Shown in pieces: positions 1 through 64,000 of a DNA stretch of 64,000 nucleotides. Under the pieces are notes generated by a model that was not told the DNA's origin, did not search any database, and saw only the letters and a list, made by a program, of their open reading frames with translations. A program made the position numbers and the translations under genes. Positions within the stretch are counted from its first letter, which is position 1. Each line of letters starts with the position of its first letter. The stretch spans positions 72,128 through 136,127 of the forward strand of contig CAKPFM010000001.1 of the NCBI GenBank assembly GCA_934153945.1, given 5' to 3'. The stretch is from an uncultured Bacilli bacterium (GTDB lineage Bacteria; Bacillota_I; Bacilli_A; RF39; UBA660).

Positions 1-1
1 A

Positions 2-235
2 TTAACTCCTCAAGAAGTAGATAAAATACTAGGAAGTATGGGAATGAGTAGATTAGAAATTGGAAACAATTTAAGTGTTGGAGATTCAATAAAGGTTATA
101 ACTGGACCATTTGCTAATATGTATGGAAAAGTAAAATCAATTGATATGGAACAACAACGTTTAGAAGTAGCGCTAGATTTATTTGGACAAGAAACTATTG
201 TTGATTTAGGTTTAACAGAAATCGAAAAAGCATAA
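2..235 (+). CDS. nusG: NusG, C-terminal KOW-domain fragment (gene starts upstream of the window)
   Basis: Open frame from position 2. Translation GDSIKVITGPFANMYGKVKSIDMEQQRLEVALDLFGQETIVDLGLTEIEKA matches the NusG KOW domain. The nusG-rplK neighbourhood is standard. Confidence 0.85.
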   Translation, partial: LTPQEVDKILGSMGMSRLEIGNNLSVGDSIKVITGPFANMYGKVKSIDMEQQRLEVALDLFGQETIVDLGLTEIEKA

Positions 236-681
236 TGGAAAATGTTAGTTTATTGGTTCATAGAGTCAATAATAATATTGAAAATGTTGAAGTTTTATTA
301 GAAGAAGATAATCTAGACAAAGAAGCAAGCAGTCTAATTGGAAAAATAATTGATGAACAAATGAATAATATATTACAAAATTCAGAATTATATTATTTAG
401 AAGATGATTGTATTGCTAAAAACAAAGATAAGTTATTCTTATTTGAATATATTAACTATATAAAAAATCAAATGTTAATAAATGATAATGTAATAGTTAA
501 GATGGTATATAAGAATAAAAAGGTAGAAATAAATCTTGAAATGTTAAAAAAGATATTGAAATATTTATTATCGTTAAATTATGATAATATTGACAATATT
601 TATATAGAACAAAAAGAAGATGAACTTCATATAAAAATAAATTTTGAAAAAAATAAGGAACATAGTTTACAAAGTAAGTAA
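235..681 (+). CDS. hypothetical protein, 148 aa, N/K/E-rich with no recognisable motif
   Basis: ORF whose ATG overlaps the nusG stop (taATGg). Codon usage resembles the neighbouring genes. I could not recognise a family. Confidence 0.5.
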   Translation: MENVSLLVHRVNNNIENVEVLLEEDNLDKEASSLIGKIIDEQMNNILQNSELYYLEDDCIAKNKDKLFLFEYINYIKNQMLINDNVIVKMVYKNKKVEINLEMLKKILKYLLSLNYDNIDNIYIEQKEDELHIKINFEKNKEHSLQSK

Positions 682-788
682 AATATGTTATATTATTAGA
701 GCTATATTTAGTTTAATATAGATTAAGTGGGAGCAAAACGGATTATGCAATTTTTACCACACGCGAAAAAAATAAGGAGGTGTTTTTC

Positions 789-1217
789 GTGGCAAAGAAA
801 AAAATAACAAAAGTAATTAAATTACAAGTACCTGCTGGAAAAGCAACACCAGCTCCACCAGTCGGAACTGTTTTAGGACCTGCAGGAATTAATTTACAAG
901 AATTCTGTACAAAATATAATGATGCTACAAGAGACAAAATGGGAGATATCGTACCAGTAGTAATTACTGTTTATGAAGATAGAACATTTGATTTTGTATT
1001 AAAAACATCACCAACAGCAGAATTAATCAAAAAAACAGCTGGAATTAAAAAAGGTTCAGTTAAAGGAAAAAATGAAACTGTTGGAAAATTAACTCGTGCT
1101 CAAATAAAAGAAATAGCAGAAATTAAATTACCAGACTTAAACGCTTATGATATAGATGCAGCAATGAAAATTGTTGAAGGAACAGCTATAAACATGGGTG
1201 TTAAAGTAGAAGACTAA
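789..1217 (+). CDS. rplK: 50S ribosomal protein L11
   Basis: GTG start 9 nt after AAGGAGG. Translation (M)[34 protein letters not shown]... is canonical L11. Confidence 0.95.
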
Positions 1218-1278
1218 TTAACATATAGGTTATACCTATGTGGAAGGAAAATCCGTTATACCACATAAGGAGGTTAAT

Positions 1279-1974
1279 ATGAAAAAAGGAAAGAAATATT
1301 TAGAAGCTTCTAAAAAGATTGAAAAATCAAAATTATATACAAAAGAAGAAGCAATTAAATTAGTTAAAGAAACATCAACAACTAGTTTTGATGCATCTGT
1401 TGAAATAGCTATGAATCTAAATCTAGATACTAAAAAAGCTGATCAACAATTAAGAGGTGCGTTAGTACTTCCAAATGGAACAGGAAAAACTAAAAGAGTT
1501 TTAGTTATAGCAAAAGGTGCTCAAGCTGAAGCTGCAAAAGAAGCTGGAGCAGACTATGTTGGAGATATGGATATGTTAAATAAAATCGAAAAAGAAAATT
1601 GGTTCGAATTCGATACTATGATAGCAACTCCAGATATGATGCCAGCACTAGGTAAAATTGGTAAAATTTTAGGACCTAAAGGTTTAATGCCAAATCCTAA
1701 AACTGGAACTGTAACAATGGATACTAAAAAAGCTGTTGAAGAAGTTAAAAAAGGACGTGTAGAATATCGTACTGATAGTTTCGGTAATGTACATGCACTT
1801 ATTGGTAAAGTATCATTTGATGATGCTAAACTAGTAGAAAATTTAAATAGTTTCGTTTCAATAATTAATAAATCTAAACCTGCAACTGTAAAAGGAAAAT
1901 ATATATTAAATATATCAGTTTCCTCTACAATGGGTCCAGGAATTAAAATTGATCCAACAAGTTTTGACTTTTAA
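1279..1974 (+). CDS. rplA: 50S ribosomal protein L1
   Basis: ATG after AAGGAGG. Translation [25 protein letters not shown]...[22 protein letters not shown]... is an L1 signature. Confidence 0.95.
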
Positions 1975-1984
1975 TTATTGTTAT

Positions 1985-2135
1985 GATATAATTAATTTGT
2001 TTGAAGAAATGTACCGTAGACAGTAGGGGCTTAGGCTTAATAATCCTACCGAGGACTTAAATAAAAGTTTTCGGCTCTCACTATCTAAGGATGAGAGCTT
2101 TTTATTCGGTATTCATGAAAGAGAGGTGCAAACAA
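1985..2135 (+). promoter_or_regulatory. rplJ leader region (L10-leader-like) ending in a rho-independent attenuator hairpin
   Basis: 150-nt untranslated spacer between rplA and rplJ. Hairpin GCTCTCA-N11-TGAGAGC (2074..2098) is followed by TTTTTATT. Firmicutes rplJ leaders are regulated by L10(L12)4 through a terminator of this kind. Confidence 0.5.
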
Positions 2136-2627
2136 GTGGCAAATCAAAAAATCATTGAAAAGAAAATGAGTGTTGTAGATGAAATTACAGCAAAAATGAA
2201 AGATGCTTCTTCAATTGTATTCTTCGAATATCGTGGACTTACCGTTGGTGAAACTAACGAACTAAGAAGAAAATTAAGAGAATCAAATTCAGAATTTAAA
2301 ATTTACAAAAACACTCTAGCAAAAAGAGCATTGGATAATTTAAATATTAATGTAGATGAACATTTAAATGGTCCAAAAGCAATTGCATTTGGTAAAGATG
2401 CAGTCGCACCAATTAAAACATTAAGTGATTTCGCTAAAGATCATACTGCTCTAGAATTAAAAGTTGGTATCGTTGATGGTGAAATCATGAATCAAAAAAT
2501 GCTTGCAGAACTTGCTTCAATACCATCAAGAGAAGGATTACTTACAATGCTTGCTGGTGGACTTATGGGAGTTGTTCGCGACTTATCAATTTGTTTAGAC
2601 TTATATAGTCAAGATTTAGAAAAATAA
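2136..2627 (+). CDS. rplJ: 50S ribosomal protein L10
   Basis: GTG start after AGAGAGG. Translation MANQKIIEKKMSVVDEITAKMKDASSIVFFEYRGLTVGETNELRRKLRE... aligns with the L10 N-terminus. Confidence 0.9.
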   Translation: MANQKIIEKKMSVVDEITAKMKDASSIVFFEYRGLTVGETNELRRKLRESNSEFKIYKNTLAKRALDNLNINVDEHLNGPKAIAFGKDAVAPIKTLSDFAKDHTALELKVGIVDGEIMNQKMLAELASIPSREGLLTMLAGGLMGVVRDLSICLDLYSQDLEK

Positions 2628-2645
2628 TTTAAGGAGGAATATAAA

Positions 2646-3011
2646 ATGGCAAAATTTACAAAAGATGAATTTATTAGTGGATTAAAAGAAATGACTATTC
2701 TTGAAGTTAAAGAATTAGTTGATGCAATGAAAGAAGAATTTGGAGTAGATCCAAGTGCTGTAGCTGTAGCTGCTGCTCCAGCTGCTGTTGTTGAAGAAGG
2801 ACCAAGTACAGTTAATGTTACATTAACAAGTGCTGGTGCTAACAAATTAGCAGTTATCAAATTAATCAAAGAAATCACTGGATTAGGATTAGGTGAATCT
2901 AAAGCATTAGCTGATAACGGCGGAGTTGTTAAAGAAAACGTATCTACTGATGAAGCAAAAGAAATGAAAGCTAAATTCGAAGAAGCTGGCGCTACAATCG
3001 AATTAAAATAA
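2646..3011 (+). CDS. rplL: 50S ribosomal protein L7/L12
   Basis: Translation MAKFTKDEFISGLKEMTILEVKELVDAMKEEFGV, an Ala-rich hinge, then KLIKEITGLGLGESKALAD... Confidence 0.95.
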   Translation: MAKFTKDEFISGLKEMTILEVKELVDAMKEEFGVDPSAVAVAAAPAAVVEEGPSTVNVTLTSAGANKLAVIKLIKEITGLGLGESKALADNGGVVKENVSTDEAKEMKAKFEEAGATIELK

Positions 3012-3029
3012 TTAAAAAATATGGTTGGC

Positions 3030-3072
3030 CTGTACTAAAAAATATAGTATAGGCTTTCACCGTTTATTTATA
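3030..3072 (+). terminator. possible partial terminator/attenuator after rplL
   Basis: Hairpin GCCTGTACTA-N8-TAGTATAGGC (one G-U pair) followed by a T-rich tract. Confidence 0.35.
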
Positions 3073-3082
3073 TGGGGTATTT

Positions 3083-3670
3083 ATGAATCAATACTTTGAA
3101 AATAATGAAAATTTAAAAAGTGAAATACAAATAAAAAAAGTAAAAATAAAAAATAATGACTTTGAATTTATGACTGACAATGGTGTATTTTCTAAAAAAG
3201 GATTAGATTTTGGTACTAGAAGTTTGTTAGAAACAATAGATACTAATGCTATTACTGGAAACGTACTAGATTTTGGATGTGGATATGGACCAATTGGTAT
3301 CTACATTGCTAGTATGACAAACGCCCACGTTCATATGATTGATATAAACAGAAGGAGCTTGGAATTGGCAAGAAAGAATGTTAATCTGAATCATGTGAAT
3401 GTCACAATATACGAAAGTAATATATATGAAAATGTAACAGAAAAATTTGATTACATCATATCTAATCCACCAATAAGAGTAGGAAAAACTATACTATATA
3501 AAATATTATTTGAAGCAAAAGAACATTTAAACAAAAATGGAAAATTAATCATTGTAATAAATAAAGATCAAGGTGCTAAATCAGTTATGAAAGATTTAGA
3601 AAAAGAATATCAAGTTCATTTATTAGATAAAAATAAAGGATTTTATATAATTGAAGCAATTTATGTATAA
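3083..3670 (+). CDS. class I SAM-dependent methyltransferase, YbxB-like small rRNA/RNA methyltransferase
   Basis: Motif I VLDFGCGYGPIG and the NPPI motif (SNPPIRVGK). It sits between rplL and rpoB as ybxB does in Bacillus. Confidence 0.8.
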   Translation: MNQYFENNENLKSEIQIKKVKIKNNDFEFMTDNGVFSKKGLDFGTRSLLETIDTNAITGNVLDFGCGYGPIGIYIASMTNAHVHMIDINRRSLELARKNVNLNHVNVTIYESNIYENVTEKFDYIISNPPIRVGKTILYKILFEAKEHLNKNGKLIIVINKDQGAKSVMKDLEKEYQVHLLDKNKGFYIIEAIYV

Positions 3671-3697
3671 TTTAAACTAAAAGAATATAACAAACAA

Positions 3698-3726
3698 TTG
3701 ACAACAGTTGACAAATTTGATAAAAT
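3698..3726 (+). promoter_or_regulatory. candidate sigma-A promoter for rpoBC
   Basis: TTGACA-N17-TAAAAT about 70 nt upstream of the rpoB start. Confidence 0.4.
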
Positions 3727-3796
3727 CAATTATTGACGCATATACTTTATTTTAAGTTATGTTCTTTTGTAAAATATAGGTTATAGGGGTGAAAAA

Positions 3797-6700
3797 GTGT
3801 CTTATACAGAACAAATTATTAATAACCGTAGAGTTAGAAGAAATTATGGTAAAACAAAAAATGCAATTGAATTAAACAATTTGCTAGAAATCCAAAAAAA
3901 ATCTTACAATTGGTTTATGGAAAAAGGAATAAAGGAAGTATTTGAAGATATTTCACCAGTAGAAAGTTTCACTGGTAATTTATCTCTTGAATTCGGAGAA
4001 TATTCTTTTGATGAACCAAGATATTCTATTAAAGGATGCAAAGAAAGATATGCTACTTATGCAGCTCCTTTAAAAGTAGAAACTAGACTTTTCAATCATG
4101 AAACAGGAGAAGTCAAAGAACAAGAAATTTATATGGGTGATATGCCTATAATGACTGAATCAGGAACATTTGTTATAAATGGTGCTGAGAGAGTTATCGT
4201 ATCACAATTAGTACGTTCACCATCTGTTTATTTTGGTAGAGAAATAGACAAAAATGGGCGTAATGTAATCACTAGTCAAATTATTCCAAACCGTGGAACA
4301 TGGTTAGAATTTGAATTAGATGCTAGAGATGTTATATATGTTAGAATAGATAGAACAAGAAAAGTTCCTATTACAACATTACTTAGAGCAATAGGTTTAT
4401 CAAGTGATGAAGATATTTATGATTTATTTGGTGAAAATGATTACTTAGAAAGAACAATAGCTAAGGATTCAAATAAAAATACAGATGAATCATTAATCGA
4501 TATTCATGCAAAATTAAGACCTGGAGAACCATCAACACTAGATAGTGCTAAAAACCAATTAGTATCTAGATTCTTTGATGCATTCAAATATGATTTAGCT
4601 AAAGTAGGACGTTACAAATTTAATAAAAAATTAAATGTTGTAGATAGATTACTTGGTGTTAAAATAGCTGAAACTATCAAAGTGGATGGAAAAGTTATAG
4701 TTGAAAAAGGAAGCATTATTACTAAAGAAATTTTAAGCGAGTTAAAACCTGTTTTAGCAAGCGGTTATGGTGTAAAAGAAGTATTAATTAATAATGATTT
4801 AGATACTTATAATAAAGTACAAATTATTAAAGTATACTCAAATAAAAACCCAGAACAAATTATAAATGTAATTGGTAATGATATAACAACTGATATTAAA
4901 CGTTTAACAATATCAGATATATATGCATCAGTTTCATATTATTTAAACTTACTTGAAGGAATAGGTTCATATGATGAAATAGACCATTTATCAAATAGAC
5001 GTGTTCGTCAAGTTGGTGAATTATTACAAAATCAATTTAGAATTGGTATTTCAAGAATTGAAAGAGTAATTAGAGATAGAATGAGTACTCAAGAAATTAC
5101 AGAAGTAACTCCAAAATCTTTAATTAATATTAGACCACTTACAGCTTCTATTAAAGAATTCTTTGGTAGTAGCCAGTTATCTCAATTCATGGATCAAGTA
5201 AACCCAGTAGCTGAATTAACAAATAAAAGAAGACTTTCTTCTTTAGGACCAGGAGGACTATCAAGAGATAGAGCTGGTATGGAAGTACGTGACGTTAACC
5301 CATCACACTATGGAAGACTTTGCCCAGTTGAATCTCCAGAAGGACCAAATATCGGTTTAATTACTTCTTTAGCAAGTTATGCTAAAGTAGACGATTATGG
5401 ATTTATTATGACTCCATATAGAAAAGTAGTAGATAAGAAATTAACTGATGAAGTTGTATATATGACAGCTGATGAAGAATTAGATTACTATATTTCACAA
5501 GCTGCTATAGAAGTTGATAAAGACAACAAAATAGTTGCTGAAAGAGTACCAGTAAGATACCGTGGAGATAATATCATGATTGAATCTAGTAAAGTAGATT
5601 ATGCTGATGTTTCACCACAACAAGTTGTATCTGTTGCAACTCAAGGTATACCATTCCTTGAACACGATGATGGTAAAAGAGCCCTAATGGGTGCTAACAT
5701 GCAACGTCAAGCAATACCACTTTTAAAAGCTGAAGCACCACTTGTTGGAACAGGTGTAGAAGCAATTGCCGCTAGAGATAGTGGAGCTGTTGTAATAGCT
5801 AAAGCAGATGGTGTAGTAGACTATGTAGATTCTAAAAAAATAGTAGTAAAAACATTAGGTGGTATGGATACATATTACTTAAATGGATATGAAAGAAGTA
5901 ATGCAGGTACATGTTACCATCAAGTACCAATCGTAAGACTTGGTGAAAGTGTTAAAAAAGATATGATAATAGCTGATGGTCCATCTACAGAAAATGGAGA
6001 AATGGCCTTAGGTAAAAACGTTACAGTAGCATTCATGAACTTTAACGGATATAACTATGAAGATGCTGTTATCTTAAATGAAAGATTAGTAAAAGATGAT
6101 GTATTTACATCAATTCATATCGAAGATTATCAAATTGAATGTAGAGATACAAAACTAGGACCAGAAGAATTTACAAGAGATATTCCTAATATTAGTGAAG
6201 ATGCTCGTAAAAACTTAGATGAAAATGGTATAGTTCGTATTGGTACAGAAGTAAATTACAATGATATATTAGTAGGTAAAGTTACACCAAAAGGTATGGC
6301 AGAACTTACTTCAGAAGAAAAACTATTACATGCTATATTTGGAGAAAAAACAAGAGAAGTTAGAGATACTTCACTTAGAGTTCCAAATGGAGGAGCAGGT
6401 ATAGTACATGATGTAAAAATATTTACAAAAGAAGATTCTGATGAACTTCCAGCAGGAGTATCTAAAATTATAAGAGTTTATATAGCTCAAAAGAGAAAAA
6501 TAACTGTTGGTGATAAAATGGCCGGACGTCATGGTAATAAAGGTGTTGTTTCATTAGTATTACCAGAAGAAGATATGCCATATTTACCAAATGGTAAACC
6601 AGTAGATATTTTACTTAACCCACTAGGAGTTCCATCTCGTATGAACCTAGGACAAATTCTAGAAATGCATTTAGGTATGGCAGCTAAAGAATTAGGAATT

Positions 6701-7390
6701 TATGTTGCTACACCAGTATTTGATGGTGCTACTCGTGATGAAATAATTGATGCTTTAAAAGAAGCAGGATTAGAAGAAGATGGAAAAGCTGTTTTATATG
6801 ATGGTAGAACAGGTGAACCATTTGATAATAGAATTTCAGTTGGTATCATGTATATGATCAAATTAAATCACATGGTTGATGATAAATTACATGCTAGATC
6901 AACAGGACCTTACTCTTTAGTAACTCAACAACCTCTAGGTGGTAAAGCACAATTCGGTGGTCAAAGATTTGGTGAAATGGAAGTTTGGGCATTAGAAGCA
7001 TATGGCGCAGCTCATGTACTTCAAGAAATGATTACAATCAAATCGGATGATGTTGTAGGACGTGTTAAAGTTTATGAAGCTTTAGTAAAAGGAACACCAC
7101 TTCCAGCATCGGGAGTACCAGAAAGCTTTAGAGTATTAATGAAAGAATTCCAAGCTTTAGGACTTGATATGACAGTTCTAGATAGTGAAGGAAACTTTGT
7201 TGATATGAAAGATTTAGAAGCAGCAGAAAATGATGGTTTCTTAACTTTAGAACCAGAAGAATTAGAAAGTGTTGCTAATAATGATATTGAAGAAGAAGAA
7301 ACAGAAGAAGAATATGATGATGAACCAGATTTTGGTGATGATTTTGATCAAGATATGGATGATTTTGATTTAGAAGGGGATGGGGAATAA
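3797..7390 (+). CDS. rpoB: DNA-directed RNA polymerase beta subunit, with a ~45-aa acidic C-terminal tail
   Basis: 1197 aa with canonical RpoB motifs (for example [15 protein letters not shown] and [52 protein letters not shown]). GTG start after an RBS. Confidence 0.97.
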
Positions 7391-10300
7391 TGAATATTAA
7401 TAACGTTGAAGGGTTAAGAATAGCAATTGCCTCTCCTGAAATAATCAGAGAATGGTCTAATGGAGAAGTAAAAAAAGCAGAAACAATAAACTATCGTACT
7501 TTAAAACCTGAAAGAGATGGTTTGTTCTGTGAAAAAATATTTGGACCAACAAAAGACTGGGAATGTTCTTGTGGTAAATATAAAAGATTAAGATATAAAA
7601 ATATCGTTTGTGATAGATGTGGAGTAGAAGTTACATCTTCAAAAGTTCGTCGTGAACGTATGGGACACATAGAGCTTGCTACTCCTGTATCTCACATTTG
7701 GTTTTTTAAAGGTATACCATCTCGTATGGGATTAGTACTTGATATGTCACCAAGAGATTTGGAAGAAGTATTATACTTTGTTTCATATGTAGTATTAGAT
7801 CCAGGAGCAGCTCCTTTAGAGAAAAAACAAATAATCAGTGATAAAGAATACCGTGCTTACTATGAAAAATACGGAAGTAGTTTCAGAGTTGGTATGGGTG
7901 CTGAAGCAATTAAAGAATTATTACAACAAGTTGATATTGAACAAGAAGTAGAAAATATCAAAAAGGAAATAGAAGAAATAAAAGATAGTGCAAGTCAAAA
8001 AAGAGTTCGTTTAATCAAGAGATTAGATGTACTAAATGCTTTCCTTGAATCAGGAAATAAACCTGAATGGATGATAATGGATGCTATTCCAGTAATTCCA
8101 CCAGAATTAAGACCAATGATTCAATTAGATGGTGGTAGATTTGCTACATCTGATTTAAATGATTTATATAGAAGAGTAATCAATCGTAACAATCGTTTAA
8201 AAAAATTAATGGAATTAGGCGCTCCTAGTATCATTATTCAAAATGAAAAACGTATGTTACAAGAAGCAGTAGATGCATTATTTGATAATGGTAGAAGAGG
8301 ACGTAACATTACTGGAGCAGGTAATAGACCACTTAAATCTTTATCAAGTATGTTAAAAGGTAAACAAGGTCGTTTCCGTCAAAACTTACTAGGTAAACGT
8401 GTTGACTATTCAGGTCGTTCAGTTATCGTAGTTGGACCATCACTTAAAATGTATGAATGTGGTATTCCAAAGGAAATGGCTTTAGAATTATTTAAACCTT
8501 ATGTAATAAATGGCTTAGTATCTAAAGATATAGCATCAAATATTAAAGCTGCTAAACGTATGATTGAAAATCAAGATCCAAGAGTTTGGGATATTGTAGA
8601 AGAAAAAATTAAAGAACATCCAGTTATGTTAAACCGTGCTCCAACACTTCATAGACTTGGTATTCAAGCATTTGAACCAAAATTAATTGATGGTAGAGCA
8701 ATTCGTCTACATCCGCTTGTTTGTGCAGCATTCAATGCCGACTTTGATGGGGACCAAATGGCTGTTCACGTTCCAATTAGTGAAGAAGCTCAAGCTGAAG
8801 CTAGAATTTTAATGTTAGGTGCTAATAACATCCTAAAACCTTCTGATGGTAACCCAATTGTTACTCCAGGACAAGATATGATTTTAGGTAACTATTACAT
8901 AACTATTGAAAAAGCTGATATGCCTGGTGAAGGCAGAGTATTTAAAAATCCAGATGAAGCATTAATGGCATTTGAAAGAAGAGAAATTTCTCAACATACA
9001 AGAATTGCTATTCCAGTAAGTGGATTTAAACATAAATTATTTACTGAAGAACAAATGGATAAATATTTAGTAACTACAGTAGGAAAATTAAAATTCAATG
9101 AAATTTTCCCAGATACTTTCCAATATATTAACGAAGGTACAAAAGAAAATATAGAAGGTATAACACCAGCAAAATATTTCTTAAGTAGAGGTACTAATAT
9201 AAAAGAAGCAATTAAAGAGATGGAATTAGTAAAACCTTTTGGTAAAAAAGTTTTAACTAAATTAATTGCTCAAATATACAAAAGATATCAAACAACTGAA
9301 ACATCAATTATGCTTGATAAAATGAAAGATTTAGGATTTAAAGAATCTACATTATCAGGTATATCAATTGGTATTGGTGATATTATTCCATCAAAAACTA
9401 AAAAACAAGTTTTAGAAAATGCTAACGATAGAGTAGCACAAATAAATAAACAATTTAAACGTGGTTTAATTACTGATAAAGAAAGATATGAAAAAGTAGT
9501 TGCTACATGGAATAGTGCTAAAAATGAAATAGCAGATGAATTATCACAAATTATTGCTGATAATAAAGATAATCCTATATCAATAATGATTGATTCAGGT
9601 GCCCGTGGTAATATGAGTAACTACAACCAAATGGCTGGTATGCGTGGACTTATGGCTAAACCAAATGGTGAATCAGTAGAAATTCCAATCACTTCTTCAT
9701 TTATTGAAGGTGCAAGAGTTTCCGAGTTCTTCTTAGCAACTCACGGTATCAGAAAAGGTTTCGTTGATACAGCTCTTAAAACAGCAGATGCTGGTTACTT
9801 AACAAGAAGACTTATCGATGTATCACATGATATAATTATCAAAGAAGATGATTGTGGTACTGATGATGGTGTAGTAGTAGAAGCATTCTTAAATACAGAT
9901 GGTACTGTTATTGAAGGATTAAGAGATCGTATTGTTGGTAGATATACTAATAAGAAAGTTATTAATCCAGAAACAAAAGAAGTAATTGCTGATAGAAATA
10001 CTTACATTACTGAAAATTTAGCAGATAAAATTATTGATGCTGGAATTACAAAAGTTTCAATTCGTACAGTATTAACTTGTAAATCAAAAGGTTCAGTATG
10101 TAGACATTGTTATGGACGTAACTTAGCTACTGGACAAATTGTTGAAATAGGAGAAGCAGTTGGTACTATGGCAGCACAATCAATTGGTGAACCAGGAACA
10201 CAATTAACAATGCGTACTATCAACTCAGGTGGTGTAGCCGGAGACGATATTACTCAAGGTCTTCCTCGTGTTCAAGAATTATTTGAAGCACGTAATCCAA

Positions 10301-11022
10301 AAGGTAAAGCAACTATTTCAGAAATAAATGGTACAGTATCTAATATTGAAGAACAAAATGGTAAATTTATCATTTCTGTTAAAAATGATGTTGAAACAAA
10401 AGAACACACAAGTAATTATGGCGCTAAATTAGCCGTTAATATTGGTGATACAGTAGTATCTGGACAACGTTTAACTCATGGTGCTATTAGTCCAAAAGAA
10501 TTATTAGTTGTTACAGATCCAATTACTGTTCAACAATATATCTTATCAGAAATTCAAAAAGTTTATCGTTCTCAAGGTGTTGATATATCAGATAAGCATG
10601 TTGAAATTATTGCTAAAAGAATGATTTCAAAAATCAAAATTGTAAATAGTGGAGATTCTTATCTACTACCTGGAACTATGGTTAATATTAATGACTTTAG
10701 AGAAGAAAATAAAGAATTAATCTTAAATGGTAAAAACCCAGCTACTGGTAGACCAGTATTATTAGGTATTACTAAAGCTTCTCTTGAAACAGATTCATTC
10801 TTATCAGCTGCATCATTCCAAGAAACAACAAGAATATTAACTGATGCTGCTATTCATGGTAAAGTAGACCACTTAAATGGTTTAAAAGAAAATGTTATCA
10901 TTGGTAAATTAATACCAGCAGGTACAGGTGCTAAAAAATATAAAAATGTTGATTACACTTTAGAAAAAGTTGATTCAACTCTAGAACCATTAGATGTTTT
11001 AGAAAATGAATTAATGGATTAA
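7390..11022 (+). CDS. rpoC: DNA-directed RNA polymerase beta' subunit
   Basis: 1210 aa; start overlaps the rpoB stop (taATGa). The N-terminus carries four cysteines ([20 protein letters not shown]), consistent with the Zn finger. The NADFDGD catalytic motif is present ([17 protein letters not shown]). Confidence 0.97.
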
Positions 11023-11025
11023 GAG

Positions 11026-11050
11026 GTTCTTGAAAAAGAACTTTTTCTTT
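11026..11050 (+). terminator. rho-independent terminator after rpoC
   Basis: GTTCTT-GAAA-AAGAAC hairpin followed by TTTTT. Confidence 0.7.
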
Positions 11051-11113
11051 ACTCAAATATCTTTTTTTAATAAATAAACTTTGGTATAATGTTAATAGTA
11101 AGGTAGTGATAAT

Positions 11114-13276
11114 ATGAGAAATGGTAGAAAGACTATTTGGAAGGCACCAATGTATGTATATATGGGTGTACTTTTCCTTACTCTTATTTTGTATATACAA
11201 TTTGTTTATTTATCACTGTCACCTACAATATATGGAAGAAATATGTCGGAATTTGCTGCAAGTCGTAATACAGTAAAAAGAACTCTTTCTGCTAAAAGAG
11301 GAACAATATATGATAGTAATTCAAATGTACTTGCCTTAAATGTAAGTTCATATACAGTAATAGCTTACTTACCAAAAAGTACAGTATATACAAAAGAAAA
11401 CTATGTAAAAGATGTAGATGCTACGGCAGAAGCATTAAGTCCACTTCTAAATATGGAAGTTGATACTTTAAAAAAATTACTTACTCAAGATAAATATCAA
11501 GTAGAATTAGGACCTGGTGGTAGAGGAATTACTGAATTAAAAAAAGATGAAATAGAAGCTTTAAATTTACCGGGAATAGATTTTACTGAAGATCAAAAGA
11601 GATATTATCCAAACGGAGATTTTTCTTCATATATTATTGGGTACGCTAAAGATAATGAGATAACAGAAACTGATAAAAATGGAAAAACAACGACTACAAA
11701 ACAAATTGTAGGAGAACTTGGAATAGAATCGAAATATAATAGTTTATTAAGCGGTAAAGATGGATATTTAGAATATCAACAAGATAAATATGGATATAAA
11801 ATAGCTAATACTCAAGTAAAAGAAATTAAAGCCGAAAATGGATATGATATATATTTAACAATTGACGCTAATATACAAAGATTTATAGAATCAGCAATTA
11901 AAGAAGCACAAAATACATATAATCCTGAATGGATTACAATATCAGTAATGGATGCCAAAACAGGAGATATATTAGGAACTAGTTCAACTCCTTCATATGA
12001 TCCAAATGTTAGAAACATTACTAATTATGAAAATATATTTACATCTATTCCATTTGAACCAGGATCAACTATGAAAACATATACATATATGTGCGCTATG
12101 GAAAAAGGAATATATGATGGTTCAAAAACATTTGAATCTGGTACATTTAAAGTAGGTAATTATACAATTAATGACTGGAATCGTAGTGGATGGGGAGCTA
12201 TTACATTTGATAAAGGATATGAATATTCAAGTAATGTAGGAATTGCTAATTTAATTGATCAAGGATTAACGAGACAAGATTTATATGAATGTTTTACAAA
12301 ATATGGATTTGGTGAATTAACTGGAATAGAACTATCAAGAGAACAATCAGGAAAATTAAAATTTATTTATCCAATAGAAGTTTATACAGCCGGATTTGGT
12401 CAAGGTATTACAACTACTCCTGTACAACATTTACAAGCTTTAACTATGGTAGCAAACAATGGAGATATGCTAAAACCTCATATAGTAAGCAAAATAGTTA
12501 ATCCAGATACAAATGAAATTTATTATGAAAGAAACATAGAAAAAATTAGTAATGTTATTTCAACTGAAACAGCTACTAAAATAAAAGATTTAATGTATAT
12601 AACTGTCCAAGGAAAAGATCCAGGAACAACTGGATATCCATATAGAATAGATGGATTTGATGTAATTGGAAAAACAGGAACATCTCAAATTTATAGTAAT
12701 ACATTGGGAGGATATTTAACAGGAGATAATTCATATATATTTTCATATGCTGGTATGTATCCATATGAAGATCCTGAAATTATTATATATGCAGCTATGA
12801 AATTACCAACATGGGGCAAAAGTAGTGGTTTATCAAATGCTGTTAAAGATATAATGAAAAGTATTGCTAAATATAAAAATATGTTTAGTGAAACAAAAGA
12901 AGAAGAGACTTTAAATACAATTGAAATTAAGTCATATTTAAATCAAAATGTAAAAGATGTTACAACAACTTTATCTAATCAAGGATTAAATGTAATAGTA
13001 CTTGGAAATGGTGAAAAAATAATAAAGCAATCAATAGTTAATGATTATTTGATAAGTGGCGAAAAAATTATTTTATTAACTGATGATTCAGAATACAAAA
13101 TGCCAAGTATTATAGGTTGGAGTAGAAATGATGCTATTAAATTATTTAATTTATTAAATATATCTTATACAATTGATGGATATGGATATGTAACAAATCA
13201 AAGTATTGAAAAGAATACAACTATAACAAATGATATGAATATTAATATTACTTTATCAAGTAATTTAGAAAGTTAG
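11114..13276 (+). CDS. class B penicillin-binding protein (transpeptidase) with C-terminal PASTA-like repeats
   Basis: N-terminal TM segment. SxxK motif (GSTMKT), SxN motif (YSSNVG) and KTG motif (GKTGTSQ). About 130 aa of repeated C-terminus. Confidence 0.9.
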   Translation: MRNGRKTIWKAPMYVYMGVLFLTLILYIQFVYLSLSPTIYGRNMSEFAASRNTVKRTLSAKRGTIYDSNSNVLALNVSSYTVIAYLPKSTVYTKENYVKDVDATAEALSPLLNMEVDTLKKLLTQDKYQVELGPGGRGITELKKDEIEALNLPGIDFTEDQKRYYPNGDFSSYIIGYAKDNEITETDKNGKTTTTKQIVGELGIESKYNSLLSGKDGYLEYQQDKYGYKIANTQVKEIKAENGYDIYLTIDANIQRFIESAIKEAQNTYNPEWITISVMDAKTGDILGTSSTPSYDPNVRNITNYENIFTSIPFEPGSTMKTYTYMCAMEKGIYDGSKTFESGTFKVGNYTINDWNRSGWGAITFDKGYEYSSNVGIANLIDQGLTRQDLYECFTKYGFGELTGIELSREQSGKLKFIYPIEVYTAGFGQGITTTPVQHLQALTMVANNGDMLKPHIVSKIVNPDTNEIYYERNIEKISNVISTETATKIKDLMYITVQGKDPGTTGYPYRIDGFDVIGKTGTSQIYSNTLGGYLTGDNSYIFSYAGMYPYEDPEIIIYAAMKLPTWGKSSGLSNAVKDIMKSIAKYKNMFSETKEEETLNTIEIKSYLNQNVKDVTTTLSNQGLNVIVLGNGEKIIKQSIVNDYLISGEKIILLTDDSEYKMPSIIGWSRNDAIKLFNLLNISYTIDGYGYVTNQSIEKNTTITNDMNINITLSSNLES

Positions 13277-13283
13277 GTGCAAT

Positions 13284-14438
13284 ATGAAGAAAGGTTTTAC
13301 TTTAGTTGAAGTTTTAACAGTAATAGTGATATTATCTATTTTATCTATGATTGTTTTTCCTAATGTTGTTAAGATAATAAATAAATCAAAAGATAATTTA
13401 TATCAAACACAACTTAGAGAATTAGAAATGTCTACAAAAAATTTTGCTTTAGATAATCAACAATTATTAGATAAAAATCATTTAAATGATACATATATAT
13501 CATTAGAAACTTTAAAACAATCAATGTATATAAAAAGTGATAAAATTAGTAATCCTAAAACAAGTAAAGAAATGAATGGATGCATGAGAATATACTACAA
13601 TCATGATACTAACCAATATAATTATGAATATATTGATAATGAATGTACTACAGATAGTGGATATATTATTACCTATAAAAATGGTAGTTTTAAAAAAGAA
13701 GAAATTAATCCAGTTAAATCTGCTTATGATAAGATTTTAGAAGATAATACAGCAATATATTTATTAGGAAATACCGAAAGTGGATTATATGACATAGGTG
13801 ACGAATATATTTTTAGAGGTACATCTCCTGCAAACTATGCTGAATTAGGTGGAGAAAAATATAGAATAATTAGTTTAAATAAAACAGATAAAACTATTAA
13901 ATTGATTAAAGAAGTTTATGAAACGAGCGTTTATAGTAGTACTAATAATAATTCTTTTGTAGATTCAACAATATCAAAAGTTATTTTTCCAGAATTTATA
14001 GCAAATAAAAAATATTCAAATAAAATTGTAGATAGTTATAAATGGCCAAATGGAATACTAGATATAACACAAAGTATTGATTATGATACATTGCTATCAG
14101 TTGAAAATACTAACTATGTTCAAAATAGATTAGGTTTAATAAATGTTAGTGATTATGTTATAGCTTCATTAGATACAAATTGTTATAAAAATATTACTTC
14201 AAGTACTTGTAAAAATTCAAATTATTTATATGATTTATTTAAAGGAAAATCATTATGGACTATGAATAATTCTACTAGTGGCAATGTTATAACATTAGAA
14301 GATGGAGTAATTACTAATCATGTTTTAAATTCATCAACTGATTCATCATATAGAATATATCACATAGTAGTATTAAAAAAGAATGTAACAATTAGTAAAG
14401 GAATTGGAACTAGTAGTTCTCCATATAAAGTAGAGTAA
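13284..14438 (+). CDS. large (384-aa) pilin/pseudopilin-like protein with a prepilin-type N-terminal cleavage/methylation motif
   Basis: N-terminus MKKGFTLVEVLTVIVILSILSMIV is a class III signal peptide with the G-F-T-L-x-E motif. The rest has no recognisable domain. Confidence 0.75.
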   Translation: MKKGFTLVEVLTVIVILSILSMIVFPNVVKIINKSKDNLYQTQLRELEMSTKNFALDNQQLLDKNHLNDTYISLETLKQSMYIKSDKISNPKTSKEMNGCMRIYYNHDTNQYNYEYIDNECTTDSGYIITYKNGSFKKEEINPVKSAYDKILEDNTAIYLLGNTESGLYDIGDEYIFRGTSPANYAELGGEKYRIISLNKTDKTIKLIKEVYETSVYSSTNNNSFVDSTISKVIFPEFIANKKYSNKIVDSYKWPNGILDITQSIDYDTLLSVENTNYVQNRLGLINVSDYVIASLDTNCYKNITSSTCKNSNYLYDLFKGKSLWTMNNSTSGNVITLEDGVITNHVLNSSTDSSYRIYHIVVLKKNVTISKGIGTSSSPYKVE

Positions 14439-14505
14439 AGATAATGAACAATTATCTTTTTGTTTTTAATAAATACTTGTAAGCATATAATTAAATGGTG
14501 ATAAC

Positions 14506-16413
14506 ATGTTTAATAAAGAAGTGCATACTAGAATTAAAATAGTATTATTTATATTAATAATTTGTTTAATTATGATTATATGTAAAGTATTTTATACCCA
14601 AGTAATAGATTATAAGAAATTAAATTATCTAGCTAATCAACTTTGGAATAGAAATTTACCAATAATGGCAGATAGAGGAAAAATATATGATAGAAATGGT
14701 GTTGTACTAGCTGATAATATTACTACAACTTCACTAGTACTTATTCCAAATCAAATACAAAATAAAGAAGAAGTAGCAACTAAATTAGCTGAAATATTAA
14801 ATGTAAGTTATGAAGAAATGTATAAACATGTAAGTAAAAAGACATCTATAGAAAGAGTACATCCAGAAGGCAGAAAATTATCATATGAGATAGCTGACAA
14901 AATAAATGAATTAAAGTATGATGGAGTATATTTAGTAAAAGAAAGTACTAGATCATACCCATATCAAAATTTACTGTCGCATACTTTAGGATTTGTAGGA
15001 ATAGATAATCAAGGATTAAGTGGTCTAGAATTAATGTATGATTCATATTTAACTGGTGAATCAGGAGCAATTAAATATATCAGTGACGCAAAAGGAAATA
15101 AATTGGAATTAACTGAAAGTTATGAAGCACCACAAGATGGAGTAAATATGACTTTAACAATAAATTATGAATTACAAGCTGTACTAGAAAGAGAATTAGA
15201 TAATGCAGTAAGTAAATATAATCCAGATCAAGCATTAGGAATAGCTATGAATCCAAAAACGGGAGAAATTCTAGCAATCGCATCACGTCCTGATTTTAAT
15301 CCTAGTGAATATCAAAATTATACAGTAGAAGAAATAAATAGAAATTTGCCAGTATGGATGACATATGAACCAGGATCAACTTTTAAAATTATTACATTAA
15401 GTGCTGCTTTAGAAGAAAAATTAATAGATTTGGATAATGATACATTTTATGATGGTGGCAGTGTAAATGTCGAAAATGCTAGAATAAAATGTTGGAAACA
15501 TGGAGGACATGGAGCTCAAACATATTTACAAGTTGTAGAAAACTCTTGTAACCCAGGATTTGTATCTATTGGTCAAAAATTAGGTAAAGAAAAATTATTT
15601 GAATATATAAATGCATTTGGATTTGGTCAAAAAACAGGAGTAGATTTAAATGGAGAAGCAAGTGGTATATTGTTTAAACTAGATAAAGTTGGCCCAGTAG
15701 AACTAGCAACTACTTCTTTTGGTCAGGGTGTAAGTGTAACACCTATACAACAAATAACTGCTGTTAGTGCTGCTATAAATGGAGGTACTTTAATAAAACC
15801 ATATATAGTAAAAAGTTTAAATGAACCAGAAACAAATACTGTTATTAAAAATTTTGAAAGTGAAATAAAAAGAAAAGTAATAAGCGAAGATACTAGTGAA
15901 AAGGTAAGATATGCTCTAGAAAGTGTAGTTACAAATGGAACAGGTAGAAATGCTTTTATTGATGGATATAGAGTAGGTGGTAAAACTGGAACAGCTCAAA
16001 AAGTAAAAGATGGTAGATATATGGTAGGAAATTATATTGTTTCATTTATAGGATTTATGCCTGCTAACGATCCAGAAATAGTTGTTTATATAGCTGTAGA
16101 TAATGCTAAAGGAATAACACAATATGGAGGCACAATAGCAGCCCCTATCGCAAGAACAATATTACAAGAATCAATAGATATACTAAATATTGAAAAACCA
16201 GTTGGGGCAAGTGAAAAAAAATATAATTATTTAGATAGAAAATATGCAACTGTACCAGATGTTACTAATATGACTTTAAAAGAAGCTTTACAAAATTTAA
16301 AAGGATTTAAAGTAGAATATACTGGAACTGGTTCAAAAGTTATATATCAATCTCCTAGTAAGGAGACAAGAATATTTGAAGGTGAAACTGTTAAATTAAT
16401 GTTAGGAGAATAA
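14506..16413 (+). CDS. class B penicillin-binding protein (FtsI/SpoVD-like) with a C-terminal PASTA domain
   Basis: TM segment, then motifs STFK (GSTFKIITLSAAL), SCN and KTGTA. C-terminus ATVPDVTNMTLKEALQNL is PASTA-like. Confidence 0.9.
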   Translation: MFNKEVHTRIKIVLFILIICLIMIICKVFYTQVIDYKKLNYLANQLWNRNLPIMADRGKIYDRNGVVLADNITTTSLVLIPNQIQNKEEVATKLAEILNVSYEEMYKHVSKKTSIERVHPEGRKLSYEIADKINELKYDGVYLVKESTRSYPYQNLLSHTLGFVGIDNQGLSGLELMYDSYLTGESGAIKYISDAKGNKLELTESYEAPQDGVNMTLTINYELQAVLERELDNAVSKYNPDQALGIAMNPKTGEILAIASRPDFNPSEYQNYTVEEINRNLPVWMTYEPGSTFKIITLSAALEEKLIDLDNDTFYDGGSVNVENARIKCWKHGGHGAQTYLQVVENSCNPGFVSIGQKLGKEKLFEYINAFGFGQKTGVDLNGEASGILFKLDKVGPVELATTSFGQGVSVTPIQQITAVSAAINGGTLIKPYIVKSLNEPETNTVIKNFESEIKRKVISEDTSEKVRYALESVVTNGTGRNAFIDGYRVGGKTGTAQKVKDGRYMVGNYIVSFIGFMPANDPEIVVYIAVDNAKGITQYGGTIAAPIARTILQESIDILNIEKPVGASEKKYNYLDRKYATVPDVTNMTLKEALQNLKGFKVEYTGTGSKVIYQSPSKETRIFEGETVKLMLGE

Positions 16414-16462
16414 TATAGCATTTAATATCTTAATTTGATATAATAGAGTTGGAGTTGATATT

Positions 16463-16846
16463 ATGATTAATTTTAATAAATATCGTGGAAACATTTTAGA
16501 AAAAGATGGAAACTTTGTAAACTATCAAACAACTACAGGAATTATGCATTATGAGATTGTTGAAGATTATTGTAGAAAAAAAGATTATAGTACATGTAGT
16601 GAGCAAGCTATAATAGAAAATGGAAATATTTATATTAGAAATGCTAACATGGGAATGTTTGTAATATATATGCCTTCTAACATAACCAATGAACAATTAT
16701 ATCAATTAGAAGCTAATGATAAAATAATTGATAATTTTACTTATTTAGGTGTTGTTAAAGATGGAAAAAATTATGAGTATACAAATGATATATGGCATAA
16801 TTTTTCAAATGATATTATACAGTCATATTATAAAAAAATAAAATAA
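16463..16846 (+). CDS. hypothetical protein, 127 aa
   Basis: ORF with a plausible RBS and no recognisable motif. Confidence 0.4.
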   Translation: MINFNKYRGNILEKDGNFVNYQTTTGIMHYEIVEDYCRKKDYSTCSEQAIIENGNIYIRNANMGMFVIYMPSNITNEQLYQLEANDKIIDNFTYLGVVKDGKNYEYTNDIWHNFSNDIIQSYYKKIK

Positions 16847-17000
16847 AATTATTATTTAATATATATAGTAATTTATTACCTTTTAATGGTAATGATTTAG
16901 CTATATTTGTAAAAAGAAAAGCAAAATAAAGTTTTTCTTTTTCTATACTATGAAAGAATATAAAATTATGATAAAATAATAAAAGAAATGGAGTAATAAT

Positions 17001-18422
17001 ATGAAAAACGAAAAAATAACAAGTAGAGATGTTGATTTTGCTAAATGGTACACGGATGTAGTAATGGCTGCCCATTTAGCTAGTTATACAAATGTAAAAG
17101 GATGTATTGCAATTGAACCAAATGGTTATGCAATATGGGAAAAAATGCAATCTATTTTGGATAAAAAATTTAAAGAACTAGGACATGTTAATGTACAAAT
17201 GCCTCTATTAATACCAGAAAATTTATTAAAAAAAGAAAGCGATTTAGTAGAAGGTTTTGCTCCTGAAGTAGCATGGGTAACATATGGTGGTTCAAAAGAA
17301 TTAGAAGAAAGATTATGTATTAGACCAACAAGTGAAACAATGTTTTGTGACTATTATAAAGATCATGTTTCATCATATAGAGATTTGCCTAAATTATATA
17401 ATCAATGGTGTAATGTACTTAGATGGGAAAAAGAAACTAGACCTTTTCTAAGAAGTAGAGAATTTTTATGGCAAGAAGGACATACTATTCATAGTACAAG
17501 TGAAGAAGCAGAAAAAGAAACAAAACAAATGATGGATGTATATAAATGGTTTCATCATGAAATTTTAGCTATACCATCTATAACAGGAAGAAAAACAGAA
17601 AAAGAAAAATTTGCTGGAGCTGAATATACTTTAACTAATGAAGCTCTAATGTATAATGGTGTAGCACTTCAAGCAGGAACAAGTCATTACTTTGGACAAA
17701 AATTTAGTAAAGCATATGATGTTAAATTTTTAACTAAAGAAAATAAACAAGAATATGTATATCAAACTTCTTGGGGAACTACTACTAGAATGATTGGTGG
17801 ATTAATAATGGTTCATAGTGATGATAAAGGACTTGTTTTACCACCTAGAATAGCTCCAAAACAAGTAGTTATCATTCCTATTGGTAATAATGAAGATGTC
17901 TTAAATTTATCTAATCAAATAAATCAAAAATTAAATGAAAAAAATATTGTCTCATATGTTGATTTATCAGAAAAATCTCCAGGATTTAAATTTGCTGAAG
18001 CTGAAGTAAATGGTATACCAGTTAGAATAGAAATAGGACCAAGAGATTTAGAAAATAATTTAATTACTATAGCAAGACGTGATACAAGTGAAAAATATCA
18101 AGAAAATATTAATATTGATATAGTAGAATATGTAAATAATTTATTAGAAACTATTCAAAAAGATATGTATAATAGGGCATTAGAAAGAAGAAATAAACTA
18201 ACCTTTACAGCAAAAACTTTAGAAGATGTAGAAAATATAATGAATACACAACCAGGATTTGTTAAAGCTGATTGGTGTGGAAGAGAAGAATGTGAACTTA
18301 AAATGAAAGAAATAAAAGGTACAAAATCTAGATGTATAGTAGATGAAGAAATGATAACAGGTAAATGTGTAGTTTGTGGAGAGGAAGCTAAACATACTGT
18401 TATATGGGGACAGCAATATTAA
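17001..18422 (+). CDS. proS: prolyl-tRNA synthetase, archaeal/eukaryotic-like short type
   Basis: 473 aa. Class II aaRS motifs are present. C-terminal CVVCGEEAKHTVIWGQQY with a terminal Tyr is typical of type-II ProRS. Confidence 0.9.
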   Translation: MKNEKITSRDVDFAKWYTDVVMAAHLASYTNVKGCIAIEPNGYAIWEKMQSILDKKFKELGHVNVQMPLLIPENLLKKESDLVEGFAPEVAWVTYGGSKELEERLCIRPTSETMFCDYYKDHVSSYRDLPKLYNQWCNVLRWEKETRPFLRSREFLWQEGHTIHSTSEEAEKETKQMMDVYKWFHHEILAIPSITGRKTEKEKFAGAEYTLTNEALMYNGVALQAGTSHYFGQKFSKAYDVKFLTKENKQEYVYQTSWGTTTRMIGGLIMVHSDDKGLVLPPRIAPKQVVIIPIGNNEDVLNLSNQINQKLNEKNIVSYVDLSEKSPGFKFAEAEVNGIPVRIEIGPRDLENNLITIARRDTSEKYQENINIDIVEYVNNLLETIQKDMYNRALERRNKLTFTAKTLEDVENIMNTQPGFVKADWCGREECELKMKEIKGTKSRCIVDEEMITGKCVVCGEEAKHTVIWGQQY

Positions 18423-18434
18423 TTCAATAATGTA

Positions 18435-18462
18435 AAGATACTTGAAAAAAGTATCTTTTTTT
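18435..18462 (+). terminator. rho-independent terminator after proS
   Basis: AAGATAC-N9-GTATCTT followed by an 8-T run. Confidence 0.7.
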
Positions 18463-18489
18463 GTTATAAAAATAGAAGGATAGAAAATT

Positions 18490-18836
18490 ATGAAAAAAGG
18501 ATTTACATTAATAGAGCTACTAGCAGTCATAGTAATTTTATCAATAATAGCGTTAATCGCAACACCGATGATATTAGGAGTAATAGAAACAACTAAAAAA
18601 GGAGCGCTAAATCAAGTGCATTAGGCTATATAGATGCAGTAGAAAAAACAATATCAGTAAATATGTTAAATAGTAGTAAAGAGAATATAGATGATGGAGT
18701 ATATGAAGTAAAAACATTAAAAGAAGCAAAATATGATATTCAAGTAAAAGGATAAATACCAAACGATGAAAGTTGGTTAAAAATAAAAGAAGGTGAAGTA
18801 GTATCATATTCATTAAAAATAGTAGAATTGGAATAA
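18490..18836 (+). pseudogene. type IV pilin/ComGC-like pseudogene with one frameshift and one in-frame stop
   Basis: Translation MKKGFTLIELLAVIVILSIIALIATPMILGVIETTKKGA runs into TAG at 18622. The reading continues in another frame (..KSSALGYIDAVEKTISVNMLNSSKENIDDGVYEVKTLKEAKYDIQVKG) to TAA at 18753 (..VKG*IPNDESWLKIKEGEVVSYSLKIVELE), then on to the stop at 18834. Confidence 0.7.
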
Positions 18837-18878
18837 GACCAGGTATAACAATATCTAAATCAATTATTAAATAAAAAA

Positions 18879-18905
18879 CAAAGACTTCAATTGAAGTCTT
18901 TTATT
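18879..18905. terminator. bidirectional terminator between the pilin pseudogene and ssb
   Basis: Perfect palindrome AAAGACTTCAA/TTGAAGTCTTT with A-rich flank on one side and T-rich flank on the other. Confidence 0.65.
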
Positions 18906-18948
18906 ATGATAAAATTGAAATTTGAAATCTTACGTTTAAAATTATAGT

Positions 18949-19275
18949 TTAGTCTTTTTTACTTGATAAAAATGTTACTTTTTCAGCTACTACTTCAGTG
19001 ATATTTTTCTTAGATTCATCATCCATTTCTACTGTTCTTGTTTGAATTCTACCTTTAATTCCTAAAAGGTCACCTTTGTGGCAATATTCAGTAGCTGATT
19101 CAGCTACACCTTTCCAAAGAACACAATTGATAAAGTCAGTATCATAAACTCCTTCAGAATTCTTGTAACTCCTTGGTACAGCTAAAGTAATATTTGTTAC
19201 TTTATTGCCACTTTCAGTTTCATATAGTTCAGGATCACGAACTAATCTACCTACTAGTACAGTTTGATTTAACAT
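18949..19275 (-). CDS. ssb: single-stranded DNA-binding protein, short form lacking the acidic C-terminal tail (SsbB-like)
   Basis: Translation MLNQTVLVGRLVRDPELYETESGNKVTNITLAVPRSYKN...DFINCVLWKGVAE is an OB-fold SSB. It is 108 aa and ends ..SSKKD, with no DDDIPF tail. Confidence 0.85.
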   Translation of the reverse strand: MLNQTVLVGRLVRDPELYETESGNKVTNITLAVPRSYKNSEGVYDTDFINCVLWKGVAESATEYCHKGDLLGIKGRIQTRTVEMDDESKKNITEVVAEKVTFLSSKKD

Positions 19276-19511
19276 ATTGTCCTCCTTTCTGGTTAACTAC
19301 TTTAACAAATTAAAATACTATAATCAAATGGCAAAAACTCGTAATTGATAACTAAATATATATTCAAATTTTAAAATTAGTATATCCATTTTGCAATAAT
19401 AGTTATATTCTAAGTGTCTAAAATAGTAAATTGGTAAAAAATGTAAAAAAAATTATTTACAACATTCATTGTTGATGATACAATAACACAGGATTTATGA
19501 GGTAATGTAAA

Positions 19512-19706
19512 ATGATAAAAATTAAGTTGTATAACAAGCTTTTTAATAAAGGTCAAAAGAAATTTAATTATATATTAGAAAAAGAAGTTGATAATATCTT
19601 AAAAAGAGCTAATCAAAGATTAAATATGGAAAAAGAATCAAAAAAACAAACCAATAATTTAGATAAACAATATCAAAAAACAAAAAGAAGTAGCAAATTT
19701 TTTTAG
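19512..19706 (+). CDS. small basic hypothetical protein, 64 aa
   Basis: ORF with a terminator hairpin (AGTAGC..GCTACT plus T-run, 19689..19715) overlapping its stop. No recognisable motif. Confidence 0.35.
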   Translation: MIKIKLYNKLFNKGQKKFNYILEKEVDNILKRANQRLNMEKESKKQTNNLDKQYQKTKRSSKFF

Positions 19707-19766
19707 CTACTTTTTATACTATATAAATATCAAAAAAAATATGATATAATTAAATAGGTGATTTTA

Positions 19767-20219
19767 ATGAAAAAAATCAGTTTATATACATTTTTATTTT
19801 TATCAATAGATCAAATATCAAAAATATTAGTAAGAATGTATTTAAATTTATATAATGATATAGTACTAATACCTAACTTTTTAAGTTTAATACATGTAAA
19901 AAATGATGGAGCAGCTTTTAGTATATTAGAAGGAAAAACTATCTTTTTTATAATAATAACAATAATAGTATTAATAGGTATAATTTATTATATTAAAAAT
20001 AAAAAATTTAAAAAAATAGATTATATAATATATGGCATGTTAATAGGTGGAATAATAGGTAACTTAATAGATAGAATAATATATGGTAATGTTACAGACT
20101 TTATTTCATTTACAATATTTAATAAACCAATGCCTATATTTAACTTAGCTGATACATTTATATGTATTGGATGTATTTTAATGATATGGAGGGAAGAAAT
20201 ATGCAAGAAATCAAAATAG
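19767..20219 (+). CDS. lspA: lipoprotein signal peptidase II
   Basis: Translation ..HVKNDGAAFSIL...GNLIDRIIYGNVTDFISF...NLADTFI matches LspA motifs. ATG sits 6 nt after AGGTGA. Confidence 0.85.
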   Translation: MKKISLYTFLFLSIDQISKILVRMYLNLYNDIVLIPNFLSLIHVKNDGAAFSILEGKTIFFIIITIIVLIGIIYYIKNKKFKKIDYIIYGMLIGGIIGNLIDRIIYGNVTDFISFTIFNKPMPIFNLADTFICIGCILMIWREEICKKSK

Positions 20220-21094
20220 AAAATGACGAAAATAAGAGAATAGATTCTTACCTTATAGAAAAATTAAATCTAAGTCGTAGTAAAATTCAAACTATGATAA
20301 AAAATAAACAAATACTAGTAAATAATAAGGAAATAAAAAATAGTTATGTTTTAAAAAATGGTGATATTATTACTTCCGAAGAATATGTAGAAGAAGAAAT
20401 GAAAGCTGTTCCAGAAAAAATGGATTTAGATATTGTATATGAAGATGAAGATGTAATAGTTGTCAATAAGAAAAATGGTATGGTAGTTCATCCAGCAGTA
20501 GGAAACAAACATGGAACACTTGTAAATGGGCTTTTATACCATTCTAAATTAAGTGATATAAATGGAGAATTTAGACCAGGAATAGTACATAGAATAGATG
20601 CTTATACAACAGGACTACTAGTGATTGCTAAAAACAATGAAGCACATCTATCTTTAGCTAAACAACTAGAAGAAAAAACAACAACAAGAAAGTATATTGC
20701 TTTAGTACATGGAGTCGTAAATACTGATACTGGAACAATAGATGCTCCAATAGGAAGAGACACTAACGATAGAAAGAAAATGGCTGTAACTGATGTAAAT
20801 GCTAAAAACGCAGTAACTCATTTTAAAGTACTAGAAAGATATAAAAATACTACTTTAATAGAATTACAACTAGAAACAGGAAGAACTCATCAAATAAGAG
20901 TTCATATGAATTATATAGGTTATCCAGTAGTAAATGATCCAGTATATGGTAAAAGAAAATTATTTGATAATACAGGTCAATGTTTACATGCTAAAACTCT
21001 AGGATTTATTCATCCTAGAACAGGGAAATATATGGAATTTACGAGCTGTTTACCAGAATGTTTTATAAACATACTAAATCAAGTTAAAGATTAA
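20201..21094 (+). CDS. rluD: RluA-family 23S rRNA pseudouridine synthase (RluD-like)
   Basis: S4 domain (RIDSYLIEKLNLSRSKIQTMIKNKQILVNNKEI) and catalytic HRIDAYTTGLLVIAKN. Overlaps the lspA 3' end, as in many Firmicutes. Confidence 0.85.
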   Translation: MQEIKIENDENKRIDSYLIEKLNLSRSKIQTMIKNKQILVNNKEIKNSYVLKNGDIITSEEYVEEEMKAVPEKMDLDIVYEDEDVIVVNKKNGMVVHPAVGNKHGTLVNGLLYHSKLSDINGEFRPGIVHRIDAYTTGLLVIAKNNEAHLSLAKQLEEKTTTRKYIALVHGVVNTDTGTIDAPIGRDTNDRKKMAVTDVNAKNAVTHFKVLERYKNTTLIELQLETGRTHQIRVHMNYIGYPVVNDPVYGKRKLFDNTGQCLHAKTLGFIHPRTGKYMEFTSCLPECFINILNQVKD

Positions 21095-21536
21095 TAAAAT
21101 AAATAGTTAAACTTAATATAGTCGCAAACACATTAAAATAAACATATGGAAGTAAAAATTTAGAAGCATTTTCATCTAATGATTTAGTTTCATAGTATAA
21201 AAATAAAGATGTTATTAAATTAGCTAATGCTATAACAAAACTGAAAAATAAATTTTTAAAGATAAATAATATATAAGTAAATAATTCATTAAATATATAA
21301 TTACTTATTAAAGATTTATTATAATCTTTAATATATTTAGGTTGATACATATTATAAATAATAGATATACTAATAGAAATTAATATATAAAGTATAGTCC
21401 AAATAATTGGAAATGCCCATCTAGGTAGAGCAAAAAATGGTAAATTTAATTCACTATAAAATGAATAGTCTCTAATAAATAAAGAAGGAATTATCCAAAT
21501 AATAAAACTAACAATAAAAATAATTAATTTCTTCAT
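21084..21536 (-). CDS. TspO/MBR family (tryptophan-rich sensory protein-like) membrane protein
   Basis: 150-aa polytopic protein. LPFFALPRWAFPIIWTILYILISI resembles the TspO signature. Confidence 0.5.
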   Translation of the reverse strand: MKKLIIFIVSFIIWIIPSLFIRDYSFYSELNLPFFALPRWAFPIIWTILYILISISISIIYNMYQPKYIKDYNKSLISNYIFNELFTYILFIFKNLFFSFVIALANLITSLFLYYETKSLDENASKFLLPYVYFNVFATILSLTIYFINL

Positions 21537-21590
21537 ACTATCACCTAATAAATAATATGAAATAAATTAAACAATATTACAGGAGGAATT

Positions 21591-22742
21591 ATGACAGATA
21601 ACATGGATGAAATGGTAATGAAATTATTACATTACTTTATAACAGAAAAAGGGTATAGTCCAGTAGTATTACATGGCGCTAAAAATGAAATATGGTTAGA
21701 AAACTTTACAAATGATTTTGGAATTGTAAGAATAGTAACAGATAACATATATAATGATGAACAATTCAATTATGATATATTTAAAACAAATAAAATCGCA
21801 CAAAAAATAAAACAAAAAACATTTACATTTCGTTTAAATATATTAAGTATTTACTTAAATATAGGCGAAAATGTTAACATGGAAAATTACTATCATTTAC
21901 CTAAAATGGAATGTATAAATATAAAAGAAATAAATGATTTAGATAAATTTGAAGTAATAAAAGATAATTTTAGTGATATAACAAAAAATACTGATTTTAA
22001 AGAAGAAGGTATGGATTTATTTATTAAATTAACTGGAGAAATAGCTTCTACTAATGAAGAAAATAATATAAAGGCTGAAAAAATATTTAGAGTTAAGACA
22101 CCTATAATTACTTATTCATTAGTAATTATTAATATTCTAGTATTCTTATCAATGTATATATTTGGTAATGGTTCTACAGATATTAATACTTTAGTTAATT
22201 TTGGAGCAATATATTCTCCTTTAATTAAGGCAGGTGAATATTATCGATTATTATTTGCTGGATTTATACATATTGGTATAATTCATTTATTTGTCAATAT
22301 GTATTCACTACTTGCTATTGGAACTCGTTTAGAGAGTTTAATAGGTAAATGGAAATTTTTAATCGTTTATTTAGTAAGTTTAATAGTTGGTAATTTAATG
22401 AGTATGCTTTTTATTGGAAACAGTATAAGTGCTGGAGCAAGTGGAGCATTATTTGGATTATTTGGAGCGCTTCTTTATTTTGGATATCATTATAGAGTTT
22501 ATTTAGGAAGTATGATGGCATCTCAAATAATACCAATTTTACTTATTAATTTCTCTTTACCATTTTTCTTAAGTGGTATTGATCTAGCAGCTCATATTGG
22601 TGGATTTGCAGCTGGATTACTTACTTTATGGGCTTTAGGAGTAGAATATAAATCAAATAAAAGTGATAAAATAAATGGTTTAATTTTATTATTAATGTTT
22701 GTTATATTTTTAGTTGTTTTAGCGTTTAATATAGTAAAATAA
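21591..22742 (+). CDS. rhomboid-family intramembrane serine protease with an N-terminal cytoplasmic domain
   Basis: Catalytic GASGALFGLFGALL (Ser) and downstream AHIGGFAAG (His) within TM helices. Confidence 0.85.
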   Translation: MTDNMDEMVMKLLHYFITEKGYSPVVLHGAKNEIWLENFTNDFGIVRIVTDNIYNDEQFNYDIFKTNKIAQKIKQKTFTFRLNILSIYLNIGENVNMENYYHLPKMECINIKEINDLDKFEVIKDNFSDITKNTDFKEEGMDLFIKLTGEIASTNEENNIKAEKIFRVKTPIITYSLVIINILVFLSMYIFGNGSTDINTLVNFGAIYSPLIKAGEYYRLLFAGFIHIGIIHLFVNMYSLLAIGTRLESLIGKWKFLIVYLVSLIVGNLMSMLFIGNSISAGASGALFGLFGALLYFGYHYRVYLGSMMASQIIPILLINFSLPFFLSGIDLAAHIGGFAAGLLTLWALGVEYKSNKSDKINGLILLLMFVIFLVVLAFNIVK

Positions 22743-22791
22743 TTTGTATAAATAATTATTTTATTATATAATTAATGTAGGATGTGATGAT

Positions 22792-23829
22792 ATGAAGAAG
22801 TTTAGTTTATTGTTAGTTATTATTTCATTATTTATTATGACTGGATGTAATAAGAAAGAGGAAAATAATATACCTAAAGATGAACCTCAACCAATACCAG
22901 TAAAAAAATTACAAATATTTAATCAAGATTCTAATTCAAGAGTGATTGCTGTTCAAATAAATAATCACAATCAGGCAAGATTAAATCATGCTGGATTACA
23001 AGATGCATTTATTGTATATGAAGCTATGGTAGAAGGCGGAATTACTAGAATGTTAGCTTTATATAAAGATAAAACTACAGAAAAAATTGGTAGTGTAAGA
23101 AGTTCAAGACCATATTTCTTAGATTATGTTTTAGAAAATGATGCAATATATGTTCATTTTGGATTTAGTGAACAAGCTAGAAAAGATATTGCCTCTTTAG
23201 GAATTAACAATATTAATGGTTTATATGACAATGCATTTTGGAGAGATACAACTTTGAATGTTGCTTATGAACATAAAGCATTTACAAGTATGGAAAAAAT
23301 CAATAATATGATTGCTCAAAAAGGTTATAGAACTACAAGTGATTCTCCTGCATTATTAAATTATGATGTAGATGAAGTAAATATTAGTGAAACAAAAGAA
23401 ACAGAATTAGAAGATGGTACTAAGGAAACTACTATAACAAATAAAGCTAATACAGTAGTTATTCCATATTCTTATTACATGACTGTTAAATATGAATATG
23501 ATAGTGAAAATAAAGTTTATAATAGATTTGCTAACGACAAAGCACATACAGATGCTATAACTAAAAAACAATATAATTTTAAAAATATAATAATTATTAA
23601 GGTTAAGAATTATTCAATTGATAGTTATGGAAGACAGGCATTAGATAATATTGGAACAGGTAGTGGATATTTCATAACTAATGGTTGTGTTAAAGAAATA
23701 ACATGGCAAAAAGATTCAAGAAGTTCAAAAACAGTATATAAATATTTAGATGGAACAGATGTAGTAGTTAATGATGGAAATACATTTATTCAAATAGTTC
23801 CAATAAATAGTAATGTTACATTTAATTAA
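22792..23829 (+). CDS. lipoprotein, possibly DUF3048/YerB-like
   Basis: Signal peptide with lipobox LFIMTGC. The family assignment is a weak recollection only. Confidence 0.5.
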   Translation: MKKFSLLLVIISLFIMTGCNKKEENNIPKDEPQPIPVKKLQIFNQDSNSRVIAVQINNHNQARLNHAGLQDAFIVYEAMVEGGITRMLALYKDKTTEKIGSVRSSRPYFLDYVLENDAIYVHFGFSEQARKDIASLGINNINGLYDNAFWRDTTLNVAYEHKAFTSMEKINNMIAQKGYRTTSDSPALLNYDVDEVNISETKETELEDGTKETTITNKANTVVIPYSYYMTVKYEYDSENKVYNRFANDKAHTDAITKKQYNFKNIIIIKVKNYSIDSYGRQALDNIGTGSGYFITNGCVKEITWQKDSRSSKTVYKYLDGTDVVVNDGNTFIQIVPINSNVTFN

Positions 23830-23840
23830 ATAGTTTAATG

Positions 23841-23872
23841 GTACCTATAGAAGGTATCTTTTTAATTATATA
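23841..23872 (+). terminator. possible terminator after the lipoprotein gene
   Basis: TACCT-ATAGA-AGGTA followed by TCTTTTT. Confidence 0.4.
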
Positions 23873-24065
23873 AATTTTACTATTTTTTTTAATTTTTTTA
23901 AAATATACTAATTTAGTATTTTAGTTATATCAAATATATCTAATATAATAAAATAGCTATAACTAAAATAAAAAAATAGTAAAGAAAATAAATCTAAAAT
24001 ATGAAAATCCTCATTTGAAATACAAAAATAAATTTGATAAATTAAATCACCAAGAGGTGAACATC

Positions 24066-24875
24066 ATGAAAAAGAAATTCTATACTTGTAAATATGATAA
24101 AGCATTTAAAGAAATAATGATGAAAAAAGAAAACTTTAATATATTAAAAAAAGTATTAGAAACAATACTAAATATAGAAATAACAAATATAGAAATACAA
24201 CCATTAAACTTAAATACAAATAATATATATGTAAGAGGAAAAGAAGCAGATTTGCTAGTAACAACGAAACAAGGAAAAATAGAAGTAGAAGTAAATACTT
24301 ATTATCAAGACTATGTAAAAGTAAGAAACTTTTGTTTAATAACAAATATATATCAAAATGAAACAGTAGTAGGAGAAGATTATAATGAGGATAAAAATAT
24401 AATCCAAATAAATTTAAACTATGGAGTAAAAGATAAAGAATATAAAAGAATATATAAAGTAAGAGATGAAAGTGGATTAGAATATATAAAAAATTTGACA
24501 ATCTATGAAATAAATATGGATAAATATAAAGAAATATTATATAATGGAGATGAAGAACAACTAGAAGAAAATAAATATCTAATAATGTTAGATATGGATA
24601 AAGAAGAACTAAAGAAACTAAAAAAAGATAAGGTGGTAGAAGAATATATGGAAAAAATAGAAAGACTAAATCAAAATCCAATGTTTATAAATTGGATAAC
24701 AAAAGAAAAAGATGAAGAAATGATAAAAAACACCCAAATAAGAAGAGCAACAGAAGAAGGAATAGATACAGGAAAAAAGGAAATAGCTAAATCTATGTTA
24801 GAAGATGGAATGGATTTAGAAAAAGTATCGAAATTGACTGGATTAACTATAAATGAAATACAAAAACTAGTATAA
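24066..24875 (+). mobile_element. Rpn/YhgA-like PD-(D/E)XK nuclease-family 'putative transposase' (recombination-promoting nuclease family)
   Basis: ATG after AGAGGTG. N-terminus FYTCKYDKAFKEIMMKK resembles the family start. C-terminus ..EEGIDTGKKEIAKSMLEDGMDLEKVSKLTGLTINEIQKL is DUF4351-like. No terminal inverted repeats seen. Confidence 0.55.
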
Positions 24876-24880
24876 CATAT

Positions 24881-24915
24881 CATCAAAATTAGATTTTAAA
24901 GTCTAATTTTTCTTT
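24881..24915 (+). terminator. terminator after the Rpn-like gene
   Basis: AAATTAGA-TTTTAAA-GTCTAATTT followed by a T-rich run. Confidence 0.5.
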
Positions 24916-24959
24916 TAAACAAGTATTAAATTTGATACAATAATGTGGGAAGTGGAATT

Positions 24960-25790
24960 ATGAGTAAAATATTAGGACAAGTAAATACTTTAGAAATAGA
25001 TAAAACATTACCATATTTAGATGGATATATATTTGGATTAAAAGACTATTCAGTTAATTTTTTAAATACTTATAATTTGGATGAATTAAAAGATTTAATA
25101 ATAAAATTAAAAGAAAAAAATAAAGAAATATATATATCAATAAATAAGAATTTACATAATAAAGAAATTAATGAATTAAGAAAAATACTAATAGAAATAG
25201 ATAATTTAAATATAAATGGTATTATGTATGCTGATAACGGATTTATTACCTTAAAAAAAGAATTAAATTTAAAAACAAATTTAATATGGTATCAAGAACA
25301 TTTAACAACATCTTACTCTAGTATAAATACCTATAAAGAATTTGGTATTGATTCAGTTGTTATTTCAAATGATATTACAATCCATGAAGTAAAAGAAATA
25401 ATTGATAATACAAACAGTAAATTATATTATATGATATTTGGATACTTACCAATGTTTATAAGTGAAAGAAATCAAATAAAAAATTATGAAAATTATTTCA
25501 AATTACAAGGTTCAACAGAATATAACTATTTTGTTAATGATAATATAAAATATCCTATTATAGATAACAATTTAGGTACATTTGCTTTTTCTAGTTTACC
25601 TGTATTTGCTTATCAAGAATATTTAGAAATAAAAGATAAGATTGACTATGTAATACTATCTGATTTATTTATTGACTGTGATACATATATAAAAGTATTG
25701 GATAAGGTAAAAAATGAAAGAGATATTGATTTAAATATAGAAACATCACCAAATTTTCTATATCAAGATACAATATATAAAGTAAAATAG
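24960..25790 (+). CDS. peptidase U32 family protein, first of a tandem pair
   Basis: 281 aa immediately upstream of a clear U32 gene. This mirrors the Bacillus yrrN/yrrO (tRNA hydroxylation TrhP1/TrhP2-like) pair. Confidence 0.55.
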   Translation: MSKILGQVNTLEIDKTLPYLDGYIFGLKDYSVNFLNTYNLDELKDLIIKLKEKNKEIYISINKNLHNKEINELRKILIEIDNLNINGIMYADNGFITLKKELNLKTNLIWYQEHLTTSYSSINTYKEFGIDSVVISNDITIHEVKEIIDNTNSKLYYMIFGYLPMFISERNQIKNYENYFKLQGSTEYNYFVNDNIKYPIIDNNLGTFAFSSLPVFAYQEYLEIKDKIDYVILSDLFIDCDTYIKVLDKVKNERDIDLNIETSPNFLYQDTIYKVK

Positions 25791-25798
25791 GAGGAAAT

Positions 25799-26998
25799 AT
25801 GCCAGAGTTATTAGCGCCAGCAGGTGATTTAGAAAGATTAAAAATAGCTTTTATATATGGGGCAGATGCTGTATATATAGGAGGACCAATACTAGGTTTA
25901 AGAGCAAATGCTATTAATTTTACCTTTGAAGAAATAAAAGAAGCTGTAGAATTTGCTCATAATTTAAATAAAAAAGTATATGTAACAGTTAATATTGTAC
26001 TACATAATAAAGAAATAAAAGCAGTAGATGAATACTTAAAAAAATTGGAAAGTTTAAAAGTAGACGCTATCATAGTAAGCGATATTTATATTATAAAAAG
26101 AGCACTTACTACAACAAATCTAGAAGTTCACTTGTCTACTCAAGCATCGACAATGAATAAAGAAATGGCAAAATTCTATAAAGAATTAGGTGTTACTAGA
26201 ATTGTTTTAGCTAGAGAAAATACCAAAGAGGATATACTAGATATAATAAATAATGTCGATATAGAAATAGAATGTTTTATTCATGGAGCAATGTGTTCAA
26301 GTATATCTGGTAGATGTGCTATGTCAAACTTCTTAACAGGAAGAGATGCCAATAGGGGTGGATGCGCTCAAACATGTAGATGGGACTATAAATTACTAAA
26401 TAAAGAAAATAAAGAAATAAAAGGAGAAAAAGATTTTACCTTCTGTGCTAAAGATTTATCAATGTTAGATTCATTAAAAGAAATGATAGATATGGGTATT
26501 AAATCATTTAAAATTGAAGGAAGAATGCGTTCTATATATTATATTGCTACAGTAGTTGGTATATATAGGAAAGTAATAGATAATTACTTAAAAGATAAAG
26601 AATATAAATACGATAAAAATTTGGAAACGGTTTTAAGAAATTGTGCCAATAGAGATTCAGTAATTCAATTTTTCAATAATAAAAAAGATGAAACTTGTAG
26701 TTACTATAATGGAAGACAAGAAGTAAGTAATCAAGAATTTTTAGGTATAGTATTAGATTATAATAAAGAAACTAAAATGGCTACAATAGAACAAAGAAAC
26801 TACTTTAAAATAAATGATGAATGTACAATATTTGGACCAAATCATGAAGATATTAACTATAAATTTAATAACATATATGATGAAGATGACAATATAATAG
26901 AAATAGTTAGACATCCAAGACAAATAGTAAAAATAAAAGTAGATAATGAATTACAAAAATATGACATGTTAAGATTAAAAAAAGTTGACAAAAGCTAA
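25799..26998 (+). CDS. peptidase U32 family protein (collagenase-like / TrhP-like)
   Basis: N-terminus MPELLAPAGDLERLKIAFIYGADAVYIGG is a canonical U32 start. A conserved Cys cluster (CSSISGRC..GGCAQTCRW) is present. Confidence 0.85.
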   Translation: MPELLAPAGDLERLKIAFIYGADAVYIGGPILGLRANAINFTFEEIKEAVEFAHNLNKKVYVTVNIVLHNKEIKAVDEYLKKLESLKVDAIIVSDIYIIKRALTTTNLEVHLSTQASTMNKEMAKFYKELGVTRIVLARENTKEDILDIINNVDIEIECFIHGAMCSSISGRCAMSNFLTGRDANRGGCAQTCRWDYKLLNKENKEIKGEKDFTFCAKDLSMLDSLKEMIDMGIKSFKIEGRMRSIYYIATVVGIYRKVIDNYLKDKEYKYDKNLETVLRNCANRDSVIQFFNNKKDETCSYYNGRQEVSNQEFLGIVLDYNKETKMATIEQRNYFKINDECTIFGPNHEDINYKFNNIYDEDDNIIEIVRHPRQIVKIKVDNELQKYDMLRLKKVDKS

Positions 26999-27043
26999 AA
27001 TGTATAGTATTATTTTGAGTGTTAAATAGAAGAGGTGGACAAT

Positions 27044-27514
27044 ATGCCAGAAAAGAAAAAAACATACCTTACTGAAGAAGGTTTAAATGATTTAAAGAAA
27101 GAATTAGACTATTTAAAAAATGAAAGAAGACCAGAAGTAATACAAGCTTTAAAAGAAGCTAGAGCTTTAGGAGATTTAAGCGAAAATGCTGAATATGATG
27201 CTGCTAGAGCAGAACAAGCTGAAGTAGAAGGAAAAATAGCTTCAATAGAAACAATGCTTGAAAATGCTGAGGTAATAAAAGATGTAAATACAAATAAAGT
27301 ATCAATTGGTACAACAGTTACATTAAAATACTTAGAAGATGACGAAGTAGATACATATACAATCGTTGGTAGTAAAGAAGCAGATCCTTTTGATAACAAA
27401 ATATCAAATGAATCACCAATAGCTAAAGCAATAATTGGTGCAAAAAAAGGAGAACTTGTTACTGTAGATAGTCCAAATGGAAAATATCAAGTAGAAATAT
27501 TAGAAATATCATAA
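27044..27514 (+). CDS. greA: transcription elongation factor GreA
   Basis: Translation MPEKKKTYLTEEGLNDLKKELDYLKNERRPEVIQALKEARALGDLSENAEYDAAR.. Confidence 0.95.
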   Translation: MPEKKKTYLTEEGLNDLKKELDYLKNERRPEVIQALKEARALGDLSENAEYDAARAEQAEVEGKIASIETMLENAEVIKDVNTNKVSIGTTVTLKYLEDDEVDTYTIVGSKEADPFDNKISNESPIAKAIIGAKKGELVTVDSPNGKYQVEILEIS

Positions 27515-27594
27515 TAAATGATATTTTTTAAGTTTTATACTTTCAAATTTAATCAAAATAAGATATAATATATATTGTAATTAGGAGGAATATT

Positions 27595-28848
27595 ATGGAA
27601 AAAAATAAATTAGAATATACAATTAAAATTGAAGGAAAAGAATGGGAAGAAGCAATAGAAAAAGCATTTGTTGAAGCAAATAAAAAAGCTAAAATAGATG
27701 GTTTTAGACCTGGAAAAGCTCCAAAAGAAGTATTTATTAAAAAATATGGAGAAGAATCATTATGGTTAGATGCTGCTGATCATGTACTACAAAGTGCATA
27801 TACTAAAATGTTAGATGAACATAAAGACTTAGAATTAGTTGCTCAACCTGATGTAGCAATTAAAGCTATTTCAAAAGAATATGTAGAATTTAATTTCATA
27901 TTAATTACTAAACCAGAAGTTAAATTAAATAAATACAAAAAATTAGGTGTTAAAAAAGAAGAAGTAAAAGTAACAAAAGAAGAAATAGATAAAGCTATCT
28001 TAGATATGCGTAATAAATATGCTGAAAATGTTACAAAAGAAGGAACACTAGAAAATAATGATATAGCTATCATTGATTTTGAAGGATTCAAAGATGGAGT
28101 AGCATTTGAAGGCGGAAAAGGTGAAAACTATTCTTTAACAATTGGATCAAATACATTTATTCCAGGATTTGAAGAACAATTAATTGGTATGAAAAATGGT
28201 GAAGAAAGAGAAATCAAAGTAACTTTCCCAGAAGATTATCATGCTGAAGAATTAAAAGGACAAGAAGCAACATTTAAAGTAAAATTAAATGAAATTAAAC
28301 AAGTAGTTATTCCTGAACTTAACAAAGATTTCTTTGATGATTTAGGAATGGAAGGAATAAATGATGAAGAATCTTTAAGAAAACAAGTAGAAGAAAATAT
28401 TAAAGCACATAAAGAACATCATGCTGAAGATCATTTTATAGATGAATTATTAGAAGAAGGAATTAAAAACATGGAAGTTGAAGTTCCTGATGTAATGATT
28501 GAAGAAGAATTAAATAGAATGATTAGACAATATGAAGAAAATTTAAAAATGCAAGGACTTTCTTTAGCTCAATTCTATCAATTTACAAATTCAGATGAAG
28601 CAGCTTTAAAAGATCAAATGAGAGAAGAAGCTGAAAAAAGAGTTAAATCTAGATTATTACTAGAAGAAATAGCTAAATTAGAAAAATTAGAAGTAACAGA
28701 TGAAGAAGCAGAAAAAGAAGCAGAAGATTTAGCTACTAAATACAACATGAAAAAAGATGAATTCTTAAAACTATTCGGTGGTATAGAAATGGTTAAATAT
28801 GACCTAGAAATGCGTAAAGCTATCGATGTATTAAAAGAAAATAATTAA
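27595..28848 (+). CDS. tig: trigger factor
   Basis: N-terminal ribosome-binding domain with GFRPGKAPK, followed by FKBP and C-terminal domains. 417 aa. Confidence 0.95.
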   Translation: MEKNKLEYTIKIEGKEWEEAIEKAFVEANKKAKIDGFRPGKAPKEVFIKKYGEESLWLDAADHVLQSAYTKMLDEHKDLELVAQPDVAIKAISKEYVEFNFILITKPEVKLNKYKKLGVKKEEVKVTKEEIDKAILDMRNKYAENVTKEGTLENNDIAIIDFEGFKDGVAFEGGKGENYSLTIGSNTFIPGFEEQLIGMKNGEEREIKVTFPEDYHAEELKGQEATFKVKLNEIKQVVIPELNKDFFDDLGMEGINDEESLRKQVEENIKAHKEHHAEDHFIDELLEEGIKNMEVEVPDVMIEEELNRMIRQYEENLKMQGLSLAQFYQFTNSDEAALKDQMREEAEKRVKSRLLLEEIAKLEKLEVTDEEAEKEAEDLATKYNMKKDEFLKLFGGIEMVKYDLEMRKAIDVLKENN

Positions 28849-28870
28849 GGAACCTAGTTCCTTTTTTCTT
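28848..28870 (+). terminator. terminator after tig
   Basis: AGGAAC-CTA-GTTCCT followed by TTTTT. Confidence 0.7.
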
Positions 28871-28985
28871 TATATATAAGGATATTTTTATAAAATTTAA
28901 AAAAATTACAAAAATATAAATAAAAATAATGTTAAAATGTTGTCAATTGTGATATAATGTATTAGTCTTGAGGTGAAACATAAAA

Positions 28986-29489
28986 ATGCCAAATGTAGAA
29001 AAAGATGAACAATATTTTTCAATTATAGATAACATTATTTATGATAAAGAATTTTATAAATTAAATGATATAGAACATCATGGAATTACTAGATATACAC
29101 ATTCAGTAAGAGTTTCTTACTATTCATATAAAATATGTAAAGCTTTAAAATTAGATTATGTAGATGCTGCTAGAGCAGGTTTATTACATGATTTTTATAT
29201 AAGCAAAGAAAATAGAAATTTTAAAGAAAGATTTACTGAAACATTTACCCATCCTAAAAAAGCTATGGAACATGCTATGGAAATATATGGGATAAATGGA
29301 AGAGAAGCTGATATTATTCGTTCTCACATGTTTCCATTTACAACATCTATTCCTAAGTATGCTGAAAGTTGGATAGTTGTACTAGTTGATAAAACTATTG
29401 GTAGTTTTGAATTCTGTAAAAAATTTGAAAAACAATTAATTTATTCAGCAAATATATTTATGTTATTTATTATGAATATGATTAAATAG
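28986..29489 (+). CDS. HD-domain phosphohydrolase family protein
   Basis: Translation ..HGITRYTHSVRVSYYSYKICKALKLDYVDAARAGLLHDF.. carries the H..HD motifs. Confidence 0.7.
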   Translation: MPNVEKDEQYFSIIDNIIYDKEFYKLNDIEHHGITRYTHSVRVSYYSYKICKALKLDYVDAARAGLLHDFYISKENRNFKERFTETFTHPKKAMEHAMEIYGINGREADIIRSHMFPFTTSIPKYAESWIVVLVDKTIGSFEFCKKFEKQLIYSANIFMLFIMNMIK

Positions 29490-29497
29490 GAGGACTT

Positions 29498-29719
29498 ATG
29501 GAGGTTAGTAATATACAAGATTTTAATGTAAAAAAATTTGCACTAGACGGCAGTATACAATATTTAGAAAATGGTTTAGGTATGGTTAAACAAATGTTAG
29601 TTGCTGCTAAAACAGAAGAAGACTTAGAAAAAATACAAGTATATTTAAATATGACTATTAGTAGTGCACAAGATCAAATAGATAAAATAGTTCATGCTAC
29701 ACAGCAAAGAACAAGATAA
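29498..29719 (+). CDS. small hypothetical protein, 73 aa
   Basis: ORF with an RBS directly after the HD gene. No recognisable motif. Confidence 0.4.
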   Translation: MEVSNIQDFNVKKFALDGSIQYLENGLGMVKQMLVAAKTEEDLEKIQVYLNMTISSAQDQIDKIVHATQQRTR

Positions 29720-29961
29720 AGACTTTTTAGTCTTTTTTTAATTTTAATTTATTAAAGAAATATACATGATATAATACTAGTATGTAATGGTAGTATAATG
29801 ATAGTACAAGACTTTCCTAAGGAATACTTCGAAAATGACATACTTTAAAATAAGGCTAAAGAAAAGATTGTATTAATACATAATGACTAAATTATGGCAA
29901 AAATCTAAAAAACATAAAATAATTTGGGAAAATTATGATATAATTAATTTGCATTTTATAT

Positions 29962-30038
29962 GTCCTCGTAGCTCATCGGGATAGAGCAAAAGTTTCCTAA
30001 ACTTTAGGTGGTAGGTTCGAGTCCTATCGGGGACGCCA
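29962..30038 (+). tRNA. tRNA-Arg, anticodon CCT
   Basis: Manual cloverleaf fold: acceptor GTCCTCG/CGGGGAC, D arm GCTC..GAGC, anticodon arm AAAGT-TTCCTAA-ACTTT, T arm GTAGG-TTCGAGT-CCTAT, then discriminator G and encoded CCA. Confidence 0.85.
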
Positions 30039-30051
30039 TTTTTTAACTATA

Positions 30052-30079
30052 AAAGACTTGGTAAAACAAGACTTTTTTC
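30052..30079 (+). terminator. terminator-like hairpin after tRNA-Arg
   Basis: AAGACTTG-N7-CAAGACTT (one mismatch) followed by TTTTTT. Confidence 0.5.
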
Positions 30080-30111
30080 ATGTTATAATTTTGTTAGGAG
30101 GATGTTAATTT

Positions 30112-30882
30112 ATGAAAGAAACATTCAAAAATGGTTTTCTTGATGATAAGATGCAAGAAAAAATTAAAAAAGTTAAATTTAAATATAAAGAAGAATTTGA
30201 TACGTTATATGATTTTAATAGATTAACATATAAGGTTTTTGAAAATTGCAAAGATATTGATGCAGTAGATGAAAATCTGTATTTGTTACCTGCTTTTGTA
30301 GAGATTAGTAAATTATATCAATCAGCAGTTATTATGTTAGAATATGGTTTCCTTAATAATTTTGAAAGTATAGTAAGAAATATGTTAGAGTTATCATTCC
30401 AAATGTTATATGTGTTTGATGATAAAGAAAACGTTAAAAATTTAAAAAAATATACTTATTCTGAAACTATGAAAAAATTGGAATATATCAAAGATAAAAA
30501 ATTATACGATGTTGTACCTAAGGAATTTGTGGATAGACGATATGCAGAATTAGAAAGTTTAAAATCTGATATAAAAAAAATAGGTGCAAAGAATCCGCCA
30601 AATGTAAAAGATATGTGTAAAAATTTAGGATTAGAAAAAGAATATGTATATTATCAATTATTAAGTGATTATACTCATAATGATTATAGTATTATATTTG
30701 ATTTAAATATTTTTACTAAAGAAGGTGTACTTGTAAATTCAAATGGTAATTACACAAATTTTAAATATAATAGTTTAAGATTGATATCTACATTAAATAT
30801 GACATTATTAAAAATGATTGAAAGATATGTTCCGCTATTAAAATCTGAATATGATGAATTGATAAGAAAAGCATTTAATTGA
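30112..30882 (+). CDS. hypothetical protein, 256 aa, first gene of the tRNA-Arg-adjacent island
   Basis: Long ORF with RBS AGGAGG. No motif I can recognise. Confidence 0.55.
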   Translation: MKETFKNGFLDDKMQEKIKKVKFKYKEEFDTLYDFNRLTYKVFENCKDIDAVDENLYLLPAFVEISKLYQSAVIMLEYGFLNNFESIVRNMLELSFQMLYVFDDKENVKNLKKYTYSETMKKLEYIKDKKLYDVVPKEFVDRRYAELESLKSDIKKIGAKNPPNVKDMCKNLGLEKEYVYYQLLSDYTHNDYSIIFDLNIFTKEGVLVNSNGNYTNFKYNSLRLISTLNMTLLKMIERYVPLLKSEYDELIRKAFN

Positions 30883-31158
30883 TATAAAGTCAAAGAAAAA
30901 TAAATTGAATGATATATTATATATCATTGAAATGTGATATAATTAGTGTGGGTGGTGTAATTATGGAAATAAAAAATAATAAAATAATTTATAAAGCATA
31001 TAAAGAATTTTATAGGAAAGAACCCAATTTTTGTAAAGAAAATATAAGGAATATTACAATAGAAATTCAATCAATGCTTTTTTATATTACGCGAATATGG
31101 AATAAATTTAGGATGTGAAAGTTTTGTTAAAAATGCATATAGTGATTTAGACTTACCA

Positions 31159-31587
31159 ATGGATATGACAATACAAGATATAATTATTGGAAAATTAATC
31201 GGAAAAAATATTGATTTGATTGATGATTCAATTAAGTTTAATGAACTTGCAAATAAATATATTGATGTTATTGGAAATGCAATAACAAATGTAATAAATA
31301 ATTCAGAAGATCCAATAGAAACATTACGAGTAATAACTTATATTTTATATACAAGAAAATATGTTTTACCGACAGCGACTGCTGATGTGATTAAGGAATT
31401 TACAAATTGTCAAGAAACAGACTTAGAAAATGTAAATAGATTAATTTATTCAATTAAGATTGAGTTGTGTAAGGATAACTTTGATAAAGTTAATATAGAA
31501 AAAATGATTAATGAATCAGAAAATGGAGAAACTCCACATATATCAGAAGAAAGTAGAAAGATAGCGGTAAAAGCATTATTAAAATAA
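31159..31587 (+). CDS. hypothetical protein, 142 aa
   Basis: ORF of unknown family. Confidence 0.45.
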   Translation: MDMTIQDIIIGKLIGKNIDLIDDSIKFNELANKYIDVIGNAITNVINNSEDPIETLRVITYILYTRKYVLPTATADVIKEFTNCQETDLENVNRLIYSIKIELCKDNFDKVNIEKMINESENGETPHISEESRKIAVKALLK

Positions 31588-31694
31588 TTATATCTAAGAT
31601 AAATAAAATTGATATAAAGTAAGTAGTAGTTTATCAAAACAGGATAAGATGTTTGTGTCACATTTTCTGATAAACCCTTATTTCATAAGAAAAT

Positions 31695-31787
31695 TTAATT
31701 AAAAAATGGTGTCAATTTGAATAATAGAAGTATAAGTAGAATGATGATAATGATTAAAACAAAGATTAAAAAATCTTTCTTAGTCAT
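31695..31787 (-). CDS. small hydrophobic peptide (30 aa, MTKKDFLIFVLIIIIILLILLLFKLTPFFN), candidate type I toxin-like membrane peptide
   Basis: ATG 7 nt after a GGAGG SD that lies in a perfect CCUCC-GAAA-GGAGG hairpin on the mRNA strand. Paralog of the peptide at 39544..39627. Not in the supplied ORF track (below the size cutoff). Confidence 0.55.
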   Translation of the reverse strand: MTKKDFLIFVLIIIIILLILLLFKLTPFFN

Positions 31788-31867
31788 TTCACCACCTCCT
31801 TTCGGAGGTAAGCACTCAACGGTTAAAGTATTACTAAATAAATTATATTAAAACATATATTATAAAA

Positions 31868-31892
31868 ATAACTCAAAAGTTATTTTTTTTAA
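31868..31892. terminator. palindromic terminator-like hairpin between peptide 1 and the VTC fragment
   Basis: AATAACT-CAAA-AGTTATT flanked by an A-run and a T-run. Confidence 0.45.
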
Positions 31893-31963
31893 TCTTTATT
31901 TAATAAAATGGAAATAAAATGATAATGAAATGAAGGGCATAATCATTTCTAAAGGAGGAAAAT

Positions 31964-32341
31964 ATGTATGATAATCACTTTCAAAGAGTAGAAGAAAAAT
32001 ACTTATTAAATGAAGAACAAAAAGAAATATTTTTAAAAAAAATTAAAAATTATATAAAAAAAGATAAATTTTATATAAGCAATATTCATATTGATAATAA
32101 AAATTTAAGAATTACATTTGATAACAATTTAAGAAGTAGAAAAAGTAATCTATACTTTAAAGATGAAGAATCTTTAGAAAATTACTTTAGTGATAATATG
32201 TATATAATGGAAATAAAAACTGTAGGTTCTATGCCTTTATGGTTAGTTAGAATTTTGTCAGAAATGAATATTATGCCAACATCATTTTCAAAATATGGAA
32301 AAATATATGAAAAAGAAATGGAGAAAATAAAATATGCTTAA
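31964..32341 (+). CDS. VTC-domain (polyphosphate polymerase-like) protein, N-terminally truncated version (125 aa)
   Basis: Matches only the C-terminal half of ~240-aa bacterial VTC proteins (NLRITFDNNL.., IMEIKTVGSMPLW.., ..TSFSKYGKIY). No ORF upstream could supply the missing half. It has its own strong RBS AAAGGAGG. Confidence 0.6.
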   Translation: MYDNHFQRVEEKYLLNEEQKEIFLKKIKNYIKKDKFYISNIHIDNKNLRITFDNNLRSRKSNLYFKDEESLENYFSDNMYIMEIKTVGSMPLWLVRILSEMNIMPTSFSKYGKIYEKEMEKIKYA

Positions 32342-33005
32342 TAGTATTTTTACAAGTACAACTAGTTCTATTGAACTATCATCATTACTTATATGTTCTA
32401 TAACATCAATTATATTAGGTTTCATAATTGCCTTAGTACATAAATATACATCTAAATATAGTAAAAATTTTTTAATAACGGTAACTTTATTACCAATAAT
32501 GGTTGAATCTGTTATGTTAATGGTAAATGGAAATTTAGGAACTTCAGTAGCGATAATGGGAGCATTCAGTCTAGTAAGATTTAGAAGTATACCAGGAACA
32601 TCAAGAGAAATATTAGTAGTATTCTTTGCTATGGCAGTAGGACTTGCTACTGGTATGGGACAAATATGGTTTGCTATTATATTAACAATAATAGGATGTT
32701 TAATGATATTATTATTTAGTAATGTTAAAATATTTGATATAAACAAAAATGTCAAAGAATTAAAAATATTAATACCAGAAAATTTAGATTATATAGATGT
32801 ATTTGATGATATTTTTGATAAATATTTAATAGAATGTAATTTAGAAAAAACAAAAACAACAAATATGGGAAGTATGTTTGAATTAACATATCTAGTTGTA
32901 TTAAAAGACAATATAAAAGAAAAAGATCTTATAGATGAAATAAGAACAAGAAATAGTAACTTAAAAATATCGTTATCAAGAGAAAATAATACTTTAGATT
33001 TATAG
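32334..33005 (+). CDS. DUF4956-family membrane protein
   Basis: Signature MGAFSLVRFRSIPGTSREI within four TM helices. Overlaps the VTC gene end; VTC-DUF4956 pairs are a known cassette. Confidence 0.7.
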   Translation: MLNSIFTSTTSSIELSSLLICSITSIILGFIIALVHKYTSKYSKNFLITVTLLPIMVESVMLMVNGNLGTSVAIMGAFSLVRFRSIPGTSREILVVFFAMAVGLATGMGQIWFAIILTIIGCLMILLFSNVKIFDINKNVKELKILIPENLDYIDVFDDIFDKYLIECNLEKTKTTNMGSMFELTYLVVLKDNIKEKDLIDEIRTRNSNLKISLSRENNTLDL

Positions 33006-33013
33006 GAGCAAAT

Positions 33014-34606
33014 ATGAAAAAGAAATATATAATAATTATATTATTACTAGCTTTATGTGGTATCTTTGTATTATTTAAAATTGTACCAAATGAAAATGAA
33101 GAAGAAGCAATAATTAATGATGACATAGATTGGTCTACATACGAAGTTACAAATTATACTCTAACAGAAAGTATAACTATAACAAAAGAAGGAATTTATA
33201 ATTTAACAGGTACACTTAATGGAAGTATTACTATTAATACTAAAGGAAATGTAAAACTAATATTAAACAATGTAACAATTAATAATAATGGACCTGCTAT
33301 ATATATTGAAAATGCTAATATAACAGTTATTGAAACAGAAGAAGGTACAGTTAATACTCTATCAGATAGTAATACTTATAATAATTATGAAGATGAAATA
33401 GAAGGTACAATTTATAGTAAAGATGATTTAGTATTAGAAGGAAATGGAGCTTTAATTGTAAAAGGTAATAAAGGAGATGCTATAGTTAGTAAAGATAGCA
33501 TTAAAATAAATAGTGGTACTTATAATATTACATCAGCTTCTACTGGTATTAAAGTAAAAGATTCTATATATATAGTAGATGGAACATTCAAAATAAATTC
33601 TTCACTAGATGGAATAAAATCAACTAAAGGATATGTTCAAATTGATAATGGAGAATTTATTATAGTATCAGTTAATGATGGTATTCAAGCTGAAACAAAA
33701 CTTTTAATTAATGAAGGTAATTTTAATATAACTACCGGTTCAGGAAGCCCAACATTAAATGGTAATAGAAAAGTAACTATTATAGATAGTTCTAAAGGAT
33801 TAAAAGCAGGAGATAGTCTTATCATAAATGGTGGATCTTATAATTTAGATACTTTAGATGATGCAATACATTCAAATAATTATTTATATATTAAAAATGC
33901 TAGTTTAAATATATCAACAGGTGATGATGGCATACATTCGGATAAGGAATTGGTAATAGATAGTGGTACTATAAAAATTAATAAAAGTTATGAGGGTATT
34001 GAATCGGAAAATATTACTATTAATGGTGGTGATATTAATATAATATCTAATGATGATGGTATAAATGCTGCAGGAGATAGTACAGGTGGATTAACAATCA
34101 ATAATGGTAATATATATGTAAATGCTAGTGGAGATGGACTAGATGCTAATGGTTCAATATATGTTAATGGTGGAACTATAACTGTCGATGGACCAACAGA
34201 TAATGGAAATGGTGCTCTTGATTATGATTCAAAATGTATAGTAAAAGGTGGAACTTTAATAGCAGCAGGTTCAAGCGGAATGGCTCAAGAAATTAGTAGT
34301 GATTCTACTCAATATGGATTATTGATTAACTTTACAAATACATACAATGCAGGAATTAAAATTTCTATTTTGGATAGTAATGATAATGAAGTAATATCAT
34401 ATACACCAACAAAAACATTCTCATTGATTGTATTTAGTATAGCTGACTTAAAAACAGGTACATATAAAATAATGATAAATGATGAAGAATATCAAACAGT
34501 AACAATAAGTAGTATAACAACTACGGTTGGTTCTGTACAAGGTATGGAAGGTAATCCCGGCATGGGTGGACCAGGAATGGGTGGTCAACCTAGAAGAACT
34601 AGATAA
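33014..34606 (+). CDS. secreted beta-helix repeat protein, Cthe_2159-like carbohydrate-binding domain family
   Basis: Signal/TM anchor MKKKYIIIILLLALCGIFVLF. Repeated ITxxGxYxLTGTLNGSITIN... units resemble the Cthe_2159 family consensus. Gly/Pro-rich C-terminus. Confidence 0.6.
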   Translation: MKKKYIIIILLLALCGIFVLFKIVPNENEEEAIINDDIDWSTYEVTNYTLTESITITKEGIYNLTGTLNGSITINTKGNVKLILNNVTINNNGPAIYIENANITVIETEEGTVNTLSDSNTYNNYEDEIEGTIYSKDDLVLEGNGALIVKGNKGDAIVSKDSIKINSGTYNITSASTGIKVKDSIYIVDGTFKINSSLDGIKSTKGYVQIDNGEFIIVSVNDGIQAETKLLINEGNFNITTGSGSPTLNGNRKVTIIDSSKGLKAGDSLIINGGSYNLDTLDDAIHSNNYLYIKNASLNISTGDDGIHSDKELVIDSGTIKINKSYEGIESENITINGGDINIISNDDGINAAGDSTGGLTINNGNIYVNASGDGLDANGSIYVNGGTITVDGPTDNGNGALDYDSKCIVKGGTLIAAGSSGMAQEISSDSTQYGLLINFTNTYNAGIKISILDSNDNEVISYTPTKTFSLIVFSIADLKTGTYKIMINDEEYQTVTISSITTTVGSVQGMEGNPGMGGPGMGGQPRRTR

Positions 34607-34669
34607 AATTGTCTTTATATGACAATTTTTTTGCTTTTATGATATAATTGAAAAGAAGTAGGTGACAAT

Positions 34670-35926
34670 ATGAAACAATTAAATTTAACAAGTACTCCTT
34701 ACATAATTAAGTGTAAAGATTATAGTACATTAACATTTGATTTGATATATCCAACAACATATGATGCAAAAAACATGTTTGATAAAGAATTATTCAAACA
34801 GATAGTTATGAACTCATCCTTTGATTATAAAACAGAGCAAGAATTTAAAAAAGCAAAAATTAATAAATTGATTATAGGTTTAAATTGTAAAACTATTAGA
34901 TACCATAATAATTTATATATAATATATTCTTTAACAATACCAGATCCTAAAAAAGTAAAAGATTTTAATATAGAAGAATCTTTTGAATTTTTTTATAACA
35001 CCATTTATAAACCCAATATAATAAATGATGAATTTAATAATAAACAATTTGAAAGAGAAAAAGAATATATAAAATTTGGTATTCAAAACTCACTAAAAAG
35101 AATCCAAAATTATGGATTTCAAAGATTTATTGAAGTAGCAGATGATATAGGAGATTTAAAAAATAACTTAAATAATAATCTTGATTTGATTGAAAATACA
35201 ACTGCAAAAAGTTTATATGATTATTATAAAAAAATTGTTATAAATAATACACCAATATGTGTTGTTTATGGAAATATAGAAGAAAAAGAAGTAAATAAAT
35301 TATATGATAAATATTTTAATCAAAATAAAACAATAACAATTAATGAAGATTATGATTGCTATATGAAATTAAATGAAACAACTAATTATGTAGAAGAAGT
35401 ATCAAAATTTAATCAATCAGTACTTTATATGTGTTATAAAGTTAAAAATATGAAAGAAGAAGATAAAATATATTTAATGTTATTATCTGATATATTAAAT
35501 GATAGATCAACAAATTTAGTATTTAAAGCTTTACGTATAAAAAATAATCTAATTTATTCATATAATCTTTTATCATACAGTAGATATGGAATGTTTTTTA
35601 TAGAATCATATATAGAAAAAAATAACAAAGAAAAAACTATTGAAGTTATAAATGAACTAATGAATGAATTAAAAAATGAAAAATTAATTAAAGATTGTAT
35701 TTCAAAAATAATAGAAGAATTAGAGTATAATTTGATAGAAACAAAAGATTCAAAATATTATGAATTTGATAAATTTATAGATAATTTATTAGATACTAGA
35801 AAATCATTAGAAACAATATATGAAACATATCAAAATATAGATATCAATGAATTTATGCAATTTTTAAATAGAGTAAAATTAGATACAGTATATTTTCTAA
35901 GAGGTGAAGCAGATGAAACAAAGTAA
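34670..35926 (+). CDS. M16-family peptidase-like protein lacking the HxxEH motif (inactive partner subunit)
   Basis: 418 aa of the same size and architecture as the next gene and overlapping it. No HxxEH motif. Confidence 0.5.
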   Translation: MKQLNLTSTPYIIKCKDYSTLTFDLIYPTTYDAKNMFDKELFKQIVMNSSFDYKTEQEFKKAKINKLIIGLNCKTIRYHNNLYIIYSLTIPDPKKVKDFNIEESFEFFYNTIYKPNIINDEFNNKQFEREKEYIKFGIQNSLKRIQNYGFQRFIEVADDIGDLKNNLNNNLDLIENTTAKSLYDYYKKIVINNTPICVVYGNIEEKEVNKLYDKYFNQNKTITINEDYDCYMKLNETTNYVEEVSKFNQSVLYMCYKVKNMKEEDKIYLMLLSDILNDRSTNLVFKALRIKNNLIYSYNLLSYSRYGMFFIESYIEKNNKEKTIEVINELMNELKNEKLIKDCISKIIEELEYNLIETKDSKYYEFDKFIDNLLDTRKSLETIYETYQNIDINEFMQFLNRVKLDTVYFLRGEADETK

Positions 35927-37157
35927 AATTTACACTTTAAAAAATGGATTAAAAGTAGTATTTTATCAAGATACAACTAAGCATTTATCATTTGCTGAAT
36001 TGATTGTAAAATATGGTGGTATTAATAATAAATTTACTTTAAATAATAAAGAATATCATATCAATGATGGTATGGCTCATTTTTTAGAACATTTATTAAT
36101 AGAACATAGCATATATGGCAATGTACTTGAATATTTTCATAATAATCATATAAGTACAAATGGATTGACATCAATTAAACGTACTAAATTTTATATAAAA
36201 ACAGCTAAAAATTTTTTAGATAATTTAGAAAAATTAATCAAAATAGTTAATCAGCCAATATTTAATGAAGAAGATATAGAAAAAACTAAACCAGCTATTT
36301 ATGAAGAAATAAGAAAAGGAAAAGATAATAATTTTAAAATGTTATTTAATTTAGAAAAAAGTTGTTTATTTAATAATATAGATGCTAAATCAGTTTTGGG
36401 AGAAATAGAAGATATTCAAAATATTAATTATGAAATGGCAAAATTATGTCATGATGTATTTTATCAACCTCAAAATCAGATTCTAGCAATTGCTGGTAAT
36501 GTTGACATAGAAAAAACACTTGAATTAATAGAAAAAGTATATGATGAAATTAATATTAAAAAAATAGAGTATCAAGTACCAACTATAGCAGAACCAAATG
36601 AAGTAGCTAAATTAAATGATTTTATTTATAGAGATATTGAAAATGATTTTGTTAGAATTGCATATAAGATTAATATAGCATCTCTATCTCCATATGAAAG
36701 AGTAAAATTAACTTTTTATATTGGTTATTTTTTAGAGTATAATTTTGATGAAACTTCTATAAATTATAAAAAATTGATGGATGATAAAATATCTGTTAAC
36801 AATATCAATAGCAATGTTAGTTTTATTGATAATTTTATGATTATAACAATAGATACTTATACTGATAAACATGATGAATTTATAAATTTAATAAAAACTG
36901 CTATAGAAAGTAAAGCCATAGATAAAGAAGATTTTGAAATTAGAAAAAAGAGAACATTAATAAATTTTCTTTTGAGGGAAGAAAACTTTATGAGTATGAT
37001 AAATCCTTTTGTTGATAATATTTTATCGTTTGATTATTATGAAAATGATAAGATAGAAGATATAGAAGAAGAAAACTATGAAGAGTATAGTAATATAATA
37101 AATTCATTAGATTTTAGTAACTATACTATATTGAAAATGTTAAAGAAGATAAATTAG
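35913..37157 (+). CDS. M16-family (pitrilysin-like) zinc peptidase, active subunit
   Basis: Inverted zinc-binding motif HFLEH in NDGMAHFLEHLLIEHS. ATG after GAGGTGAAG. Confidence 0.7.
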   Translation: MKQSKIYTLKNGLKVVFYQDTTKHLSFAELIVKYGGINNKFTLNNKEYHINDGMAHFLEHLLIEHSIYGNVLEYFHNNHISTNGLTSIKRTKFYIKTAKNFLDNLEKLIKIVNQPIFNEEDIEKTKPAIYEEIRKGKDNNFKMLFNLEKSCLFNNIDAKSVLGEIEDIQNINYEMAKLCHDVFYQPQNQILAIAGNVDIEKTLELIEKVYDEINIKKIEYQVPTIAEPNEVAKLNDFIYRDIENDFVRIAYKINIASLSPYERVKLTFYIGYFLEYNFDETSINYKKLMDDKISVNNINSNVSFIDNFMIITIDTYTDKHDEFINLIKTAIESKAIDKEDFEIRKKRTLINFLLREENFMSMINPFVDNILSFDYYENDKIEDIEEENYEEYSNIINSLDFSNYTILKMLKKIN

Positions 37158-37219
37158 GTTAGTATTTACTAACTTTTTTCTTTTTGTGATATAATATTTA
37201 CATTATTGGAAGTGATAAA

Positions 37220-37819
37220 ATGTCTAAAGTTTCAAATACAATAACATTATTAAATTTATTAGCAAGTGGTAAAAAATATAATATAAATGAATTAGCTGAT
37301 ATTCTAGAAGTAACACCTAGAATGGTTAGAATATATAAAGATGAATTAGAAAAGTCTGGAATATATATAGATACTATTATGGGACCATACGGAGGATATG
37401 TTTTAAATCAACAGATAAGAATTCCATATAGAAAATTCAAAACAGAAGATTATAAAATGTTAGATAAATATATTAAAGAAGAAACAAATGAAGAATTAAA
37501 AAATAAACTAATTTTATTACAAGATAAAATTAGAGGAATATATATTGGAAGTAAATCCGAAAGTAAAGAACTTAATTTGGAAAAAGAAACATTAAATAAA
37601 TACAATATTTTAACTAGAGCAATAAAAGAACATAGAAAGGTAAAAATTACTTATTATTCTTATAATAAAGGAGAAAATGAAAGAATAATAAATCCTATAG
37701 AAATGTTTTTATATAATACTGGATGGTTTTGTGCTGCATATTGTAATTTAAGATGTGACATGAGACATTTTGAATTAAAAAGAATAAGAAAAATAGAATT
37801 ATTAGAAGAAAAATTTTAA
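37220..37819 (+). CDS. WYL-domain transcriptional regulator with N-terminal HTH (YafY/BrxR/CapW-like architecture)
   Basis: N-terminal HTH (ITLLNLLASGKKYNINELADILEVTPRMVRIYKDELEKSGIYI). C-terminus ..KVKITYYSYNKGENERIINPIEMFLYNTGWFCAAYCNLRCDMRHFELKRIRKIE fits the WYL domain pattern. Confidence 0.7.
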   Translation: MSKVSNTITLLNLLASGKKYNINELADILEVTPRMVRIYKDELEKSGIYIDTIMGPYGGYVLNQQIRIPYRKFKTEDYKMLDKYIKEETNEELKNKLILLQDKIRGIYIGSKSESKELNLEKETLNKYNILTRAIKEHRKVKITYYSYNKGENERIINPIEMFLYNTGWFCAAYCNLRCDMRHFELKRIRKIELLEEKF

Positions 37820-37870
37820 GTTGACAACATATTACCTACTCAAGTAGTAATATCTACTTGGAGGTGTTTT

Positions 37871-38785
37871 ATGGAAGAAAATTTTAAACTTTTATTTGAT
37901 AGAATAATTGATACATTAGAAACAACAGATTTAATTAAAATCAAAAATCAATTAGAAAATATAAAAGGTAATACAGTTTTTGTAGGATCAGGTGGTTCTA
38001 AAGTAGTAGCTACTTTCGCATCTAAAATACTAAACGGGTCAAATGTAAAAAGTTCAAGAGATTTAAATTATATGGGCCTAAATAATATAGATAATATAAT
38101 GATATTTAGTTATAGTGGAATAGGTTATACAATAGAAAATTTATTAAAAAATAACAAAAAAATATATTTGTTTACTAATGGAAATAGGGAATATGAAAAT
38201 GTAGAAAATATAAAATATAACTCATCACTAAAAAGTGAACATAGTTTTATTTCATTAGCTAGCACACTTATGCCAATGACAATTTTATACAATTATTATA
38301 AAAATTTAGAAATTAATCATCTTAAATTAATTTTAAATGATATGTTTGAAAAAGCAAAAAATATAAATATTGAAAGCAATAATGTATATGAAATATTAAC
38401 AGGATATGATACTTTAACTGCTTCTACTTATTTAGAAAGTACAATGGTTGAATCTGGTATAGCTGTTCCAATTATCCATGATAAATATGATTATTGTCAT
38501 GGTAGAACAACTACATCATATAAATCACACAATGGTTTAATATATTATGAAAATACAAAAGAATTAGATAAACTTTTGCTAGAAAATTTAAGTAAATATT
38601 ATACTGAAATAATTAAAATAGAAAAGTATTATAGTGATGATTTTGTAATTGACAATGATTATTATGCAACAATAAAATCGATGTATTTAACTAAAAAATT
38701 AGCTGAAAATAAACAAATAGATTTATCGAAAATAGAATATTCACCTCTTGTAAAAAAATTATACTATTTTAAAGGAGAAATGTAA
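37871..38785 (+). CDS. SIS (sugar isomerase/phosphosugar-binding) domain protein, 304 aa
   Basis: Motifs GNTVFVGSGGSKVVATFASKIL (GxGxSxxxA) and DNIMIFSYSGIGYT (ISxSGxT). These fit the SIS fold better than a SIR2 fold. Confidence 0.55.
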   Translation: MEENFKLLFDRIIDTLETTDLIKIKNQLENIKGNTVFVGSGGSKVVATFASKILNGSNVKSSRDLNYMGLNNIDNIMIFSYSGIGYTIENLLKNNKKIYLFTNGNREYENVENIKYNSSLKSEHSFISLASTLMPMTILYNYYKNLEINHLKLILNDMFEKAKNINIESNNVYEILTGYDTLTASTYLESTMVESGIAVPIIHDKYDYCHGRTTTSYKSHNGLIYYENTKELDKLLLENLSKYYTEIIKIEKYYSDDFVIDNDYYATIKSMYLTKKLAENKQIDLSKIEYSPLVKKLYYFKGEM

Positions 38786-38787
38786 TT

Positions 38788-39384
38788 ATGGTAACATATG
38801 TAACAGGAAATTATGGTAAATATATATCAGTAAAAGAAAAATTTGAAAAATATAATATAGATATAAATTATTATAAATGTGATATTGATGAATTAAATAT
38901 TAATGATATAGAAAAAATAAGCAAAGATAAAGCTAGACAAGCTTATTTAAAATTAAATTCACCAGTATTTGTAGTAGATTCAGGATTTTATATTAGAAGT
39001 TATCCAAATAATCCAAATTATCCTGGAGCATTTGTTAAAAGATCTGGGGTAGCTAAAAATGTAGAAGAGTTATTAAATATTATGAGAGATGTTAAAGATA
39101 GATATTGTTTTTTCCTAGATTGTTTGACTTACTATGATGGAGAAAATTATAAAACTTTTTATGGTAAAAGTGAAGGATTTTTGTCATATGAAGTAAAGGG
39201 TAATGATTTAGTACAAGCCAAATCAAATTTATGGAAAGTATTTATTCCTAAAAATTATGATAAAACTTTAGCTGAAATGACTGAAGATGAAAGAAAAAAT
39301 AGGGGAGAAATAGGCGCTACTGAAAAGTTTATTAATTGGTATAAAGAAAATTTAAATGCTAAAAATTTAGTATTAAAAAAATAA
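38788..39384 (+). CDS. HAM1/RdgB-family (ITPase-fold) non-canonical NTP pyrophosphatase-like protein, divergent
   Basis: N-terminal YVTGNYGKYISVKEKFEKY (TGNxGK..E), VVDSGF, RYCFFLDCLTYYDGE and LAEMTEDERKNRGEIG follow the HAM1 family order. Starts 3 nt after the SIS gene stop. Confidence 0.5.
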   Translation: MVTYVTGNYGKYISVKEKFEKYNIDINYYKCDIDELNINDIEKISKDKARQAYLKLNSPVFVVDSGFYIRSYPNNPNYPGAFVKRSGVAKNVEELLNIMRDVKDRYCFFLDCLTYYDGENYKTFYGKSEGFLSYEVKGNDLVQAKSNLWKVFIPKNYDKTLAEMTEDERKNRGEIGATEKFINWYKENLNAKNLVLKK

Positions 39385-39398
39385 AAATATATGAAATA

Positions 39399-39540
39399 TT
39401 GAAAAAAATTTAAATATATGTTAATATGTATTTAGCAAGCAGTCTTGCATAAAATAAAAAAGGGAACATTCAATTGTGCATGTTGAGTGATTGCCTATAT
39501 AGGTTTCACCTAAATCATTGCTGAGTTAGGTGATTTTTCA
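39399..39540 (+). ncRNA. candidate small RNA 'A': consensus sigma-A promoter plus a ~105-nt transcript ending in a terminator that abuts the 3' end of peptide 2
   Basis: TTGAAA-N17-TAATAT (39399..39427). Terminator hairpin CACCTAA..TTAGGTG plus ATTTTT (39507..39538). No ORF. The 5' ~110 bp is duplicated at 39777..39890 (start of locus B). Confidence 0.45.
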
Positions 39541-39543
39541 TAT

Positions 39544-39627
39544 TTAGATTAAAACTATAAATAGTAATAATACTAATAGGAAGATAAGAATTACTAAAGC
39601 AAAGATTAAAAAATCTTTCTTGTTCAT
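39544..39627 (-). CDS. small hydrophobic peptide (27 aa, MNKKDFLIFALVILIFLLVLLLFIVLI), paralog of 31695..31787 and candidate type I toxin-like peptide
   Basis: GGGAGG SD 8 nt upstream of ATG. A CUUCU-AAAA-AGAAG hairpin abuts the SD. The 5' coding region is conserved with peptide 1 at the nucleotide level. Not in the ORF track. Confidence 0.55.
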   Translation of the reverse strand: MNKKDFLIFALVILIFLLVLLLFIVLI

Positions 39628-39795
39628 AATATCGCCTCCCTTCTTTTTAGAAGTTTGGCAAATCACCCAACTATTAAATGTCCCTATAAATAATATATCA
39701 AACATATATTCGTATATCAAGTAGTTTTATTAAATTTATAAAATTTAGTTTTAATAAAGTAATAATATTGTAAAATGATAAAAATATATGAAATA

Positions 39796-39938
39796 TTGAA
39801 AAAATTTTAAATATATGTTAATATGTATTTAGCAAGTAATTTTGCATAAAATAAAAAAGAGGAACATTCAATGTTGCAAGTGAATGTTGCCTCACAAAAG
39901 TGTGTGACACTCTACAAATGCAGGGTGTCTATTTTTTT
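39796..39938 (+). ncRNA. candidate small RNA 'B', second copy of the promoter plus 5' segment of sRNA A with its own terminator
   Basis: TTGAAA-N17-TAATAT (39796..39824). Transcript 5' end is ~85% identical to sRNA A. Terminator GACAC..GTGTC plus TATTTTTTT (39906..39938). Its 3' end is convergent with the gene at 39989..40933. Confidence 0.4.
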
Positions 39939-39988
39939 GTTAATACCATTATTGTTTAGCATGAAATATATAGCACATTTTCATTTTA

Positions 39989-40933
39989 TTAAAATTTACT
40001 TTTTCTATAAACTAATATTGAATCATTTATTGTACTATCTTTAAATTTTATTCCATCAACACCTATGAATGAAAGCAATTGTGGATTATATTCTTGCAAT
40101 ATTTCAAAAGTTTTTTCTAGATTATATATTGGTTTCCAATCTGGGTGGTATGGAGTGTTTCTATCAGTTTTGTATAAATAACTAATAAGAAGTAACCCAT
40201 TATTATTTAAATTTTTTGATATATTATCTATCATTATTTTTAAAAAATGTCTCGAAATATATGTTCCAATATTTGATAACCATATTGAATCAAATTGTTT
40301 ATTCATTTTTACTTTAAATACATCGTCAGTAATAAATTCTAATTTTGTTTTTTTTATTTTTGCTTTTGTTTCGTCATATAATATATCGCTTTGCAAATAA
40401 GGATTGCATCCTACTATCACATCTATTTTATTTTCGTCAGAATAAAATAATTCTTCTCGTATATTCAATCCCTTAAAGTTTGAAAATAATTCATCCCAAA
40501 ATAAATAAGATTCATAATCTAATAATCTTAAAGTAGATATGATTCTTTTATAAATGTCATTATTAAAAACAAATTTATTATTTCTAAATGTTTTATATTT
40601 ATAACTTAAAAATTCTAAAAATTCATTTTTACTTAATTCAAGTAAACAACTTATTTTTAAATAAATATAAAATTTTGCATATGGACAAATATCTAAACAA
40701 GTTACATTTTGACAATCAAATAAACTTGCATTTATAATTTGGTCACCAGATGCTCCAACAGTTAATAATGTTCCATTAGATAAATTAAAATTGTTTATAT
40801 AACCTGCAATATTTTCTGTCGTAAAAGGATAGAGCAATTGAAACTCTTTAGCAATATCTTCTACAAACATCCCATTACATTTATTGATTGCATTCATCAA
40901 AAGTATTTCAAAATTTGAATCTTTTTTATACAT
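39989..40933 (-). CDS. hypothetical protein, 314 aa, possibly a SAM-binding DUF3419/BtaA-like fold
   Basis: Long minus-strand ORF. Segment LLTVGASGDQIINASLFDCQNVTCLDICP loosely resembles a methyltransferase-like motif I. Low-confidence family call. Confidence 0.5.
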   Translation of the reverse strand: MYKKDSNFEILLMNAINKCNGMFVEDIAKEFQLLYPFTTENIAGYINNFNLSNGTLLTVGASGDQIINASLFDCQNVTCLDICPYAKFYIYLKISCLLELSKNEFLEFLSYKYKTFRNNKFVFNNDIYKRIISTLRLLDYESYLFWDELFSNFKGLNIREELFYSDENKIDVIVGCNPYLQSDILYDETKAKIKKTKLEFITDDVFKVKMNKQFDSIWLSNIGTYISRHFLKIMIDNISKNLNNNGLLLISYLYKTDRNTPYHPDWKPIYNLEKTFEILQEYNPQLLSFIGVDGIKFKDSTINDSILVYRKSKF

Positions 40934-41181
40934 TTATCATCACCTCAATAACTTAAAATTGCTTATTATTATATCACATATTTAAACTATTGAATATATC
41001 TAATAAAATATTTAAAATCTATTTATAAATTAGTAGTTAAATAACTTTAAAATTCCTTATATATGGTTTACAATGAAGAAATTTAATCAAAAACAAATTC
41101 GTTAATAATAAAATTAATTTTAAATAAATGATTATCATTTACATTTATATATGATAAAATAATTTTGTTAAAGGAGTAAGT

Positions 41182-42015
41182 ATGGAAAAATATCAAGAAA
41201 TAGAAAGAAGTATAATAAAAAAATATCGAAAAGAAATATGGAGTAAATTTGTAAAAGCTGTAAGTGAATATGAATTAATAAAAGAAAACGATAATATTAT
41301 GGTATGTATTAGTGGAGGAAAAGACTCATTTTTATTAGCAAAATGTATTCAAGAACTACAAAGACATGGTAAATTTAAATTTGACGCTAAATACGTAGTA
41401 ATGAATCCGGGATACACAGGAAAAAATAAAAATCATATAATAAAAAATGCAGAGATTATGAATATACCAATAGAAATATTTGAAAGTGACATATTTGATA
41501 TAGTAGACAAAGTAGATAAAAGTCCATGTTATTTATGTGCTAGAATGAGAAGAGGATGTTTGTATAACAAAGCAAAAGAACTAGGATGCAATAAAATAGC
41601 TTTAGGACATCACTTCAACGATGTAATAGAAACAACACTTTTATCTATATTATATGGAGCTGAAACAAAAACGATGGTTCCAAAATTACATAGTGATAAT
41701 TTTGAAGGCTTAGAATTAATACGACCATTATATTTAGTAAAAGAAGAAGATGTAATATCTTGGAAAAAATTTAACGAATTAAAATTTTTAAATTGTGCTT
41801 GTAAATTTACAGAAGAAAATTACAAAGAAGAAAATAAAACAAGTAAAAGATTAGAAATAAAAAATTTAATAAAACAATTAAAAAAAATAAATCCCGATGT
41901 AGATTACAATATCTTTAAAAGTATGGATAATATTAATTTAAATTGTGTACTAGGATATTCAAAAAATGGCAAAAGAATAGAATTTGTAGATGATTATGAA
42001 AATAGAACTAGATAA
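41182..42015 (+). CDS. PP-loop ATPase, TtcA-like tRNA 2-thiocytidine synthetase family
   Basis: Translation IMVCISGGKDSFLLAKCIQ carries the SGGKDS PP-loop. CYLCARMRRG and a downstream Cys pair are present. Confidence 0.75.
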   Translation: MEKYQEIERSIIKKYRKEIWSKFVKAVSEYELIKENDNIMVCISGGKDSFLLAKCIQELQRHGKFKFDAKYVVMNPGYTGKNKNHIIKNAEIMNIPIEIFESDIFDIVDKVDKSPCYLCARMRRGCLYNKAKELGCNKIALGHHFNDVIETTLLSILYGAETKTMVPKLHSDNFEGLELIRPLYLVKEEDVISWKKFNELKFLNCACKFTEENYKEENKTSKRLEIKNLIKQLKKINPDVDYNIFKSMDNINLNCVLGYSKNGKRIEFVDDYENRTR

Positions 42016-42093
42016 GTTCTATTTTTTGTTAGGGTATTGACAAATTTAATTCATTAGCATATTATTATATAGGGTCAAAAAATAGGTGATGTT

Positions 42094-42543
42094 ATGGAAA
42101 ATATAGTTTTATTCAAAATTAAAGAATTAGACAAAAAAATAGTAAGAACAATATTAAAAGAAAATAGTGATATTAATATATCACCACTTACATCAACACA
42201 AATCCAAATATTAAAATATATGATTGAACATCAAAACGAAGATGTTTATCAAAAAGATTTAGAAAATGTTTTAAATCTAAGAAGAGCAACTGTATCAGGC
42301 GTATTACAAACTATGGAAAAAAATAATTTAATAAAAAGAGAAATATATGAAAATGATGTAAGAGTAAAAAAAATAATACTAAATGAAAAAACAAAAAGTA
42401 TATTTTTAAAAAATAAACAAAAAATAGATGAAATAGAAAAAAATATAACAAAAAATATATCTAAAAAAGACCTAAATGATTTTATAAAAGTAATTGATAA
42501 ATTGATAACTAATTTAAATGAATATGAGAAAGGAAATGATTAA
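42094..42543 (+). CDS. MarR-family transcriptional regulator
   Basis: 149-aa winged-HTH (..LTSTQIQILKYMIEH...DLENVLNLRRATVSGVLQTMEKNNLIKRE..) directly upstream of an ABC exporter pair. Confidence 0.75.
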   Translation: MENIVLFKIKELDKKIVRTILKENSDINISPLTSTQIQILKYMIEHQNEDVYQKDLENVLNLRRATVSGVLQTMEKNNLIKREIYENDVRVKKIILNEKTKSIFLKNKQKIDEIEKNITKNISKKDLNDFIKVIDKLITNLNEYEKGND

Positions 42544-42544
42544 T

Positions 42545-44308
42545 ATGTTAAAATTATTAAAAAATTTTACTAAAAAAGAATGGCTATTTGTACTTATAAG
42601 TTTTATTTTAATATTTTCACAAGTTTGGCTAGAATTAAAAATGCCAGATTATATGTCAGAAATAACTGTATTAGTACAAACAGAAGGAAGCAGTATGTCA
42701 GATATTATAAGAAATGGAATGTATATGTTAGCATGTGCATTTGGTTCTTTATTATCTTCAATTATAGTAGGATATATAATTGCTAATATATCAGCAACAT
42801 TCTCTTTAAAAACAAGAAAAAAACTATTTGATAAAGTAGAAAACTTATCTATGCAAGAAGTAAAACAATTTTCTACTAGTAGTTTAATTACAAGAACTAC
42901 AAACGATATAACACAAATAGAAATGATTATTGGTATGGGATTACAATTATTGATAAAAGCTCCAATAACTGCTATTTGGGCTGTAACAAAAATATTAAAT
43001 AAAAATTGGGAATGGAGCCTAATAACTGCTATCGCTGTATTAATATTATTAACAACTATAGGAATTTTAACTATAATAGTAATGCCAAAATTTAAAGTAG
43101 TACAAAAATTAACCGATAATTTAAATGGTGTTACAAGAGAAAATTTAAATGGTATTAGAGTAGTAAGAGCTTTTAATGCTGAAGCATATCAAGAAAATAA
43201 ATTTAATGAAGTAAATAATAAATTAACAAAACAACAACTATTCAACCAAAAAACATTTGCTATAATGTCTCCAATAATGTATTTGGTAATGTATATGTTA
43301 ACACTTTCTATATATTTTGTTGGGGCATACCTAATAAAAGATACTTTAATGGTAGATAAATTAAGTTTATTTGGTGATATGGTAGTATTTTCATCATATG
43401 CTATGCAAGTAATAATGTCATTTTTAATGCTTGCTATGATATTTATGATGTTACCTAGAGCACAGGTATCAGCTAAGCGTATCAATGAAGTTTTAGATAC
43501 AGAAGTAAATATAAAAGATGGAACTAAAACAAAAGGAAAAGAAATTGGTACAGTAGAATTTAAAAATGTATCATTTAAATATCCAGATGCTGAAGAATGT
43601 ATTATAAATAATATTTCATTTAAAGCAAATAAAGGTGAAACTGTAGCATTCATAGGATCAACAGGTAGTGGTAAATCAACTTTAATTAATCTAGTACCAA
43701 GATTTTATGATGTAACAGAAGGTGAAGTATTAATAGATGGAATAAATGTGAAAGATTATAAATTAGAAAGTTTATATAATAAAATAGGATATGTTCCACA
43801 AAAAGCAGTTATGTTTAATGGAACAGTATCATCAAATGTTTCATATGGCAAAGGTTCTAAAAAAGTAACAACTGATAAAATAAAAGAAGCTATAAAAGTA
43901 GCTCAAGGTAAAGAATTTGTAGAAAAGTTAGATAAACAATATGAGGCTCATATAGCCCAAGGTGGAACTAATGTTAGTGGAGGTCAAAAACAAAGACTAG
44001 CAATAGCTCGTGCAATAGCAAGAGATCCAGAAATATATATATTTGATGATTCATTCTCAGCACTTGATTATAAAACAGATGCAGTTCTTAGAAAAGAATT
44101 AAAAAAATATACAAAAGATGCTACATCTTTAATAGTAGCGCAAAGAATAGGTACTATTATGAATGCTGATAAAATTATAGTATTAGATAATGGTAATTGT
44201 GTTGGTATGGGAACACATGAAGAATTATTAAAAAACTGTGAAGTATATAAACAAATAGCATTATCTCAACTATCAAAGGAGGAACTAGAAAATGGCAAAA
44301 GAAAATAA
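42545..44308 (+). CDS. ABC transporter permease/ATP-binding protein (multidrug-exporter type, heterodimer half 1)
   Basis: Six TM helices, then Walker A GSTGSGKST, signature VSGGQKQRLAIARA and Walker B IYIFDDSFSALD. Confidence 0.9.
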   Translation: MLKLLKNFTKKEWLFVLISFILIFSQVWLELKMPDYMSEITVLVQTEGSSMSDIIRNGMYMLACAFGSLLSSIIVGYIIANISATFSLKTRKKLFDKVENLSMQEVKQFSTSSLITRTTNDITQIEMIIGMGLQLLIKAPITAIWAVTKILNKNWEWSLITAIAVLILLTTIGILTIIVMPKFKVVQKLTDNLNGVTRENLNGIRVVRAFNAEAYQENKFNEVNNKLTKQQLFNQKTFAIMSPIMYLVMYMLTLSIYFVGAYLIKDTLMVDKLSLFGDMVVFSSYAMQVIMSFLMLAMIFMMLPRAQVSAKRINEVLDTEVNIKDGTKTKGKEIGTVEFKNVSFKYPDAEECIINNISFKANKGETVAFIGSTGSGKSTLINLVPRFYDVTEGEVLIDGINVKDYKLESLYNKIGYVPQKAVMFNGTVSSNVSYGKGSKKVTTDKIKEAIKVAQGKEFVEKLDKQYEAHIAQGGTNVSGGQKQRLAIARAIARDPEIYIFDDSFSALDYKTDAVLRKELKKYTKDATSLIVAQRIGTIMNADKIIVLDNGNCVGMGTHEELLKNCEVYKQIALSQLSKEELENGKRK

Positions 44309-46313
44309 TCAAAGACATATGCCAGGACCTGGAATGCATAGTACTGAAAAAGCTAAAGACTTTAAATCAGCTATGAAACGATTATTAAAAGAATTAAAAA
44401 GTTATCAGGTTTTGATATATATATCACTTATTTTAGCAGCATTAGGTTCTATTTTATCAATAATGGCACCTAATAAATTATCTAAACTAACTGATGAAAT
44501 ATCAAAAGGTTTAATAGTGAATAAAGATAATTTTGAAACTTTAAATAAAACAATATATGAGTCAATTCCTAATTTTAAGGAAATTGAAATAGATGGAGTA
44601 GTAATTTCAGTAGAAGATCAAATTTCATATATGAATGAAATGAAAGATTTAAATGAATCAAGTAGTGCAAGTGAACTATATTCTAAGATAGATAATTTAC
44701 CAGACAGTATAAAAAGTGTTGTAAAACCATTTATGGATATAGATAAGATTAAACAAATAGCTATCTTTTTAATCACATTATACTTATGTAGTGCTTTATT
44801 TACATATATTGAATCAATATCAATGACAGATGTTTCAAATAAGTTTGCTAATAAATTAAGAAGTAGTATATCTAAAAAAATAAATAAATTACCTTTAAAA
44901 TATTTTGATAATCATGCAGTAGGGGATACTTTATCTAGAGTTACTAATGATGTTGATACTATTGCTCAGTCAATGAATAATTCATTAGCAACTTTAGTAA
45001 GTGCTGTTACACTATTTATTGGTTCTATTATAATGATGTTTTATACTAACTGGATAATGGCTTTAACAGCAATATTTTCAAGTTTATTTGGATTTATGTT
45101 TATGTTTGCAGTACTTGGAAAATCTCAAAAATATTTTGCAGAAAGACAAACAGAATTAGGAAATTTAAATGGACATATTGAAGAAGTTTATTCAGGCCTT
45201 AATGTAGTTAAAGCATATAATGGAAAAAATGAAGCAGATGAAAAATTCGATTTATATAATAAAAAAGTATATGAAGCAAATAGAAAAAGTCAATTTTTAT
45301 CTGGGCTAATGCCACCTATGATGAATTTTATTGGTAATTTTGGTTATGTTGCTGTATGTATTGTAGGTGCTTTATTAGCAATGAACAATTATATTAGTTT
45401 TGGTGTAATTGTAGCATTTATTGCTTATGTAAGATTATTTACATCACCACTTTCTCAAATAGCACAAGCAATGACTTCTTTCCAATCTACAGCAGCAGCT
45501 AGTGAAAGAGTATTTGAATTTATTGATGAACCTGAAATGGCTAATCAAGATAATATTAAAAAACATTTAAATAAAACAAAAGTAAAAGGGAAAATAGAAT
45601 TTGAAAATGTAACATTTACATATGATGGAAATGAATCTCCAACTATTAAAGGTTTTAGCGCTAAAGCGTTGCCTGGAGAAAAAATAGCAATAGTAGGGCC
45701 AACTGGAGCAGGTAAAACTACTATGGTTAATTTACTTATGAAGTTTTATGATATTACATCAGGAGATATTAAAATTGATGATGTTTCTATTAGCAATTTA
45801 ACTAGAGAAAATATTCATGAATTATTTACAATGGTATTACAAGATACATGGTTATTTAATGGTACAATTAAAGAAAATATTGTTTATAATCGCAGTAATG
45901 TAAGTGATGAAGAAGTAGAAAAAGTTTGCAAGATTGTAGGTTTAGATCATTTTATTAAAACTTTACCAAATGGCTATGATTCTTATATAAATGACAATGA
46001 TAGTGTATCAGCTGGTCAAAGACAACTTTTAACTATTGCTAGAGGTATGTTAGAAAATGCTCCTTTCTTAATTTTAGATGAAGCAACTTCTAATGTTGAT
46101 ACTAGAACAGAAGAATTAGTATCTAGTGCAATGGATAAATTAACTGAAGGTAAAACTTCATTTATAATAGCTCATAGATTATCTACAATTAAAAATGCCG
46201 ATTTAATATTAGTTATGAAAGATGGAAATATTATCGAACAAGGTAATCATGAAGAATTAATGAAACAAAAAGGTTTTTATTCTGAGTTATATAATTCACA
46301 ATTTGAATTATAA
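44292..46313 (+). CDS. ABC transporter permease/ATP-binding protein (heterodimer half 2)
   Basis: TM domain, then Walker A GPTGAGKTT, signature SAGQRQLLTIARG and Walker B ILDEATSNVD. Overlaps the upstream gene by 17 nt. Confidence 0.9.
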   Translation: MAKENNQRHMPGPGMHSTEKAKDFKSAMKRLLKELKSYQVLIYISLILAALGSILSIMAPNKLSKLTDEISKGLIVNKDNFETLNKTIYESIPNFKEIEIDGVVISVEDQISYMNEMKDLNESSSASELYSKIDNLPDSIKSVVKPFMDIDKIKQIAIFLITLYLCSALFTYIESISMTDVSNKFANKLRSSISKKINKLPLKYFDNHAVGDTLSRVTNDVDTIAQSMNNSLATLVSAVTLFIGSIIMMFYTNWIMALTAIFSSLFGFMFMFAVLGKSQKYFAERQTELGNLNGHIEEVYSGLNVVKAYNGKNEADEKFDLYNKKVYEANRKSQFLSGLMPPMMNFIGNFGYVAVCIVGALLAMNNYISFGVIVAFIAYVRLFTSPLSQIAQAMTSFQSTAAASERVFEFIDEPEMANQDNIKKHLNKTKVKGKIEFENVTFTYDGNESPTIKGFSAKALPGEKIAIVGPTGAGKTTMVNLLMKFYDITSGDIKIDDVSISNLTRENIHELFTMVLQDTWLFNGTIKENIVYNRSNVSDEEVEKVCKIVGLDHFIKTLPNGYDSYINDNDSVSAGQRQLLTIARGMLENAPFLILDEATSNVDTRTEELVSSAMDKLTEGKTSFIIAHRLSTIKNADLILVMKDGNIIEQGNHEELMKQKGFYSELYNSQFEL

Positions 46314-46384
46314 GAGATTAAAAATCTTTTTTCTCTTTATTTCAAATTATTTTTATGATAAAATTAGTAGTAGGAGAGTGTAGT

Positions 46385-46921
46385 ATGGAAAAAATCAATG
46401 AGTTTTTTAAATCAAATATATTTTCATCAATTTTACTATTTATTTTAGGATTTATTTTGACAATAAAACCTGATACAGTTATTTCTATAATTGCTTATGC
46501 AGTAGCTATTATTTTGCTTGCTGTAGGGCTTAATGCTATTATTAAGTATGTTCAAGATAATAATCAAAGATATAATTTATTTGGTGGTATTATATCTTTA
46601 ACAGCATCAGTATTTTTGTTTTTTAAATATGAAATGGTTGTTTCTTTTATTCCATTTTTAATAGGATTATATATTATAATTAATAGTGCATTAAGAATAG
46701 AGTATATATTTAGATTGAAAAGTGAAAATAATCCAAAATACATGAATATGTTAGTAACAGTAATATTAAGTTTTATATGTGGTTTATTTTTAGTATTTAA
46801 TCCTTTTTCATCAACTTTAACAATTACTAGAATAGTTGGTATATTTATTATGATTTATTCTATAATGGATATTTATCAAACTCATGTTTTAAGAAAAGAA
46901 ATAGAAAATTTTATTAAATAA
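46385..46921 (+). CDS. small polytopic membrane protein, DUF308/HdeD-like
   Basis: Repeated TM hairpins. The family call is weak. Confidence 0.45.
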   Translation: MEKINEFFKSNIFSSILLFILGFILTIKPDTVISIIAYAVAIILLAVGLNAIIKYVQDNNQRYNLFGGIISLTASVFLFFKYEMVVSFIPFLIGLYIIINSALRIEYIFRLKSENNPKYMNMLVTVILSFICGLFLVFNPFSSTLTITRIVGIFIMIYSIMDIYQTHVLRKEIENFIK

Positions 46922-46989
46922 AATTTATTTAAAAATAAAGGCATTTTAAATTATATAAACAAAAATTATTAAAATTGTTAAATTTTATA

Positions 46990-47017
46990 TTGACATTATC
47001 ATAAAATATAGTATAAT
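46990..47017 (+). promoter_or_regulatory. consensus sigma-A promoter driving tRNA-Gly
   Basis: TTGACA-N16-TATAAT ending about 20 nt upstream of the tRNA 5' end. Confidence 0.55.
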
Positions 47018-47036
47018 TAAAAGTGCCTACTGAAGT

Positions 47037-47110
47037 GCAGATGTAGTTTAATGGTAGAACCTCAGCCTTCCAAGCTGACTGCGTGAGTTCGATTCTCATC
47101 ATCTGCTCCA
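47037..47110 (+). tRNA. tRNA-Gly, anticodon TCC
   Basis: Manual fold: acceptor GCAGATG/CATCTGC, D arm GTTT..GAAC, anticodon arm TCAGC-CTTCCAA-GCTGA, T arm GTGAG-TTCGATT-CTCAT, then discriminator T and CCA. Confidence 0.85.
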
Positions 47111-47119
47111 TATGAAATT

Positions 47120-47147
47120 AACAGACATTATAGTGTCTGTTTTTTTG
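47120..47147 (+). terminator. terminator after tRNA-Gly
   Basis: ACAGACAT..GTGTCTGT followed by a 7-T run. Confidence 0.65.
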
Positions 47148-47221
47148 TATTTATTCTACGCAGTCAGCTTGGAAAATACCAAATAAAAAATATTAAAATA
47201 TTTGATATTTTTACCATTAAA

Positions 47222-47533
47222 CTACATCTTTTTATTAATTACTTTATTGTTCATATATTCAATTATATCGTCAAAAATGCTATACCATTTTATTTGAACA
47301 CAAAATCTTTTTTTATCATATTTAGGATTATAATTTAGATTTCTAGTCATAGGTTGACAATATAAATTAGCAAAATGAACTCCAGTTGAATAAATATTTC
47401 TTTTTGAAAATATTATCTTGTCAATTTCATATCTTGTAATAAACAAAAAGTCATCTACAGTACCATAGATGATAGCATCTATACATTCATTAGAATTTTT
47501 TTCATATAGCGCATATATAAAATCTTTAAACAA
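47222..47533 (-). pseudogene. internally deleted copy (103 aa) of the 253-aa gene at 48593..49354
   Basis: N-terminus MFKDFIYALYEKNSNECIDAIIYG fuses residues ~28-40 (..LFKDFIYALYGKN..) to residues ~178-190 (..QGKNSNECIDAIIYG..) of the full paralog. The rest is ~90% identical. It has a start and a stop, so it might still be expressed. Confidence 0.55.
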
Positions 47534-47670
47534 GGGTTTAATGATCTAATTTTACAGACATTAAATAACAGGAAAATTTATAAAACTTGTTATAAAACTG
47601 ATACATGAGTAAATATGCTTTATTGCTAAAAATGGTTAAATTATGATAAAATATATTTAGGTGGTTACTT

Positions 47671-48309
47671 ATGAGAAAGATATTTTTGTATTTATATCCT
47701 GTTCATGAATATAATCATTCTTTTGAATTTTCAGAAGAATATTTACAACAAATGGAAAGAGAAAATCCATATAAAGTATTAAATCAATGTATACAAAAAA
47801 GGTATAGAGAAAAAGGATATCAAATTGTTTATGCAATGTATCCAGATAAAAATATTTACGGAATTAATCCTTTACCTACTGATAAAATAATTTATACTGA
47901 TGTAACTTTTGAACAAGCTAGTGGTTATAATCAAAATGGTAGTGAAAAGCGAGATAAAGATATTAAATATCCTAGTGAAAAATATTTAATAGAACAATTA
48001 GGAGACTTTGATGAAATAGTAATTGGTGGATTTCACTTTGGAGATTGTGTTAAAAAAGTTGCTGAATATTGTTATCAAAGTGGATTTTCTACTCTTGTAG
48101 ATTTAGATTTAACTGATTTATTTTTTAATATTTATCATAAAAAGGATTACTTTAAAATAGATGAGTATAATCCACAAAACTATAAAAATTATGTATTATT
48201 AAATAGTCGATTTAAAAATAAGGAAATGGCTGAAAGATTATTTGAAAGAAATTATAATAGCCCTGTTTATGGATTTGAAAATGTTGAAGAAAAAAGAAAA
48301 CTTAAATAA
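47671..48309 (+). CDS. hypothetical protein, 212 aa
   Basis: ORF with RBS AGGTGG. A weak resemblance of DEIVIGGFHFGDCVKKVAEY to isochorismatase-like folds is not enough to call. Confidence 0.45.
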   Translation: MRKIFLYLYPVHEYNHSFEFSEEYLQQMERENPYKVLNQCIQKRYREKGYQIVYAMYPDKNIYGINPLPTDKIIYTDVTFEQASGYNQNGSEKRDKDIKYPSEKYLIEQLGDFDEIVIGGFHFGDCVKKVAEYCYQSGFSTLVDLDLTDLFFNIYHKKDYFKIDEYNPQNYKNYVLLNSRFKNKEMAERLFERNYNSPVYGFENVEEKRKLK

Positions 48310-48460
48310 TAAAAATATATAAGGTATACTAAAATTATATTAGTTGTTTTTAAGAAGAAGTTTTATGGACAAAATTGTGGAGAAAATTAGTTAACAAACT
48401 AAAATATTGTTGGTTTAATAAAAAATAGATGATAGAAGATATATTTTGATAAAAGGTTTA

Positions 48461-48552
48461 AAGCTTTCCTATCAAATGGTCCATATAAAATTAACAGACT
48501 TTATATAGTCTGTTTTTTGTATTTATTCTACGCAGTCAGCTTGGAAAGTATA
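48461..48552 (+). repeat. direct repeat of the tRNA-Gly 3' end and its downstream terminator region (att-like junction)
   Basis: TCCTATCAAATGGTCCATAT matches the tRNA 3' end TCTCATCATCTGCTCCATAT at 15 of 20 positions. It is followed by a near-identical copy of 47111..47175 and then a copy of the 47190..47350 region. Confidence 0.55.
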
Positions 48553-48592
48553 AAATATCAATACAGAAATATTAAATATTTTTACCATTAAA

Positions 48593-49354
48593 CTACATCT
48601 TTTTATTAATTACTTTATTGTTCATATATTCAATTATATCGTCAAAAATGCTATACCATTTTATTTGAACACAAAATCTTTTTTTATCATATTTAGGATT
48701 ATAATTTAGATTTCTAGTCATAGGTTGACAATATAAATTAGCAAAATGTATTCCTGTTGAATAAATATCTTTTTTAGAAATTATTATCTCTTCAATTTCT
48801 TCTTTAGTAATAAACAAAAAGTCATCTACAGTACCATATATAATAGCGTCTATACATTCATTTGAATTTTTACCTTGTAAAATAAATCTATTGATTGCTC
48901 TTTTTATGATATATTCATTATTTAAAGCAATATTTATTTTATCAATTTTATCTTGATTATTAATTTTATATTCATATCCTGATATTCTATTTGCGCCAGT
49001 TCCATTAGTTGTACCATCAGCATAGTGATATTTTAAATATTCAATTATATTTTCTTTTGAAATACCAGAATCTATTAAAAAATGAATAAAACTAGATATT
49101 CCTTCAACATGAACTGAATTATTTATACCTTTTTTAATACTTATTTTTTTGATACAATCATTTATATTTATAATTAAATCATATTTTTTCTTATCATAAT
49201 CAACTTTACATTTTATTCTAGAATTTTCATTTAAATTTTTTCCATATAGAGCATATATAAAATCTTTAAATAAAGGGGTTAATGATTTAATTTTACAACC
49301 ATTTAAATAACAAGAAAATTTATGTTCATTTTCAAAACCTGTTACTTCATTCAT
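48593..49354 (-). CDS. hypothetical protein, 253 aa, full-length member of the duplicated family
   Basis: Long ORF. Its C-terminal 90 aa are nearly identical to 47222..47533. No confident family; no Cys/His nuclease motifs. Confidence 0.55.
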   Translation of the reverse strand: MNEVTGFENEHKFSCYLNGCKIKSLTPLFKDFIYALYGKNLNENSRIKCKVDYDKKKYDLIININDCIKKISIKKGINNSVHVEGISSFIHFLIDSGISKENIIEYLKYHYADGTTNGTGANRISGYEYKINNQDKIDKINIALNNEYIIKRAINRFILQGKNSNECIDAIIYGTVDDFLFITKEEIEEIIISKKDIYSTGIHFANLYCQPMTRNLNYNPKYDKKRFCVQIKWYSIFDDIIEYMNNKVINKKM

Positions 49355-49410
49355 TTAATATCATCTCCTCGAAATGTTTAAAAAATATTATAATATTATA
49401 AAAAAATAAA

Positions 49411-49479
49411 ATCAATCAAATTCAAAATACAAAAATCGACAACTATATATTGTCGAACTATGTAAAATATAATATTATT
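49411..49479. repeat. ~70-bp intergenic repeat, copy 1, with palindromic core CGACAA-ctatatat-TTGTCG
   Basis: Near-identical to 56590..56657 (..tcaacaactacatatattgtctaactatgtaaaatataatatta..). Confidence 0.5.
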
Positions 49480-49655
49480 GAATTCTATAAAATACTAAAT
49501 GATATGAATATAAGTACTTCCAATTATTAAAAATCAAAATAAGAATATCATATTAAAAATTATGTTTATAATAGAGTGGTATGGAACACGTTATAACATA
49601 GCAAATAAAAGAATAGAAAAAAATCATTAGTATTTGAATTAATTATTTTATATTT

Positions 49656-50669
49656 TTATTTTGATACATCCAAAAATCCTAATCCTAAATGTAACTTATC
49701 TCCATTTAATAATCTTTTTTTCAACTCACTTTGTAAAGTTGTTTTTTCAGGTAAATCGTTATAATTAACTTCTCCAAGAACTTTATCAAAAACAAAATTT
49801 AAGAAATCATTTACATTTTCTTCATATTCTATAATATTAAATTTATTTTGAAATTTTAGTATATTACTATTTGTTGATAATATTTCTTTAACCTCAGGAC
49901 TTAGTAACCAAGTTTTTGTATAATATGCTAGTTTTTCATTTTTTAATTCTGGATAATATTTTTTTATATATTTATCAGCTAAACTAAATGATTCATTAAC
50001 ATCTTTTTCATTTAAATGAGTATCTCTAGGTATATGAATATAAATATATTGGTGTTTTTCTTCAAAGTATTTATCTAGTTTATTAAAATTTTTAACTCCA
50101 ACTTCATATTGCAACCTTCCAATTTGGATTAAATATCCCTTCATAAAGTAAGATCCCCAAATCATTTGACTGAATCTTATTCCATTAATACCATATTTAA
50201 TATTATCGTTCGTACAAGTTAGTTTAATATTATACTTTTGTAATTTTATTTGTTCTAAATCAAAATTTCTAGTTTTCATATTTTCAATATGAAATTTATG
50301 ACCACATAATAAAGCTACAACTGGAATCATATAACTACCATTATTTTTAAATACATTATTTGTCGATTTCCAAGACCATATATTATAATAATTTTTCATA
50401 TCTGCTACAAATAAAATATAATACATTATAAAACAAATTACATTTAACTTATTATCTTGTTTTAATATTCTTAACTCTTTATAGAATCTTTCTTTAAAAT
50501 CATTATTAAATTCATAATAAGATAATATTAAATTGAAATCATAATTATCTAACCATCTACAATTATATTGTTTTTTAATATATTCATAACAATTAATCCA
50601 TGAATAGGGAATATCTTCTAATGATATATATTTTGCTAATTCATCTATAGAATACATAACTACCTCCAA
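49656..50669 (-). CDS. hypothetical protein, 337 aa
   Basis: Long ORF with no recognisable family. Confidence 0.5.
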   Translation of the reverse strand: MEVVMYSIDELAKYISLEDIPYSWINCYEYIKKQYNCRWLDNYDFNLILSYYEFNNDFKERFYKELRILKQDNKLNVICFIMYYILFVADMKNYYNIWSWKSTNNVFKNNGSYMIPVVALLCGHKFHIENMKTRNFDLEQIKLQKYNIKLTCTNDNIKYGINGIRFSQMIWGSYFMKGYLIQIGRLQYEVGVKNFNKLDKYFEEKHQYIYIHIPRDTHLNEKDVNESFSLADKYIKKYYPELKNEKLAYYTKTWLLSPEVKEILSTNSNILKFQNKFNIIEYEENVNDFLNFVFDKVLGEVNYNDLPEKTTLQSELKKRLLNGDKLHLGLGFLDVSK

Positions 50670-50884
50670 TTATTTCATATAATAAAATTATACAATATTT
50701 CGGAAAGTTTTTCTATACGATTATTGATTTTCCTTAGAGTTTATCTTATAATCTATTTAACTAATGAGGGATATTTTTTTGATAAATTGTTTAAAAACTT
50801 TTTATAGAATATTTAAATTTTGTATTAAAATATAAAAAAGATAGTCTATTTATGATATAATATCTATTATGAGGAGAATTAAAT

Positions 50885-51505
50885 ATGGAAAGTGCTAAAT
50901 TAAGTAAAAACGAATTAATCGATTTGATTTTTTATAGTTTAAATGAAAATAATGTTGATATAAAAGATATTAATCGTTTAGAAATTGAATCTATCTTTGC
51001 AAACTATATTAGGCTTTGTAATGAATTTCAAACTTCTTGTGTTCGAGGAGAATTAGATACATTTAAAAGAGCAGCATGTTTGTTAGTTGCTATTAATAGG
51101 GGAAGACTATCTAAGAATAAAAGACTTAATGCTTCTATTGCATTAGACACAGCTTATAAAATGTGTGAAAAACCTTATTGGAATATTGGTGAAAATTTTG
51201 ATATTCCAAAAAAATTGGAAGAAGTTGAATTTAAAAAAGCCTTTGAAAATGATATGTATGTGTATAATAAATCTAAAGAGATGTTAATTGATTCATTAGT
51301 TTATGAAAACGGTTCACCAATAAATTATAATCTTAATTTAGAATTATTATATCAAGTGGCATTAGAATTAAAACATAATCCAGTTCAATCAATGAGTAGT
51401 GAAAGCCAAGAAAAAAGCATAGAAGAAGAATTATTTGATTCAGAAGTAAGAAAAGACATAGGTCGAAAAAGAAAATTTTTAAATTTCTTTAAGAAACCAT
51501 TTTAA
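50885..51505 (+). CDS. hypothetical protein, 206 aa
   Basis: ORF after RBS GAGGAG. Terminator at 51518..51552 (AAACTACTGA..TCAGTAGTTT plus T-run). Confidence 0.5.
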   Translation: MESAKLSKNELIDLIFYSLNENNVDIKDINRLEIESIFANYIRLCNEFQTSCVRGELDTFKRAACLLVAINRGRLSKNKRLNASIALDTAYKMCEKPYWNIGENFDIPKKLEEVEFKKAFENDMYVYNKSKEMLIDSLVYENGSPINYNLNLELLYQVALELKHNPVQSMSSESQEKSIEEELFDSEVRKDIGRKRKFLNFFKKPF

Positions 51506-51674
51506 TTTTTATATTATAAAACTACTGAAAGTTAATAAATCAGTAGTTTTTTATTCAAAAATTATTATGTTAATTTAAAAATACTATTTTAAAATTTTAA
51601 TGATAAGGTTATATCTAATTTATCAATATAAAGCTTTTTTTGTTTTATATTTGTACCAATAGCGATATTGGTAT

Positions 51675-52562
51675 TTACTTTGTTATTATTTCAATAAGTT
51701 TTTTTGTACTAAAATTAGGTACGTGATTCTTTGGTAATGCGATTCCTATATATCGACTAGGAATTTTTTCTTTTATAGTTAATTCAAATAATTCTTTGTT
51801 TTTTATTGCATCTTTAATATACTCTTTAGTTACATACCCAATACCAAGACCAATTTTGGAAAATTCAACAACTAATGAATAACTTGCTACTTCAATATTA
51901 GGTTTAAGAATAACACCATTTTTTCTTGCTATATTATCTAAAAATTCCCTAGTATTTGAACCTTTTCTTTGCAAAATTAAAGGATAATTATTTAAATCTT
52001 TTAAAAATATTTCTTTACCAATCAAATCTTGATATTTATTATTTACTACAAAACAATCATTTATCTTTCTACATTTAATAATATCAATATCATTATCATA
52101 ATTTTTATCATTTAAATTTAATACCATAATATCTATTAATCCATTTTTTAATTTTGACATTAAATCTGAAGGTAAACTAGTTATTATTTGTATATCTATT
52201 TTAGAATATAAAGAATGAAATTCTTCTAAATATGGAAGTAAAAATTCTTTTGTTAATGTCGTACTAATACCAATTTTTATACATCCCGTTTCTAGATTAA
52301 TAAGGTCTGTAAACTTATTTTCAGCATTATTAATGTATTCAATTGCTTGCTTTATATAATTATAAAATTCTTTTCCTTCTTCAGTAAGAATAACACCTCG
52401 TTTAGTTCTAACAAATAATTGACCTCCTAGTTGTTCTTCTAGATTTTTAATTGATTTACTAATTGCAGGTTGAGAGATATTTAACTCTTCACTTGCTTTA
52501 GTAATATTACAGTGATTGGCAACTACATAAAAAATTCTATATAATTCAAAATCAATATTCAT
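51675..52562 (-). CDS. LysR-family transcriptional regulator
   Basis: N-terminal HTH FYVVANHCNITKASEELNISQPAISKSIKNLEEQLGGQLFVRTKRGVILTEEG plus the LysR substrate-binding domain. Confidence 0.9.
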   Translation of the reverse strand: MNIDFELYRIFYVVANHCNITKASEELNISQPAISKSIKNLEEQLGGQLFVRTKRGVILTEEGKEFYNYIKQAIEYINNAENKFTDLINLETGCIKIGISTTLTKEFLLPYLEEFHSLYSKIDIQIITSLPSDLMSKLKNGLIDIMVLNLNDKNYDNDIDIIKCRKINDCFVVNNKYQDLIGKEIFLKDLNNYPLILQRKGSNTREFLDNIARKNGVILKPNIEVASYSLVVEFSKIGLGIGYVTKEYIKDAIKNKELFELTIKEKIPSRYIGIALPKNHVPNFSTKKLIEIITK

Positions 52563-52651
52563 AATAACCTCCTGTTATGGTAAACATAATAAATATGTAT
52601 TTTAATTATATCAAAAATTGTAATATAATACAAGCAGATGGGAGGAAAAGT

Positions 52652-53209
52652 ATGATTATAGGGATTTGTGGTAAGTCAGGTAGTGGTAAAAGTACATTGG
52701 CAAATCAAATAATAGAATTAAAGAATAATAAAGCTATTCATTTGGATATTGATAAAGTTGGTCATAGTGTATTACTACTACCAGAAGTTAAAAAAGAATT
52801 AATAAATTCATTTGGAGAGTCTATTGTTGAAGAAAATATTATTGATAGAAAAAAACTTGGTAAAATAGTTTTTGATTCGAGAAGCGAGATGAATAAACTA
52901 TCTGATATTACATGGAAATATATGCAAATAGAAATTGATAAGTTTTTAAAACTTAATAAAGATAAAATTATTATTTTAGATTGGATATTATTATCAATTT
53001 CAAAATATTTTGATATGTGTGATATAAAAATATTGTTAGACATTCCATATGAAGTGAGAAAACAAAGAGCAATGAAAAGAGATGGCATAACAGAAAAAGA
53101 ATTTGATTTAAGAGAAAAGGCAAGTATTAATTTTGATGAAAAAGCTTTTGATTATATATTAAAAGAAAATGATAAAGAAGTAGTTAAAAGGATGGTGAAA
53201 TTATTATGA
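52652..53209 (+). CDS. coaE: dephospho-CoA kinase
   Basis: P-loop IGICGKSGSGKST. ..FGESIVEENIIDRKKLGKIVFDSRSEMNKLSDITW.. follows the CoaE pattern. Lies directly upstream of and overlaps coaD. Confidence 0.7.
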   Translation: MIIGICGKSGSGKSTLANQIIELKNNKAIHLDIDKVGHSVLLLPEVKKELINSFGESIVEENIIDRKKLGKIVFDSRSEMNKLSDITWKYMQIEIDKFLKLNKDKIIILDWILLSISKYFDMCDIKILLDIPYEVRKQRAMKRDGITEKEFDLREKASINFDEKAFDYILKENDKEVVKRMVKLL

Positions 53210-53700
53210 CAAAAGTTTTATACCCAGGAAGTTTTGATCCAATCACAAAAGGACATATGAATATTGTTGAACAAGCAAGCAATCTATTTGATGAAGTGAT
53301 AATAGCAGTTATGCAAAATCCTTCAAAAAAATCTGGATTATTTACTTTAGAAGAAAGAATGGAAATAATTAAAGAATTATATAAAAAAATAAATAATGTA
53401 AAAGTTATTTCTGCTAGTGGAGCCACTGTTGATGTTGCTTTACTTAATGATTGTAAAGCAATTGTTAGAGGTCTTAGAAGTTTAAGTGATTATGATTATG
53501 AAGTTCAATTACAACAAATTAATAAAGAAATATCAAACAATAAAATAAATACAATTTGTTTGTTTGCAGATAAAGAATATCAATTTGTGTCATCAAGTAT
53601 GGTTAAAGAAGTTCTTAATCTTGATAAAGATATTTCAAGATATGTAGATCCGATTGTTAAAGAAAAAATATTAGCAAAGAAAAGAAGTTTAGTAGGATGA
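53206..53700 (+). CDS. coaD: phosphopantetheine adenylyltransferase
   Basis: Translation MTKVLYPGSFDPITKGHMNIVEQAS.. is the canonical PPAT (T/H)xGH motif region. Confidence 0.92.
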   Translation: MTKVLYPGSFDPITKGHMNIVEQASNLFDEVIIAVMQNPSKKSGLFTLEERMEIIKELYKKINNVKVISASGATVDVALLNDCKAIVRGLRSLSDYDYEVQLQQINKEISNNKINTICLFADKEYQFVSSSMVKEVLNLDKDISRYVDPIVKEKILAKKRSLVG

Positions 53701-54458
53701 GTAAAGTAATAATTACACCACTTGGCACAGTATCACCTTATACAAAAGAAAACATGAATTGCCCTGGATTTTTAGTTGAATATAATAATAAAAAAATATT
53801 ACTAGATTGTGGTAATGGTATAACAAGATTATTACATTTTCCAGAAAATTTAAAAGATTTAAGTATAATTATTACTCATTACCATAAAGATCATTTTGGT
53901 GATTTAGGTGCTTTACAATATGCATCTTATGTTTATCACAATTTAGGTTTACTTGACAAAAGAATTGAAATATATTTACCTAAAAATGATATTGCATTTA
54001 ATAAATCATCAATCATTTCTAATAATGAAAGTTATTCAAATTATTATGATATTGATAATTTATATTCATTTTTTATAGATGATCTAAATATAACTTTTGA
54101 AAATAATAACTCACATTCTATTGAATCATATATGGTTAAATTGCAAAACAGTGATTTTAAAATAATTTATACTTCTGATATAGGTACAACAAATTTAATT
54201 GGATTAATAAATTTCTGTAAAAATGCAGATTTAATAATTTGTGAGAGTTCTTTTTTACAAAAACATAATGCTAATAGCAAAACTCATATGACTGCTTATG
54301 ATGCTGGTATTTTAGCAAGTAAATCTAATGCCAAAAAATTATTATTAACTCATTTTTGGCCTGAAGAAGATAAAAAATTATATTTAGAAGAGGCAAAACA
54401 AAATTTTAATCATGTTGAAGTGGCAGAAGAGGGTAAGAAAATAATATTAAAAAGGTGA
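53697..54458 (+). CDS. MBL-fold metallo-hydrolase
   Basis: HxHxDH motif in IITHYHKDHFGDLGALQYA. Confidence 0.75.
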   Translation: MSKVIITPLGTVSPYTKENMNCPGFLVEYNNKKILLDCGNGITRLLHFPENLKDLSIIITHYHKDHFGDLGALQYASYVYHNLGLLDKRIEIYLPKNDIAFNKSSIISNNESYSNYYDIDNLYSFFIDDLNITFENNNSHSIESYMVKLQNSDFKIIYTSDIGTTNLIGLINFCKNADLIICESSFLQKHNANSKTHMTAYDAGILASKSNAKKLLLTHFWPEEDKKLYLEEAKQNFNHVEVAEEGKKIILKR

Positions 54459-54509
54459 TATTTTATTGAAAAATGTAAGCAAATTTTATTAAAAAGGAAT
54501 GATAGAATA

Positions 54510-55427
54510 ATGATAGATAAATTAAATAAAATGTATTTCAATGGCATAATAAGTTCATATGAAAATAACAAAAAAATAATTGATATGCACACTCATACCA
54601 ATTATTCAGATGGTGATTTATCACCACAAGAATTAATAAGATTAGCAATAGATAAAGGAATTGGAACAATTGCTATAACAGATCATGATACTATAGAAGG
54701 AATTAAAAATGTTAATAGAAGTGAGAAAATAATTCTAGATAGTGGAATAGAAATAATTAATGGAATAGAATTATCTGCAAAAGTAAATAGAGGAAGAATG
54801 CATATTCTAGGTTACGGAATTGACTTAAATAATAAAACTTTAAATAAAAAGATGGTAGATTTGAAAGATAATAGTATTAATTCAGTTTTATCTATAATGG
54901 AACAAATAAAAAGAGATTATGGAATTAGATTTAGCTATGAAGATATAAAAGAGTTAGTGAATTCTAATCATAATTTAGGTCGCCCAGATCTAGCAAAACT
55001 TTGTGTTAAATATGGATATGCAACTACATTATCTGATGCATTTGATAAGTATTTAATAGATGCACATAATAAAACACGACAATCAAACAAAGGATTACAA
55101 TACCAAGAATGTTTAGAATTAATTGCAAATAGTGGGGGAATTCCAGTTTTGGCGCATCCAAAATCGTTAGAATTATCAGAAAAAGAATTTTTAATATTAT
55201 TAAAAGAAATGGTTAGTTGTGGTTTAAAAGGTATTGAAGTATATCATTCAAGCCATTCAAAAGAAGAAATGAATTATTATTTAGAAATAGCAAATAAATA
55301 TGATTTGTTAATAAGTGGGGGTAGTGATTTCCATGGAAAAACTGTTAAACCAGATATTGAATTAGGAACTGGTAAAAATAACAATATTAGAATAAAAAAA
55401 TTATCATTACTTGATAGATTACATTAA
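54510..55427 (+). CDS. PHP-domain phosphoesterase (TrpH/YciV-like)
   Basis: IDMHTHTNYSDGDLSPQELIRLAIDKGIGTIAITDHDT, plus later His/Asp ligands. Confidence 0.8.
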   Translation: MIDKLNKMYFNGIISSYENNKKIIDMHTHTNYSDGDLSPQELIRLAIDKGIGTIAITDHDTIEGIKNVNRSEKIILDSGIEIINGIELSAKVNRGRMHILGYGIDLNNKTLNKKMVDLKDNSINSVLSIMEQIKRDYGIRFSYEDIKELVNSNHNLGRPDLAKLCVKYGYATTLSDAFDKYLIDAHNKTRQSNKGLQYQECLELIANSGGIPVLAHPKSLELSEKEFLILLKEMVSCGLKGIEVYHSSHSKEEMNYYLEIANKYDLLISGGSDFHGKTVKPDIELGTGKNNNIRIKKLSLLDRLH

Positions 55428-55689
55428 ATAATATTATTGTTATAACAATTATTTATCAAATTTTACTATTATGAGTTTCAAATATCTTTACTAAGAATAA
55501 ATTGATAAATTTTAGAAATATCAAAAAATGAAATTAGTATTTACATAAATAATCATCAAAAAAAGAGGAAAAATTATCAAAACGATTTAATCCTCTTTTT
55601 ATATTTTAAAATTTTTGAAATAAAAGTGTATTTAGTGATTATTAAATTTATATTTATGAATAAACAAATATTATATAATTATTATATTT

Positions 55690-56301
55690 TTATAAATTTT
55701 CTTTTATTTCTGGAAATAAGTCATACAAATTATATCCTAATAAATTATCAAAATAATTTTTTAATTTCATCGTTTCTATTAAATGATAATGGGTATTTTT
55801 ATATACACCATGTCTCAATAATAAATCCATTAACCTTTTTTCTATTGTCTGTAATTCAGTAGTACACATTAAATCACATAAATTAATAATTTTTTCATAG
55901 ATTGTATATTCTTGTAACAAATATTCTTTTATAAATGAATAATTTTTATTAGTTGAATCTGTATAATCTCTATCATTTGCTAAACAATTAATATCATTAT
56001 TCAAAAAAGAATGTTTAATACATATACCAGCATATTTATCATCGTATCCTAATGATTTTAAATAATTATATCCATTAATTGCATGGGGTATTACGCCTTC
56101 ATAACTATTTGTTCCAAATCTTTTTCCAATATCATGAACATATCCTAATGTTTTAGCATAATCTTCGTCTAAATTTAATGATTTAGCGATTACACCTGCT
56201 GTATTACCAACACAAATTGAATGTGTAATCCAATTATCATTTTTTACCATACCTTTACAATTATTTAATAAAGCTAATGCGTCTTTACAACTTAATTTCA
56301 T
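55690..56301 (-). CDS. HD-domain protein
   Basis: ITHSICVGNTAGVIAKSLNLDEDYAKTLGYVHDIGKRFG carries the H..HD..K motifs. Confidence 0.7.
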   Translation of the reverse strand: MKLSCKDALALLNNCKGMVKNDNWITHSICVGNTAGVIAKSLNLDEDYAKTLGYVHDIGKRFGTNSYEGVIPHAINGYNYLKSLGYDDKYAGICIKHSFLNNDINCLANDRDYTDSTNKNYSFIKEYLLQEYTIYEKIINLCDLMCTTELQTIEKRLMDLLLRHGVYKNTHYHLIETMKLKNYFDNLLGYNLYDLFPEIKENL

Positions 56302-56589
56302 TGATTTATTTCCTCCTTAAAAATATTATTTTAATTTTTTTTTACTTACATAAAAATTTTTGTGAGTGATATACTGCTTCACTTGAATGATTTTAAATAT
56401 ATTATATTATAAAATAGCAAAATTCTCTAGGTTTTGATTTAAATTTAATAACAATTTATATTTAGATATAAAAAATAGTTTATTAGATGATGTTTAAATA
56501 AAATTAATAGATTTTATATAGCTCATTTTTTTATTATTTTCATCAAAATGGAATATATCATAATTTAAGCTATTTTACTAATAAACTAA

Positions 56590-56657
56590 ATCAATTGAAT
56601 TTAAAAGTCAACAACTACATATATTGTCTAACTATGTAAAATATAATATTACTATCA
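56590..56657. repeat. ~70-bp intergenic repeat, copy 2 (see 49411..49479)
   Basis: aaatcaattgaatttaaaagtcaacaactacatatattgtctaactatgtaaaatataatatta, ~65 bp upstream of the gene at 56720. Confidence 0.5.
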
Positions 56658-56719
56658 TGTAATATTTGAAAAAATATTATAATTATAGTATAATTTATAT
56701 ATTGAATGGAGGATACGAA

Positions 56720-57166
56720 ATGAAGTTTATTAAAAACAATAAAATAATTGTAGCACTTTTATTAATAGCAGTCATTATGTTTTCAACTATATTAATACTA
56801 ATATTTAGTAATCTAAGCAGTGGTAATGACAAATATGGAAATCGTTTAGATAATATAGAAAACTATCCAATAAGTGAAGAAATAATAACAAATATAAAAA
56901 ATGAATTAACAGGATTAGATAAAGTTAGTTCTGTAAGTTATAATCTAGAAGGAAGACTTGCTAATTTCATTATAATGGTAGAAGATGATCTAACAGTCAG
57001 TGAAGCAAAAAATTATGCTGATAAAGTAATAGAACACTTTAGTGAAGACTTAAAAAGTTACTATGACATTCAAATTTTAATTGATAGTAATAATAATGAA
57101 TCAGAAAATTATCCTATAGTAGGGTATAAACACAAAACAAGCGATTCATTAGTATGGAAGCAGTAG
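56720..57166 (+). CDS. hypothetical membrane-anchored protein, 148 aa
   Basis: ATG after GGAGGA. One N-terminal TM helix. Confidence 0.5.
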   Translation: MKFIKNNKIIVALLLIAVIMFSTILILIFSNLSSGNDKYGNRLDNIENYPISEEIITNIKNELTGLDKVSSVSYNLEGRLANFIIMVEDDLTVSEAKNYADKVIEHFSEDLKSYYDIQILIDSNNNESENYPIVGYKHKTSDSLVWKQ

Positions 57167-57174
57167 GTGAAACA

Positions 57175-59208
57175 ATGAAAAAAATAATAGCTATTGTAGT
57201 GTCTATTTTAGTTGTATTACTAGGAAGTTTAGGAGTATATACTGTATTTTTCAAACAAGATAAAGATACTACATTAACCCTTATAGAAAAACAATGGATT
57301 GAAAATAATAAAAATAATATTATAGACTTAAGTATAGTTAATAATATTCCAGTTTTTAATTACAATGGAACAGGTTCATTATTTGATTTTATCAATGAAC
57401 TAGAAGAAAAAACAGGATTAGAATTTAATAAAATACCTTATTCTGTGACAAACGAAGCAAGTAGTGAATATGCATTTAAAATAACTGAAAACTTAGGAGA
57501 AAATGAATTACAAATATTTGCTGATGAATATGTAATAGCTACTAAAGAAAATATCAAATATGACAATTTAATGTCTATTCCTGATATTACGCTTGGTGTA
57601 ATGGAAAAAGATTTACAAAAAGTTAATTATTATTTACAAGAAAATAAAAATATTAAATTCATTACATATAAAGATATAAACGAACTAATTAAAGCATATA
57701 AAGAAGAAAAAATAGATGGAATTTCAGTTCCAAAAACATTTTATTTAGATCAAATAATAGAAAATGATTTAAATATTAATTATATTATTTCAGAAGCTAA
57801 ATCTTATTTAGTTTTACAATTAGGTAATAATGATAAACTAAATACAATAATAAGAAAATATTTAAACAAATGGTATAATGAAGCTTATGAAAAATCATTC
57901 GGCAATAATTTAACAGATTATTATTTCTACAAAAATGATGTAGATGATGATTCTAAAGTAGCTTTTAAATCAAAACAATACAAATATGGATTTATTGACT
58001 ATGCACCATATGATAAAGTTATCAAAGGTTCATTAGTTGGTATTAACAATAATATTATAACTGAATTTACAAAACTAGCTAATGTTGAAGTAAAATTCTA
58101 TGAATATAACAATATAGAAGACTTAGTTTCAAACTTCAATAGCAATAATATTGATATGTATTTTGATATATCAAGTATTGATAAATTTGAAATGGATGTA
58201 TATGATACAGTATCACCATTTGATGAAGAAATAGTTGTATTAAGTCATTCAGAAAATAAACAAACAATAAATTCTGTATACAGTTTAAAAGATAAAAATA
58301 TTATGGTGATTAAAGATAGTAAAATTGCTAATTTAATGCATAATAATGATATTGAAGTAAAAGAATTTAAAACATTAAATAGTATGTTAAACAACTTAGA
58401 TAAAAATTATTTAGTTATAGTAGATAAAAATGTATATAGTACATATAAAACAACTTCATTAAAAGATTATACAGATGTATATACATTTAATTTAAGTGAT
58501 AATTATAACTATAAAATCAGAGATATAAACGATAATAAAGTATTCGAAAACTACTTCAACTTTTACTTGTTATATGCTGATATACAAGAATATGCAAATA
58601 AAATAAACTACAAAATGTTTAATTTAAATGCTAAAAGTAGATTAGGATTTAACATTATATTAATAAGTTCATTAATTATTATAATAGCTGGATCATTATT
58701 ATTTATGAAATATAAAAAGAAAAATATTAAAAAAGCTGCTAGTGGAGTAAGCAAAGAAAATAGAATTAAATATATTGATATGCTAACTTCACTTAAAAAT
58801 AGAAATTACTTAAATGATTCAATTGAAAAATGGGATGAATGTGGTATCTATCCTCAAGCAATAGTTATAATTGACTTAAATAATATTACATATATTAATG
58901 ATAATTATGGACATGCTGAAGGAGATAGCGTAATAAAAGAAGCTGCTTCAATTCTATTTAATAATCAAATTGAAAATAGTGAAATAATGCGTACAAATGG
59001 TAATGAATTCTTGATATATTTAGTTAATTATGATGAAAAACAAGTTGTATCATATATTAAAAAATTAAATAAAGAATTAAAAGAATTATCACATGGATTT
59101 GGTGCTGCTAGCGGATATAGTATGATAAATGATGGTTTAAAAACAGTAGATGATGCTATAAATGAAGCAACACTTGATATGAAAACTAATAAAGAAGAAG
59201 CAAGATAA
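57175..59208 (+). CDS. membrane protein with extracytoplasmic solute-binding-like repeats and a C-terminal degenerate GGDEF domain (NGNEF in place of GGDEF)
   Basis: N-terminal TM, ~480-aa extracellular region and a second TM. Then ..AIVIIDLNNITYINDNYGHAEGDSVIKEAASILF...RTNGNEFLIYL, a diguanylate-cyclase fold with a non-canonical active-site motif. Confidence 0.65.
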   Translation: MKKIIAIVVSILVVLLGSLGVYTVFFKQDKDTTLTLIEKQWIENNKNNIIDLSIVNNIPVFNYNGTGSLFDFINELEEKTGLEFNKIPYSVTNEASSEYAFKITENLGENELQIFADEYVIATKENIKYDNLMSIPDITLGVMEKDLQKVNYYLQENKNIKFITYKDINELIKAYKEEKIDGISVPKTFYLDQIIENDLNINYIISEAKSYLVLQLGNNDKLNTIIRKYLNKWYNEAYEKSFGNNLTDYYFYKNDVDDDSKVAFKSKQYKYGFIDYAPYDKVIKGSLVGINNNIITEFTKLANVEVKFYEYNNIEDLVSNFNSNNIDMYFDISSIDKFEMDVYDTVSPFDEEIVVLSHSENKQTINSVYSLKDKNIMVIKDSKIANLMHNNDIEVKEFKTLNSMLNNLDKNYLVIVDKNVYSTYKTTSLKDYTDVYTFNLSDNYNYKIRDINDNKVFENYFNFYLLYADIQEYANKINYKMFNLNAKSRLGFNIILISSLIIIIAGSLLFMKYKKKNIKKAASGVSKENRIKYIDMLTSLKNRNYLNDSIEKWDECGIYPQAIVIIDLNNITYINDNYGHAEGDSVIKEAASILFNNQIENSEIMRTNGNEFLIYLVNYDEKQVVSYIKKLNKELKELSHGFGAASGYSMINDGLKTVDDAINEATLDMKTNKEEAR

Positions 59209-59258
59209 TTGCTTCTTTTAATATTTTGAGATATAATTATGGAAGAATAGAGGGATTT

Positions 59259-60080
59259 ATGAAAAAATATTTTACAAAATTATTCAACATAATTAGAATG
59301 AAAGAAATGAGAATATTACCAGGACACTTATCATACTTTTTAGTTATGAGTTTAATGCCTCTTGTGACTTTAATAAGTTTTATTACGTCATTATTTCATT
59401 TTTCTATAACCGAATTTACAGAATTTTTACTTAAATTTGTACCAACAGAAGTTGCTAATTTGATATTACCACTTTTTGATAATACAAATATGAGTTTAAA
59501 TTTATTATTAATGATAGTAGGTTTTTACATTGTTTCAAATGGTATGCATTCTATAATTTTAGTTTCCAATACTTTATATAAATCAGAGGAAGAAAATCCA
59601 ATTAAAATGCGTATAAGATCTTTATTACTAACCATAATATTAGTAAGTCTATTTTTCTTTACTTTAATAATTATGGCATTTGGTAATATGATTTTAAGAT
59701 TTATATTAAGTTTTTCAATTTTTGATGCTATATCGACTTATGTATACCAATTATTTGTATTTTTAAAATATCCAATAGCGTTTTTGATAATGTATATATT
59801 TATTAAATTATTATATACTTTATCTCCAGAAAAACGAATAAAAAGTAAATATGTTACAAAAGGAGCTATATTTACAACACTAGGATGGATAATAATGACT
59901 TCTTTATATTCTTATTATGCGAATAATATCGCACATTATGACTTATTTTATGGAAATATTTCAAATTTAGTAGTTTTACTTATTTGGATATATAGTATTT
60001 CATATATATTTGTTATAGGAATAGGTATAAACATAACTGAATACAATTTGGCAGAAAATACTACTGATATAAAAGCTTAA
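59259..60080 (+). CDS. YihY/BrkB-family membrane protein
   Basis: Family-typical start ..RMKEMRILPGHLSYFLVMSLMPLVTL.. and six TM helices. Confidence 0.75.
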   Translation: MKKYFTKLFNIIRMKEMRILPGHLSYFLVMSLMPLVTLISFITSLFHFSITEFTEFLLKFVPTEVANLILPLFDNTNMSLNLLLMIVGFYIVSNGMHSIILVSNTLYKSEEENPIKMRIRSLLLTIILVSLFFFTLIIMAFGNMILRFILSFSIFDAISTYVYQLFVFLKYPIAFLIMYIFIKLLYTLSPEKRIKSKYVTKGAIFTTLGWIIMTSLYSYYANNIAHYDLFYGNISNLVVLLIWIYSISYIFVIGIGINITEYNLAENTTDIKA

Positions 60081-60205
60081 AATACTCATATTAATAATGT
60101 ATGTATTTATTACCGTATATACAAAGCAGACTACATTTAGTACCGAAACGTTTTATATGAACCATTTAAGTATTAGTAATAGGTAATGCATAAGTTTACT
60201 ATACA

Positions 60206-60231
60206 AAAAGTCTCCCAAAAAGGAGACTTTT
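60206..60231 (-). terminator. terminator after rpmB
   Basis: GTCTCC-N6-GGAGAC. On the minus strand it is followed by TTTTTGT. Confidence 0.65.
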
Positions 60232-60250
60232 AACATTAAAAAAACTGAAA

Positions 60251-60445
60251 TTATTCATTAACTTCAGCTTGTTTTCTACTAGCTTTTCTAAGTGTTCTAA
60301 TTTCTCTTGTACTTAATACTACTTTTGTACCATCTTCTAATGTCATATTTTGTAAATTAACTTTTTGAGCATGTTTTGTAGCTCTAAGTGAATGTGAACG
60401 TCTATTTCCGAATAAAGCTTTTCTTCCAGTTACTTTATTAGCCAT
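60251..60445 (-). CDS. rpmB: 50S ribosomal protein L28
   Basis: Translation MANKVTGRKALFGNRRSHSLRATKHAQKVNLQ.. Confidence 0.95.
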   Translation of the reverse strand: MANKVTGRKALFGNRRSHSLRATKHAQKVNLQNMTLEDGTKVVLSTREIRTLRKASRKQAEVNE

Positions 60446-60565
60446 AATATCCTCCTTTTTAATAATTCCTATGCCTTATAACTTTATCATATATTTTAAA
60501 ATAAGTCAAATAGTTCTTTAAAAAAAAGTAATAATATAGTAAAATATTTATAAGGATGTGATAAT

Positions 60566-63454
60566 ATGATTATACCTTTTAATATTAAAACCGATGCATC
60601 TTTATTAAAAAGTTTAATAAAAATAGATGATTTAATTAATATTGCTAAAGAATATAATTATGAAGCATTAACTATTACAGATAACAAAATGTATAATGTT
60701 ATGTCTTTTTATCACAAATGTCTCATCTCTAATATTAAACCAATCATAGGAATAGAATTAACTATTAATAACAATACATTCTTATTATATGCAAAAGATA
60801 TATTTGGATATTATAATTTAGTAAGAATAACTAGTTTAGAAAATATAACTATAAATGATTTAACAAAAGATGGATTAATACTAATACTACCTTATAAAAG
60901 TTTTGAATTAAAAAATGAATTAAAACAAATTTTTGACGATATATATTATAGTTATGAAAATGTTTTTGAATATGAACAAATTAAAGATACTAAATGTATA
61001 TATGTCAATGAAATAAAAGCATTAACTTTAGAAGATACGGAATATTTATCATACTTAGATTCTATTAGAACAGGTGAAAGTTTAGAAATCAAATATAATG
61101 ATTACTATTTAAAAACTAAAGAAGAATTAAAGAAATTAGAAAAAAATATAAAATATCATGAAGAAATATATAATAAATGTAATGTAGAAATTAACCATAG
61201 AGATGATTTGTTACCTAAATTTAAATGTCCTGATAATGAAGATAATTTTAGCTATCTAAAAAAACTATGTTTGATTGGTGTTAAAAAAAAGTTAGGAGAA
61301 ACAGTACCTAAAATATATCAAGAAAGATTAAAATACGAATTAAATGTTATAAATGAAATGGGTTTTTGTAACTATTTTTTAATTGTTCAAGATTATGTTA
61401 AGTTTGCGAAAGAAAATGGTATATTAGTTGGACCAGGAAGAGGTAGTGCTGCTGGATCTTTAGTATCTTATGTACTAGATATTACCGATGTTGATCCAAT
61501 AAAATATAATTTATTATTTGAAAGATTTTTAAATAAAATGCGTGTTACAATGCCTGATATAGATATAGATTTTGAATTTATTAGAAGACAAGAAGTAATA
61601 AATTATTGTATTTCTAAATATGGAGAAAAAAAAGTAGCGGGTATTATTACTTTTGGTACATTAGCGTCAAAACAAGCTATTAGAGATGTAGGAAAAGTAC
61701 TTAATGTATCAGTAGATAAAATAGAACAATTAACTAAAAAAATAGATTCTAAATTAAATTTAAAAGACAATTTAAATAATATTAAACAATATTTAAATGA
61801 TAAAGAATTACTAAAAATATATAAAGTAGCTTCTAAAATAGAAGGATTAAAAAGACATACATCTATTCATGCTGCTGGAATAATAATATCTAATGTGGAT
61901 TTAAATCAAGTAGTACCTATTGAAAAAAAAGACAATATGTATGTTGTAGATTATAGTATGGAATATTTAGAAGAATTAGGATTATTAAAAATGGATTTTT
62001 TAGCTTTAAAAAATTTAACTACTATTCAAAATATACTAGATAGTATAAATAAGGAACAACAAGTAATTGATTTAAAAGATATTCCATTAAATGATTCTAA
62101 AACATTTGAACTATTTCAAAATGGTAATACATTAGGTATATTTCAATTTGAAAAACCAGGAATGATTAAATTTTTAAAAAAATTAAAACCAACTAATTTT
62201 GAGGATATATTTGCTGCTTTAGCTTTATATAGACCAGGACCAATGGATAATATAGATACTTATATAAAAAGAAAAGAAGGCAAAGAAAAAATTGATTATA
62301 TTGATGATTCAATTGAATATATATTAAAACCAACTTATGGAATAATAATATATCAAGAACAAATTATGCAGATAGCTTGTACACTTGCTGGTTATACATT
62401 AGGTGAAGCTGATATTTTAAGAAGAGCAATCAGTAAAAAGAAAAGTAATGTATTATTAGAAGAACAATCTAAATTTATAGAAAAAACTATTAATAATGGA
62501 CATTCAAAAGAAGTAGCAACTAAAGTATTTAATTATATTTTAAAATTTGCTTCATATGGATTTAATAGATCACATTCAGTAGCATATGCACTTCTATCAT
62601 ATAAAATGGCTTATTTAAAAGCTCATTACCATGAACACTTTATGAAATGTTTACTATCACAATCTATTGGTAGTTCAATTGATACAAGTAATTATATAGA
62701 TGAATGTAAAAATGAAAATATCAAAATATTAAATCCAAATATTAATGAAAGTACAAATAATTATATAGTAACTAATAATGGAATTTTATATCCTTTAAAT
62801 AATATTAAAAATATAGGATCATTAGTAGCAACCAGTATAATTGAAGAAAGAAAAAATGGATTATATAAAGATATATATGATTTTATAAAAAGAACTGATA
62901 GAAAAATAGTAAATAAAAAAGTTATAGAATCACTCATATTAGCAGGAACTTTTGATATATTTAAAATAAATAGAAAAACTTTAATTGATTCGATTGATAT
63001 AATAATAAATTATGGAGAAGTAATAAAATTAAATGATGACTATAATTTAAAACCAGTTTTAGAAGAAAAAAATGATTATACAACTAAAGAAAAAATGGAA
63101 CATGAACTTGATTTATTTGGCTTTTATTTATCATTTAATCCCGTTGTAGAAATAAGAAAAAAAATTCCAACAACAATATCATTGAAAAATATTGATACAT
63201 ATTTTGATAAAATTGTTGATGTTGTTGTAATGGTAGAAAATTATCGTGTTATAGAAAGTAAAAATAATACAAAGATGGCCTTTATTTTAGGTAGTGATGA
63301 ATTTAAAAAGATGGATTTTGTATTATTTTCAAATGTTTATGAAATAGCTCCGGAAATAAATAAAAATGATATAGTAATAATTAGAGGTAAAGTAGAAAAA
63401 AGATTTGATAAATATCAAATTATAGTAAGTAAAATTAAAAAAGTTAATTATTGA
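60566..63454 (+). CDS. dnaE: DNA polymerase III alpha subunit (DnaE-type), relatively short at 962 aa
   Basis: N-terminal PHP domain, then the Pol III alpha catalytic region (..FLIVQDYVKFAKENGILVGPGRGSAAGSLVSYVLDITDVDPI..MPDIDIDF..). Confidence 0.9.
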   Translation: MIIPFNIKTDASLLKSLIKIDDLINIAKEYNYEALTITDNKMYNVMSFYHKCLISNIKPIIGIELTINNNTFLLYAKDIFGYYNLVRITSLENITINDLTKDGLILILPYKSFELKNELKQIFDDIYYSYENVFEYEQIKDTKCIYVNEIKALTLEDTEYLSYLDSIRTGESLEIKYNDYYLKTKEELKKLEKNIKYHEEIYNKCNVEINHRDDLLPKFKCPDNEDNFSYLKKLCLIGVKKKLGETVPKIYQERLKYELNVINEMGFCNYFLIVQDYVKFAKENGILVGPGRGSAAGSLVSYVLDITDVDPIKYNLLFERFLNKMRVTMPDIDIDFEFIRRQEVINYCISKYGEKKVAGIITFGTLASKQAIRDVGKVLNVSVDKIEQLTKKIDSKLNLKDNLNNIKQYLNDKELLKIYKVASKIEGLKRHTSIHAAGIIISNVDLNQVVPIEKKDNMYVVDYSMEYLEELGLLKMDFLALKNLTTIQNILDSINKEQQVIDLKDIPLNDSKTFELFQNGNTLGIFQFEKPGMIKFLKKLKPTNFEDIFAALALYRPGPMDNIDTYIKRKEGKEKIDYIDDSIEYILKPTYGIIIYQEQIMQIACTLAGYTLGEADILRRAISKKKSNVLLEEQSKFIEKTINNGHSKEVATKVFNYILKFASYGFNRSHSVAYALLSYKMAYLKAHYHEHFMKCLLSQSIGSSIDTSNYIDECKNENIKILNPNINESTNNYIVTNNGILYPLNNIKNIGSLVATSIIEERKNGLYKDIYDFIKRTDRKIVNKKVIESLILAGTFDIFKINRKTLIDSIDIIINYGEVIKLNDDYNLKPVLEEKNDYTTKEKMEHELDLFGFYLSFNPVVEIRKKIPTTISLKNIDTYFDKIVDVVVMVENYRVIESKNNTKMAFILGSDEFKKMDFVLFSNVYEIAPEINKNDIVIIRGKVEKRFDKYQIIVSKIKKVNY

Positions 63455-63500
63455 TTTTATATTTATAATTGATATAATAAGCGTGATGGATGGTGGCAGT

Positions 63501-64000
63501 ATGAAAGATAAAGTTTTCGCTAAAGGGTTTTGTGTAGAAAAAGCATTTTTACTATTTGTAGCAGGTTGTATTATAGGAAATTATTATGAACAAATTTTAA
63601 ATTTAATTACTCATTATTATAATGATGGAACAATATTTTGGGAGTATAGAAGAGGGGTAATTTATGGACCATTTAGTCCAATATATGGTACCGGAATACT
63701 TTTATTTGTATTTCTTCTTACATTAAAACCTTTAAATAATTTAAAAATTTTCTTATATGGATCATTCATTGGTGGAGCATTTGAATATTTAGTAAGTTTT
63801 TTTCAGGAATTATTTGTTGGAACAACATCATGGAATTATACAGGATATTTTTTAAATATAAATGGTAGAACAACGATTCCTTTTATGATGTTTTGGGGAT
63901 TAGGAGCTTTATTTACAATAAAAATATTTTATCCATGGTTTTCTAATTTGATTGAAAAAATCCCATATAAAATAGGAAATTTTATTTATAAATTTCTTTT
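63501..64000 (+). CDS. polytopic membrane protein (partial, continues beyond the window)
   Basis: ATG after GGTGG. Hydrophobic TM segments. No stop before the window end. Confidence 0.5.
   Translation, partial: MKDKVFAKGFCVEKAFLLFVAGCIIGNYYEQILNLITHYYNDGTIFWEYRRGVIYGPFSPIYGTGILLFVFLLTLKPLNNLKIFLYGSFIGGAFEYLVSFFQELFVGTTSWNYTGYFLNINGRTTIPFMMFWGLGALFTIKIFYPWFSNLIEKIPYKIGNFIYKFL

Follow-up and report, generated by a model that had tools for sequence, protein, structure and literature searches.

The window, a 64,000-nucleotide stretch of DNA, comes from an uncultured gut Bacilli species with a GC content of ~23% that has been recovered from gut metagenomes of Hadza and other people. A complete tRNA-Arg(CCT) gene is followed here by ~11 kb of diverse genes, ending at a TtcA-like gene (Table 1). 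The original prediction regarded this stretch as one accessory island lying directly downstream of the tRNA and lacking an integrase. The tRNA (ARAGORN, Rfam) and every listed gene, including the convergent 314-aa gene, are present, Pfam supporting the gene list, and a recombinase domain was not found in any of the ORFs in 29962-41180, in line with the proposed lack of an integrase. The 142-aa hypothetical, however, is not a gene of its own but belongs with the upstream 69-aa ORF to one 207-aa gene.

Table 1. Features of the tRNA-Arg(CCT) locus, in window coordinates.
Feature	Position	Strand	Basis
Pseudogene of resident tRNA-Arg(CCT), 5' 38 nt through the anticodon loop	29785-29822	+	Alignment to L002; old-tRNA match
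Strain-variable cassette, 2,059 bp	29821-31879	+	Same-species contig comparison
Incoming spacer, 139 bp	29823-29961	+	Read from sequence
Extended -10 box TGATATAAT, 17 nt upstream of the new tRNA	29936-29944	+	Read from sequence
Incoming complete tRNA-Arg(CCT), 77 nt	29962-30038	+	ARAGORN; Rfam 59.4 bits
Hairpin and T-run terminator after the new tRNA	~30051-30079	+	Sequence
DUF5677 protein, 256 aa, own promoter	30112-30882	+	Pfam PF18928, E 2.9e-21
Pseudogene of 207-aa hypothetical, split into 69-aa and 142-aa ORFs	30963-31587	+	Extra T at 31078
30-aa hydrophobic peptide MTKKDFLIFVLIIIIILLILLLFKLTPFFN	31695-31787	-	ORF; paralog of 39544-39627
VTC-domain gene fragment, 125 aa (full length 230 aa)	31964-32341	+	Pfam; strain comparison
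DUF4956 membrane protein	32334-33005	+	Pfam
Cthe_2159 beta-helix protein	33014-34606	+	Pfam
M16 peptidase pair, YmfF/YmfH-like	34670-35926 and 35904-37157	+	Pfam
HTH-WYL regulator	37220-37819	+	Pfam
Double-SIS phosphosugar-isomerase-fold protein, 304 aa	37871-38785	+	AlphaFold model
Ham1/RdgB-like NTP pyrophosphatase	38788-39384	+	Pfam
Tandem peptide/sRNA modules	39374-39938		124-bp repeat, promoter and terminator
sRNA-like gene 1	~39432-39540	+	Promoter and terminator
27-aa hydrophobic peptide	39544-39627	-	Paralog of 31695-31787
sRNA-like gene 2, orphan	~39829-39938	+	Promoter and terminator
Strain-variable block with 314-aa gene	39939-41107	-	Strain comparison
314-aa gene, weak DUF3419/SAM-dependent methyltransferase-like	39989-40933	-	Pfam E 1.4e-5, below cutoff
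PP-loop/TtcA-like tRNA thiolase	41182-42015	+	Pfam, NCBIfam; conserved right flank

Comparison with same-species metagenome contigs revealed that tRNA-Arg(CCT) anchors a hotspot of presence/absence polymorphism. The predicted polymorphism at this tRNA is therefore real, however, it does not outline one island spanning 29962-41180, as each segment varies on its own, the right-hand breakpoints being 31879, 34586, and 37164, with a further variable block at 39939-41107. Only the first 2 kb of the ~11-kb stretch are clearly acquired DNA. All eight cassette-free contig types that were tested show the same breakpoints for this cassette (29820|31880), as do independent samples, and the collinear blastn alignment of the window with the cassette-free contig L002 ends at 29820. 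The cassette was found in ~6 of the 22 contigs with an identical HD protein, or about a quarter of strains, and is absent from the sister lineage (L011, L120-L123). Since its junctions recur in contigs from independent samples and assemblers, it is not an artefact. In its place, cassette-free strains hold 84 bp, consisting of the 3' half of a tRNA and a further 47 bp.

Could the locus have arisen with nothing mobile involved, by fast scrambling of gene order and random deletion of ancestral DNA? Synteny across 80 relatives is confined to a U32-U32-greA-tig block, and plain deletions do exist here (315 bp of the VTC gene, DUF4956, and the 314-aa block). However, the 84 bp of the cassette-free strains, with their functional tRNA 3' half, are missing from cassette strains, and such reciprocal unique sequence indicates replacement rather than deletion. 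Alternative fillings of the locus also carry a Mob_Pre relaxase (L119) or an ISL3 transposase fragment (L011, L120-L123), and relatives of the DUF5677 gene adjoin a serine recombinase or phage-like genes. Scrambling and deletion are thus a most improbable explanation.

What was replaced can be read at the left edge of the cassette. The stretch 29788-29820 corresponds to positions 5-38 of the old tRNA with 94% identity (E 5e-8), the window retains only positions 1-38, and the gene is broken directly after ...CCTAA, the 3' edge of the anticodon loop. The copy of this pseudo-tRNA in L093, a cassette-bearing contig, is less decayed than that of the window. The polarity of the change is given by the cassette-free strains and the outgroup L011, which keep an intact tRNA-Arg(CCT) of the old type, 99% identical between them. 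The left arm of the cassette reads GGAATACTTCG... Within the cassette, the spacer varies most (93.5% identity between window and L093), and no exact 30-mer match to it was found in viral contigs. The complete tRNA that follows is 71% identical to the resident type. This annotated tRNA, which had been taken for the starting point and attachment site of the island, lies within the incoming cassette and arrived with it; the resident tRNA is the upstream fragment. The pseudo-tRNA and the new tRNA can be aligned up to CCTAA, at the end of the anticodon loop, and the TCCTAA anticodon-loop sequence at the break is common to the old and new types. In L116 and L117, contigs of other low-GC Bacilli, the resident tRNA-Arg(CCT) is 94% identical to the new one, and in L117 it adjoins an HD gene, as in the window. 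The right junction of the cassette is not a tRNA-derived site and lies 47 bp past the old tRNA, inside the T-run of a terminator. Neither a recombinase nor att or terminal inverted repeats were found in the cassette.

The sole intact protein gene of the cassette encodes the DUF5677 protein and, over 771 bp, differs at a single position from its L093 counterpart. Its AF2 model is all-helical (pLDDT 84) and has no match in PDB or BFVD, and the protein itself gave no match in PADLOC, PHROGs, or viral-contig, phage, and plasmid collections. A 76% homolog in L097 adjoins a DnaB-like helicase and a cI-like repressor; homology there begins past the tRNA terminator and the linkage between tRNA and DUF5677 is not kept. 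In L098, a large serine recombinase is followed, two genes further downstream, by a 55% homolog. DUF5677 is enriched adjacent to serine recombinases in Bacillota, and a DUF5677 ORF tested in the same preprint is not named among its five phage-protective ORFs (10.1101/2025.10.07.681051). A role in defense is unsupported for this protein. The 207-aa gene had no match in Pfam, PADLOC, PHROGs, or NCBIfam, and searches of viral contigs with its product, the new tRNA, and the spacer returned no match. The order of events is seen in L093 and L096, both of which carry the cassette with an intact 207-aa gene, L093 also having a full-length VTC gene.

Beyond the cassette, the VTC gene has suffered an in-frame internal deletion of 315 bp (junction at 32090, TTCAT|ATTGAT), with positions 7107-7420 of L002 missing from the window; it is full-length in L002, L093, L099, and others. 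DUF4956 is deleted in L102 and L105, and in L119 the whole VTC/DUF4956/beta-helix trio (upstream of 34587) has been swapped for 4.96 kb. This trio is dispensable and decaying. The second subunit of the neighboring M16 pair carries an HxxEH motif (HFLEH), and both align over their full length to NCBIfam YfmF_fam and YfmH_fam with scores below cutoff. Relatives of the pair (63 and 52% identity) are found after tuf and before femAB, and M16a is split into 154 and 246 aa in L118 and L119. At this locus the sister lineage has other genes instead of the trio and the M16 pair, the replaced segment ending at 37164. Among the alternative fillings of the locus, a Mob_Pre relaxase is present in that of L119 and an ISL3 transposase fragment in those of L011 and L120-L123. 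The 314-aa block is missing in L103 and L118, where homology picks up at 41108, and is present in the sister lineage.

The WYL/double-SIS/Ham1 trio is present in each strain as well as in the sister lineage. Its three-gene order is also intact in other genera, in housekeeping neighborhoods, at 70, 59, and 53% identity in L109/L110, L111, and L112, respectively. Because every strain and other genera have retained it, this operon is not cargo; together with TtcA, which was found in every strain, it is made up of stable chromosomal genes. In L082, tig and a 59% TtcA homolog are 9 kb apart. The suggestion that the WYL module is defense or stress cargo is not borne out, with PADLOC giving no anti-phage defense match beyond generic WYL-domain profiles. 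The "SIS" label of the 304-aa protein was correct: it has no Pfam match, but its AlphaFold model (pLDDT 87.5) matches double-SIS phosphosugar isomerases (e.g., NagB-II 8fdb, TM 0.71).

These results bear on whether one ~11-kb island (29962-41180) entered at the 3' end of tRNA-Arg(CCT) and has since lost its integrase. Nothing between tig/HD and TtcA was found to follow tig in 79 relatives, most segments show some within-species presence/absence variation, and in L116 only ~790 bp separate a new-type tRNA-Arg(CCT) from a downstream TtcA homolog (83% nucleotide identity), which resembles an "empty" locus. L116, however, amounts to one contig of 2 kb, and the gene upstream of its tRNA is ddl instead of HD. 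Gene order is indeed not conserved in distant relatives, but this deep-synteny test has no discriminating power because the genes upstream of U32-U32-greA-tig are as unconserved as those of the supposed island. The direct repeat expected near 41.0-41.2 kb is missing, no 3'-end copy of either the old or the new tRNA being found there or anywhere in 28-43 kb, and the "island" genes do not differ from the flanks in GC, GC3, or codon usage, leaving no compositional signal. With the annotated tRNA itself inside variable DNA, nested breakpoints that contradict a single unit, and a WYL operon invariant across strains and lineages, we consider a single island highly improbable.

The reading that we favor, with a probability of about 70%, is that of a mosaic at a recombination-prone tRNA-Arg(CCT) locus, formed by a tRNA-replacing cassette and by separate events downstream. 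The cassette entered an ancestor carrying a different tRNA-Arg(CCT) at the site, cutting it at the 3' edge of the anticodon loop, leaving the 5' 38 nt to decay, and removing the 3' half with the adjacent 47 bp. It brought a full replacement tRNA with its own promoter and terminator, as well as the DUF5677, 207-aa, and small hydrophobic peptide genes. Later, in the sublineage of the window, the 207-aa gene acquired its frameshift and the adjacent VTC gene lost its 315 bp. The anticodon loop is a classical tRNA crossover position, and what remains as the cassette is most likely the stump of a mobile element that carried a recombinase and inserted there with its own tRNA aboard, making good the damage. 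A deletion would later have taken the recombinase, most of the length, and the right-hand junction. Neither an intact parent element nor a recombinase or attR came to light, so integration and later deletion are what we infer. Now without mobility genes, the cassette would persist, and probably spreads between strains, through ordinary homologous recombination in its flanks, because its presence is uncoupled from flanking haplotypes: over the WYL segment, cassette-bearing L093 is 95.7% identical to the window and cassette-free L002 100%. Separate downstream events have swapped the trio, with or without the M16 pair, for other DNA in other lineages, and added or removed the 314-aa gene and peptide/sRNA units.

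Alternatively, the incoming DNA may never have been self-mobile, the chromosomal tRNA-Arg(CCT) region of another low-GC Bacilli species, with genes adjoining it, having been taken up and patched in by illegitimate or short-homology recombination with one crossover in the shared anticodon-loop sequence. This would suit a new tRNA type that is an ordinary resident of related contigs and adjoins an HD gene in L117, the TCCTAA at the break in both tRNAs, a cassette without recombinase, att repeats, or terminal inverted repeats and of host-like composition, and a locus that is visibly a recombination mosaic. However, a crossover within the tRNAs should yield a hybrid, and the window instead has half a tRNA, separated from a complete one by 139 bp of unrelated sequence. 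The DUF5677 homologs also occur in mobile-element rather than chromosomal contexts, and the homology in L097, a donor-like genome, begins only after the tRNA terminator, so the linkage is not conserved there. Chromosomal patching is therefore a serious but unlikely alternative.

A locus of this kind is ordinary, while the tRNA replacement is an unusual detail. Sublocation classes of tRNA-gene-associated islands and integrative elements were reportedly described by Williams in 2002. Like such islands, the cassette sits at a tRNA gene, varies between strains, has a recognizable empty site and a breakpoint at the anticodon loop, and carries genes of unknown function and mobile-element-associated genes, with neighboring segments filled differently per lineage and containing relaxase or IS fragments. 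Unlike them, it has no integrase, no repeat of the tRNA 3' part, a right junction that is not tRNA-derived, and no compositional deviation. Classical tRNA-integrating elements restore the tRNA from a 3' fragment and not as a whole gene 139 bp away, whereas here the resident tRNA stays broken and its function is taken over by a complete gene of 71% identity, 139 bp further downstream. The cassette also resembles degenerate prophage/ICE remnants (integrase-less "islets") kept by flanking-homology recombination, in being small (2 kb) and without mobility genes, in containing one pseudogene, and in its uncoupling from the flanking haplotype. Its main gene likewise has homologs that are terminal in recombinase- or phage-like modules, although its parent element was not identified and the collections searched held no phage or plasmid homolog. 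With RADS serine-recombinase cargo it has in common the DUF5677 domain and the position of the L098 homolog near a recombinase, but it has no recombinase itself (10.1101/2025.10.07.681051).

As predicted, the two minus-strand peptide genes are paralogous, with 74% nucleotide identity over 84 nt and a common 21-mer that occurs only twice in the window (0.03 expected), and the sRNA locus is duplicated (39374-39496 and 39771-39892, 89.5% identity). The sRNA-like genes (fold z = -2.8 and -3.3) belong to no Rfam family, and their complementarity to the peptide mRNAs is not above shuffled controls. The 30-aa peptide has a strong SD inside a CCUCC-GAAA-GGAGG hairpin (mRNA fold z = -2.45, SD paired). 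Type I toxin-antitoxin loci of Firmicutes include Fst/RNAII, TxpA/RatA, and BsrG/SR4. The units here are like these in their 27-30-aa peptides with a charged N-terminus and one hydrophobic helix, in a strong SD sequestered in a hairpin, in a convergent small RNA gene that ends beside the peptide stop codon, and in being multi-copy and tandem with one copy on acquired DNA. They are unlike them in resembling no known family in sequence, in matching nothing in Rfam, and in lacking detectable base-pairing beyond a possible 3' overlap. By its architecture the peptide is type I toxin-like, and it may act as such a toxin and discourage loss of the cassette. Two complete peptide/sRNA units, second peptide included, are present in L103, and the relative L012 has three units of like design.

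The tRNA-Arg(CCT) and the genes listed downstream of it are all present, as established with ARAGORN, Rfam and Pfam and, for the SIS fold, with an AlphaFold model. The original prediction read everything from the tRNA 3' end to the TtcA-like gene (29962-41180) as one accessory island. The locus proves genuinely variable and of a common type, but the single-island interpretation holds only in part: the discrete unit is a cassette of 2 kb at the left end (Table), and the events downstream of it are independent. The expected presence/absence polymorphism does exist, but it is nested and multi-event, not the trace of a single event. By exact-protein look-ups and a scan of species-representative genomes, the source was identified as an uncultured member of the Bacilli that occurs in human gut metagenomes, those of the Hadza among them; the window is ~23% GC, co-oriented with replication and has the nusG-rplKAJL-rpoBC cluster at its start. 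It was compared with dozens of contigs of the same species and with a sister lineage (L011 and L120-L124) that is 93-96% identical in nucleotide sequence.

In cassette-free strains, the alignment to the window ends at 29820 and resumes at 31880, with just 84 bp in between, which comprise the 3' half of another tRNA-Arg(CCT) and a 47 bp terminator. This resident tRNA has a length of 75 nt and shares 71% identity with the tRNA annotated in the window, and the variable DNA begins within the resident gene, at 29820/29821. The empty site is definable and has the same breakpoints in all cassette-free contig types; since its 84 bp are missing from the occupied site, the event was a replacement and not a clean insertion. 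The old tRNA is intact in the sister lineage, so the cassette-free state is ancestral and the cassette a derived replacement. Its junctions are identical across independent samples and assemblers, which excludes an assembly artefact, and it occurs in ~6 of the 22 contigs having an identical upstream HD protein. These comparisons show a replacement with its left breakpoint at the 3' edge of the anticodon loop, in which a compensating tRNA was supplied; this new tRNA is followed, in order, by a DUF5677 gene, a 207-aa gene and a 30-aa peptide gene.

Table. Positions of the cassette and of other features in the window.
Feature	Position	Remarks
Strain-variable cassette	29821-31879	2,059 bp
Old-tRNA remnant, first 38 nt	29785-29822	Several extra mutations; ends directly after the anticodon loop (...CCTAA)
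Spacer of unrelated DNA, 139 bp	29823-29961	Extended -10 box; between pseudo-tRNA and new tRNA
Cassette left arm		GGAATACTTCGAAAATGAC
Annotated tRNA-Arg(CCT), 77 nt	29962-30038	ARAGORN and Rfam; own terminator
Hydrophobic peptide, 30 aa	31695-31787	Minus strand; own GGAGG-type SD
Hydrophobic peptide, 27 aa	39544-39627	Minus strand; own GGAGG-type SD; paralogous to the 30-aa peptide
Duplicated sRNA-like repeat	39374-39496 / 39771-39892	
Peptide/sRNA units	39374-39938	
WYL/double-SIS/Ham1-like genes	37220-39384	
314-aa gene block	39939-41107	
Prepilin-type ORF, 44 aa	18490-18624	MKKGFTLIELLAVIVIL...; after proS
PDDEXK_2/Rpn-type gene	24015-24875	Recombination-promoting nuclease-like

What is notable about this cassette, itself recombinase-less, is that it destroyed a resident tRNA gene and functionally replaced it with a foreign copy of the same anticodon, a case now documented in one uncultured lineage of human-gut Bacilli, and that its empty, intact or intermediate, and decayed states could all be recovered from metagenomes. 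Two cassette-bearing strains, L093 and L096, keep an intact 207-aa gene, and L093 additionally has a full-length VTC gene of 230 aa. The window sublineage carries two lesions: an extra T at 31078 divides the 207-aa gene into ORFs of 69 and 142 aa, and 315 bp have been lost in frame from the VTC gene. Between cassette strains, the spacer is far more variable (93.5%) than the adjoining DUF5677 gene (1 difference in 771 bp). At the discriminator position (30035), the incoming tRNA has G in the window, as against A in L093 and in the related resident tRNAs of L116 and L117.

The 3' end of the annotated tRNA had been proposed as the attachment site, with a search for a direct repeat near 41.0-41.2 kb as a check. 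This tRNA was itself imported, and the true target is the 38-nt stump upstream of it, which corrects a plausible annotation error in which a tRNA beside odd genes is taken for the attachment site of an 11-kb island. There is no repeat of the tRNA 3' end at 41.0-41.2 kb; the 3' 25-26 nt of either tRNA have no further copy in the window with up to three mismatches allowed, and short-word blastn with the tRNAs over 28-43 kb recovered nothing beyond the 5' fragment (29788-29820). At the cassette ends, inverted or direct repeats do not exceed chance, except for the similarity between pseudo-tRNA and new tRNA. The compositional signal that was to be checked for is also missing, with GC (0.18-0.27), GC3 (0.07-0.17) and codon KL all within the range of the flanking genes. 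The sole hint favoring a large tRNA-to-TtcA bay comes from a 2-kb contig (L116), in which a new-type tRNA-Arg lies ~790 bp upstream of a TtcA homolog and is preceded by ddl, not by the HD gene.

The lack of an integrase was borne out, as no recombinase domain was found in any ORF of 29.4-41.2 kb with Pfam, NCBIfam, PADLOC or PHROGs. We favor an origin in which a recombinase-bearing element carrying a spare tRNA would have inserted at the anticodon loop and then, at a later stage, shed most of its sequence, the right junction and the displaced tRNA 3' half included. As the chief alternative, foreign chromosomal DNA may have been captured directly via illegitimate recombination; this accounts for the missing mobility genes, however, it predicts a hybrid tRNA, and what is seen instead is half a tRNA, the 139 bp spacer and a full tRNA. 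Two other metagenome contigs of low-GC Bacilli have a tRNA of the new type (94% identity) as their ordinary resident tRNA-Arg(CCT), and in one of them, as in the window, it is located downstream of an HD gene. The DUF5677 domain (PF18928) is matched at 76.7 bits against a gathering cutoff of 27.1, with residues 57-196 covering model positions 3-156 of 166, and only six homologs of the protein were retrieved. One of these (76%) keeps the same promoter region and adjoins a DnaB-like helicase and a cI-like repressor, and in the case of another (55%), a large serine recombinase is encoded two genes upstream. DUF5677 has been reported to be enriched next to serine recombinases in Bacillota, and the DUF5677 ORF tested in the same work was not one of five reported as phage-protective (2025 preprint, 10.1101/2025.10.07.681051). 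Its structure is modeled as an all-helical bundle, for which no structural neighbor was found. The parent element that we favor had no match in viral contigs when the DUF5677 protein and its alignment, the new tRNA, a spacer 30-mer and the intact 207-aa protein were used as queries, nor did the DUF5677 protein match phage and plasmid collections by tblastn.

Under either mechanism, the cassette nowadays probably moves or persists only by homologous recombination. In the segment holding the WYL genes, the cassette-bearing L093 is 4.3% different from the window, the cassette-free L002 is identical to it, and the sister lineage is nearer to it than several conspecific strains. This mosaic divergence along the locus indicates frequent homologous recombination across lineage boundaries. 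AGG codons are rare (18 of 546 Arg codons), hence tRNA-Arg(CCT) is probably under weak, though not necessarily zero, selection. A more ambitious joint reading would make the 2-kb unit a recombinase-free selfish "tRNA-swap" cassette with its own tRNA-Arg(CCT) and not a dead stump. Such a unit would be passed on by natural recombination, both inside a species and to related ones, displacing the resident isoacceptor gene, and would be retained through host dependence on the incoming tRNA and through a linked type I toxin, with DUF5677 and the 207-aa gene as a hitherto unrecognised two-gene cargo, for example a defence system. We consider this combination improbable and would give it roughly one chance in ten.

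Gene order at the locus is not conserved in distant relatives, in keeping with what had been expected of an accessory region, but this test is uninformative in so scrambled a clade. Among 79 further relatives (trigger factor identity 56-76%), U32-U32-greA-tig is the only syntenic block, and the genes upstream of it are as unconserved as the "island," which makes an island indistinguishable from background scrambling by synteny. General scrambling is seen, for instance, at loci L012, L073, and L082. Deep synteny was therefore set aside as an island test.

Several independent events are visible downstream of the cassette. By Pfam, the genes of the whole interval are DUF5677, a VTC fragment, DUF4956, a Cthe_2159 beta-helix protein, two M16 peptidases, HTH-WYL, a Ham1-like protein and a PP-loop/TtcA-like protein, and the convergent 314-aa gene has a weak match to DUF3419. 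The VTC/DUF4956/beta-helix trio is dispensable: DUF4956 is missing in L102 and L105, and in L119, a 4.96-kb stretch with a Mob_Pre relaxase gene takes the place of the trio upstream of 34587. A literature search on DUF4956 and VTC returned nothing useful. At L119 200-4682, the MobV-type relaxase is accompanied by three uncharacterised genes (516, 340, and 115 aa); from 34587 on, this contig is 97% identical to the window, and it stops short of the left junction. The cargo of the sister lineage begins at the tRNA 3' end and the replacement runs to 37164. Its filling, uniform in the 24 contigs read, consists of two hypothetical genes, a prepilin/LamG protein of 772-775 aa and an ISL3 transposase fragment. 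The 44-aa prepilin-type ORF elsewhere in the window has 86% nucleotide identity to the 5' end of the sister-lineage 775-aa gene and could be either a shortened copy of that gene or a substrate for recombination.

The two M16 genes overlap in tandem, and HFLEH (HxxEH) is found in the second protein and not in the first, the arrangement of an inactive and an active subunit. Their alignments are full length, but the scores fall below the NCBIfam equivalog cutoffs (135 vs. 285 bits for YfmF_fam and 160 vs. 250 bits for YfmH_fam), so the pair is labeled only "YmfF/YmfH-like." Homologs (63 and 52%) lie between tuf and femAB in relatives, which marks the pair as a normal chromosomal gene family, although some lineages lack it, or have it disrupted, at the tRNA-Arg locus. 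Truncation of the first M16 gene by an insertion was considered for L118 and L119 and rejected: homology to the window begins upstream of the gene, at 34587, and its split into 154 and 246 aa is thus an internal lesion. The 314-aa gene block is missing in L103 and L118. The PDDEXK_2/Rpn-type gene of the window sits at another strain-specific synteny break, upstream of which L099 (1-5000) has a wholly different 5 kb (Dus, an aminoacyl-tRNA synthetase, acetate kinase, and DUF1848). A further strain-specific break, on the right flank, is the DDE_Tnp_1 transposase gene that follows TtcA in L103 (20487-20504), where the window has MarR-ABC genes.

Such dispensable material can be separated from stable chromosomal genes, namely TtcA and the conserved, uncharacterised WYL/double-SIS/Ham1 operon. 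The latter had been viewed as possible defence or stress cargo, a view that finds no support, as the trio is found in every strain and in the sister lineage, and PADLOC returned just generic WYL models on the regulator. PADLOC gave no match for the DUF5677, 207-aa, SIS, Ham1, M16-pair, VTC, DUF4956, or 314-aa proteins. The 304-aa middle gene has no SIS match in Pfam, NCBIfam or a PDB sequence search; its AF2 model (pLDDT 87.5, pTM 0.90) has a double-SIS fold and matches NagB-II, the GlmS isomerase domain and FrlB in Foldseek (E about 1e-11 to 1e-9, TM 0.6-0.7). This protein has 662 homologs along a smooth identity gradient, and the WYL/SIS/Ham1 order is found again at 70, 59, and 53% identity, with cell-division, translation, and other housekeeping genes as neighbors. 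The trio is a tightly conserved operon across gut Bacilli genera (also at L109 7598-9782, L111 9348-11561, and L112 9349-11556) and often adjoins radical-SAM or guanylate-kinase-like genes. When L093, L104, L107, L102, L103, L118, and L011 were compared with the window over 37200-39250, identity was 94.6-100% among conspecific strains and 97.3% for the sister lineage, closer than many. The regulator is split into two ORFs, with SIS and Ham1 intact, in L005 (8523-9138), L118 (2931-3529), L122 (4786-5397), and L123 (5398-5997), and these splits, seen in both lineages, may mean that the regulator was inactivated repeatedly, or else may stem from recurrent homopolymer assembly errors. In a distant relative (L057 11285-15691, trigger factor 63%), tig is immediately followed by NUDIX, Ham1-like, HTH-WYL, phosphoribosyltransferase-like, radical SAM, dTMP-kinase-like, and YhhQ-like transporter genes, and these ORF sequences suggest a role of the cluster around the WYL-Ham1 pair in nucleotide or modified-base salvage or sanitation.

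The two paralogous peptides and the duplicated sRNA locus were confirmed. Each unit combines a gene for a hydrophobic peptide of 25-30 aa, the SD of which is sequestered by a hairpin, and an sRNA-like gene of ~105 nt in convergent orientation, which is equipped with a promoter-like box and a terminator and ends beside the peptide stop codon, 4 nt from it in the window. From this design, the units are reasonably regarded as putative type I toxin-antitoxin modules. The sRNA-like genes are structured (fold z = -2.8 and -3.3), and have no family in Rfam even at E <= 1. A trans-acting antitoxin role for the sRNA gained no support, given that RNAduplex energies with the peptide mRNA were no better than those of shuffles and complementarity did not exceed chance. 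RNAalifold gave no consensus structure for nine copies, since their hairpins do not line up in the alignment. For the peptide encoded in the cassette, no sRNA partner was detected. L103 has two complete tandem units (18729-19440), and the second unit of the window is reduced to the sRNA, with the 314-aa block sitting where L103 has its second peptide. Three units of the same design are present in L012 (2380-2606, 3667-3913, and 5531-5774), with sRNA 5' parts 74% conserved and hairpins maintained by different sequences. The peptide and sRNA-like family is multi-copy and conserved between genera, and every L012 unit is followed by a gene whose product, 179-270 aa long, is secreted or membrane-anchored.

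Follow-up and report, generated by a model that had tools for sequence, protein, structure and literature searches.

The stretch of DNA analyzed here (the window) is 64 kb of a bacterial chromosome with 24.5% GC, which carries an L10 leader, rpoB, trigger factor, and two tRNAs. An earlier note on this DNA had described a minus-strand gene for a 30-aa hydrophobic peptide at 31695, and direct reading confirmed this ORF (locus A). The features of locus A are listed below.

31695..31787, minus strand: small ORF of 30 aa, MTKKDFLIFVLIIIIILLILLLFKLTPFFN, with an ATG start (direct reading and ORF listing)
31794..31809, minus strand: hairpin ACCUCC-GAAA-GGAGGU that sequesters the Shine-Dalgarno sequence (SD; GGAGG, 31799..31795)
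31761..31778, minus strand: coding-region hairpin AAAGAUU-UUUU-AAUCUUU (codons K4-F9)
31810..31835, minus strand: 5′ leader, AGUAAUACUUUAACC-GUUGAGUGCU, predicted transcription start site (TSS) A31835, aligned to the family profile described below (nhmmer)
31842..31847, minus strand: predicted −10 box TATAAT, which aligns with the TGnTATAAT of the family and is without the TG extension

Read directly, the minus strand of locus A is 5′-...GTTGAGTGCTTACCTCCGAAAGGAGGTGGTGAAATGACTAAG..., and the RNA before the start codon is 5′-ACCUCC-GAAA-GGAGGU-GGUGAA-AUG, with a distance of 7 nt between the SD and the ATG (31787..31785). The earlier note had placed the SD in a 5-bp stem with a GAAA tetraloop; the locked SD and the GAAA loop hold, but the stem really has 6 bp (ACCUCC/GGAGGU), with two extra G.U pairs possible. 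This hairpin is real and goes beyond chance: CCTCCNNNNGGAGG, an inverted repeat of the form CCTCC-N4-GGAGG, occurs once in the window, with 0.00 copies expected from 100 dinucleotide shuffles. The local leader fold had −13.4 kcal/mol. We then folded identical windows from −50 to +60 for locus A and for 27 control genes of the window with a good SD. The pairing probability of the initiation region was 0.99 at locus A versus 0.52 ± 0.15 in the controls, and the minimum free energy (MFE) was −26.9 versus −11.0 ± 4.1 kcal/mol. In these predicted folds, the initiation region of locus A is the most occluded among the window genes folded. The coding-region hairpin lies inside a helix that joins the AUG region with codons 12-15. 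As for the promoter, no −35 box was found at 16-18 nt from the −10 box, and the promoter score of locus A was 8/14 (12/14 at locus B, described below; 5-12 across the family).

The DNA around locus A, including a flanking protein, was identical in six human-gut metagenome contigs (Hadza and others). The small ORF was left uncalled by the gene callers in those six contigs, and an exact look-up of peptide A among called genes gave no match. The small ORFs of loci A and B lie in intergenic gaps and converge on plus-strand genes. A leader-peptide or attenuator reading was rejected because the genes after both ORFs are convergent, not co-oriented.

To find relatives, we scanned one genome per species with a degenerate back-translated M-x-KKDFLIF pattern, so that the invariance of KKDFLIF among family members is imposed by the search. 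The scan yielded 101 genomic stretches, ~80 of which are complete small ORFs of 24-31 aa with the form MxKKDFLIFAL plus a hydrophobic stretch, with or without K. The relatives are spread over ~80 species-level MAGs of RF39/Coprosoma/CAG:822-like gut Bacilli, nearly all labeled Bacilli, Tenericutes, Mycoplasma, Erysipelotrichaceae, Candidatus Coprosoma, or CAG:822; the guts sampled were those of chickens, humans, mice, rabbits, and ruminants. Among these MAGs, two are complete chromosomes of ~1.5 Mb, and several carry two or three copies of the module. In the transmembrane (TM) codons, variation at position 2 was 0.055 compared with 0.29 at positions 1 and 3 (~fivefold less), and 94% of the amino-acid replacements were hydrophobic to hydrophobic. 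The small ORF is uninterrupted in every member, the other frames contain stops, and the SD-ATG spacing is 7-9 nt. These substitution patterns indicate that the small ORF evolves as a coding sequence. Its product has an N-terminal KKD followed by a ~17-residue hydrophobic stretch, i.e., the small hydrophobic peptide expected of a type I toxin-antitoxin (TA) system.

The earlier note had proposed a database search with the peptide, and this came back empty: phmmer returned 0 matches among 1.84 billion protein representatives, and protein databases are therefore uninformative on the family. Family peptides gave no match in Pfam at E ≤ 0.01, only noise in NCBIfam (E ≥ 0.5; 9-11 bits against a 45-bit cut-off, to an unrelated family), and no significant match to curated type I toxin profiles (Fst/Ldr, TxpA/BsrG/BsrE holin-like, PepA1/SprG, and others). 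At the gathering threshold, Rfam detected only the L10 leader and the two tRNAs in the window. Permissive Rfam scans of locus B and of the module of another family locus (L043) gave no match better than E = 0.08 (BsrG scored 12.9 bits; cut-off, 55 bits), and no Rfam toxin-mRNA or antitoxin model (RatA, SR4/BsrG, RNAII/par, Sib, Sok, IstR, and others) reached its gathering score. The peptide motif was not found in a literature search. Many type I systems sit on mobile elements. A blastn search with module B gave no match in phage and plasmid collections, nor was the family module found in viral contigs, where the matches were rejected as an unrelated 460-aa protein starting with MCKKDFLIF; this placement and the lack of a match to any known toxin family speak against a type I TA reading. 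On sequence, the family appears to represent previously undescribed, widely conserved toxin/antisense-RNA-like modules of uncultured gut bacteria.

A search of the window with the full-module profile (nhmmer) gave three matches: locus A, locus B, and unit C. The features of locus B and unit C are listed below.

39544..39627, minus strand: small ORF of locus B, 27 aa, MNKKDFLIFALVILIFLLVLLLFIVLI; the same peptide is also present in family locus L103
39692..39720, minus strand: toxin promoter of locus B, TTGATA-17-TG-a-TATATT (promoter scan 10/12 with TG; aligns with the family promoter)
39449..39685, minus strand: predicted complete toxin mRNA of locus B, ~237 nt (fold and nhmmer profile)
39685..39657, minus strand: 5′ arm of mRNA B
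39653..39640, minus strand: hairpin CUUCU-AAAA-AGAAG of mRNA B
39639..39635, minus strand: SD of mRNA B
39532..39507, minus strand: 3′-UTR hairpin of mRNA B
39495..39482 and 39474..39462, minus strand: 3′ arm of mRNA B
39461..39449, minus strand: U-tract of mRNA B
39399..39543, plus strand: predicted convergent antisense RNA gene of locus B (promoter scan and family-wide promoter/terminator conservation)
39399..39427, plus strand: antisense promoter of locus B, TTGAAA-17-TG-t-TAATAT (TSS ~39434)
39435..39448, plus strand: 5′ hairpin of antisense RNA B
39507..39532, plus strand: terminator hairpin of antisense RNA B, with U-tract
39792..39940, minus strand: unit C, a 3′-half-only copy without toxin ORF (nhmmer positions 196-315, E = 9e-15)
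39929..39906, minus strand: 3′-UTR hairpin of unit C, whose other parts are a GGCAACAUUCAC box and AUUGAAUGUUCC plus U-tract
39796..39939, plus strand: predicted orphan antisense RNA gene of unit C (promoter and terminator scans)
39796..39824, plus strand: antisense promoter of unit C, TTGAAA-17-TAATAT with TG, back-to-back with the toxin promoter of locus B
39906..39929 and T-tract, plus strand: antisense terminator of unit C

Locus B (39393..39711) is intact and covers profile positions 4-317 (nhmmer E = 9.5e-68). It corresponds to the paralog that the earlier note had placed 7.8 kb away at 39544..39627, which proved to be real: peptide B of 27 aa and peptide A have in common the exact 22-mer AAGAAAGATTTTTTAATCTTTG (2 copies in the window, 0 expected). 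Conservation of the coding hairpin at the RNA level explains this identity. Unlike in A, the hairpin of B (CUUCU-AAAA-AGAAG) sits just 5′ of the SD, and the pairing probability of this SD was 0.41 in the local fold and 0.96 in the full-length fold. The predicted mRNA B folded with −65.7 kcal/mol (z = −7.1), and 0/200 shuffles were equally stable. The predicted antisense RNA of B (~110 nt) is the full complement of the mRNA 3′ UTR and ends at the stop codon; its duplex with mRNA B had −161 kcal/mol. The profile match of unit C (39911..39792) reaches on to the hairpin at 39929, and the unit is placed between the stop of a 314-aa gene (39989) and the B promoter. The predicted antisense RNA of C paired with mRNA B at −57 kcal/mol (shuffles, −35 ± 4.5). 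A generic scan independently called the antisense promoters of B and C and the plus-strand terminator of C. From this comparison of sequences, paralog B is the intact module of the window, and the flagged copy A is a 3′-truncated orphan.

Alignment of 64 non-redundant modules revealed conserved blocks on both sides of the ORF. The 5′ blocks comprise the promoter, with TATAAT and in many cases the TG extension, the leader AGGAAYAYUUAAY-A-GUUGRGUG...CC, the SD, and the ORF; the 3′ blocks are a 3′-UTR hairpin, a box GG..ACUCAAC, and a AUUGAAUGUUCC or GUUAAGUAUUCC box with the U-tract directly after it. From the predicted TSS to the U-tract, the mRNAs are ~234 nt with a mean MFE of −68.7 kcal/mol, and the first 28 nt form an expected ~23 bp with the 3′ end. 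The pairing probabilities of AUG and SD in the family mRNAs were 0.86 and 0.77, respectively. Representatives of three subtypes had fold z-scores of −7.1 (B of the window), −8.6, and −7.4, and a common architecture: a two-part 5′-3′ closing helix, SD occlusion, the 3′-UTR hairpin, and an AUG helix that pairs AUG with codons ~12-17 around the AAAGAUU-UUUU-AAUCUUU hairpin in the KDFLIF codons. In silico, translation initiation would thus be blocked by SD/AUG occlusion and by the 5′-3′ interaction, as in type I TA systems.

These pairings are reflected in the variation among family members, for which the shuffle, binomial, and neighbor-orientation statistics given here and below ignore phylogenetic relatedness. 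Duplexes between cognate 5′ and 3′ arms had a mean of −31.6 kcal/mol and non-cognate duplexes −25.1 kcal/mol (0/5000 permutations); with divergent members only, the values were −27.4 and −19.9 kcal/mol. The 5′ and 3′ ends of the mRNA co-evolve. In the proposed structure, 93.7% of the alignment cells are paired, compared with 34-47% when partners were slid by 1-3 columns, and double-sided changes were found in 18 pairs versus 10.3 ± 1.5 in shuffles (0/500). The 3′-UTR hairpin covaries (CG:36/UA:26 and UA:33/CG:23). The coding hairpin (helix 4) is 99.3% paired, and its G-C pair is kept via an ATC codon in 59/62 members despite the AT-rich genome.

The SD is occluded differently among the subtypes. 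In subtype 1 the SD hairpin is conserved; its loop can also read GAAG, GAGA, or AAAA, and its stem varies as well (e.g., UCUCC/GGGGG). In subtype 2 the SD is paired with CUUCC inside the ORF, and in subtype 3 it lies in a longer interrupted stem. Conservation of the hairpin, a check named in the earlier note, holds within subtype 1, and other subtypes use other pairings. The GAAA-tetraloop SD hairpin is subtype-1-specific and one among several occlusion layers.

The block beyond the U-tract has a conservation that makes sense only on the opposite strand. It contains a predicted antisense promoter with a TG-extended −10 box in 61/64 modules, a 17-nt spacer in 57/64, and a −35 box TTGnnA, at a distance from the A-tract that is fixed across the family. 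The predicted antisense RNA is ~112 nt (IQR 107-114) in 62/64 loci, and its terminator, also present in 62/64 (median −15.4 kcal/mol plus U-tract), ends at the toxin stop codon. Its 5′ hairpin covaries (CAAG/CUUG, AUGAGA/UCUCAU, AUGAAG/CUUCAU, and UAAGA/UCUUA) and is followed by an A-rich linker and a body complementary to the whole 3′ UTR. The 5′ and 3′ arms of the mRNA pair with each other in the closing helix, and an antisense RNA that complements the 3′ arm is therefore very similar in its body to the 5′ arm. According to T1TAdb, Gram-positive type I families all have the antisense RNA 3′ of the mRNA and partly overlapping it (PMC8594479). The family layout, an mRNA with a predicted 3′-overlapping antisense RNA, is that of Gram-positive type I TA systems.

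Full modules numbered 87 in a census of 8-kb loci, which also contained at least 14 internal units with the antisense part only; the latter usually lie just upstream of a full module, like C. Locus A was the one clear toxin-only unit; other toxin-only matches were cut by the locus edge, apart from a second match in L023, which was rejected as a diverged complete ORF with its own terminator. The loci in this census were ascertained through the toxin ORF, and the excess of antisense-only units holds nonetheless. Neighbors on the 3′ side converge on the toxin in 51/67 cases, and those on the promoter side diverge from it in 51/62. A tRNA gene lies within 150 nt of 21/87 modules and always reads into the antisense RNA, in many of these 21 from a position 26-35 nt from the antisense promoter. 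This neighbor orientation and tRNA adjacency would be expected if sense read-through were harmful and antisense read-through beneficial.

Locus A itself matches the family profile only at positions 11-156 (31854..31716), which cover the promoter, the leader, and the ORF to codon 24. Family homology stops after this codon (31716); the nearest relatives of the peptide terminate at ...LLLFK (24 aa), and the last six codons of A, LTPFFN, are an extension specific to that copy. Locus A has no family stop codon, 3′ UTR, closing helix, or antisense gene, and the replaced sequence adds LTPFFN. The stretch matching the leader of A is the 5′ arm of the 5′-3′ closing helix in intact type-1 modules, and neither the sequence nor the nhmmer alignment contained a complementary box downstream of A as its 3′ partner. 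The predicted antisense RNAs of B and C would form duplexes of −29.6 and −26.9 kcal/mol with the locus A transcript, which is not better than shuffles (−33 ± 4.4), and trans-regulation by either was dismissed on this ground. A and C were likewise rejected as halves of one split module because their subtypes differ and the strand order is wrong: the 3′ arm of C, AUUGAAUGUUCC, is type-2-like, and the type-1 5′ end of A needs GUUAAGUAUUCC, so that C is not the missing half of A. When 11 proteins of the window were compared with all family loci (tblastn), the search gave three weak neighbors only, in a different arrangement, and located no orthologous site of A or B. A metagenome scan with the type-1 leader gave 4 loci, every one a full module, with 0/4 syntenic with A.

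On these sequences, the most probable reading of locus A is an orphan toxin half, silenced or decaying, which would be kept harmless by its constitutive local translational lock, a weak promoter, and its antisense position to the surrounding plus-strand genes. It is also conceivable, though doubtful, that locus A is an active, antitoxin-independent toxin or peptide gene controlled only through its cis hairpins and convergent read-through from the plus-strand 142-aa gene. Such a gene would fit the intact ORF and local lock, the perfect SD and TATAAT, and the fact that locus A is fixed and identical across six independent metagenomes; moreover, no plus-strand terminator was found between 31587 and the ORF, so that read-through from the neighbor could provide an antisense RNA. 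However, the TG extension and the −35 box have been lost, and the stop codon, 3′ UTR, closing helix, and antisense gene that are gone from A are all present in ~87 relatives. The Pro-containing tail gained by A is absent from every relative, and A is the sole toxin-only copy found. We lean toward the silenced or decaying orphan half as the reading of locus A.

We compared the intact module with known type I systems. In hok/Sok of plasmid R1 and aapA1/IsoA1 of Helicobacter pylori, a 5′-3′ interaction over a long distance locks the full-length toxin mRNA, and local structures are thought to stop translation of the nascent RNA. The module likewise combines a predicted 5′-3′ lock with putative local blocks on the nascent RNA. 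Those systems are Gram-negative and have an antisense RNA wholly within the mRNA and aimed at its 5′ region, whereas the one predicted here is aimed at the 3′ arm of the closing helix, and the module has no mok-like leader ORF. The par system of Enterococcus faecalis (Fst; RNA I/RNA II) and the Fst/Ldr superfamily share with our module a 5′ stem-loop in which the SD is sequestered and a 5′ helix that shields the mRNA end. The par RNAs have only a bidirectional terminator in common and interact via 5′ direct repeats outside the overlap (PMC8594479), whereas the overlap of ~110 nt here is predicted to be the interaction region itself, and there is no match to the Fst_toxin Pfam family. Ibs/Sib and ShoB/OhsC of E. 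coli also have very short (18-26 aa), nearly all-hydrophobic peptides and several copies per genome, but they are proteobacterial, the Sib RNA spans the entire ORF, and sequence and mRNA architecture are unrelated.

The txpA/RatA, bsrG/SR4, bsrE/SR5, and yonT/SR6 systems of Bacillus subtilis likewise encode a small hydrophobic single-TM peptide and have a convergent ~100 nt antisense RNA over the 3′ end of the toxin mRNA (PMC8594479), as is predicted here. Their SD is also partly sequestered, and they are chromosomal, multi-copy, and from Bacillota. No sequence or profile similarity to these systems was found, and the present peptide is much shorter (24-31 aa), with the charge at the N terminus and without a charged C-terminal tail. 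In addition, a 5′-3′ helix closes the mRNA, the predicted antisense RNA is confined to the 3′ UTR and reaches no further than the stop codon, and no prophage association was apparent. The module appears to join two designs: an antitoxin RNA that overlaps the mRNA on the 3′ side, as in txpA/RatA and bsrG/SR4, and a 5′-3′ lock in the manner of hok or aapA1. Since membership tests place it in none of those families, it is best classed as a new type I TA family.

With the sequence features, conservation, covariation, and coding signature described above as the observed basis, we consider it probable that the family works by a type I TA-like mechanism. A sigma-A-type promoter of the intact module would give a ~235-nt mRNA; the encoded peptide has 24-31 aa, starts with M-x-KKD, and contains one transmembrane segment. 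The nascent mRNA would be untranslatable through local structures, namely the SD hairpin or another anti-SD pairing and the helix between AUG and codons ~12-17. On completion of the transcript, its first ~28 nt would pair with its last ~45 nt into a closing helix, leaving a compact, inert mRNA with both ends protected; as this helix abuts the U-tract, it probably doubles as the terminator stem. The convergent ~112-nt antisense RNA, with its own TG-extended promoter, 5′ hairpin, and strong terminator, would pair with the whole 3′ UTR, its body mimicking the 5′ arm of the mRNA and competing with that arm. By analogy with txpA/RatA and bsrG/SR4, the duplex may lead to RNase III-dependent decay and/or a tighter SD lock. 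Loss of the antisense RNA would then allow the presumed toxic peptide to be made and to damage the membrane. The earlier note had likened the hairpin to the translational lock of type I toxin mRNAs; this likeness is supported for the family by its coding ORF, structured mRNA, and predicted antisense RNA, but copy A is without the antisense half.

It is unlikely that the module encodes a non-toxic small membrane protein, such as an accessory part of a membrane complex or a regulator, whose synthesis is adjusted through mRNA structure and a cis-antisense RNA. The coding signature and the single TM helix would fit any small membrane protein, the peptide is unlike any known toxin, and a strictly chromosomal module widespread in one lineage of ~1.5 Mb genomes could indicate a housekeeping role. 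Against this, the module occurs in one to three or more non-syntenic copies per genome, unlike a housekeeping subunit, and has redundant layers of translational repression together with a full-length predicted antisense partner; antisense-only remnants far outnumber toxin-only ones, and the toxin strand is systematically antisense to its neighbors. Copy number, repression layers, remnant asymmetry, and strand placement would all be expected if unscheduled expression were harmful. It is highly improbable that the unit acts mainly as a non-coding element of RNA or DNA (a bidirectional terminator, an insulator, or an sRNA gene after tRNA or protein genes) with an incidental ORF: the 3′ half occurs alone at least 14 times, both strands have terminators, 21/87 modules are directly downstream of tRNA genes, and nucleotide-level selection acts within the ORF (the hairpin G-C pair kept via the ATC codon), but the ORF is open in all members with stops in the other frames, position-2 conservation and hydrophobic-to-hydrophobic replacement point to selection on the peptide, the strong SD 7-9 nt from ATG is conserved, and a terminator needs no upstream promoter, SD, or ORF.

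Within the type I TA-like mechanism, we tentatively raise the possibility that the family follows an unusual logic, with merged termination and silencing, a mimic antitoxin, neighbor placement, and free antitoxin units. The 5′ end of the mRNA would form its own terminator stem, so that termination, end protection, and translational silencing would be one folding event, and the antitoxin RNA would mimic the 5′ arm of the mRNA and displace it from the 3′ arm. Modules would be sited so that neighbors, often tRNA genes, read into the antitoxin strand, and free antitoxin-only units may serve as insulators and spare antitoxins upstream of toxin promoters.

Peptides of this size are below gene-calling thresholds, and RNAs evolve fast. 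A family of ~100 loci, absent from Pfam, NCBIfam, Rfam, and a library of 1.84 billion proteins, was found here from a single hairpin, with covariation strong enough to define a predicted toxin mRNA fold and antisense RNA from sequence. It offers a compact, testable model in which the 5′-3′ closing helix, the terminator, and the antisense target would be merged, a natural experiment with intact, toxin-only, and antitoxin-only copies inside 8 kb, and a ready profile for annotating such loci in gut metagenomes. If the unusual logic is true, these modules could amount to a major group of addiction or defense systems that has so far gone unseen, in a lineage of ~1.5-Mb genomes with no cultured representatives.

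The predicted toxin mRNA carries a perfect 7-bp hairpin, AAAGAUU-UUUU-AAUCUUU, in the KDFLIF codons (columns 76-93 of A3, the alignment of family modules), which is present in two copies in the window:

31761..31778, minus strand, hairpin of locus A, the 3'-truncated copy
39601..39618, minus strand, hairpin of module B, the intact copy

The lineage has a GC content of 24.5%, and an ATC codon keeps the G-C pair of this hairpin in 59 of 62 members. This conservation indicates that the KDFLIF coding stretch is under RNA-level selection superimposed on peptide coding. Outside the coding region, the mRNA 5' box GUUGRGUG has two complementary sites: one is the distal 3' box, and the other is the 5' arm of the 3'-UTR hairpin. 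The 3' arm of that hairpin is similar to the 5' box itself. The window contains the following example:

39671..39664, 5' box
39532..39507, arms of the 3'-UTR hairpin
39495..39482, distal box

This arrangement would allow an alternative strand-exchange conformer of the module mRNA, which might act as a switch or be an intermediate in folding.

A fourth subtype, encoding the 30-aa peptide MTKKDFLIFGLYILIIILLYIIYKLIFILI, was found in L011, L071, L081, and L084 (family loci of the MAGs CADBMU01 and CAKOXC01), and one 248-kb contig holds three copies. Its leader, which contains CAGGGGGUUU, is distinct from those of the other subtypes. Its complementary 5' and 3' boxes also differ: GAUGCUUGC is complementary to GCAAGCAUC, and UAGGGACU to AGUCCCUA. 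The order of these boxes suggests alternative or pseudoknotted pairings.

Adjacent to module B lies a copy of the 3' half without the toxin ORF:

39792..39940, both strands, unit C, with a predicted antisense promoter and predicted terminators on both strands

Unit C is placed between the module B promoter and the stop (39989) of a minus-strand 314-aa gene, and its layout was found again in at least 14 other loci (e.g., L067, L082, L088, L092, and L059). Unit C may insulate module B from read-through and also provide a reserve antitoxin gene. At locus A, no plus-strand terminator was detected in 31587..31960, between the end of the 142-aa gene (31587) and the start of the VTC-domain gene (31964); thus, locus A may lie antisense within a plus-strand transcription unit.

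Three other RNA features of the window are ordinary and have no relation to the toxin modules:

1996..2113, plus strand, L10 leader (Rfam) upstream of rplJ
29962..30035, plus strand, tRNA gene
47037..47107, plus strand, tRNA gene

Across the family loci L007-L107, a gene for a Leu, Arg, Thr, Cys, or Glu tRNA was located within 150 nt of 21 of the 87 full modules, mostly at a distance of 26-35 nt. In every case, it lay on the antisense-promoter side in the orientation of the antisense RNA, as in these loci:

L043, 3309-3385, tRNA gene
L030, 5509-5594, tRNA gene
L107, 4663-4739, tRNA gene

In L013, the antisense promoter is replaced by a tRNA. This adjacency suggests either that the modules inserted into the 3' flanks of tRNA genes or that the tRNA and antisense RNA are transcribed together. 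One further locus contains a tandem array:

L023, 5130..5420, plus strand, full module, then a 3'-half-like piece, then a diverged ORF

The diverged ORF, MGKKDFLILSSILLIIIIILILKI, has a simple terminator of its own. This array shows rapid local duplication and divergence.

Follow-up and report, generated by a model that had tools for sequence, protein, structure and literature searches.

The three genes at 37220-39384 of the window (the whole stretch of DNA analyzed, 64,000 nt from an uncultured Bacilli bacterium) raise the question of whether a WYL-domain regulator, a SIS-domain protein and a HAM1-like protein work as one unit and, if so, what that unit does. The sequence-only reading of this DNA had proposed that the regulator controls the two genes behind it, and that these encode a nucleotide or nucleotide-sugar pair serving either defense or metabolism.

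A Three-Gene Cassette Recurs in Gut Bacilli

All three open reading frames were found as that reading had placed them.

37220..37819, + strand: HTH + WYL transcription regulator, 199 aa (HTH residues 9-60, WYL domain 129-193)
37871..38785, + strand: divergent double-SIS enzyme-fold protein, 304 aa, the core cargo (structure model, conserved residues)
38788..39384, + strand: HAM1/ITPase-fold NTP pyrophosphatase-like protein, 198 aa, 'SNLW' subfamily (Pfam, model, alignment)

Signals for their expression were read directly from the sequence.

37185..37195, + strand: promoter-like extended -10 of the WYL gene (tgTGaTATAAT), ~25 nt 5' of its ATG
37208-37215, + strand: ribosome-binding site of the WYL gene, GGAAGTGA
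38773..38777, + strand: AGGAG, ribosome-binding site serving the HAM1-like gene and located within the SIS gene at its 3' end

The gap between the WYL and SIS genes is 51 nt. The SIS and HAM1 genes are as close together as had been noted, but the gap is 2 nt and not 3 (TAA-tt-ATG, with the stop at 38783-38785, the gap at 38786-38787 and the ATG at 38788). Since the ribosome-binding site of the HAM1 gene also lies within the SIS gene, the translation of these two genes is likely coupled.

Dozens of divergent genomes had the same gene order between flanks that were unrelated, far more often than chance would give, so the proposal that the three genes make up one module held. The known hosts of the cassette are all uncultured gut Bacilli. 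Synteny with a metagenome-assembled genome of the same species begins at 37165, and strains of one species shared the module but differed in the adjoining island. The architectures were tallied over 80 species-level genomes.

WYL-SIS-HAM1: 34 loci, and 1 more that is truncated at its upstream end
WYL-SIS: 12 loci
WYL-SIS-PfkB: 4 loci
PfkB-SIS: 13 loci

In these genomes the SIS gene was partnered by WYL in 51 loci, by HAM1 in 35 and by a PfkB kinase in 17, and at many loci it had no partner at all. HAM1 and PfkB never occurred at the same SIS locus. Ham1-SIS and PfkB-SIS fusion proteins were also found, and a WYL gene stood 5' of both. The WYL-SIS loci without HAM1 were spread through the tree, and there was one WYL-HAM1 locus without SIS. 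Co-evolution with SIS was strong for WYL (Spearman 0.84) and weak for HAM1 (Spearman 0.22). Five NUDIX genes among the neighbors differed in position and strand, and NUDIX was therefore not accepted as another interchangeable partner beside HAM1 and PfkB.

The Second Gene Encodes a Predicted Double-SIS Enzyme

Gene 2 had no match in Pfam, NCBIfam or PADLOC, and the gathering score of the Pfam SIS family (PF01380) was not reached. Neither phmmer nor profile searches of the PDB yielded a significant match (the best from a profile was a SIS isomerase with E = 0.2), and no assignment was obtained when a 20-sequence gene-2 profile was aligned with single FrlB or GlmS sequences by hhalign. The AlphaFold model reached a pLDDT of 88.7 and a pTM of 0.90. 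When it was compared with the PDB by Foldseek, the top 50 matches were all double-SIS enzymes (E down to 4.7e-11, TM about 0.69), among them NagB-II (8fdb, 4.7e-11), FrlB (8glr), the GlmS isomerase domains and FraB, at identities of 10-14%. The SIS fold claimed for gene 2, to which the profile libraries are blind, was therefore borne out by the structure model. The model confirmed a predicted architecture of two tandem SIS alpha/beta subdomains of the NagB-II/GlmS-isomerase/FrlB class. A distant PfkB-SIS fusion relative did reach the Pfam SIS family, with 32.8 bits against a 25-bit cut-off.

The residues typical of such enzymes were retained. Two phosphate-loop motifs, G41-G42-S43 and S80-Y81-S82-G83, were 90-100% conserved in 62 members, and they align to CGS and SDYGKT of FrlB in a collinear, statistically weak alignment. 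A catalytic-type pair was found in E194...H210-G211-R212, of which E194, H210 and G211 were 100% conserved in the 62 diverse members. The Glu-His spacing of 16 residues equals that of GlmS (E489/H505) and FrlB (E233/H249), and a global hhalign profile alignment weakly paired E194/H210 with the FrlB residues (E = 3.5e-3).

Compared with the known double-SIS enzymes (NagB-II/GlmD, the GlmS isomerase domain, FrlB, FraB and AgaS), the protein folds alike over its full length, with Foldseek E values of 5e-11 to 1e-8 and TM of 0.6-0.7. It also has their phosphate loops, as GGS and SxSG (CGTS and SQSGET in GlmS). However, it differs from them in several details. A conserved Arg follows HG, where the known enzymes have Pro, and in the alignment with FrlB the catalytic helix carries a 2-residue deletion. 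Moreover, it is WYL-controlled and has a HAM1 pyrophosphatase as its partner or fusion domain, as no described double-SIS member does. It would add to the SIS superfamily a new enzyme family that current profile libraries miss.

The HAM1-Like Protein Keeps the Phosphate Site and Loses the Base-Recognition Motifs

The third gene had been described as encoding a divergent ITPase fold with several canonical HAM1 residues replaced, and both statements proved right. The protein matched Pfam Ham1p_like with 8.4e-19 (68.6 bits against a 22.5-bit cut-off) and remained far under the NCBIfam equivalog cut-offs for XTP/dITP diphosphatases (NF011396, 94.8 vs 203 bits; TIGR00042, 76 vs 145 bits), so that the word divergent is justified. 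Its model, for which the alignment was assembled from database matches, had a pLDDT of 84.2. In Foldseek, the closest structure was MJ0226 (7e-16, TM 0.83/0.89), followed by PH1917, ITPA and KomB at TM of about 0.74-0.81.

The residues for triphosphate and Mg binding, T6, N8, K11, E35, K48, D64 and R105, were invariant in the subfamily and aligned to the canonical positions, which means that (T/S)xNxxK, the Glu that binds the metal, the Lys, the Asp of DSG and the Arg are shared with RdgB/HAM1/ITPA, of which the archaeal MJ0226 and PH1917 are the closest. In contrast, two motifs by which those enzymes recognize hypoxanthine/xanthine were lost, the loop G(F/Y)G(Y/F/W)D that stacks on the base and SHR, which sets specificity; in profile-to-PDB alignments, GFGYDP was swapped for SNLW and SHR for D-x-[K/H/R]. 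The copy in the window has an extra 2-residue deletion at the SHR-equivalent loop. This SNLW subfamily is compact, with about 635 clusters, and the members found independently lay directly 3' of a WYL gene in every context examined. It would represent a new specificity class of HAM1 pyrophosphatases. Loss of RdgB/ITPase leads to DNA damage via dITP incorporation, which ties HAM1 enzymes to genotoxic stress.

A Minimal WYL Regulator and a Conserved Element in Front of the Cargo

The regulator matched Pfam WYL (2.8e-18) and HTH_11 (1.2e-5), and in PADLOC a CRISPR-associated WYL model (3e-28). In the PDB, it matched the WYL domain of PafBC (3.6e-8) and, in the WYL domain only, the BrxR-type structures 7qfz and 7tb5 (~2-4e-3). 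Its WYL domain ends at residue 193 of 199, and there is no C-terminal WCX domain. The homologs are 159-209 aa long, compared with about 290-330 aa for wHTH-WYL-WCX repressors. TGnTATAAT boxes similar to that of the window were present 5' of the WYL genes at other loci. The WYL gene stood 5' of SIS in 51 of the 80 genomes, and together with its strong co-evolution this supports the earlier claim that the WYL protein is the cognate regulator of the SIS/HAM1 module, as judged from gene context.

A conserved cis-regulatory element, previously unnoticed, fills the gap between the WYL and SIS genes.

37820..37870, + strand: conserved cis-regulatory element (invariant block plus inverted repeat/hairpin)
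37823-37836, + strand: invariant GAC-n-A-n-ATA-n-T-n-CC block, conserved across loci
37833-37866, + strand: inverted repeat/hairpin, part of the cis element
37833-37847, + strand: hairpin 5' arm with anti-SD CCU
37848-37853, + strand: hairpin loop TAATAT, -10-like
37854-37866, + strand: hairpin 3' arm, holding the Shine-Dalgarno GGAGG (37860-37864)

The hairpin is followed by a U-rich tract and then by the ATG of gene 2. The element was present in 52/52 non-identical WYL-cargo loci, including two fusion loci (L092 and L094) and one locus that lacks SIS (L099). The operator motif was specific to the gap between WYL and cargo, where 40 of its 55 matches in 1.25 Mb fell.

The hairpin was tested by per-sequence folding and with an explicit structure instead of alignment folding. 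With RNAfold, at least 4 of the 5 SD bases were paired in 52/52 loci (median dG -13.8 kcal/mol, median z -4.9). Over the explicit structure, 82.5% of the cells were paired compared with 75.2% after shuffling, and 0 of 500 shuffles reached 82.5%; both sides had changed in 7 of the 13 pairs, and pairing fell to 40-57% when the structure was slid. G.U pairs outnumbered A.C by 38 to 9, an excess that may come in part from the constraint on the SD sequence and from AT-biased mutation. RNAalifold predicted no structure on the MAFFT alignment of the element, because indels shift the 3' arm out of register. No known RNA was found by Rfam over 37000-41300. The element at 37820-37870 was labeled terminator-like in the terminator scan. 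A sigma-70 scan was uninformative, with 40 sites against 31 expected in DNA of 22% GC, and TTGACA was rejected as a -35 element since its spacing to the conserved -10 is ~21 nt.

Other WYL regulators, namely the defense repressors BrxR and CapW and the genotoxic-stress regulators SiwR, DriD and PafBC, share with the window protein an N-terminal HTH and a WYL sensing domain encoded directly 5' of their presumed targets, and an inverted repeat lies at the predicted cargo promoter here too. This repeat, which brackets the -10-like box, would be the WYL operator. The cargo operator motif was not found upstream of WYL genes, so autoregulation through the same operator was rejected. Unlike known WYL regulons, the cargo here is a SIS, HAM1 or PfkB enzyme, and the operator would also serve as a hairpin that pairs anti-SD with SD and has the -10 box in its loop, an arrangement of which no report was found for other WYL regulons. 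With a minimal HTH-WYL protein and with operator, hairpin and promoter within 50 nt, the cassette is compact and portable, and could be dissected or reused.

A WYL-Controlled Nucleotide or Phosphosugar Salvage Operon Is Proposed

In sister lineages, a PfkB sugar/nucleoside kinase takes the place of HAM1 or is fused to SIS. These kinases fall on the ribokinase/nucleoside-kinase-like side of their family and scored under all equivalog cut-offs. The interchange of HAM1 and PfkB, as well as the SIS-PfkB fusion, follows the logic of a metabolic pathway. The metabolic half of the earlier proposal was favored by this interchange, and its defense half was weakened, as no defense family recurred among 138 neighbors. 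We therefore propose, with a probability of roughly 0.5, that the module is a chromosomal, WYL-repressed house-cleaning or salvage operon acting on a non-canonical nucleotide or phosphosugar. Nucleotide or genotoxic stress is its probable inducer. There is precedent for such control: WYL regulators with ssDNA as their signal and stress enzymes as their targets have been described (PMC11662680, PMC10693628), and SiwR controls non-defense genotoxic-stress enzymes from adjacent genes (PMC10693628). If so, the reach of WYL regulators would extend past defense and SOS-like responses to small-molecule enzymes.

In the proposed operon, the partner enzyme would yield a monophosphorylated substrate, HAM1 by converting X-triphosphate into X-monophosphate and PPi, and PfkB by converting X and ATP into X-phosphate. 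The SIS enzyme would next open and isomerize, or cleave, the sugar-phosphate moiety. Loci with SIS alone, HAM1 alone, HAM1 and SIS, or PfkB and SIS would then be different entry points into one pathway. As for regulation, a WYL dimer would bind the inverted repeat around the -10-like box and would be freed by a ligand. The analogy of CapW, SiwR and DriD points to single-stranded nucleic acid, or to a nucleotide, as that ligand. In RNA that reads through from the WYL promoter, the repeat would fold, and the hairpin with its U-tract would terminate transcription and hide the ribosome-binding site of the cargo. Expression of the cargo would thus depend on the internal repressor-controlled promoter, whose transcript would be free of the 5' arm.

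Several points weigh on this reading. The usual substrates of SIS enzymes are free sugar phosphates and not nucleotides, and we know of no chemical precedent for the handoff of a HAM1 product to a SIS enzyme. The weak co-evolution of HAM1 with SIS, the scattered loci without HAM1 and the one locus without SIS suggest that the enzymes may act in parallel and not in series. PfkB could also follow the SIS reaction, an order known from the tagatose-6-P pathway, instead of preceding it. The 2-residue deletion in the SHR-equivalent loop of the window HAM1 counts against the reading as well.

A more specific form of the proposed operon is speculative, and we put it forward tentatively. It would be a pathway that breaks down or recycles damaged or modified nucleotides, in which HAM1 or a PfkB nucleoside kinase gives the 5'-monophosphate, SIS performs a GlmS/FrlB-type ring-opening on the ribose-phosphate, and the minimal WYL sensor switches the genes on through an operator that is also a translation-gating hairpin. 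Targets of the ring-opening might be, for example, an N-ribosylamine-type, ring-opened-purine or C-glycosidic nucleotide. With such a substrate, the operon would constitute a new branch of nucleotide-pool sanitation. The alternation of HAM1 and PfkB offers a concrete handle for finding the substrate. Both enzyme families are limited to abundant, uncultured gut Bacilli with small genomes and poorly known metabolism.

Sugar Catabolism, Defense and a Non-Enzymatic SIS Protein as Alternatives

The module could instead belong to ordinary sugar, aminosugar or Amadori catabolism of the FrlD/FrlB or NagB-II type, where SIS would be a deglycase or deaminase for a phosphosugar from diet or host, PfkB its kinase, and HAM1 an unrelated ITPase sharing the promoter. 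The nearest folds (NagB-II, GlcN6P deaminases, FrlB and FraB) fit with it, as do the gut habitat of the hosts, a class II aldolase after SIS at one locus, a HAD phosphatase at another, and the weak HAM1-SIS co-evolution. The adjacency and fusion of PfkB with a double-SIS protein also mirror the FrlD/FrlB kinase-deglycase pair; these occur in the sister lineages only, and the window has HAM1 where such a pair would have PfkB. The kinases, however, scored far under the FrlD equivalog cut-off (49.9 vs 247 bits). HAM1 does not behave as an unrelated passenger either: it is found fused to SIS, its base pocket is remodeled away from ITP/XTP recognition, and the SNLW form occurs only in the WYL context, even straight behind the same cis element, which argues against a generic rdgB gene. 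No transporter or PTS gene was consistently linked to the module, and sugar operons are usually under LacI, GntR, DeoR or RpiR, with no WYL-controlled one described. The sequence-only reading would have been overturned by a known metabolic pathway, and neither enzyme was placed in a characterized one. We consider sugar catabolism unlikely.

Anti-phage or anti-MGE defense had been suggested after the model of BrxR and CapW. The WYL protein would silence a pair of toxic or depleting enzymes as long as no infection occurs, HAM1 would then deplete or degrade (d)NTPs or sense a modified nucleotide like KomB, and SIS, or PfkB elsewhere, would be a co-effector. WYL regulators often precede defense systems (PMC9122601; CapW, PMC11662680), and the PADLOC match of the regulator to a CRISPR-associated model agrees with this, as do the variable flanks between species and the adjoining strain-variable island. 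A viperin-like radical-SAM gene lies two genes downstream in one clade (4 loci) and was treated as clade-specific, and an R-M system lies beside one fusion locus. Nevertheless, genes 2 and 3 had no PADLOC match, and the search for the three genes in defense islands gave a negative answer: the neighbors were heterogeneous housekeeping genes, the commonest family accounted for only 4 of 138, and no defense family recurred. No copies were found on viral contigs, phages or plasmids, and a phage or plasmid origin was rejected. The constancy of the module between strains beside a varying island, the missing WCX domain of BrxR and CapW, and the PfkB interchange, which suits a pathway more than an effector, also speak against it. 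As had been stated from the sequence, no described system combines SIS with an ITPase fold in the literature, and no report ties a SIS domain to anti-phage defense. The BrxR/CapW-style framing was therefore abandoned, and we regard a defense function as quite doubtful.

The closest comparison in defense is Kongming, which consists of the KomA deaminase, the HAM-like KomB and the KomC SIR2 NADase, and in which KomB, within a filament shared with KomC, senses dITP (PMC13454610). A HAM1-like relative and non-canonical nucleotides are common to both, and KomB is a detectable relative of the window protein (1.4e-6 with a single sequence, 4e-18 with a profile). But KomB is no closer to it than ordinary ITPases, and partners SIR2 and a deaminase, whereas the window HAM1 partners a SIS enzyme, or a kinase elsewhere. 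Membership of Kongming was excluded because only the HAM-like gene was present, without adjacent SIR2 and deaminase partners. A SIR2 gene was seen four genes from the module in one clade only.

It is very improbable that the SIS protein is a non-enzymatic ligand-binding or regulatory subunit that modulates HAM1 or PfkB, like the SIS of RpiR/MurR, GckR or DiaA: SIS domains are sensors in several regulators, fusion to either nucleotide-binding partner would fit allosteric control and the sequence is too divergent for the Pfam model, but the invariant residues at catalytic spacing, both retained phosphate loops, the many partnerless loci and a double-SIS architecture that is that of enzymes and not of sensor domains all argue for catalysis.

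A Hairpin Downstream of the HAM1 Gene

39506..39538, + strand: hairpin TCACCTAA...TTAGGTGA followed by a T-run, visible directly in the sequence

This hairpin is the first terminator-like structure 3' of HAM1, and the transcript of the operon may end here. The terminator scan left it unflagged owing to its loop of more than 8 nt. The same hairpin is part of a downstream repeat unit.

Gene Organization of the Module

The window is strongly AT-rich (GC ~21-23% around the module) and carries three co-directional ORFs, whose coordinates matched exactly those given by the sequence-only reading:

37220-37819, + strand: gene 1, HTH+WYL protein, 199 aa (Pfam WYL 2.8e-18, HTH_11 1.2e-5; PADLOC WYL model 3e-28)
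37871-38785, + strand: gene 2, 304 aa, assigned as double-SIS by predicted structure
38788-39384, + strand: gene 3, HAM1-family protein, 198 aa (Pfam 68.6 bits against a cut-off of 22.5 bits)

The gap between genes 2 and 3, formerly counted as 3 nt, is actually 2 nt (TAA tt ATG), and the AGGAG site for gene 3 sits within the 3' end of gene 2. The module is built of known kinds of parts (WYL regulator, SIS fold, HAM1 fold); undescribed are the SIS family and the HAM1 subfamily to which its proteins belong, the combination of the two, and the regulatory element.

Double-SIS Protein

Gene 2 had zero matches in Pfam, NCBIfam and PADLOC, and no significant match was found in the PDB by sequence. 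A structure model was built from a 20-sequence alignment (A1) and was confident (pLDDT 88.7, pTM 0.90). Each of its best 50 PDB matches was a double-SIS enzyme, at an identity of merely 10-14%, which agreed with the SIS assignment proposed before. These structural matches comprised NagB-II 8fdb (E 4.7e-11, TM 0.69), archaeal and Thermotoga GlcN6P deaminases, the deglycase FrlB 8glr, FraB, and the isomerase domains of GlmS/GFAT. An exhaustive profile search returned just 360 relatives in 1.84 billion representatives.

Residue conservation in the SIS family, scored over 62 diverse members
E194, H210, G211: 100%
G41-G42-S43: 96-100%
Y81-S82-G83: 90-96%
E123: 98%
K205, R212: 95%

The spacing between E194 and H210 is 16 residues, equal to that of the catalytic Glu/His of E. 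coli GlmS (E489/H505) and of FrlB (E233/H249). Moreover, a weak global profile alignment with FrlB (pairwise E = 3.5e-3) was collinear over the full length and paired the Glu/His residues as well as both phosphate loops. Gene 2 very probably encodes a member of the isomerase/deaminase/deglycase class, with predicted catalytic competence.

HAM1 Subfamily of Gene 3

Gene 3 scored far under the cut-offs of the NCBIfam XTP/dITP diphosphatase equivalogs (94.8 vs 203 bits and 76 vs 145 bits). In alignments of 19-21 members of its subfamily, T6, N8, K11, E35, K48, D64 and R105 were invariant, and these residues align to the phosphate/metal positions of MJ0226, PH1917, PfHam1 and KomB, the HAM-like protein of the Kongming defence system. 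The canonical G(F/Y)G(Y/F)D loop is replaced by SNLW, and the canonical SHR by D-x-[K/H/R]. The earlier remark that several canonical HAM1 residues are replaced thus applies to these two motifs, while the phosphate/metal residues are kept. Judged from its sequence, gene 3 is a HAM1-family protein with a remodelled base pocket and a predicted enzyme, presumably competent in catalysis.

The model of gene 3 (pLDDT 84.2) was nearest to archaeal ITPases, with MJ0226 at TM 0.83/0.89, and KomB was slightly more distant (TM ~0.74-0.81). The subfamily is compact (635 clusters), and 3/3 independently sampled members lie directly downstream of a WYL gene, among them that of L099, a locus without a SIS gene.

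Within their own subfamily, the window HAM1 protein and the relatives 93-95% identical to it stand apart as outliers, the next relatives being at ~70% identity, and a deletion has removed 2 residues from the SHR-equivalent loop of the window copy. The SIS protein has exact database copies; for HAM1, the best among the matches listed was 95% identical.

Distribution and Partners of the Module

The gene order WYL-X-HAM1 recurs beside unrelated flanks at an identity of 52-58%. Scanning a single genome for each species gave 80 loci, each belonging to an uncultured gut bacterium of the Bacilli (RF39/'Tenericutes'-type MAGs, Erysipelotrichaceae, Ca. Coprovivens and CAG:628); a few of the loci are probably mis-binned. 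The architectures were typed by local phmmer/HMM:

WYL-SIS-HAM1: 34 loci (+1 with a truncated upstream end)
PfkB-SIS without WYL: 13 loci
WYL-SIS: 12 loci
SIS alone: 9 loci
WYL-SIS-PfkB: 4 loci

HAM1 and PfkB never occurred in the same locus among the 80. The genes substituting for HAM1 encode PfkB-family kinases (2.4e-31, 7.6e-11), which best match ribokinase, ribose-1-P kinase and nucleoside kinase, all far under the equivalog cut-offs. Both partners are also found fused to SIS, as Ham1-SIS (P0130, P0176) and as PfkB-SIS (P0190, P0206, P0212), and a WYL gene lies immediately upstream of both kinds. A third fusion partner, present in some lineages, is a conserved N-terminal domain of ~110-125 aa (L025 7608-7980, P0122, P0123, P0131, P0143, P0149; pairwise BLASTP E 1e-22 to 1e-5), which Pfam did not recognize and which has no relation to WYL, HAM1 or PfkB.

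In the distance matrices of 29 trios, WYL and SIS co-evolved tightly (Spearman 0.84), while HAM1 followed WYL or SIS weakly (Spearman ~0.22). These results, together with the exchangeable partners, indicated that WYL and SIS are the evolutionary unit and that HAM1 and PfkB are interchangeable accessories.

Additional enzymes were observed at single loci. Directly 3' of the module lie a class II aldolase in L075 (8903-9556; 7e-54), an isochorismatase/nicotinamidase-like protein in L035 (5002-5667; 3e-14), and a HAD hydrolase with a deoxynucleoside-kinase-like gene in L097 (5663-7137), none of them consistent from locus to locus. In L091 (635-7412), the PfkB-SIS fusion gene is directly behind a gene whose 824-aa product includes a HAD-IIB (Cof-type) phosphatase domain, and an NgoMIV-type restriction-modification pair adjoins the fusion on the opposite strand.

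Conserved Element Between WYL and Its Cargo

The 51-nt WYL-SIS spacer (37820-37870) is kept in 52/52 non-identical loci in which WYL precedes a cargo gene (SIS, HAM1 or PfkB), even at 32-45% SIS identity, and its conservation covers both fusion loci and L099. The sequence-only reading had recognized the genes of the module and missed this element, which consists of the following:

First part: near-invariant block GAC-n-A-n-ATA-n-T-n-CC
Second part: pyrimidine-rich arm with anti-SD
Third part: extended -10-like box TGnTAttAT
Fourth part: arm with the cargo Shine-Dalgarno (SD), then a U-rich tract, then ATG
37833-37866, + strand: window hairpin, loop TAATAT, with GGAGG at 37860-37864

The motif is specific to the WYL-cargo site and was absent upstream of the WYL genes. 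When the spacers were folded singly, at least 4/5 SD bases were paired in 52/52, with a median dG of -13.8 kcal/mol and a median z of -4.9. In the explicit 13-bp structure, 82.5% of the cells were paired compared to 75.2 ± 1.0% after shuffling (0/500 reached 82.5%), and sliding it out of register left 40-57% paired. Changes on both sides were seen in 7/13 pairs; for example, the arm CCAC accompanies the SD GGTGG in L037, L041 and L043. G.U was commoner than A.C (38 vs 9). This excess suggests selection acting on the sense-strand RNA, a sign that is suggestive only, as the SD constraint and a mutation bias towards AT may have added to it. In addition, a scan tool independently scored the window hairpin as terminator-like.

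The WYL-HAM1 locus without SIS (L099 3464-4612) carries the conserved element GTGACAGAAATATTTCCTCT...TGGAGGAAAT immediately 5' of HAM1. Therefore, the WYL regulator and the cis element move as one cassette regardless of cargo.

We propose that the repeat would be a WYL operator flanking an internal promoter. Where transcription that began at the WYL promoter reads through, the same repeat would fold in the RNA into a terminator and RBS-masking hairpin, a putative dual DNA/RNA role. With such RNA terminated and its RBS masked, cargo expression would hang on the repressor-controlled internal start, predicted about 7 nt 3' of 37853.

Metabolic or Defence Function

Protecting DNA from the damage that deaminated purine nucleotides cause is a classical task of HAM1 enzymes. 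Among WYL factors, CapW senses ssDNA (PMC11662680), and SiwR provides a precedent for controlling non-defence stress enzymes (PMC10693628). Because of this HAM1 role, these stress precedents and the balance of the points on defence, our preferred reading, at a probability of about one half, is a stress-induced operon that would serve the house-cleaning or salvage of a non-canonical nucleotide or phosphosugar. Within this reading, the reaction order, the substrate, and WYL binding with its ligand are inferred. A further, unlikely reading would have SIS-type ring-opening chemistry act on a nucleotide that is damaged or modified, with a minimal WYL switch in control.

It is unlikely that the genes form an ordinary catabolic pair for a sugar or Amadori compound, with HAM1 as a passenger. 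A defence system is somewhat less likely again, even though WYL regulators frequently accompany such systems, gene 3 is related to KomB, the flanks of the module differ from species to species, and one clade has a viperin-like neighbour. The defence-island check suggested earlier showed no recurrent defence family: among 138 neighbours of WYL-SIS modules, the commonest PADLOC family was seen just 4 times, and their Pfam types were tRNA synthetases, cell-wall enzymes, ABC transporters and sigma factors. Moreover, genes 2 and 3 had no PADLOC match, Pfam found no WCX domain of the defence repressors BrxR and CapW in the gene 1 regulator, and no relatives were found on viral contigs, phages or plasmids. 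Literature searches found neither a SIS domain in defence nor the combination of WYL, SIS and HAM1, and two strains share the module but not the adjacent 7.3-kb region. That the SIS protein is a non-catalytic sensor is very improbable.

Surroundings of the Module

A strain-variable island (29821-37164) adjoins a tRNA-Arg (29962-30038), and its right breakpoint is 55 nt 5' of the WYL start codon. The window was compared with a MAG of the same species (L009, 96% identity). The ORFs of the 7.3-kb window island (30112-37157) include those for a 530-aa protein and for two M16 peptidases; L009 has instead 4.8 kb with the gene for a 775-aa Laminin_G_3/N-methyl (pilin-like) protein.

In the clade of L015 (9654-11217; also L001, L014 and L074), two genes on the same strand follow the module, with a LysR regulator behind them. 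The first gene encodes a CYTH-like protein (TIGR00318, 1e-5), and the second a viperin-like radical-SAM protein (NF038283 6.7e-38, 130 bits vs the 180-bit cut-off; PADLOC pVip 2e-38). An HTH_3+CYTH gene lies 5' of WYL in L097 and L098. These neighbours may reflect a link to modified-ribose nucleotides or coincidence.

At least three lineages have a DUF3419-like (methyltransferase-like) gene a few kb or less from the module (window 39989-40933, minus strand; L099 7222-8004; L018), through either functional linkage or chance. Over 74 aa, the window protein matched that of L099 with E 1e-10; its match to Pfam DUF3419 (1.4e-5) was under the cut-off.

Downstream of gene 3, the region 39374-39930, which had no Rfam match, contains two copies of a ~110-nt direct repeat (39374-39483 and 39771-39881; 93% identity in the first 89 nt). 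Both copies open with TTGAAA-17-TAATAT, and a terminator-like hairpin lies behind each (at 39506-39538 and at 39906-39929, respectively). A small hydrophobic ORF, MNKKDFLIFALVILIFLLVLLLFIVLI, lies between the copies on the minus strand (~39544-39627); the arrangement as a whole is reminiscent of a type I toxin-antitoxin or sRNA pair.

Follow-up and report, generated by a model that had tools for sequence, protein, structure and literature searches.

Two adjacent loci in the window, the 64-kb stretch of DNA that was analyzed, very probably belong to one family of type I toxin–antitoxin systems in low-GC uncultured gut Bacilli, one of them (locus A) being complete and the other (locus B) orphaned. 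From the sequence we infer transcription, toxicity, and the mode of repression at both loci. The family is widespread and unannotated and matches no Rfam, Pfam, or NCBIfam model, so membership of the type I class is argued from architecture alone. At locus A, that architecture comprises a short ORF (<60 aa) for a hydrophobic, membrane-type peptide with its own ribosome-binding site; an antisense RNA that, by its promoter, terminator, and complementarity, overlaps the toxin mRNA at the sequence level; and, by prediction, ribosome-binding-site sequestration and/or a 5′–3′ long-distance interaction.

The region that holds both loci spans 565 bp, in which the sequence-only reading had described a tandemly duplicated small RNA (sRNA) promoter and 5′ segment with divergent 3′ ends. 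The repeated segment is real: a global alignment of 39381–39495 with 39777–39890 has identical nucleotides in 104 of 117 columns, or 88.9%, slightly above the ~85% first estimated, and the first 89 nt (39374–39462 and 39771–39859) are 93% identical without gaps. Its 20-nt core, GTTAATATGTATTTAGCAAG, is present at exactly two places in the window, where shuffles predict 0.06, and the module as a whole has only two copies within the 64 kb. Beyond it the copies are unrelated, with 52.9% identity on the 3′ side and 61% in the 5′ flanks. Both carry the −35/−10 boxes originally pointed out (TTGAAA-17 nt-TAATAT with TG in front; 39399–39427 and 39796–39824) and follow a common plan of −35/extended −10 promoter, 5′ hairpin, A-rich linker, and second hairpin (hairpin 2), and each then has a different body and its own terminator, a stem followed by a U run (39507–39532 in A, 39906–39929 in B). 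The copies are indeed adjacent, but they are not a simple duplication: A and B are two distinct, separately conserved subtypes whose promoter/5′ module has been homogenized or exchanged.

The predicted antitoxin RNA of locus A, an A-type RNA of ~105 nt (sRNA A), occupies 39434–39540 on the plus strand. Its promoter (39399–39427, plus) consists of TTGAAA at 39399–39404, a 17-nt spacer, and a TG-n-TAATAT extended −10 element at 39419–39427, which gives a predicted start at ~39434. Hairpin 1 (39435–39448), the A-rich linker AUAAAAUAAAAAAG (39449–39461), hairpin 2 (39461–39496), and a terminator stem (39507–39532) with a U run at 39534–39538 follow on the same strand. The predicted fold has an energy of −29.2 kcal/mol (z = −3.0), and a consensus structure was derived from an alignment that took in 27 further A-type copies. 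As the sequence-only reading had it, the RNA ends against, and is antisense to, the minus-strand gene of a small peptide that it called peptide 2.

This putative toxin gene, toxin-A (ORF 39544–39627, minus), encodes the 27-aa peptide MNKKDFLIFALVILIFLLVLLLFIVLI followed by a stop codon, with the ribosome-binding site GGGAGG (39635–39640, minus) 7 nt upstream. The promoter predicted for its mRNA (39692–39720, minus) reads TTGATA, a 17-nt spacer, and TATATT preceded by TG, with 10 of 12 consensus matches. The 5′ end of the mRNA (39657–39686, minus) is AUAGGGACAUUUAAUAGUUGGGUGAUUUGCC, the 5′ arm of a predicted long-distance helix and a loop-less copy of sRNA hairpin 2. Its predicted 3′ end (39446–39497, minus), made up of the 3′ arm and then the U tract CUUUUUUAUUUUAU, is exactly complementary to the linker and hairpin 2 of sRNA A. 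In its minimum-energy fold (z = −5.5), the 247-nt mRNA has the two arms paired. Alone, the 3′ arm does not fold into a stable hairpin (−2.8 kcal/mol, z = +1.2), since A-C mismatches stand on the minus strand where the sRNA has conserved U-G pairs. We found no conventional terminator hairpin on the A-type mRNA's own strand, and its 3′ end is therefore uncertain. The 3′ ~95 nt of the toxin-A mRNA are fully complementary to sRNA A, with a predicted duplex energy of −159 kcal/mol, and the complementarity to the peptide gene stops at or just inside the stop codon. In strain L004, the toxin-A ORF and 5′ untranslated region (UTR) are identical at 146 of 146 positions and sRNA A is 97.4% identical, the third codon positions of neighboring genes being 91–98% identical; this strain comparison supports selection on the ORF, its 5′ UTR, and sRNA A.

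At locus B, the promoter (39796–39824, plus; TTGAAA, 17-nt spacer, TG-n-TAATAT) lies in a region with 98% identity to the A promoter region and has a predicted start at ~39831. The predicted B-type antitoxin RNA, sRNA B (39831–39938, plus), contains hairpin 1 (39832–39845), a linker (39846–39858), hairpin 2 (39859–39893), a short hairpin, CACAAAAGUGUG (39893–39904), and a terminator (39906–39929) with its U run. Its predicted fold has an energy of −29.3 kcal/mol (z = −2.9), and the B-type 3′ end is kept in ~24 copies from other species. Against the intact B loci of L022, L029, L048, L014, and L025, the minus strand at 39929–39949 is recognizable as the last ~7 codons (..MVLTKK*) of a B-type toxin gene, matching the ..LLVLAIKK* with which complete B toxins of 30 aa end; the start codon, ribosome-binding site, 5′ UTR, and promoter have been deleted, and a search for a B-toxin ORF elsewhere in the window found none. 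Since only these terminal codons are left, sRNA B would be an orphan antitoxin, and locus B is best read as one whose toxin gene was lost by deletion. A minus-strand hairpin (−13 kcal/mol) and U tract at 39843–39895 would be the former terminator of the B toxin mRNA. In strain L004, sRNA B is only 87.8% identical, a faster change than at neighboring third codon positions; its −10 box is weakened from TAATAT to TAATGT, hairpin 1 loses one pair, and a TT-to-CC change in the 39843–39895 stem keeps pairing on the minus strand only.

Copy B is convergent, as originally described, with a 314-aa minus-strand gene (39989–40933), its end lying ~50 nt from the stop codon of that gene, which is DUF3419-like (Pfam DUF3419, E = 1.4 × 10−5, below the family cut-off). 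The suggestion that B may regulate this gene finds no backing in other genomes: the partner of B-type RNAs in other species is the 30-aa peptide gene rather than DUF3419-like genes, the genes of homologs at 78–84% identity to the 314-aa protein have other, unrelated surroundings and lack a module within 10 kb, and an orthologue search with the 314-aa protein found the arrangement kept only within the same species (L001–L005). Judged by these contexts, the 314-aa gene is a neighbor, not the ancestral partner, of sRNA B. Could the orphan RNA have been co-opted later? The 314-aa mRNA would then end at the old toxin terminator (39843–39895, minus), its ~130-nt 3′ UTR would be fully complementary to sRNA B, and pairing would alter the stability of the mRNA. 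That hairpin, the hairpin-2 complement followed by a U tract (−13 kcal/mol), is the first strong terminator that minus-strand transcription leaving the 314-aa gene would meet, and the predicted duplex of sRNA B with the 3′ UTR is perfect (−167 kcal/mol). The arrangement is moreover retained in strains L004 and L033, and the TT-to-CC change in L004 preserves pairing on the minus strand alone. On the other side stand the conserved peptide partner elsewhere, the 314-aa homologs of related species that have no module nearby, and the L004 changes in sRNA B itself, whose fast divergence, weakened −10 box, and lost hairpin pair together look like relaxed constraint rather than a newly selected function. 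We consider co-option doubtful: action on the 314-aa gene is unsupported as the original role of B, and a secondary antisense effect on its 3′ UTR is possible.

The orthologue route through the 314-aa protein gave little, and a DNA-pattern scan proved productive for the family. A 26-nt core of the module was found in 19 metagenome contigs and in 55 stretches from GTDB species representatives; the titles of nearly all these stretches name Bacilli, Tenericutes, or Mycoplasma metagenome-assembled genomes (MAGs). In addition, nhmmer detected further diverged copies adjoining the core matches. The 3′ ends across the 55 stretches fall into at least four classes. Elsewhere, A-type RNAs converge on the gene of a 27-aa peptide, MNKKDFLI..., in ~20 other species, and B-type RNAs on that of another peptide, of 30 aa (MKTKTFIIKVLK...), in ~18 species; both peptide genes have strong, GGAGG-type ribosome-binding sites. 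Tandem arrays occur, with four units in L025, and degenerate copies with deleted or truncated peptide genes are frequent in other genomes. Of 61 unique upstream regions, 54 have a −35/extended −10 promoter at a constant distance, compared with 1.1% of shuffles.

The earlier idea of a modular antisense RNA family is borne out, one promoter/5′ module being joined to at least four classes of target-overlapping 3′ end. Within a genome, promoters are ~96% identical even between subtypes and 3′ modules 54–61%; between genomes, the 3′ module of the same subtype is 71% identical and the promoter 65%. Promoters that track the genome and 3′ parts that track the subtype support modularity, and the identities indicate that the promoter/5′ module is homogenized among neighboring copies in a genome by gene conversion or cassette exchange. 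The family is a natural experiment in which promoter and 5′ domain evolve in concert and target-specific 3′ domains are inherited by subtype.

A 5′–3′ long-distance pairing of 21–30 bp is predicted in 40 of 40 mRNAs of intact loci. The MAFFT alignment had the subtypes out of register and was no basis for a column-wise covariation test of this helix, and a permutation of duplex energies between cognate and noncognate arms was used in its place. Cognate arms pair better (−31.4 vs. −27.7 kcal/mol), none of 10,000 permutations doing as well, and within one subtype cognate and noncognate arms are indistinguishable (P = 0.22–0.26, permutation test). For the sRNAs, RNAalifold recovered the hairpins from both the A-type and the B-type alignment with compensatory changes almost absent, the exception being the base pair that closes the A terminator (13 double changes). 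The near-invariance of the sequences leaves little covariation in these hairpins, and in the 5′ arm of hairpin 2 it is limited by the search pattern, which fixed that arm. In the predicted ensembles, the ribosome-binding site is for the most part base-paired, with a mean probability of 0.10–0.20 of being unpaired. When sRNA binding is modeled, its unpaired probability falls from 0.099 to 0.043 in B types, a modest trend, and predicted accessibility does not change in A types. With a modest effect in B types and none in A types, we make no claim that sRNA binding closes the ribosome-binding site allosterically.

We propose that a ~240-nt minus-strand mRNA encodes the 27-residue hydrophobic peptide of locus A and that the ~105-nt sRNA A is transcribed towards it from the plus strand. 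The single-stranded A-rich linker of the sRNA would nucleate on the U-rich tail of the toxin mRNA, and pairing would spread through hairpin 2, whose sequence is nearly that of the mRNA 5′ end, displacing the mRNA's own 5′ end. The resulting long duplex would lead to decay of the mRNA, probably by RNase III, and/or keep the ribosome-binding site sequestered, so that the peptide would not be made. As a tentative extension, possible though not probable, hairpin 2 may be a molecular mimic of the toxin mRNA 5′ end, the two competing for the same 3′ arm. If so, the A-type end-to-end helix abutting the U tract could be the only terminator and lock of the mRNA, and the homogenized cassette could let any copy, including orphan B, partly neutralize its neighbors. 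The predicted duplex between sRNA B and toxin-A mRNA has an energy of −64 kcal/mol against −34 ± 4 for shuffles, and cross-protection of this kind, if it occurs, would explain the persistence of orphan antitoxins in these small genomes. Neither sRNA A nor sRNA B is predicted to pair in trans with the peptide-1 mRNA (31695–31787) at an energy outside the shuffle range.

Rfam searches of the whole window at the gathering threshold and of 39300–40000 at E up to 10 gave nothing relevant; no Rfam antitoxin family matched at E up to 10, the sole Enterococcus match being EF0408_EF0409 with 11.7 bits against a 440-bit threshold. Six family peptides searched against Pfam and NCBIfam at E up to 10 returned chance matches only and no type I toxin family, and 1 of 10 exact peptide sequences was present in a collection of 15 billion proteins. 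Phage and plasmid collections and viral contigs contained no match to the family, which therefore shows no sign of mobile-element origin, and literature searches found nothing that links type I toxin–antitoxin systems or small RNAs to this clade.

Frequent degenerate copies are typical of toxin–antitoxin loci. The multicopy tandem arrays, frequent orphan antitoxins, and truncated peptide genes of this family, together with the predicted sequestered ribosome-binding sites and 5′–3′ locked mRNAs, fit the known pattern of type I toxin loci (T1TAdb paper, PMC8594479). They count against a reading of the peptides as ordinary small membrane proteins tuned by cis-antisense RNA, which their putative toxicity, the lack of a match to any toxin family, and the bare name "hypothetical protein" of the sole exact database sequence would allow and which we regard as unlikely. 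It is very unlikely that the module amounts to no more than a bidirectional terminator or an intergenic repeat and gives rise to no sRNA. Its minus strand does give a U tract, to which B types add a good terminator hairpin, but the promoter keeps its fixed distance in 54 of 61 copies though the surroundings diverge to 65% identity, each copy is followed by its own plus-strand terminator, and A-type hairpin 2 is stable on the plus strand only, through conserved G-U pairs. Scarcely credible is the notion that the plus-strand RNAs are short mRNAs in which AAGGGAAC/AGAGGAAC is the ribosome-binding site of a small ORF: in A, a TTG at 39476 that would open a 16-aa ORF has a purine-rich motif 6–8 nt before it, as does an ATG at 39871 in B, but the peptides that A and B would encode show no relation to each other, in B the ORF continues past the terminator of sRNA B and into the 314-aa gene, indels of 1–2 nt alter the hairpin-2 loop across the family, and the motif is accounted for as the complement of the toxin mRNA 3′ arm and U tract. 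We rejected a coding reading of the sRNAs, neither reading frame nor start codon being conserved across the family.

Read as a type I system, the family would add at least four toxin–antitoxin subtypes to uncultured, small-genome, low-GC gut Bacilli, with the unusual arrangement that the 5′ end of the toxin mRNA recurs as a sequence copy in the antitoxin. For annotation, conserved intergenic blocks of ~100 nt in these MAGs can now be labeled, and orphan copies such as locus B need not count as regulators of adjoining genes.

Among known systems, bsrG/SR4, bsrE/SR5, and txpA/RatA of Bacillus subtilis and the type I systems of Clostridioides difficile likewise combine a small hydrophobic peptide gene with a convergent cis-antisense RNA that overlaps the mRNA 3′ end. 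Duplex decay is expected in such 3′-overlapping Firmicutes systems, and SR4 adds a structural effect on the ribosome-binding site. The genetic organization of the 3′-overlapping systems has been summarized (PMC8594479), and it is all that the loci described here have in common with them: neither RNAs nor peptides match in sequence or by model, the peptides here are shorter (27–30 aa), there is hardly any overlap between the A-type sRNA and the ORF, the region targeted is the 3′ arm of a 5′–3′ long-distance helix, and one 5′ module is common to several toxin subtypes. The par system of Enterococcus faecalis (Fst, RNA I/RNA II) and the Fst-like and SprA1 systems resemble the present family in their convergent RNAs meeting at the 3′ ends, hydrophobic ~30-aa toxins, repeats common to the mRNA 5′ region and the antitoxin, and chromosomal multicopy loci in Firmicutes. 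Direct repeats in par make the two 5′ regions complementary to each other, and the interaction takes place outside the overlap (PMC8594479), whereas in the present loci hairpin 2 of the sRNA shares its sequence with the mRNA 5′ end (an inverted DNA repeat) and both are complementary to the mRNA 3′ arm; the Fst toxin Pfam model and the Fst-antitoxin Rfam model gave no match at E up to 10, which places the loci outside Fst/RNAII. The 5′–3′ locked full-length toxin mRNA with a sequestered ribosome-binding site, predicted here, is a concept established for hok/Sok and for aapA1/IsoA1 of Helicobacter pylori (PMC8594479). Those systems belong to Gram-negative hosts and are unrelated in sequence, and their antisense RNA pairs with the 5′ region of a 3′-processed mRNA, whereas in the family described here the sRNA genes lie at the 3′ end of the toxin gene and the sRNA is complementary to the 3′ arm.

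The two copies of the module, a shared promoter and 5' segment at 39381-39495 (locus A) and 39777-39890 (locus B), align with 104 of 117 columns identical (88.9%), and the description of repeated segments in a sequence-only reading was correct. Over their first 89 nt they match at 93% with no gap, and identity ends sharply on either side, falling to 61% in the upstream flank and 53% in the downstream one. The window has a strong AT bias, with a G+C content of ~22% around the locus. Exactly two instances of a 20-nt core are present in the 64 kb, where 0.06 would be expected. Both copies carry the promoter TTGAAA-17 nt-TAATAT with a TG before the -10 box, and from the predicted starts at about 39434 (sRNA A) and about 39831 (sRNA B), each RNA consists of a 5-bp hairpin (hairpin 1), the linker AUAAAAUAAAAAAG and a longer hairpin (HP2). 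The 3' parts are unrelated and each has its own stem and U run, again as that reading had said. The whole RNAs are predicted to fold at -29.2 (A) and -29.3 (B) kcal/mol, with z about -3.

Between the copies, a 27-codon minus-strand ORF (39544-39627) with the ribosome-binding site GGGAGG encodes MNKKDFLIFALVILIFLLVLLLFIVLI, the putative toxin A, and its predicted minus-strand promoter lies at 39720-39692 (TTGATA-17 nt-TG-n-TATATT). sRNA A is directed at this gene and ends 4-5 nt short of its stop codon. If the toxin-A mRNA reaches the U tract at about 39446, it would include the complement of the entire sRNA A. The predicted fold of this 247-nt mRNA (z = -5.5) pairs its first ~30 nt with the stretch preceding the U tract; because HP2 is complementary to that 3' stretch, the mRNA 5' end has approximately the same sequence as HP2, minus the loop. 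Judged from its sequence, the region is built like a Gram-positive type I toxin-antitoxin locus with 3' overlap, a genetic organisation summarised in PMC8594479. The neighbouring genes are ordinary, encoding a WYL/HTH regulator, a 304-aa protein without a family match, a Ham1-type NTPase, a DUF3419-like 314-aa protein and a PP-loop ATPase.

We propose that pairing would start between the sRNA's A-rich linker and the mRNA's U-rich tail, both unpaired, and would then spread across HP2, displacing the mRNA 5' end, and on to the terminator region. The full sRNA A/toxin-A mRNA duplex is predicted at -159 kcal/mol; a double-strand RNase would act on the ~95-bp duplex, and access to the ribosome-binding site would remain closed. 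Modelled sRNA binding made the ribosome-binding site slightly less accessible in B types and left it unchanged in A types, so we prefer decay as the main effect and do not commit to translational control. We infer the transcripts, their ends, toxicity and the mode of repression from sequence.

Several features support reading these loci as functional RNA genes and toxin mRNAs. A promoter with a -35 box and an extended -10, its end 19-22 nt ahead of the linker, was found in 54 of 61 distinct upstream regions, compared with 1.1% of shuffles, and the sequence around the promoter is just 65% identical between genomes. The minimum-energy mRNA fold of all intact loci (40/40) joins the first 35 nt to the last 62 nt by 21-30 bp, and the ribosome-binding site is mostly paired in predicted ensembles. 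Cognate 5'/3' arm duplexes are stronger than non-cognate ones (-31.4 vs -27.7 kcal/mol; 0 of 10,000 permutations as good), an advantage that comes from co-variation between subtypes and not within them (UCUACC/GGUAGA, UCUGCC/GGCAGA, GCUACC/GGUAAC and UCAUCCUC/GAGGUGA). Two U-G pairs of HP2 are kept in 26-28 of 28 A-type copies; on the complementary strand they become A-C mismatches, and no fold is predicted there (-2.8 kcal/mol, z = +1.2), so HP2 would form in the sRNA only, leaving the mRNA 3' arm free for the long-distance helix. The HP2 region of B types is predicted to fold on both strands (minus strand -13 kcal/mol).

The intergenic region is virtually identical in human-gut assemblies of the same species, and both module copies are retained in L004, a strain at 92% protein identity. 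Compared with L004, the window shows 91-98% identity at the third codon positions of five neighbouring genes and agreement at 146 of 146 positions across the toxin-A ORF and 5' UTR, and differences in sRNA A are confined to the hairpin 1 loop and two promoter-region positions, a comparison consistent with purifying selection on the toxin ORF, 5' UTR and sRNA A.

GTDB species representatives were scanned with an exact 26-nt core, GCATAAAATAAAAAA-N(1-3)-GGAACATTCAA, and conservation at those positions in the resulting sample is therefore by construction. The pattern detected 55 DNA stretches, nearly all titled uncultured Bacilli, Tenericutes or Mycoplasma sp. (e.g., Mycoplasma sp. CAG:611), on contigs of 20-34% G+C, with 19 further matches in metagenome contigs and none in the collections of viral contigs, phages and plasmids. 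The clade assignment of these contigs rests on record titles and G+C content. L012, L015, L021, L026, L032 and L034, with the MAG labels "uncultured Muribaculaceae" or "Clostridium sp.," carry the same module at 24-34% G+C, and these labels are likely wrong.

The A-type terminator, CACCUAA...UUAGGUG, is present in 29 copies and the B-type terminator, GACACUC...GAGUGUC followed by UAUUUUUUUAUUGCUAAC, in 26; other 3' ends account for a few copies. A-type RNAs are convergent to 27-aa peptides beginning MNKKDFLI or MSKKDFLI and B-type RNAs to a different 30-aa peptide (MKTKTFIIKVLKLIAIILLLSTLLVLAIKK and variants), which makes B a separately conserved subtype; GGAGG-type ribosome-binding sites precede all of these peptide genes. 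The terminator U run of intact B loci overlaps the final peptide codons (..VLAIKK*), beyond which lie the remaining ORF, the ribosome-binding site, a 5' UTR copying HP2 and the promoter. A module HMM detected additional, slightly diverged copies adjoining many pattern matches, so clusters are common. The clearest example of a cassette-like arrangement is L025:3866-5035 (GTDB contig CAKPEJ010000003.1), where four tandem units at ~380-nt spacing comprise, in order, a B-type unit with its 30-aa toxin, two C-type units that each have a 27-aa peptide resembling toxin A, and an orphan B-type unit; their promoters are 90-100% identical.

Promoter regions are 96% identical within one genome even across subtypes (window A/B 98%; L025 B/C 90-98%) and 65% identical between genomes within a subtype, whereas 3' modules are 54-61% identical between subtypes in one genome and 71% between genomes in one subtype. 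The promoter thus tracks the genome and the 3' module the subtype, indicating that the promoter/5' module is exchanged or homogenised among neighbouring copies and that the 3' part remains tied to its toxin. This pattern across genomes supports the modular organisation that the sequence-only reading had proposed. The L004 B copy is a mosaic, with a short middle hairpin like that of L029 and a terminator like that of L022, which also points to recombination among copies.

Homology of the window's locus B to intact B loci stops at a toxin remnant of ~7 codons (39929-39949, minus strand; ..MVLTKK*), as it does in L004 and L033, and is followed directly by the 3' flanking sequence of the 314-aa gene; no B-type peptide ORF is present elsewhere in the window. 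Locus B is a putative orphan antitoxin gene. For sRNA B, identity between the two strains (window and L004) is 87.8%, below that of neighbouring third codon positions; the L004 copy has a weakened -10 box, one pair fewer in hairpin 1 and a TT-to-CC change in HP2 that retains pairing on the minus strand only. A minus-strand hairpin and U tract (39843-39895) is the first strong terminator downstream of the 314-aa gene, whose mRNA probably borrows this old toxin terminator. An mRNA ending there would have a 3' UTR complementary to sRNA B, through which B could exert a secondary regulatory effect on the gene; we consider this unlikely, with no sign that such regulation is B's purpose, and the earlier suggestion that B may regulate the 314-aa gene is unsupported as B's role, its type being partnered elsewhere with the 30-aa peptide gene. 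Locus B as a decayed copy of A was rejected, given its own conserved 3' class and peptide partner. As an orphan antitoxin, sRNA B is predicted to pair through the shared module with the toxin-A mRNA tail at -64 kcal/mol, against -34 ± 4 for shuffles, complementarity strong enough to make cross-protection conceivable.

The DUF3419-like 314-aa gene itself (39989-40933, minus strand) scores under the Pfam cut-off. Its neighbourhood differs in each related species examined (L006, L008 and L010), which suggests that the gene moves or that the region is often rearranged, and homologues at 78-84% protein identity occur in other contexts with no module there. In L004, a fragment of an ISL3 transposase lies 2 kb upstream of the syntenic block.

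Peptide 1 (31695-31850, minus strand; MTKKDFLIFVLIIIIILLILLLFKLTPFFN), a third small ORF with a hydrophobic product, shares 74% DNA identity with the toxin-A gene across its 5' part. Its 5' UTR contains a perfect hairpin (CCUCC-GAAA-GGAGG) that would sequester the ribosome-binding site, and it has a decayed 5'-arm copy, ACUUUAACCGUUGAGUGCUUACC, like a fourth subtype in L043 and L030. Its C-terminus is atypical, no adjoining sRNA module was detected, and predicted pairing with sRNA A or sRNA B did not exceed background; peptide 1 is probably a toxin gene that is orphaned or in decay. Other degenerate copies include L015:~7650-7760, where hairpin 2 directly abuts an inverted toxin 5'-UTR motif, indicating deletion of the ORF and sRNA 3' part, and L053:~154-500, which keeps most of a B toxin ORF and has lost its start codon and ribosome-binding site. 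Elsewhere in the window, a ~450-bp segment directly after a tRNA (47037-47107) is repeated about 1.37 kb downstream (47093-47536 and 48466-49276; 300 nt at 93%, flanking pieces at 83-93%); G+C skew falls in this region, which could be a duplicated tRNA flank or integration-site remnant. A ribosomal protein L10 leader (1996-2113) and two tRNAs (29962-30035; 47037-47107), which are the window's matches at the Rfam gathering threshold, are unrelated to the sRNA loci.

No Rfam family matched the RNAs, even with E relaxed to 10, and no toxin family in Pfam or NCBIfam matched the peptides. One of ten exact peptide sequences was present in the protein collection, named "hypothetical protein," and full-text literature searches returned no work that links this clade to type I systems or small RNAs. 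The locus shares 3' overlap with bsrG/SR4 and txpA/RatA, repeats common to the mRNA 5' end and the antitoxin with par/Fst, and a 5'-3' lock with hok/aapA1, but the sequence tests for each of these systems were negative at the locus. We classify it as a new family within the known type I class, with locus A as an intact member and locus B as a degenerate one.
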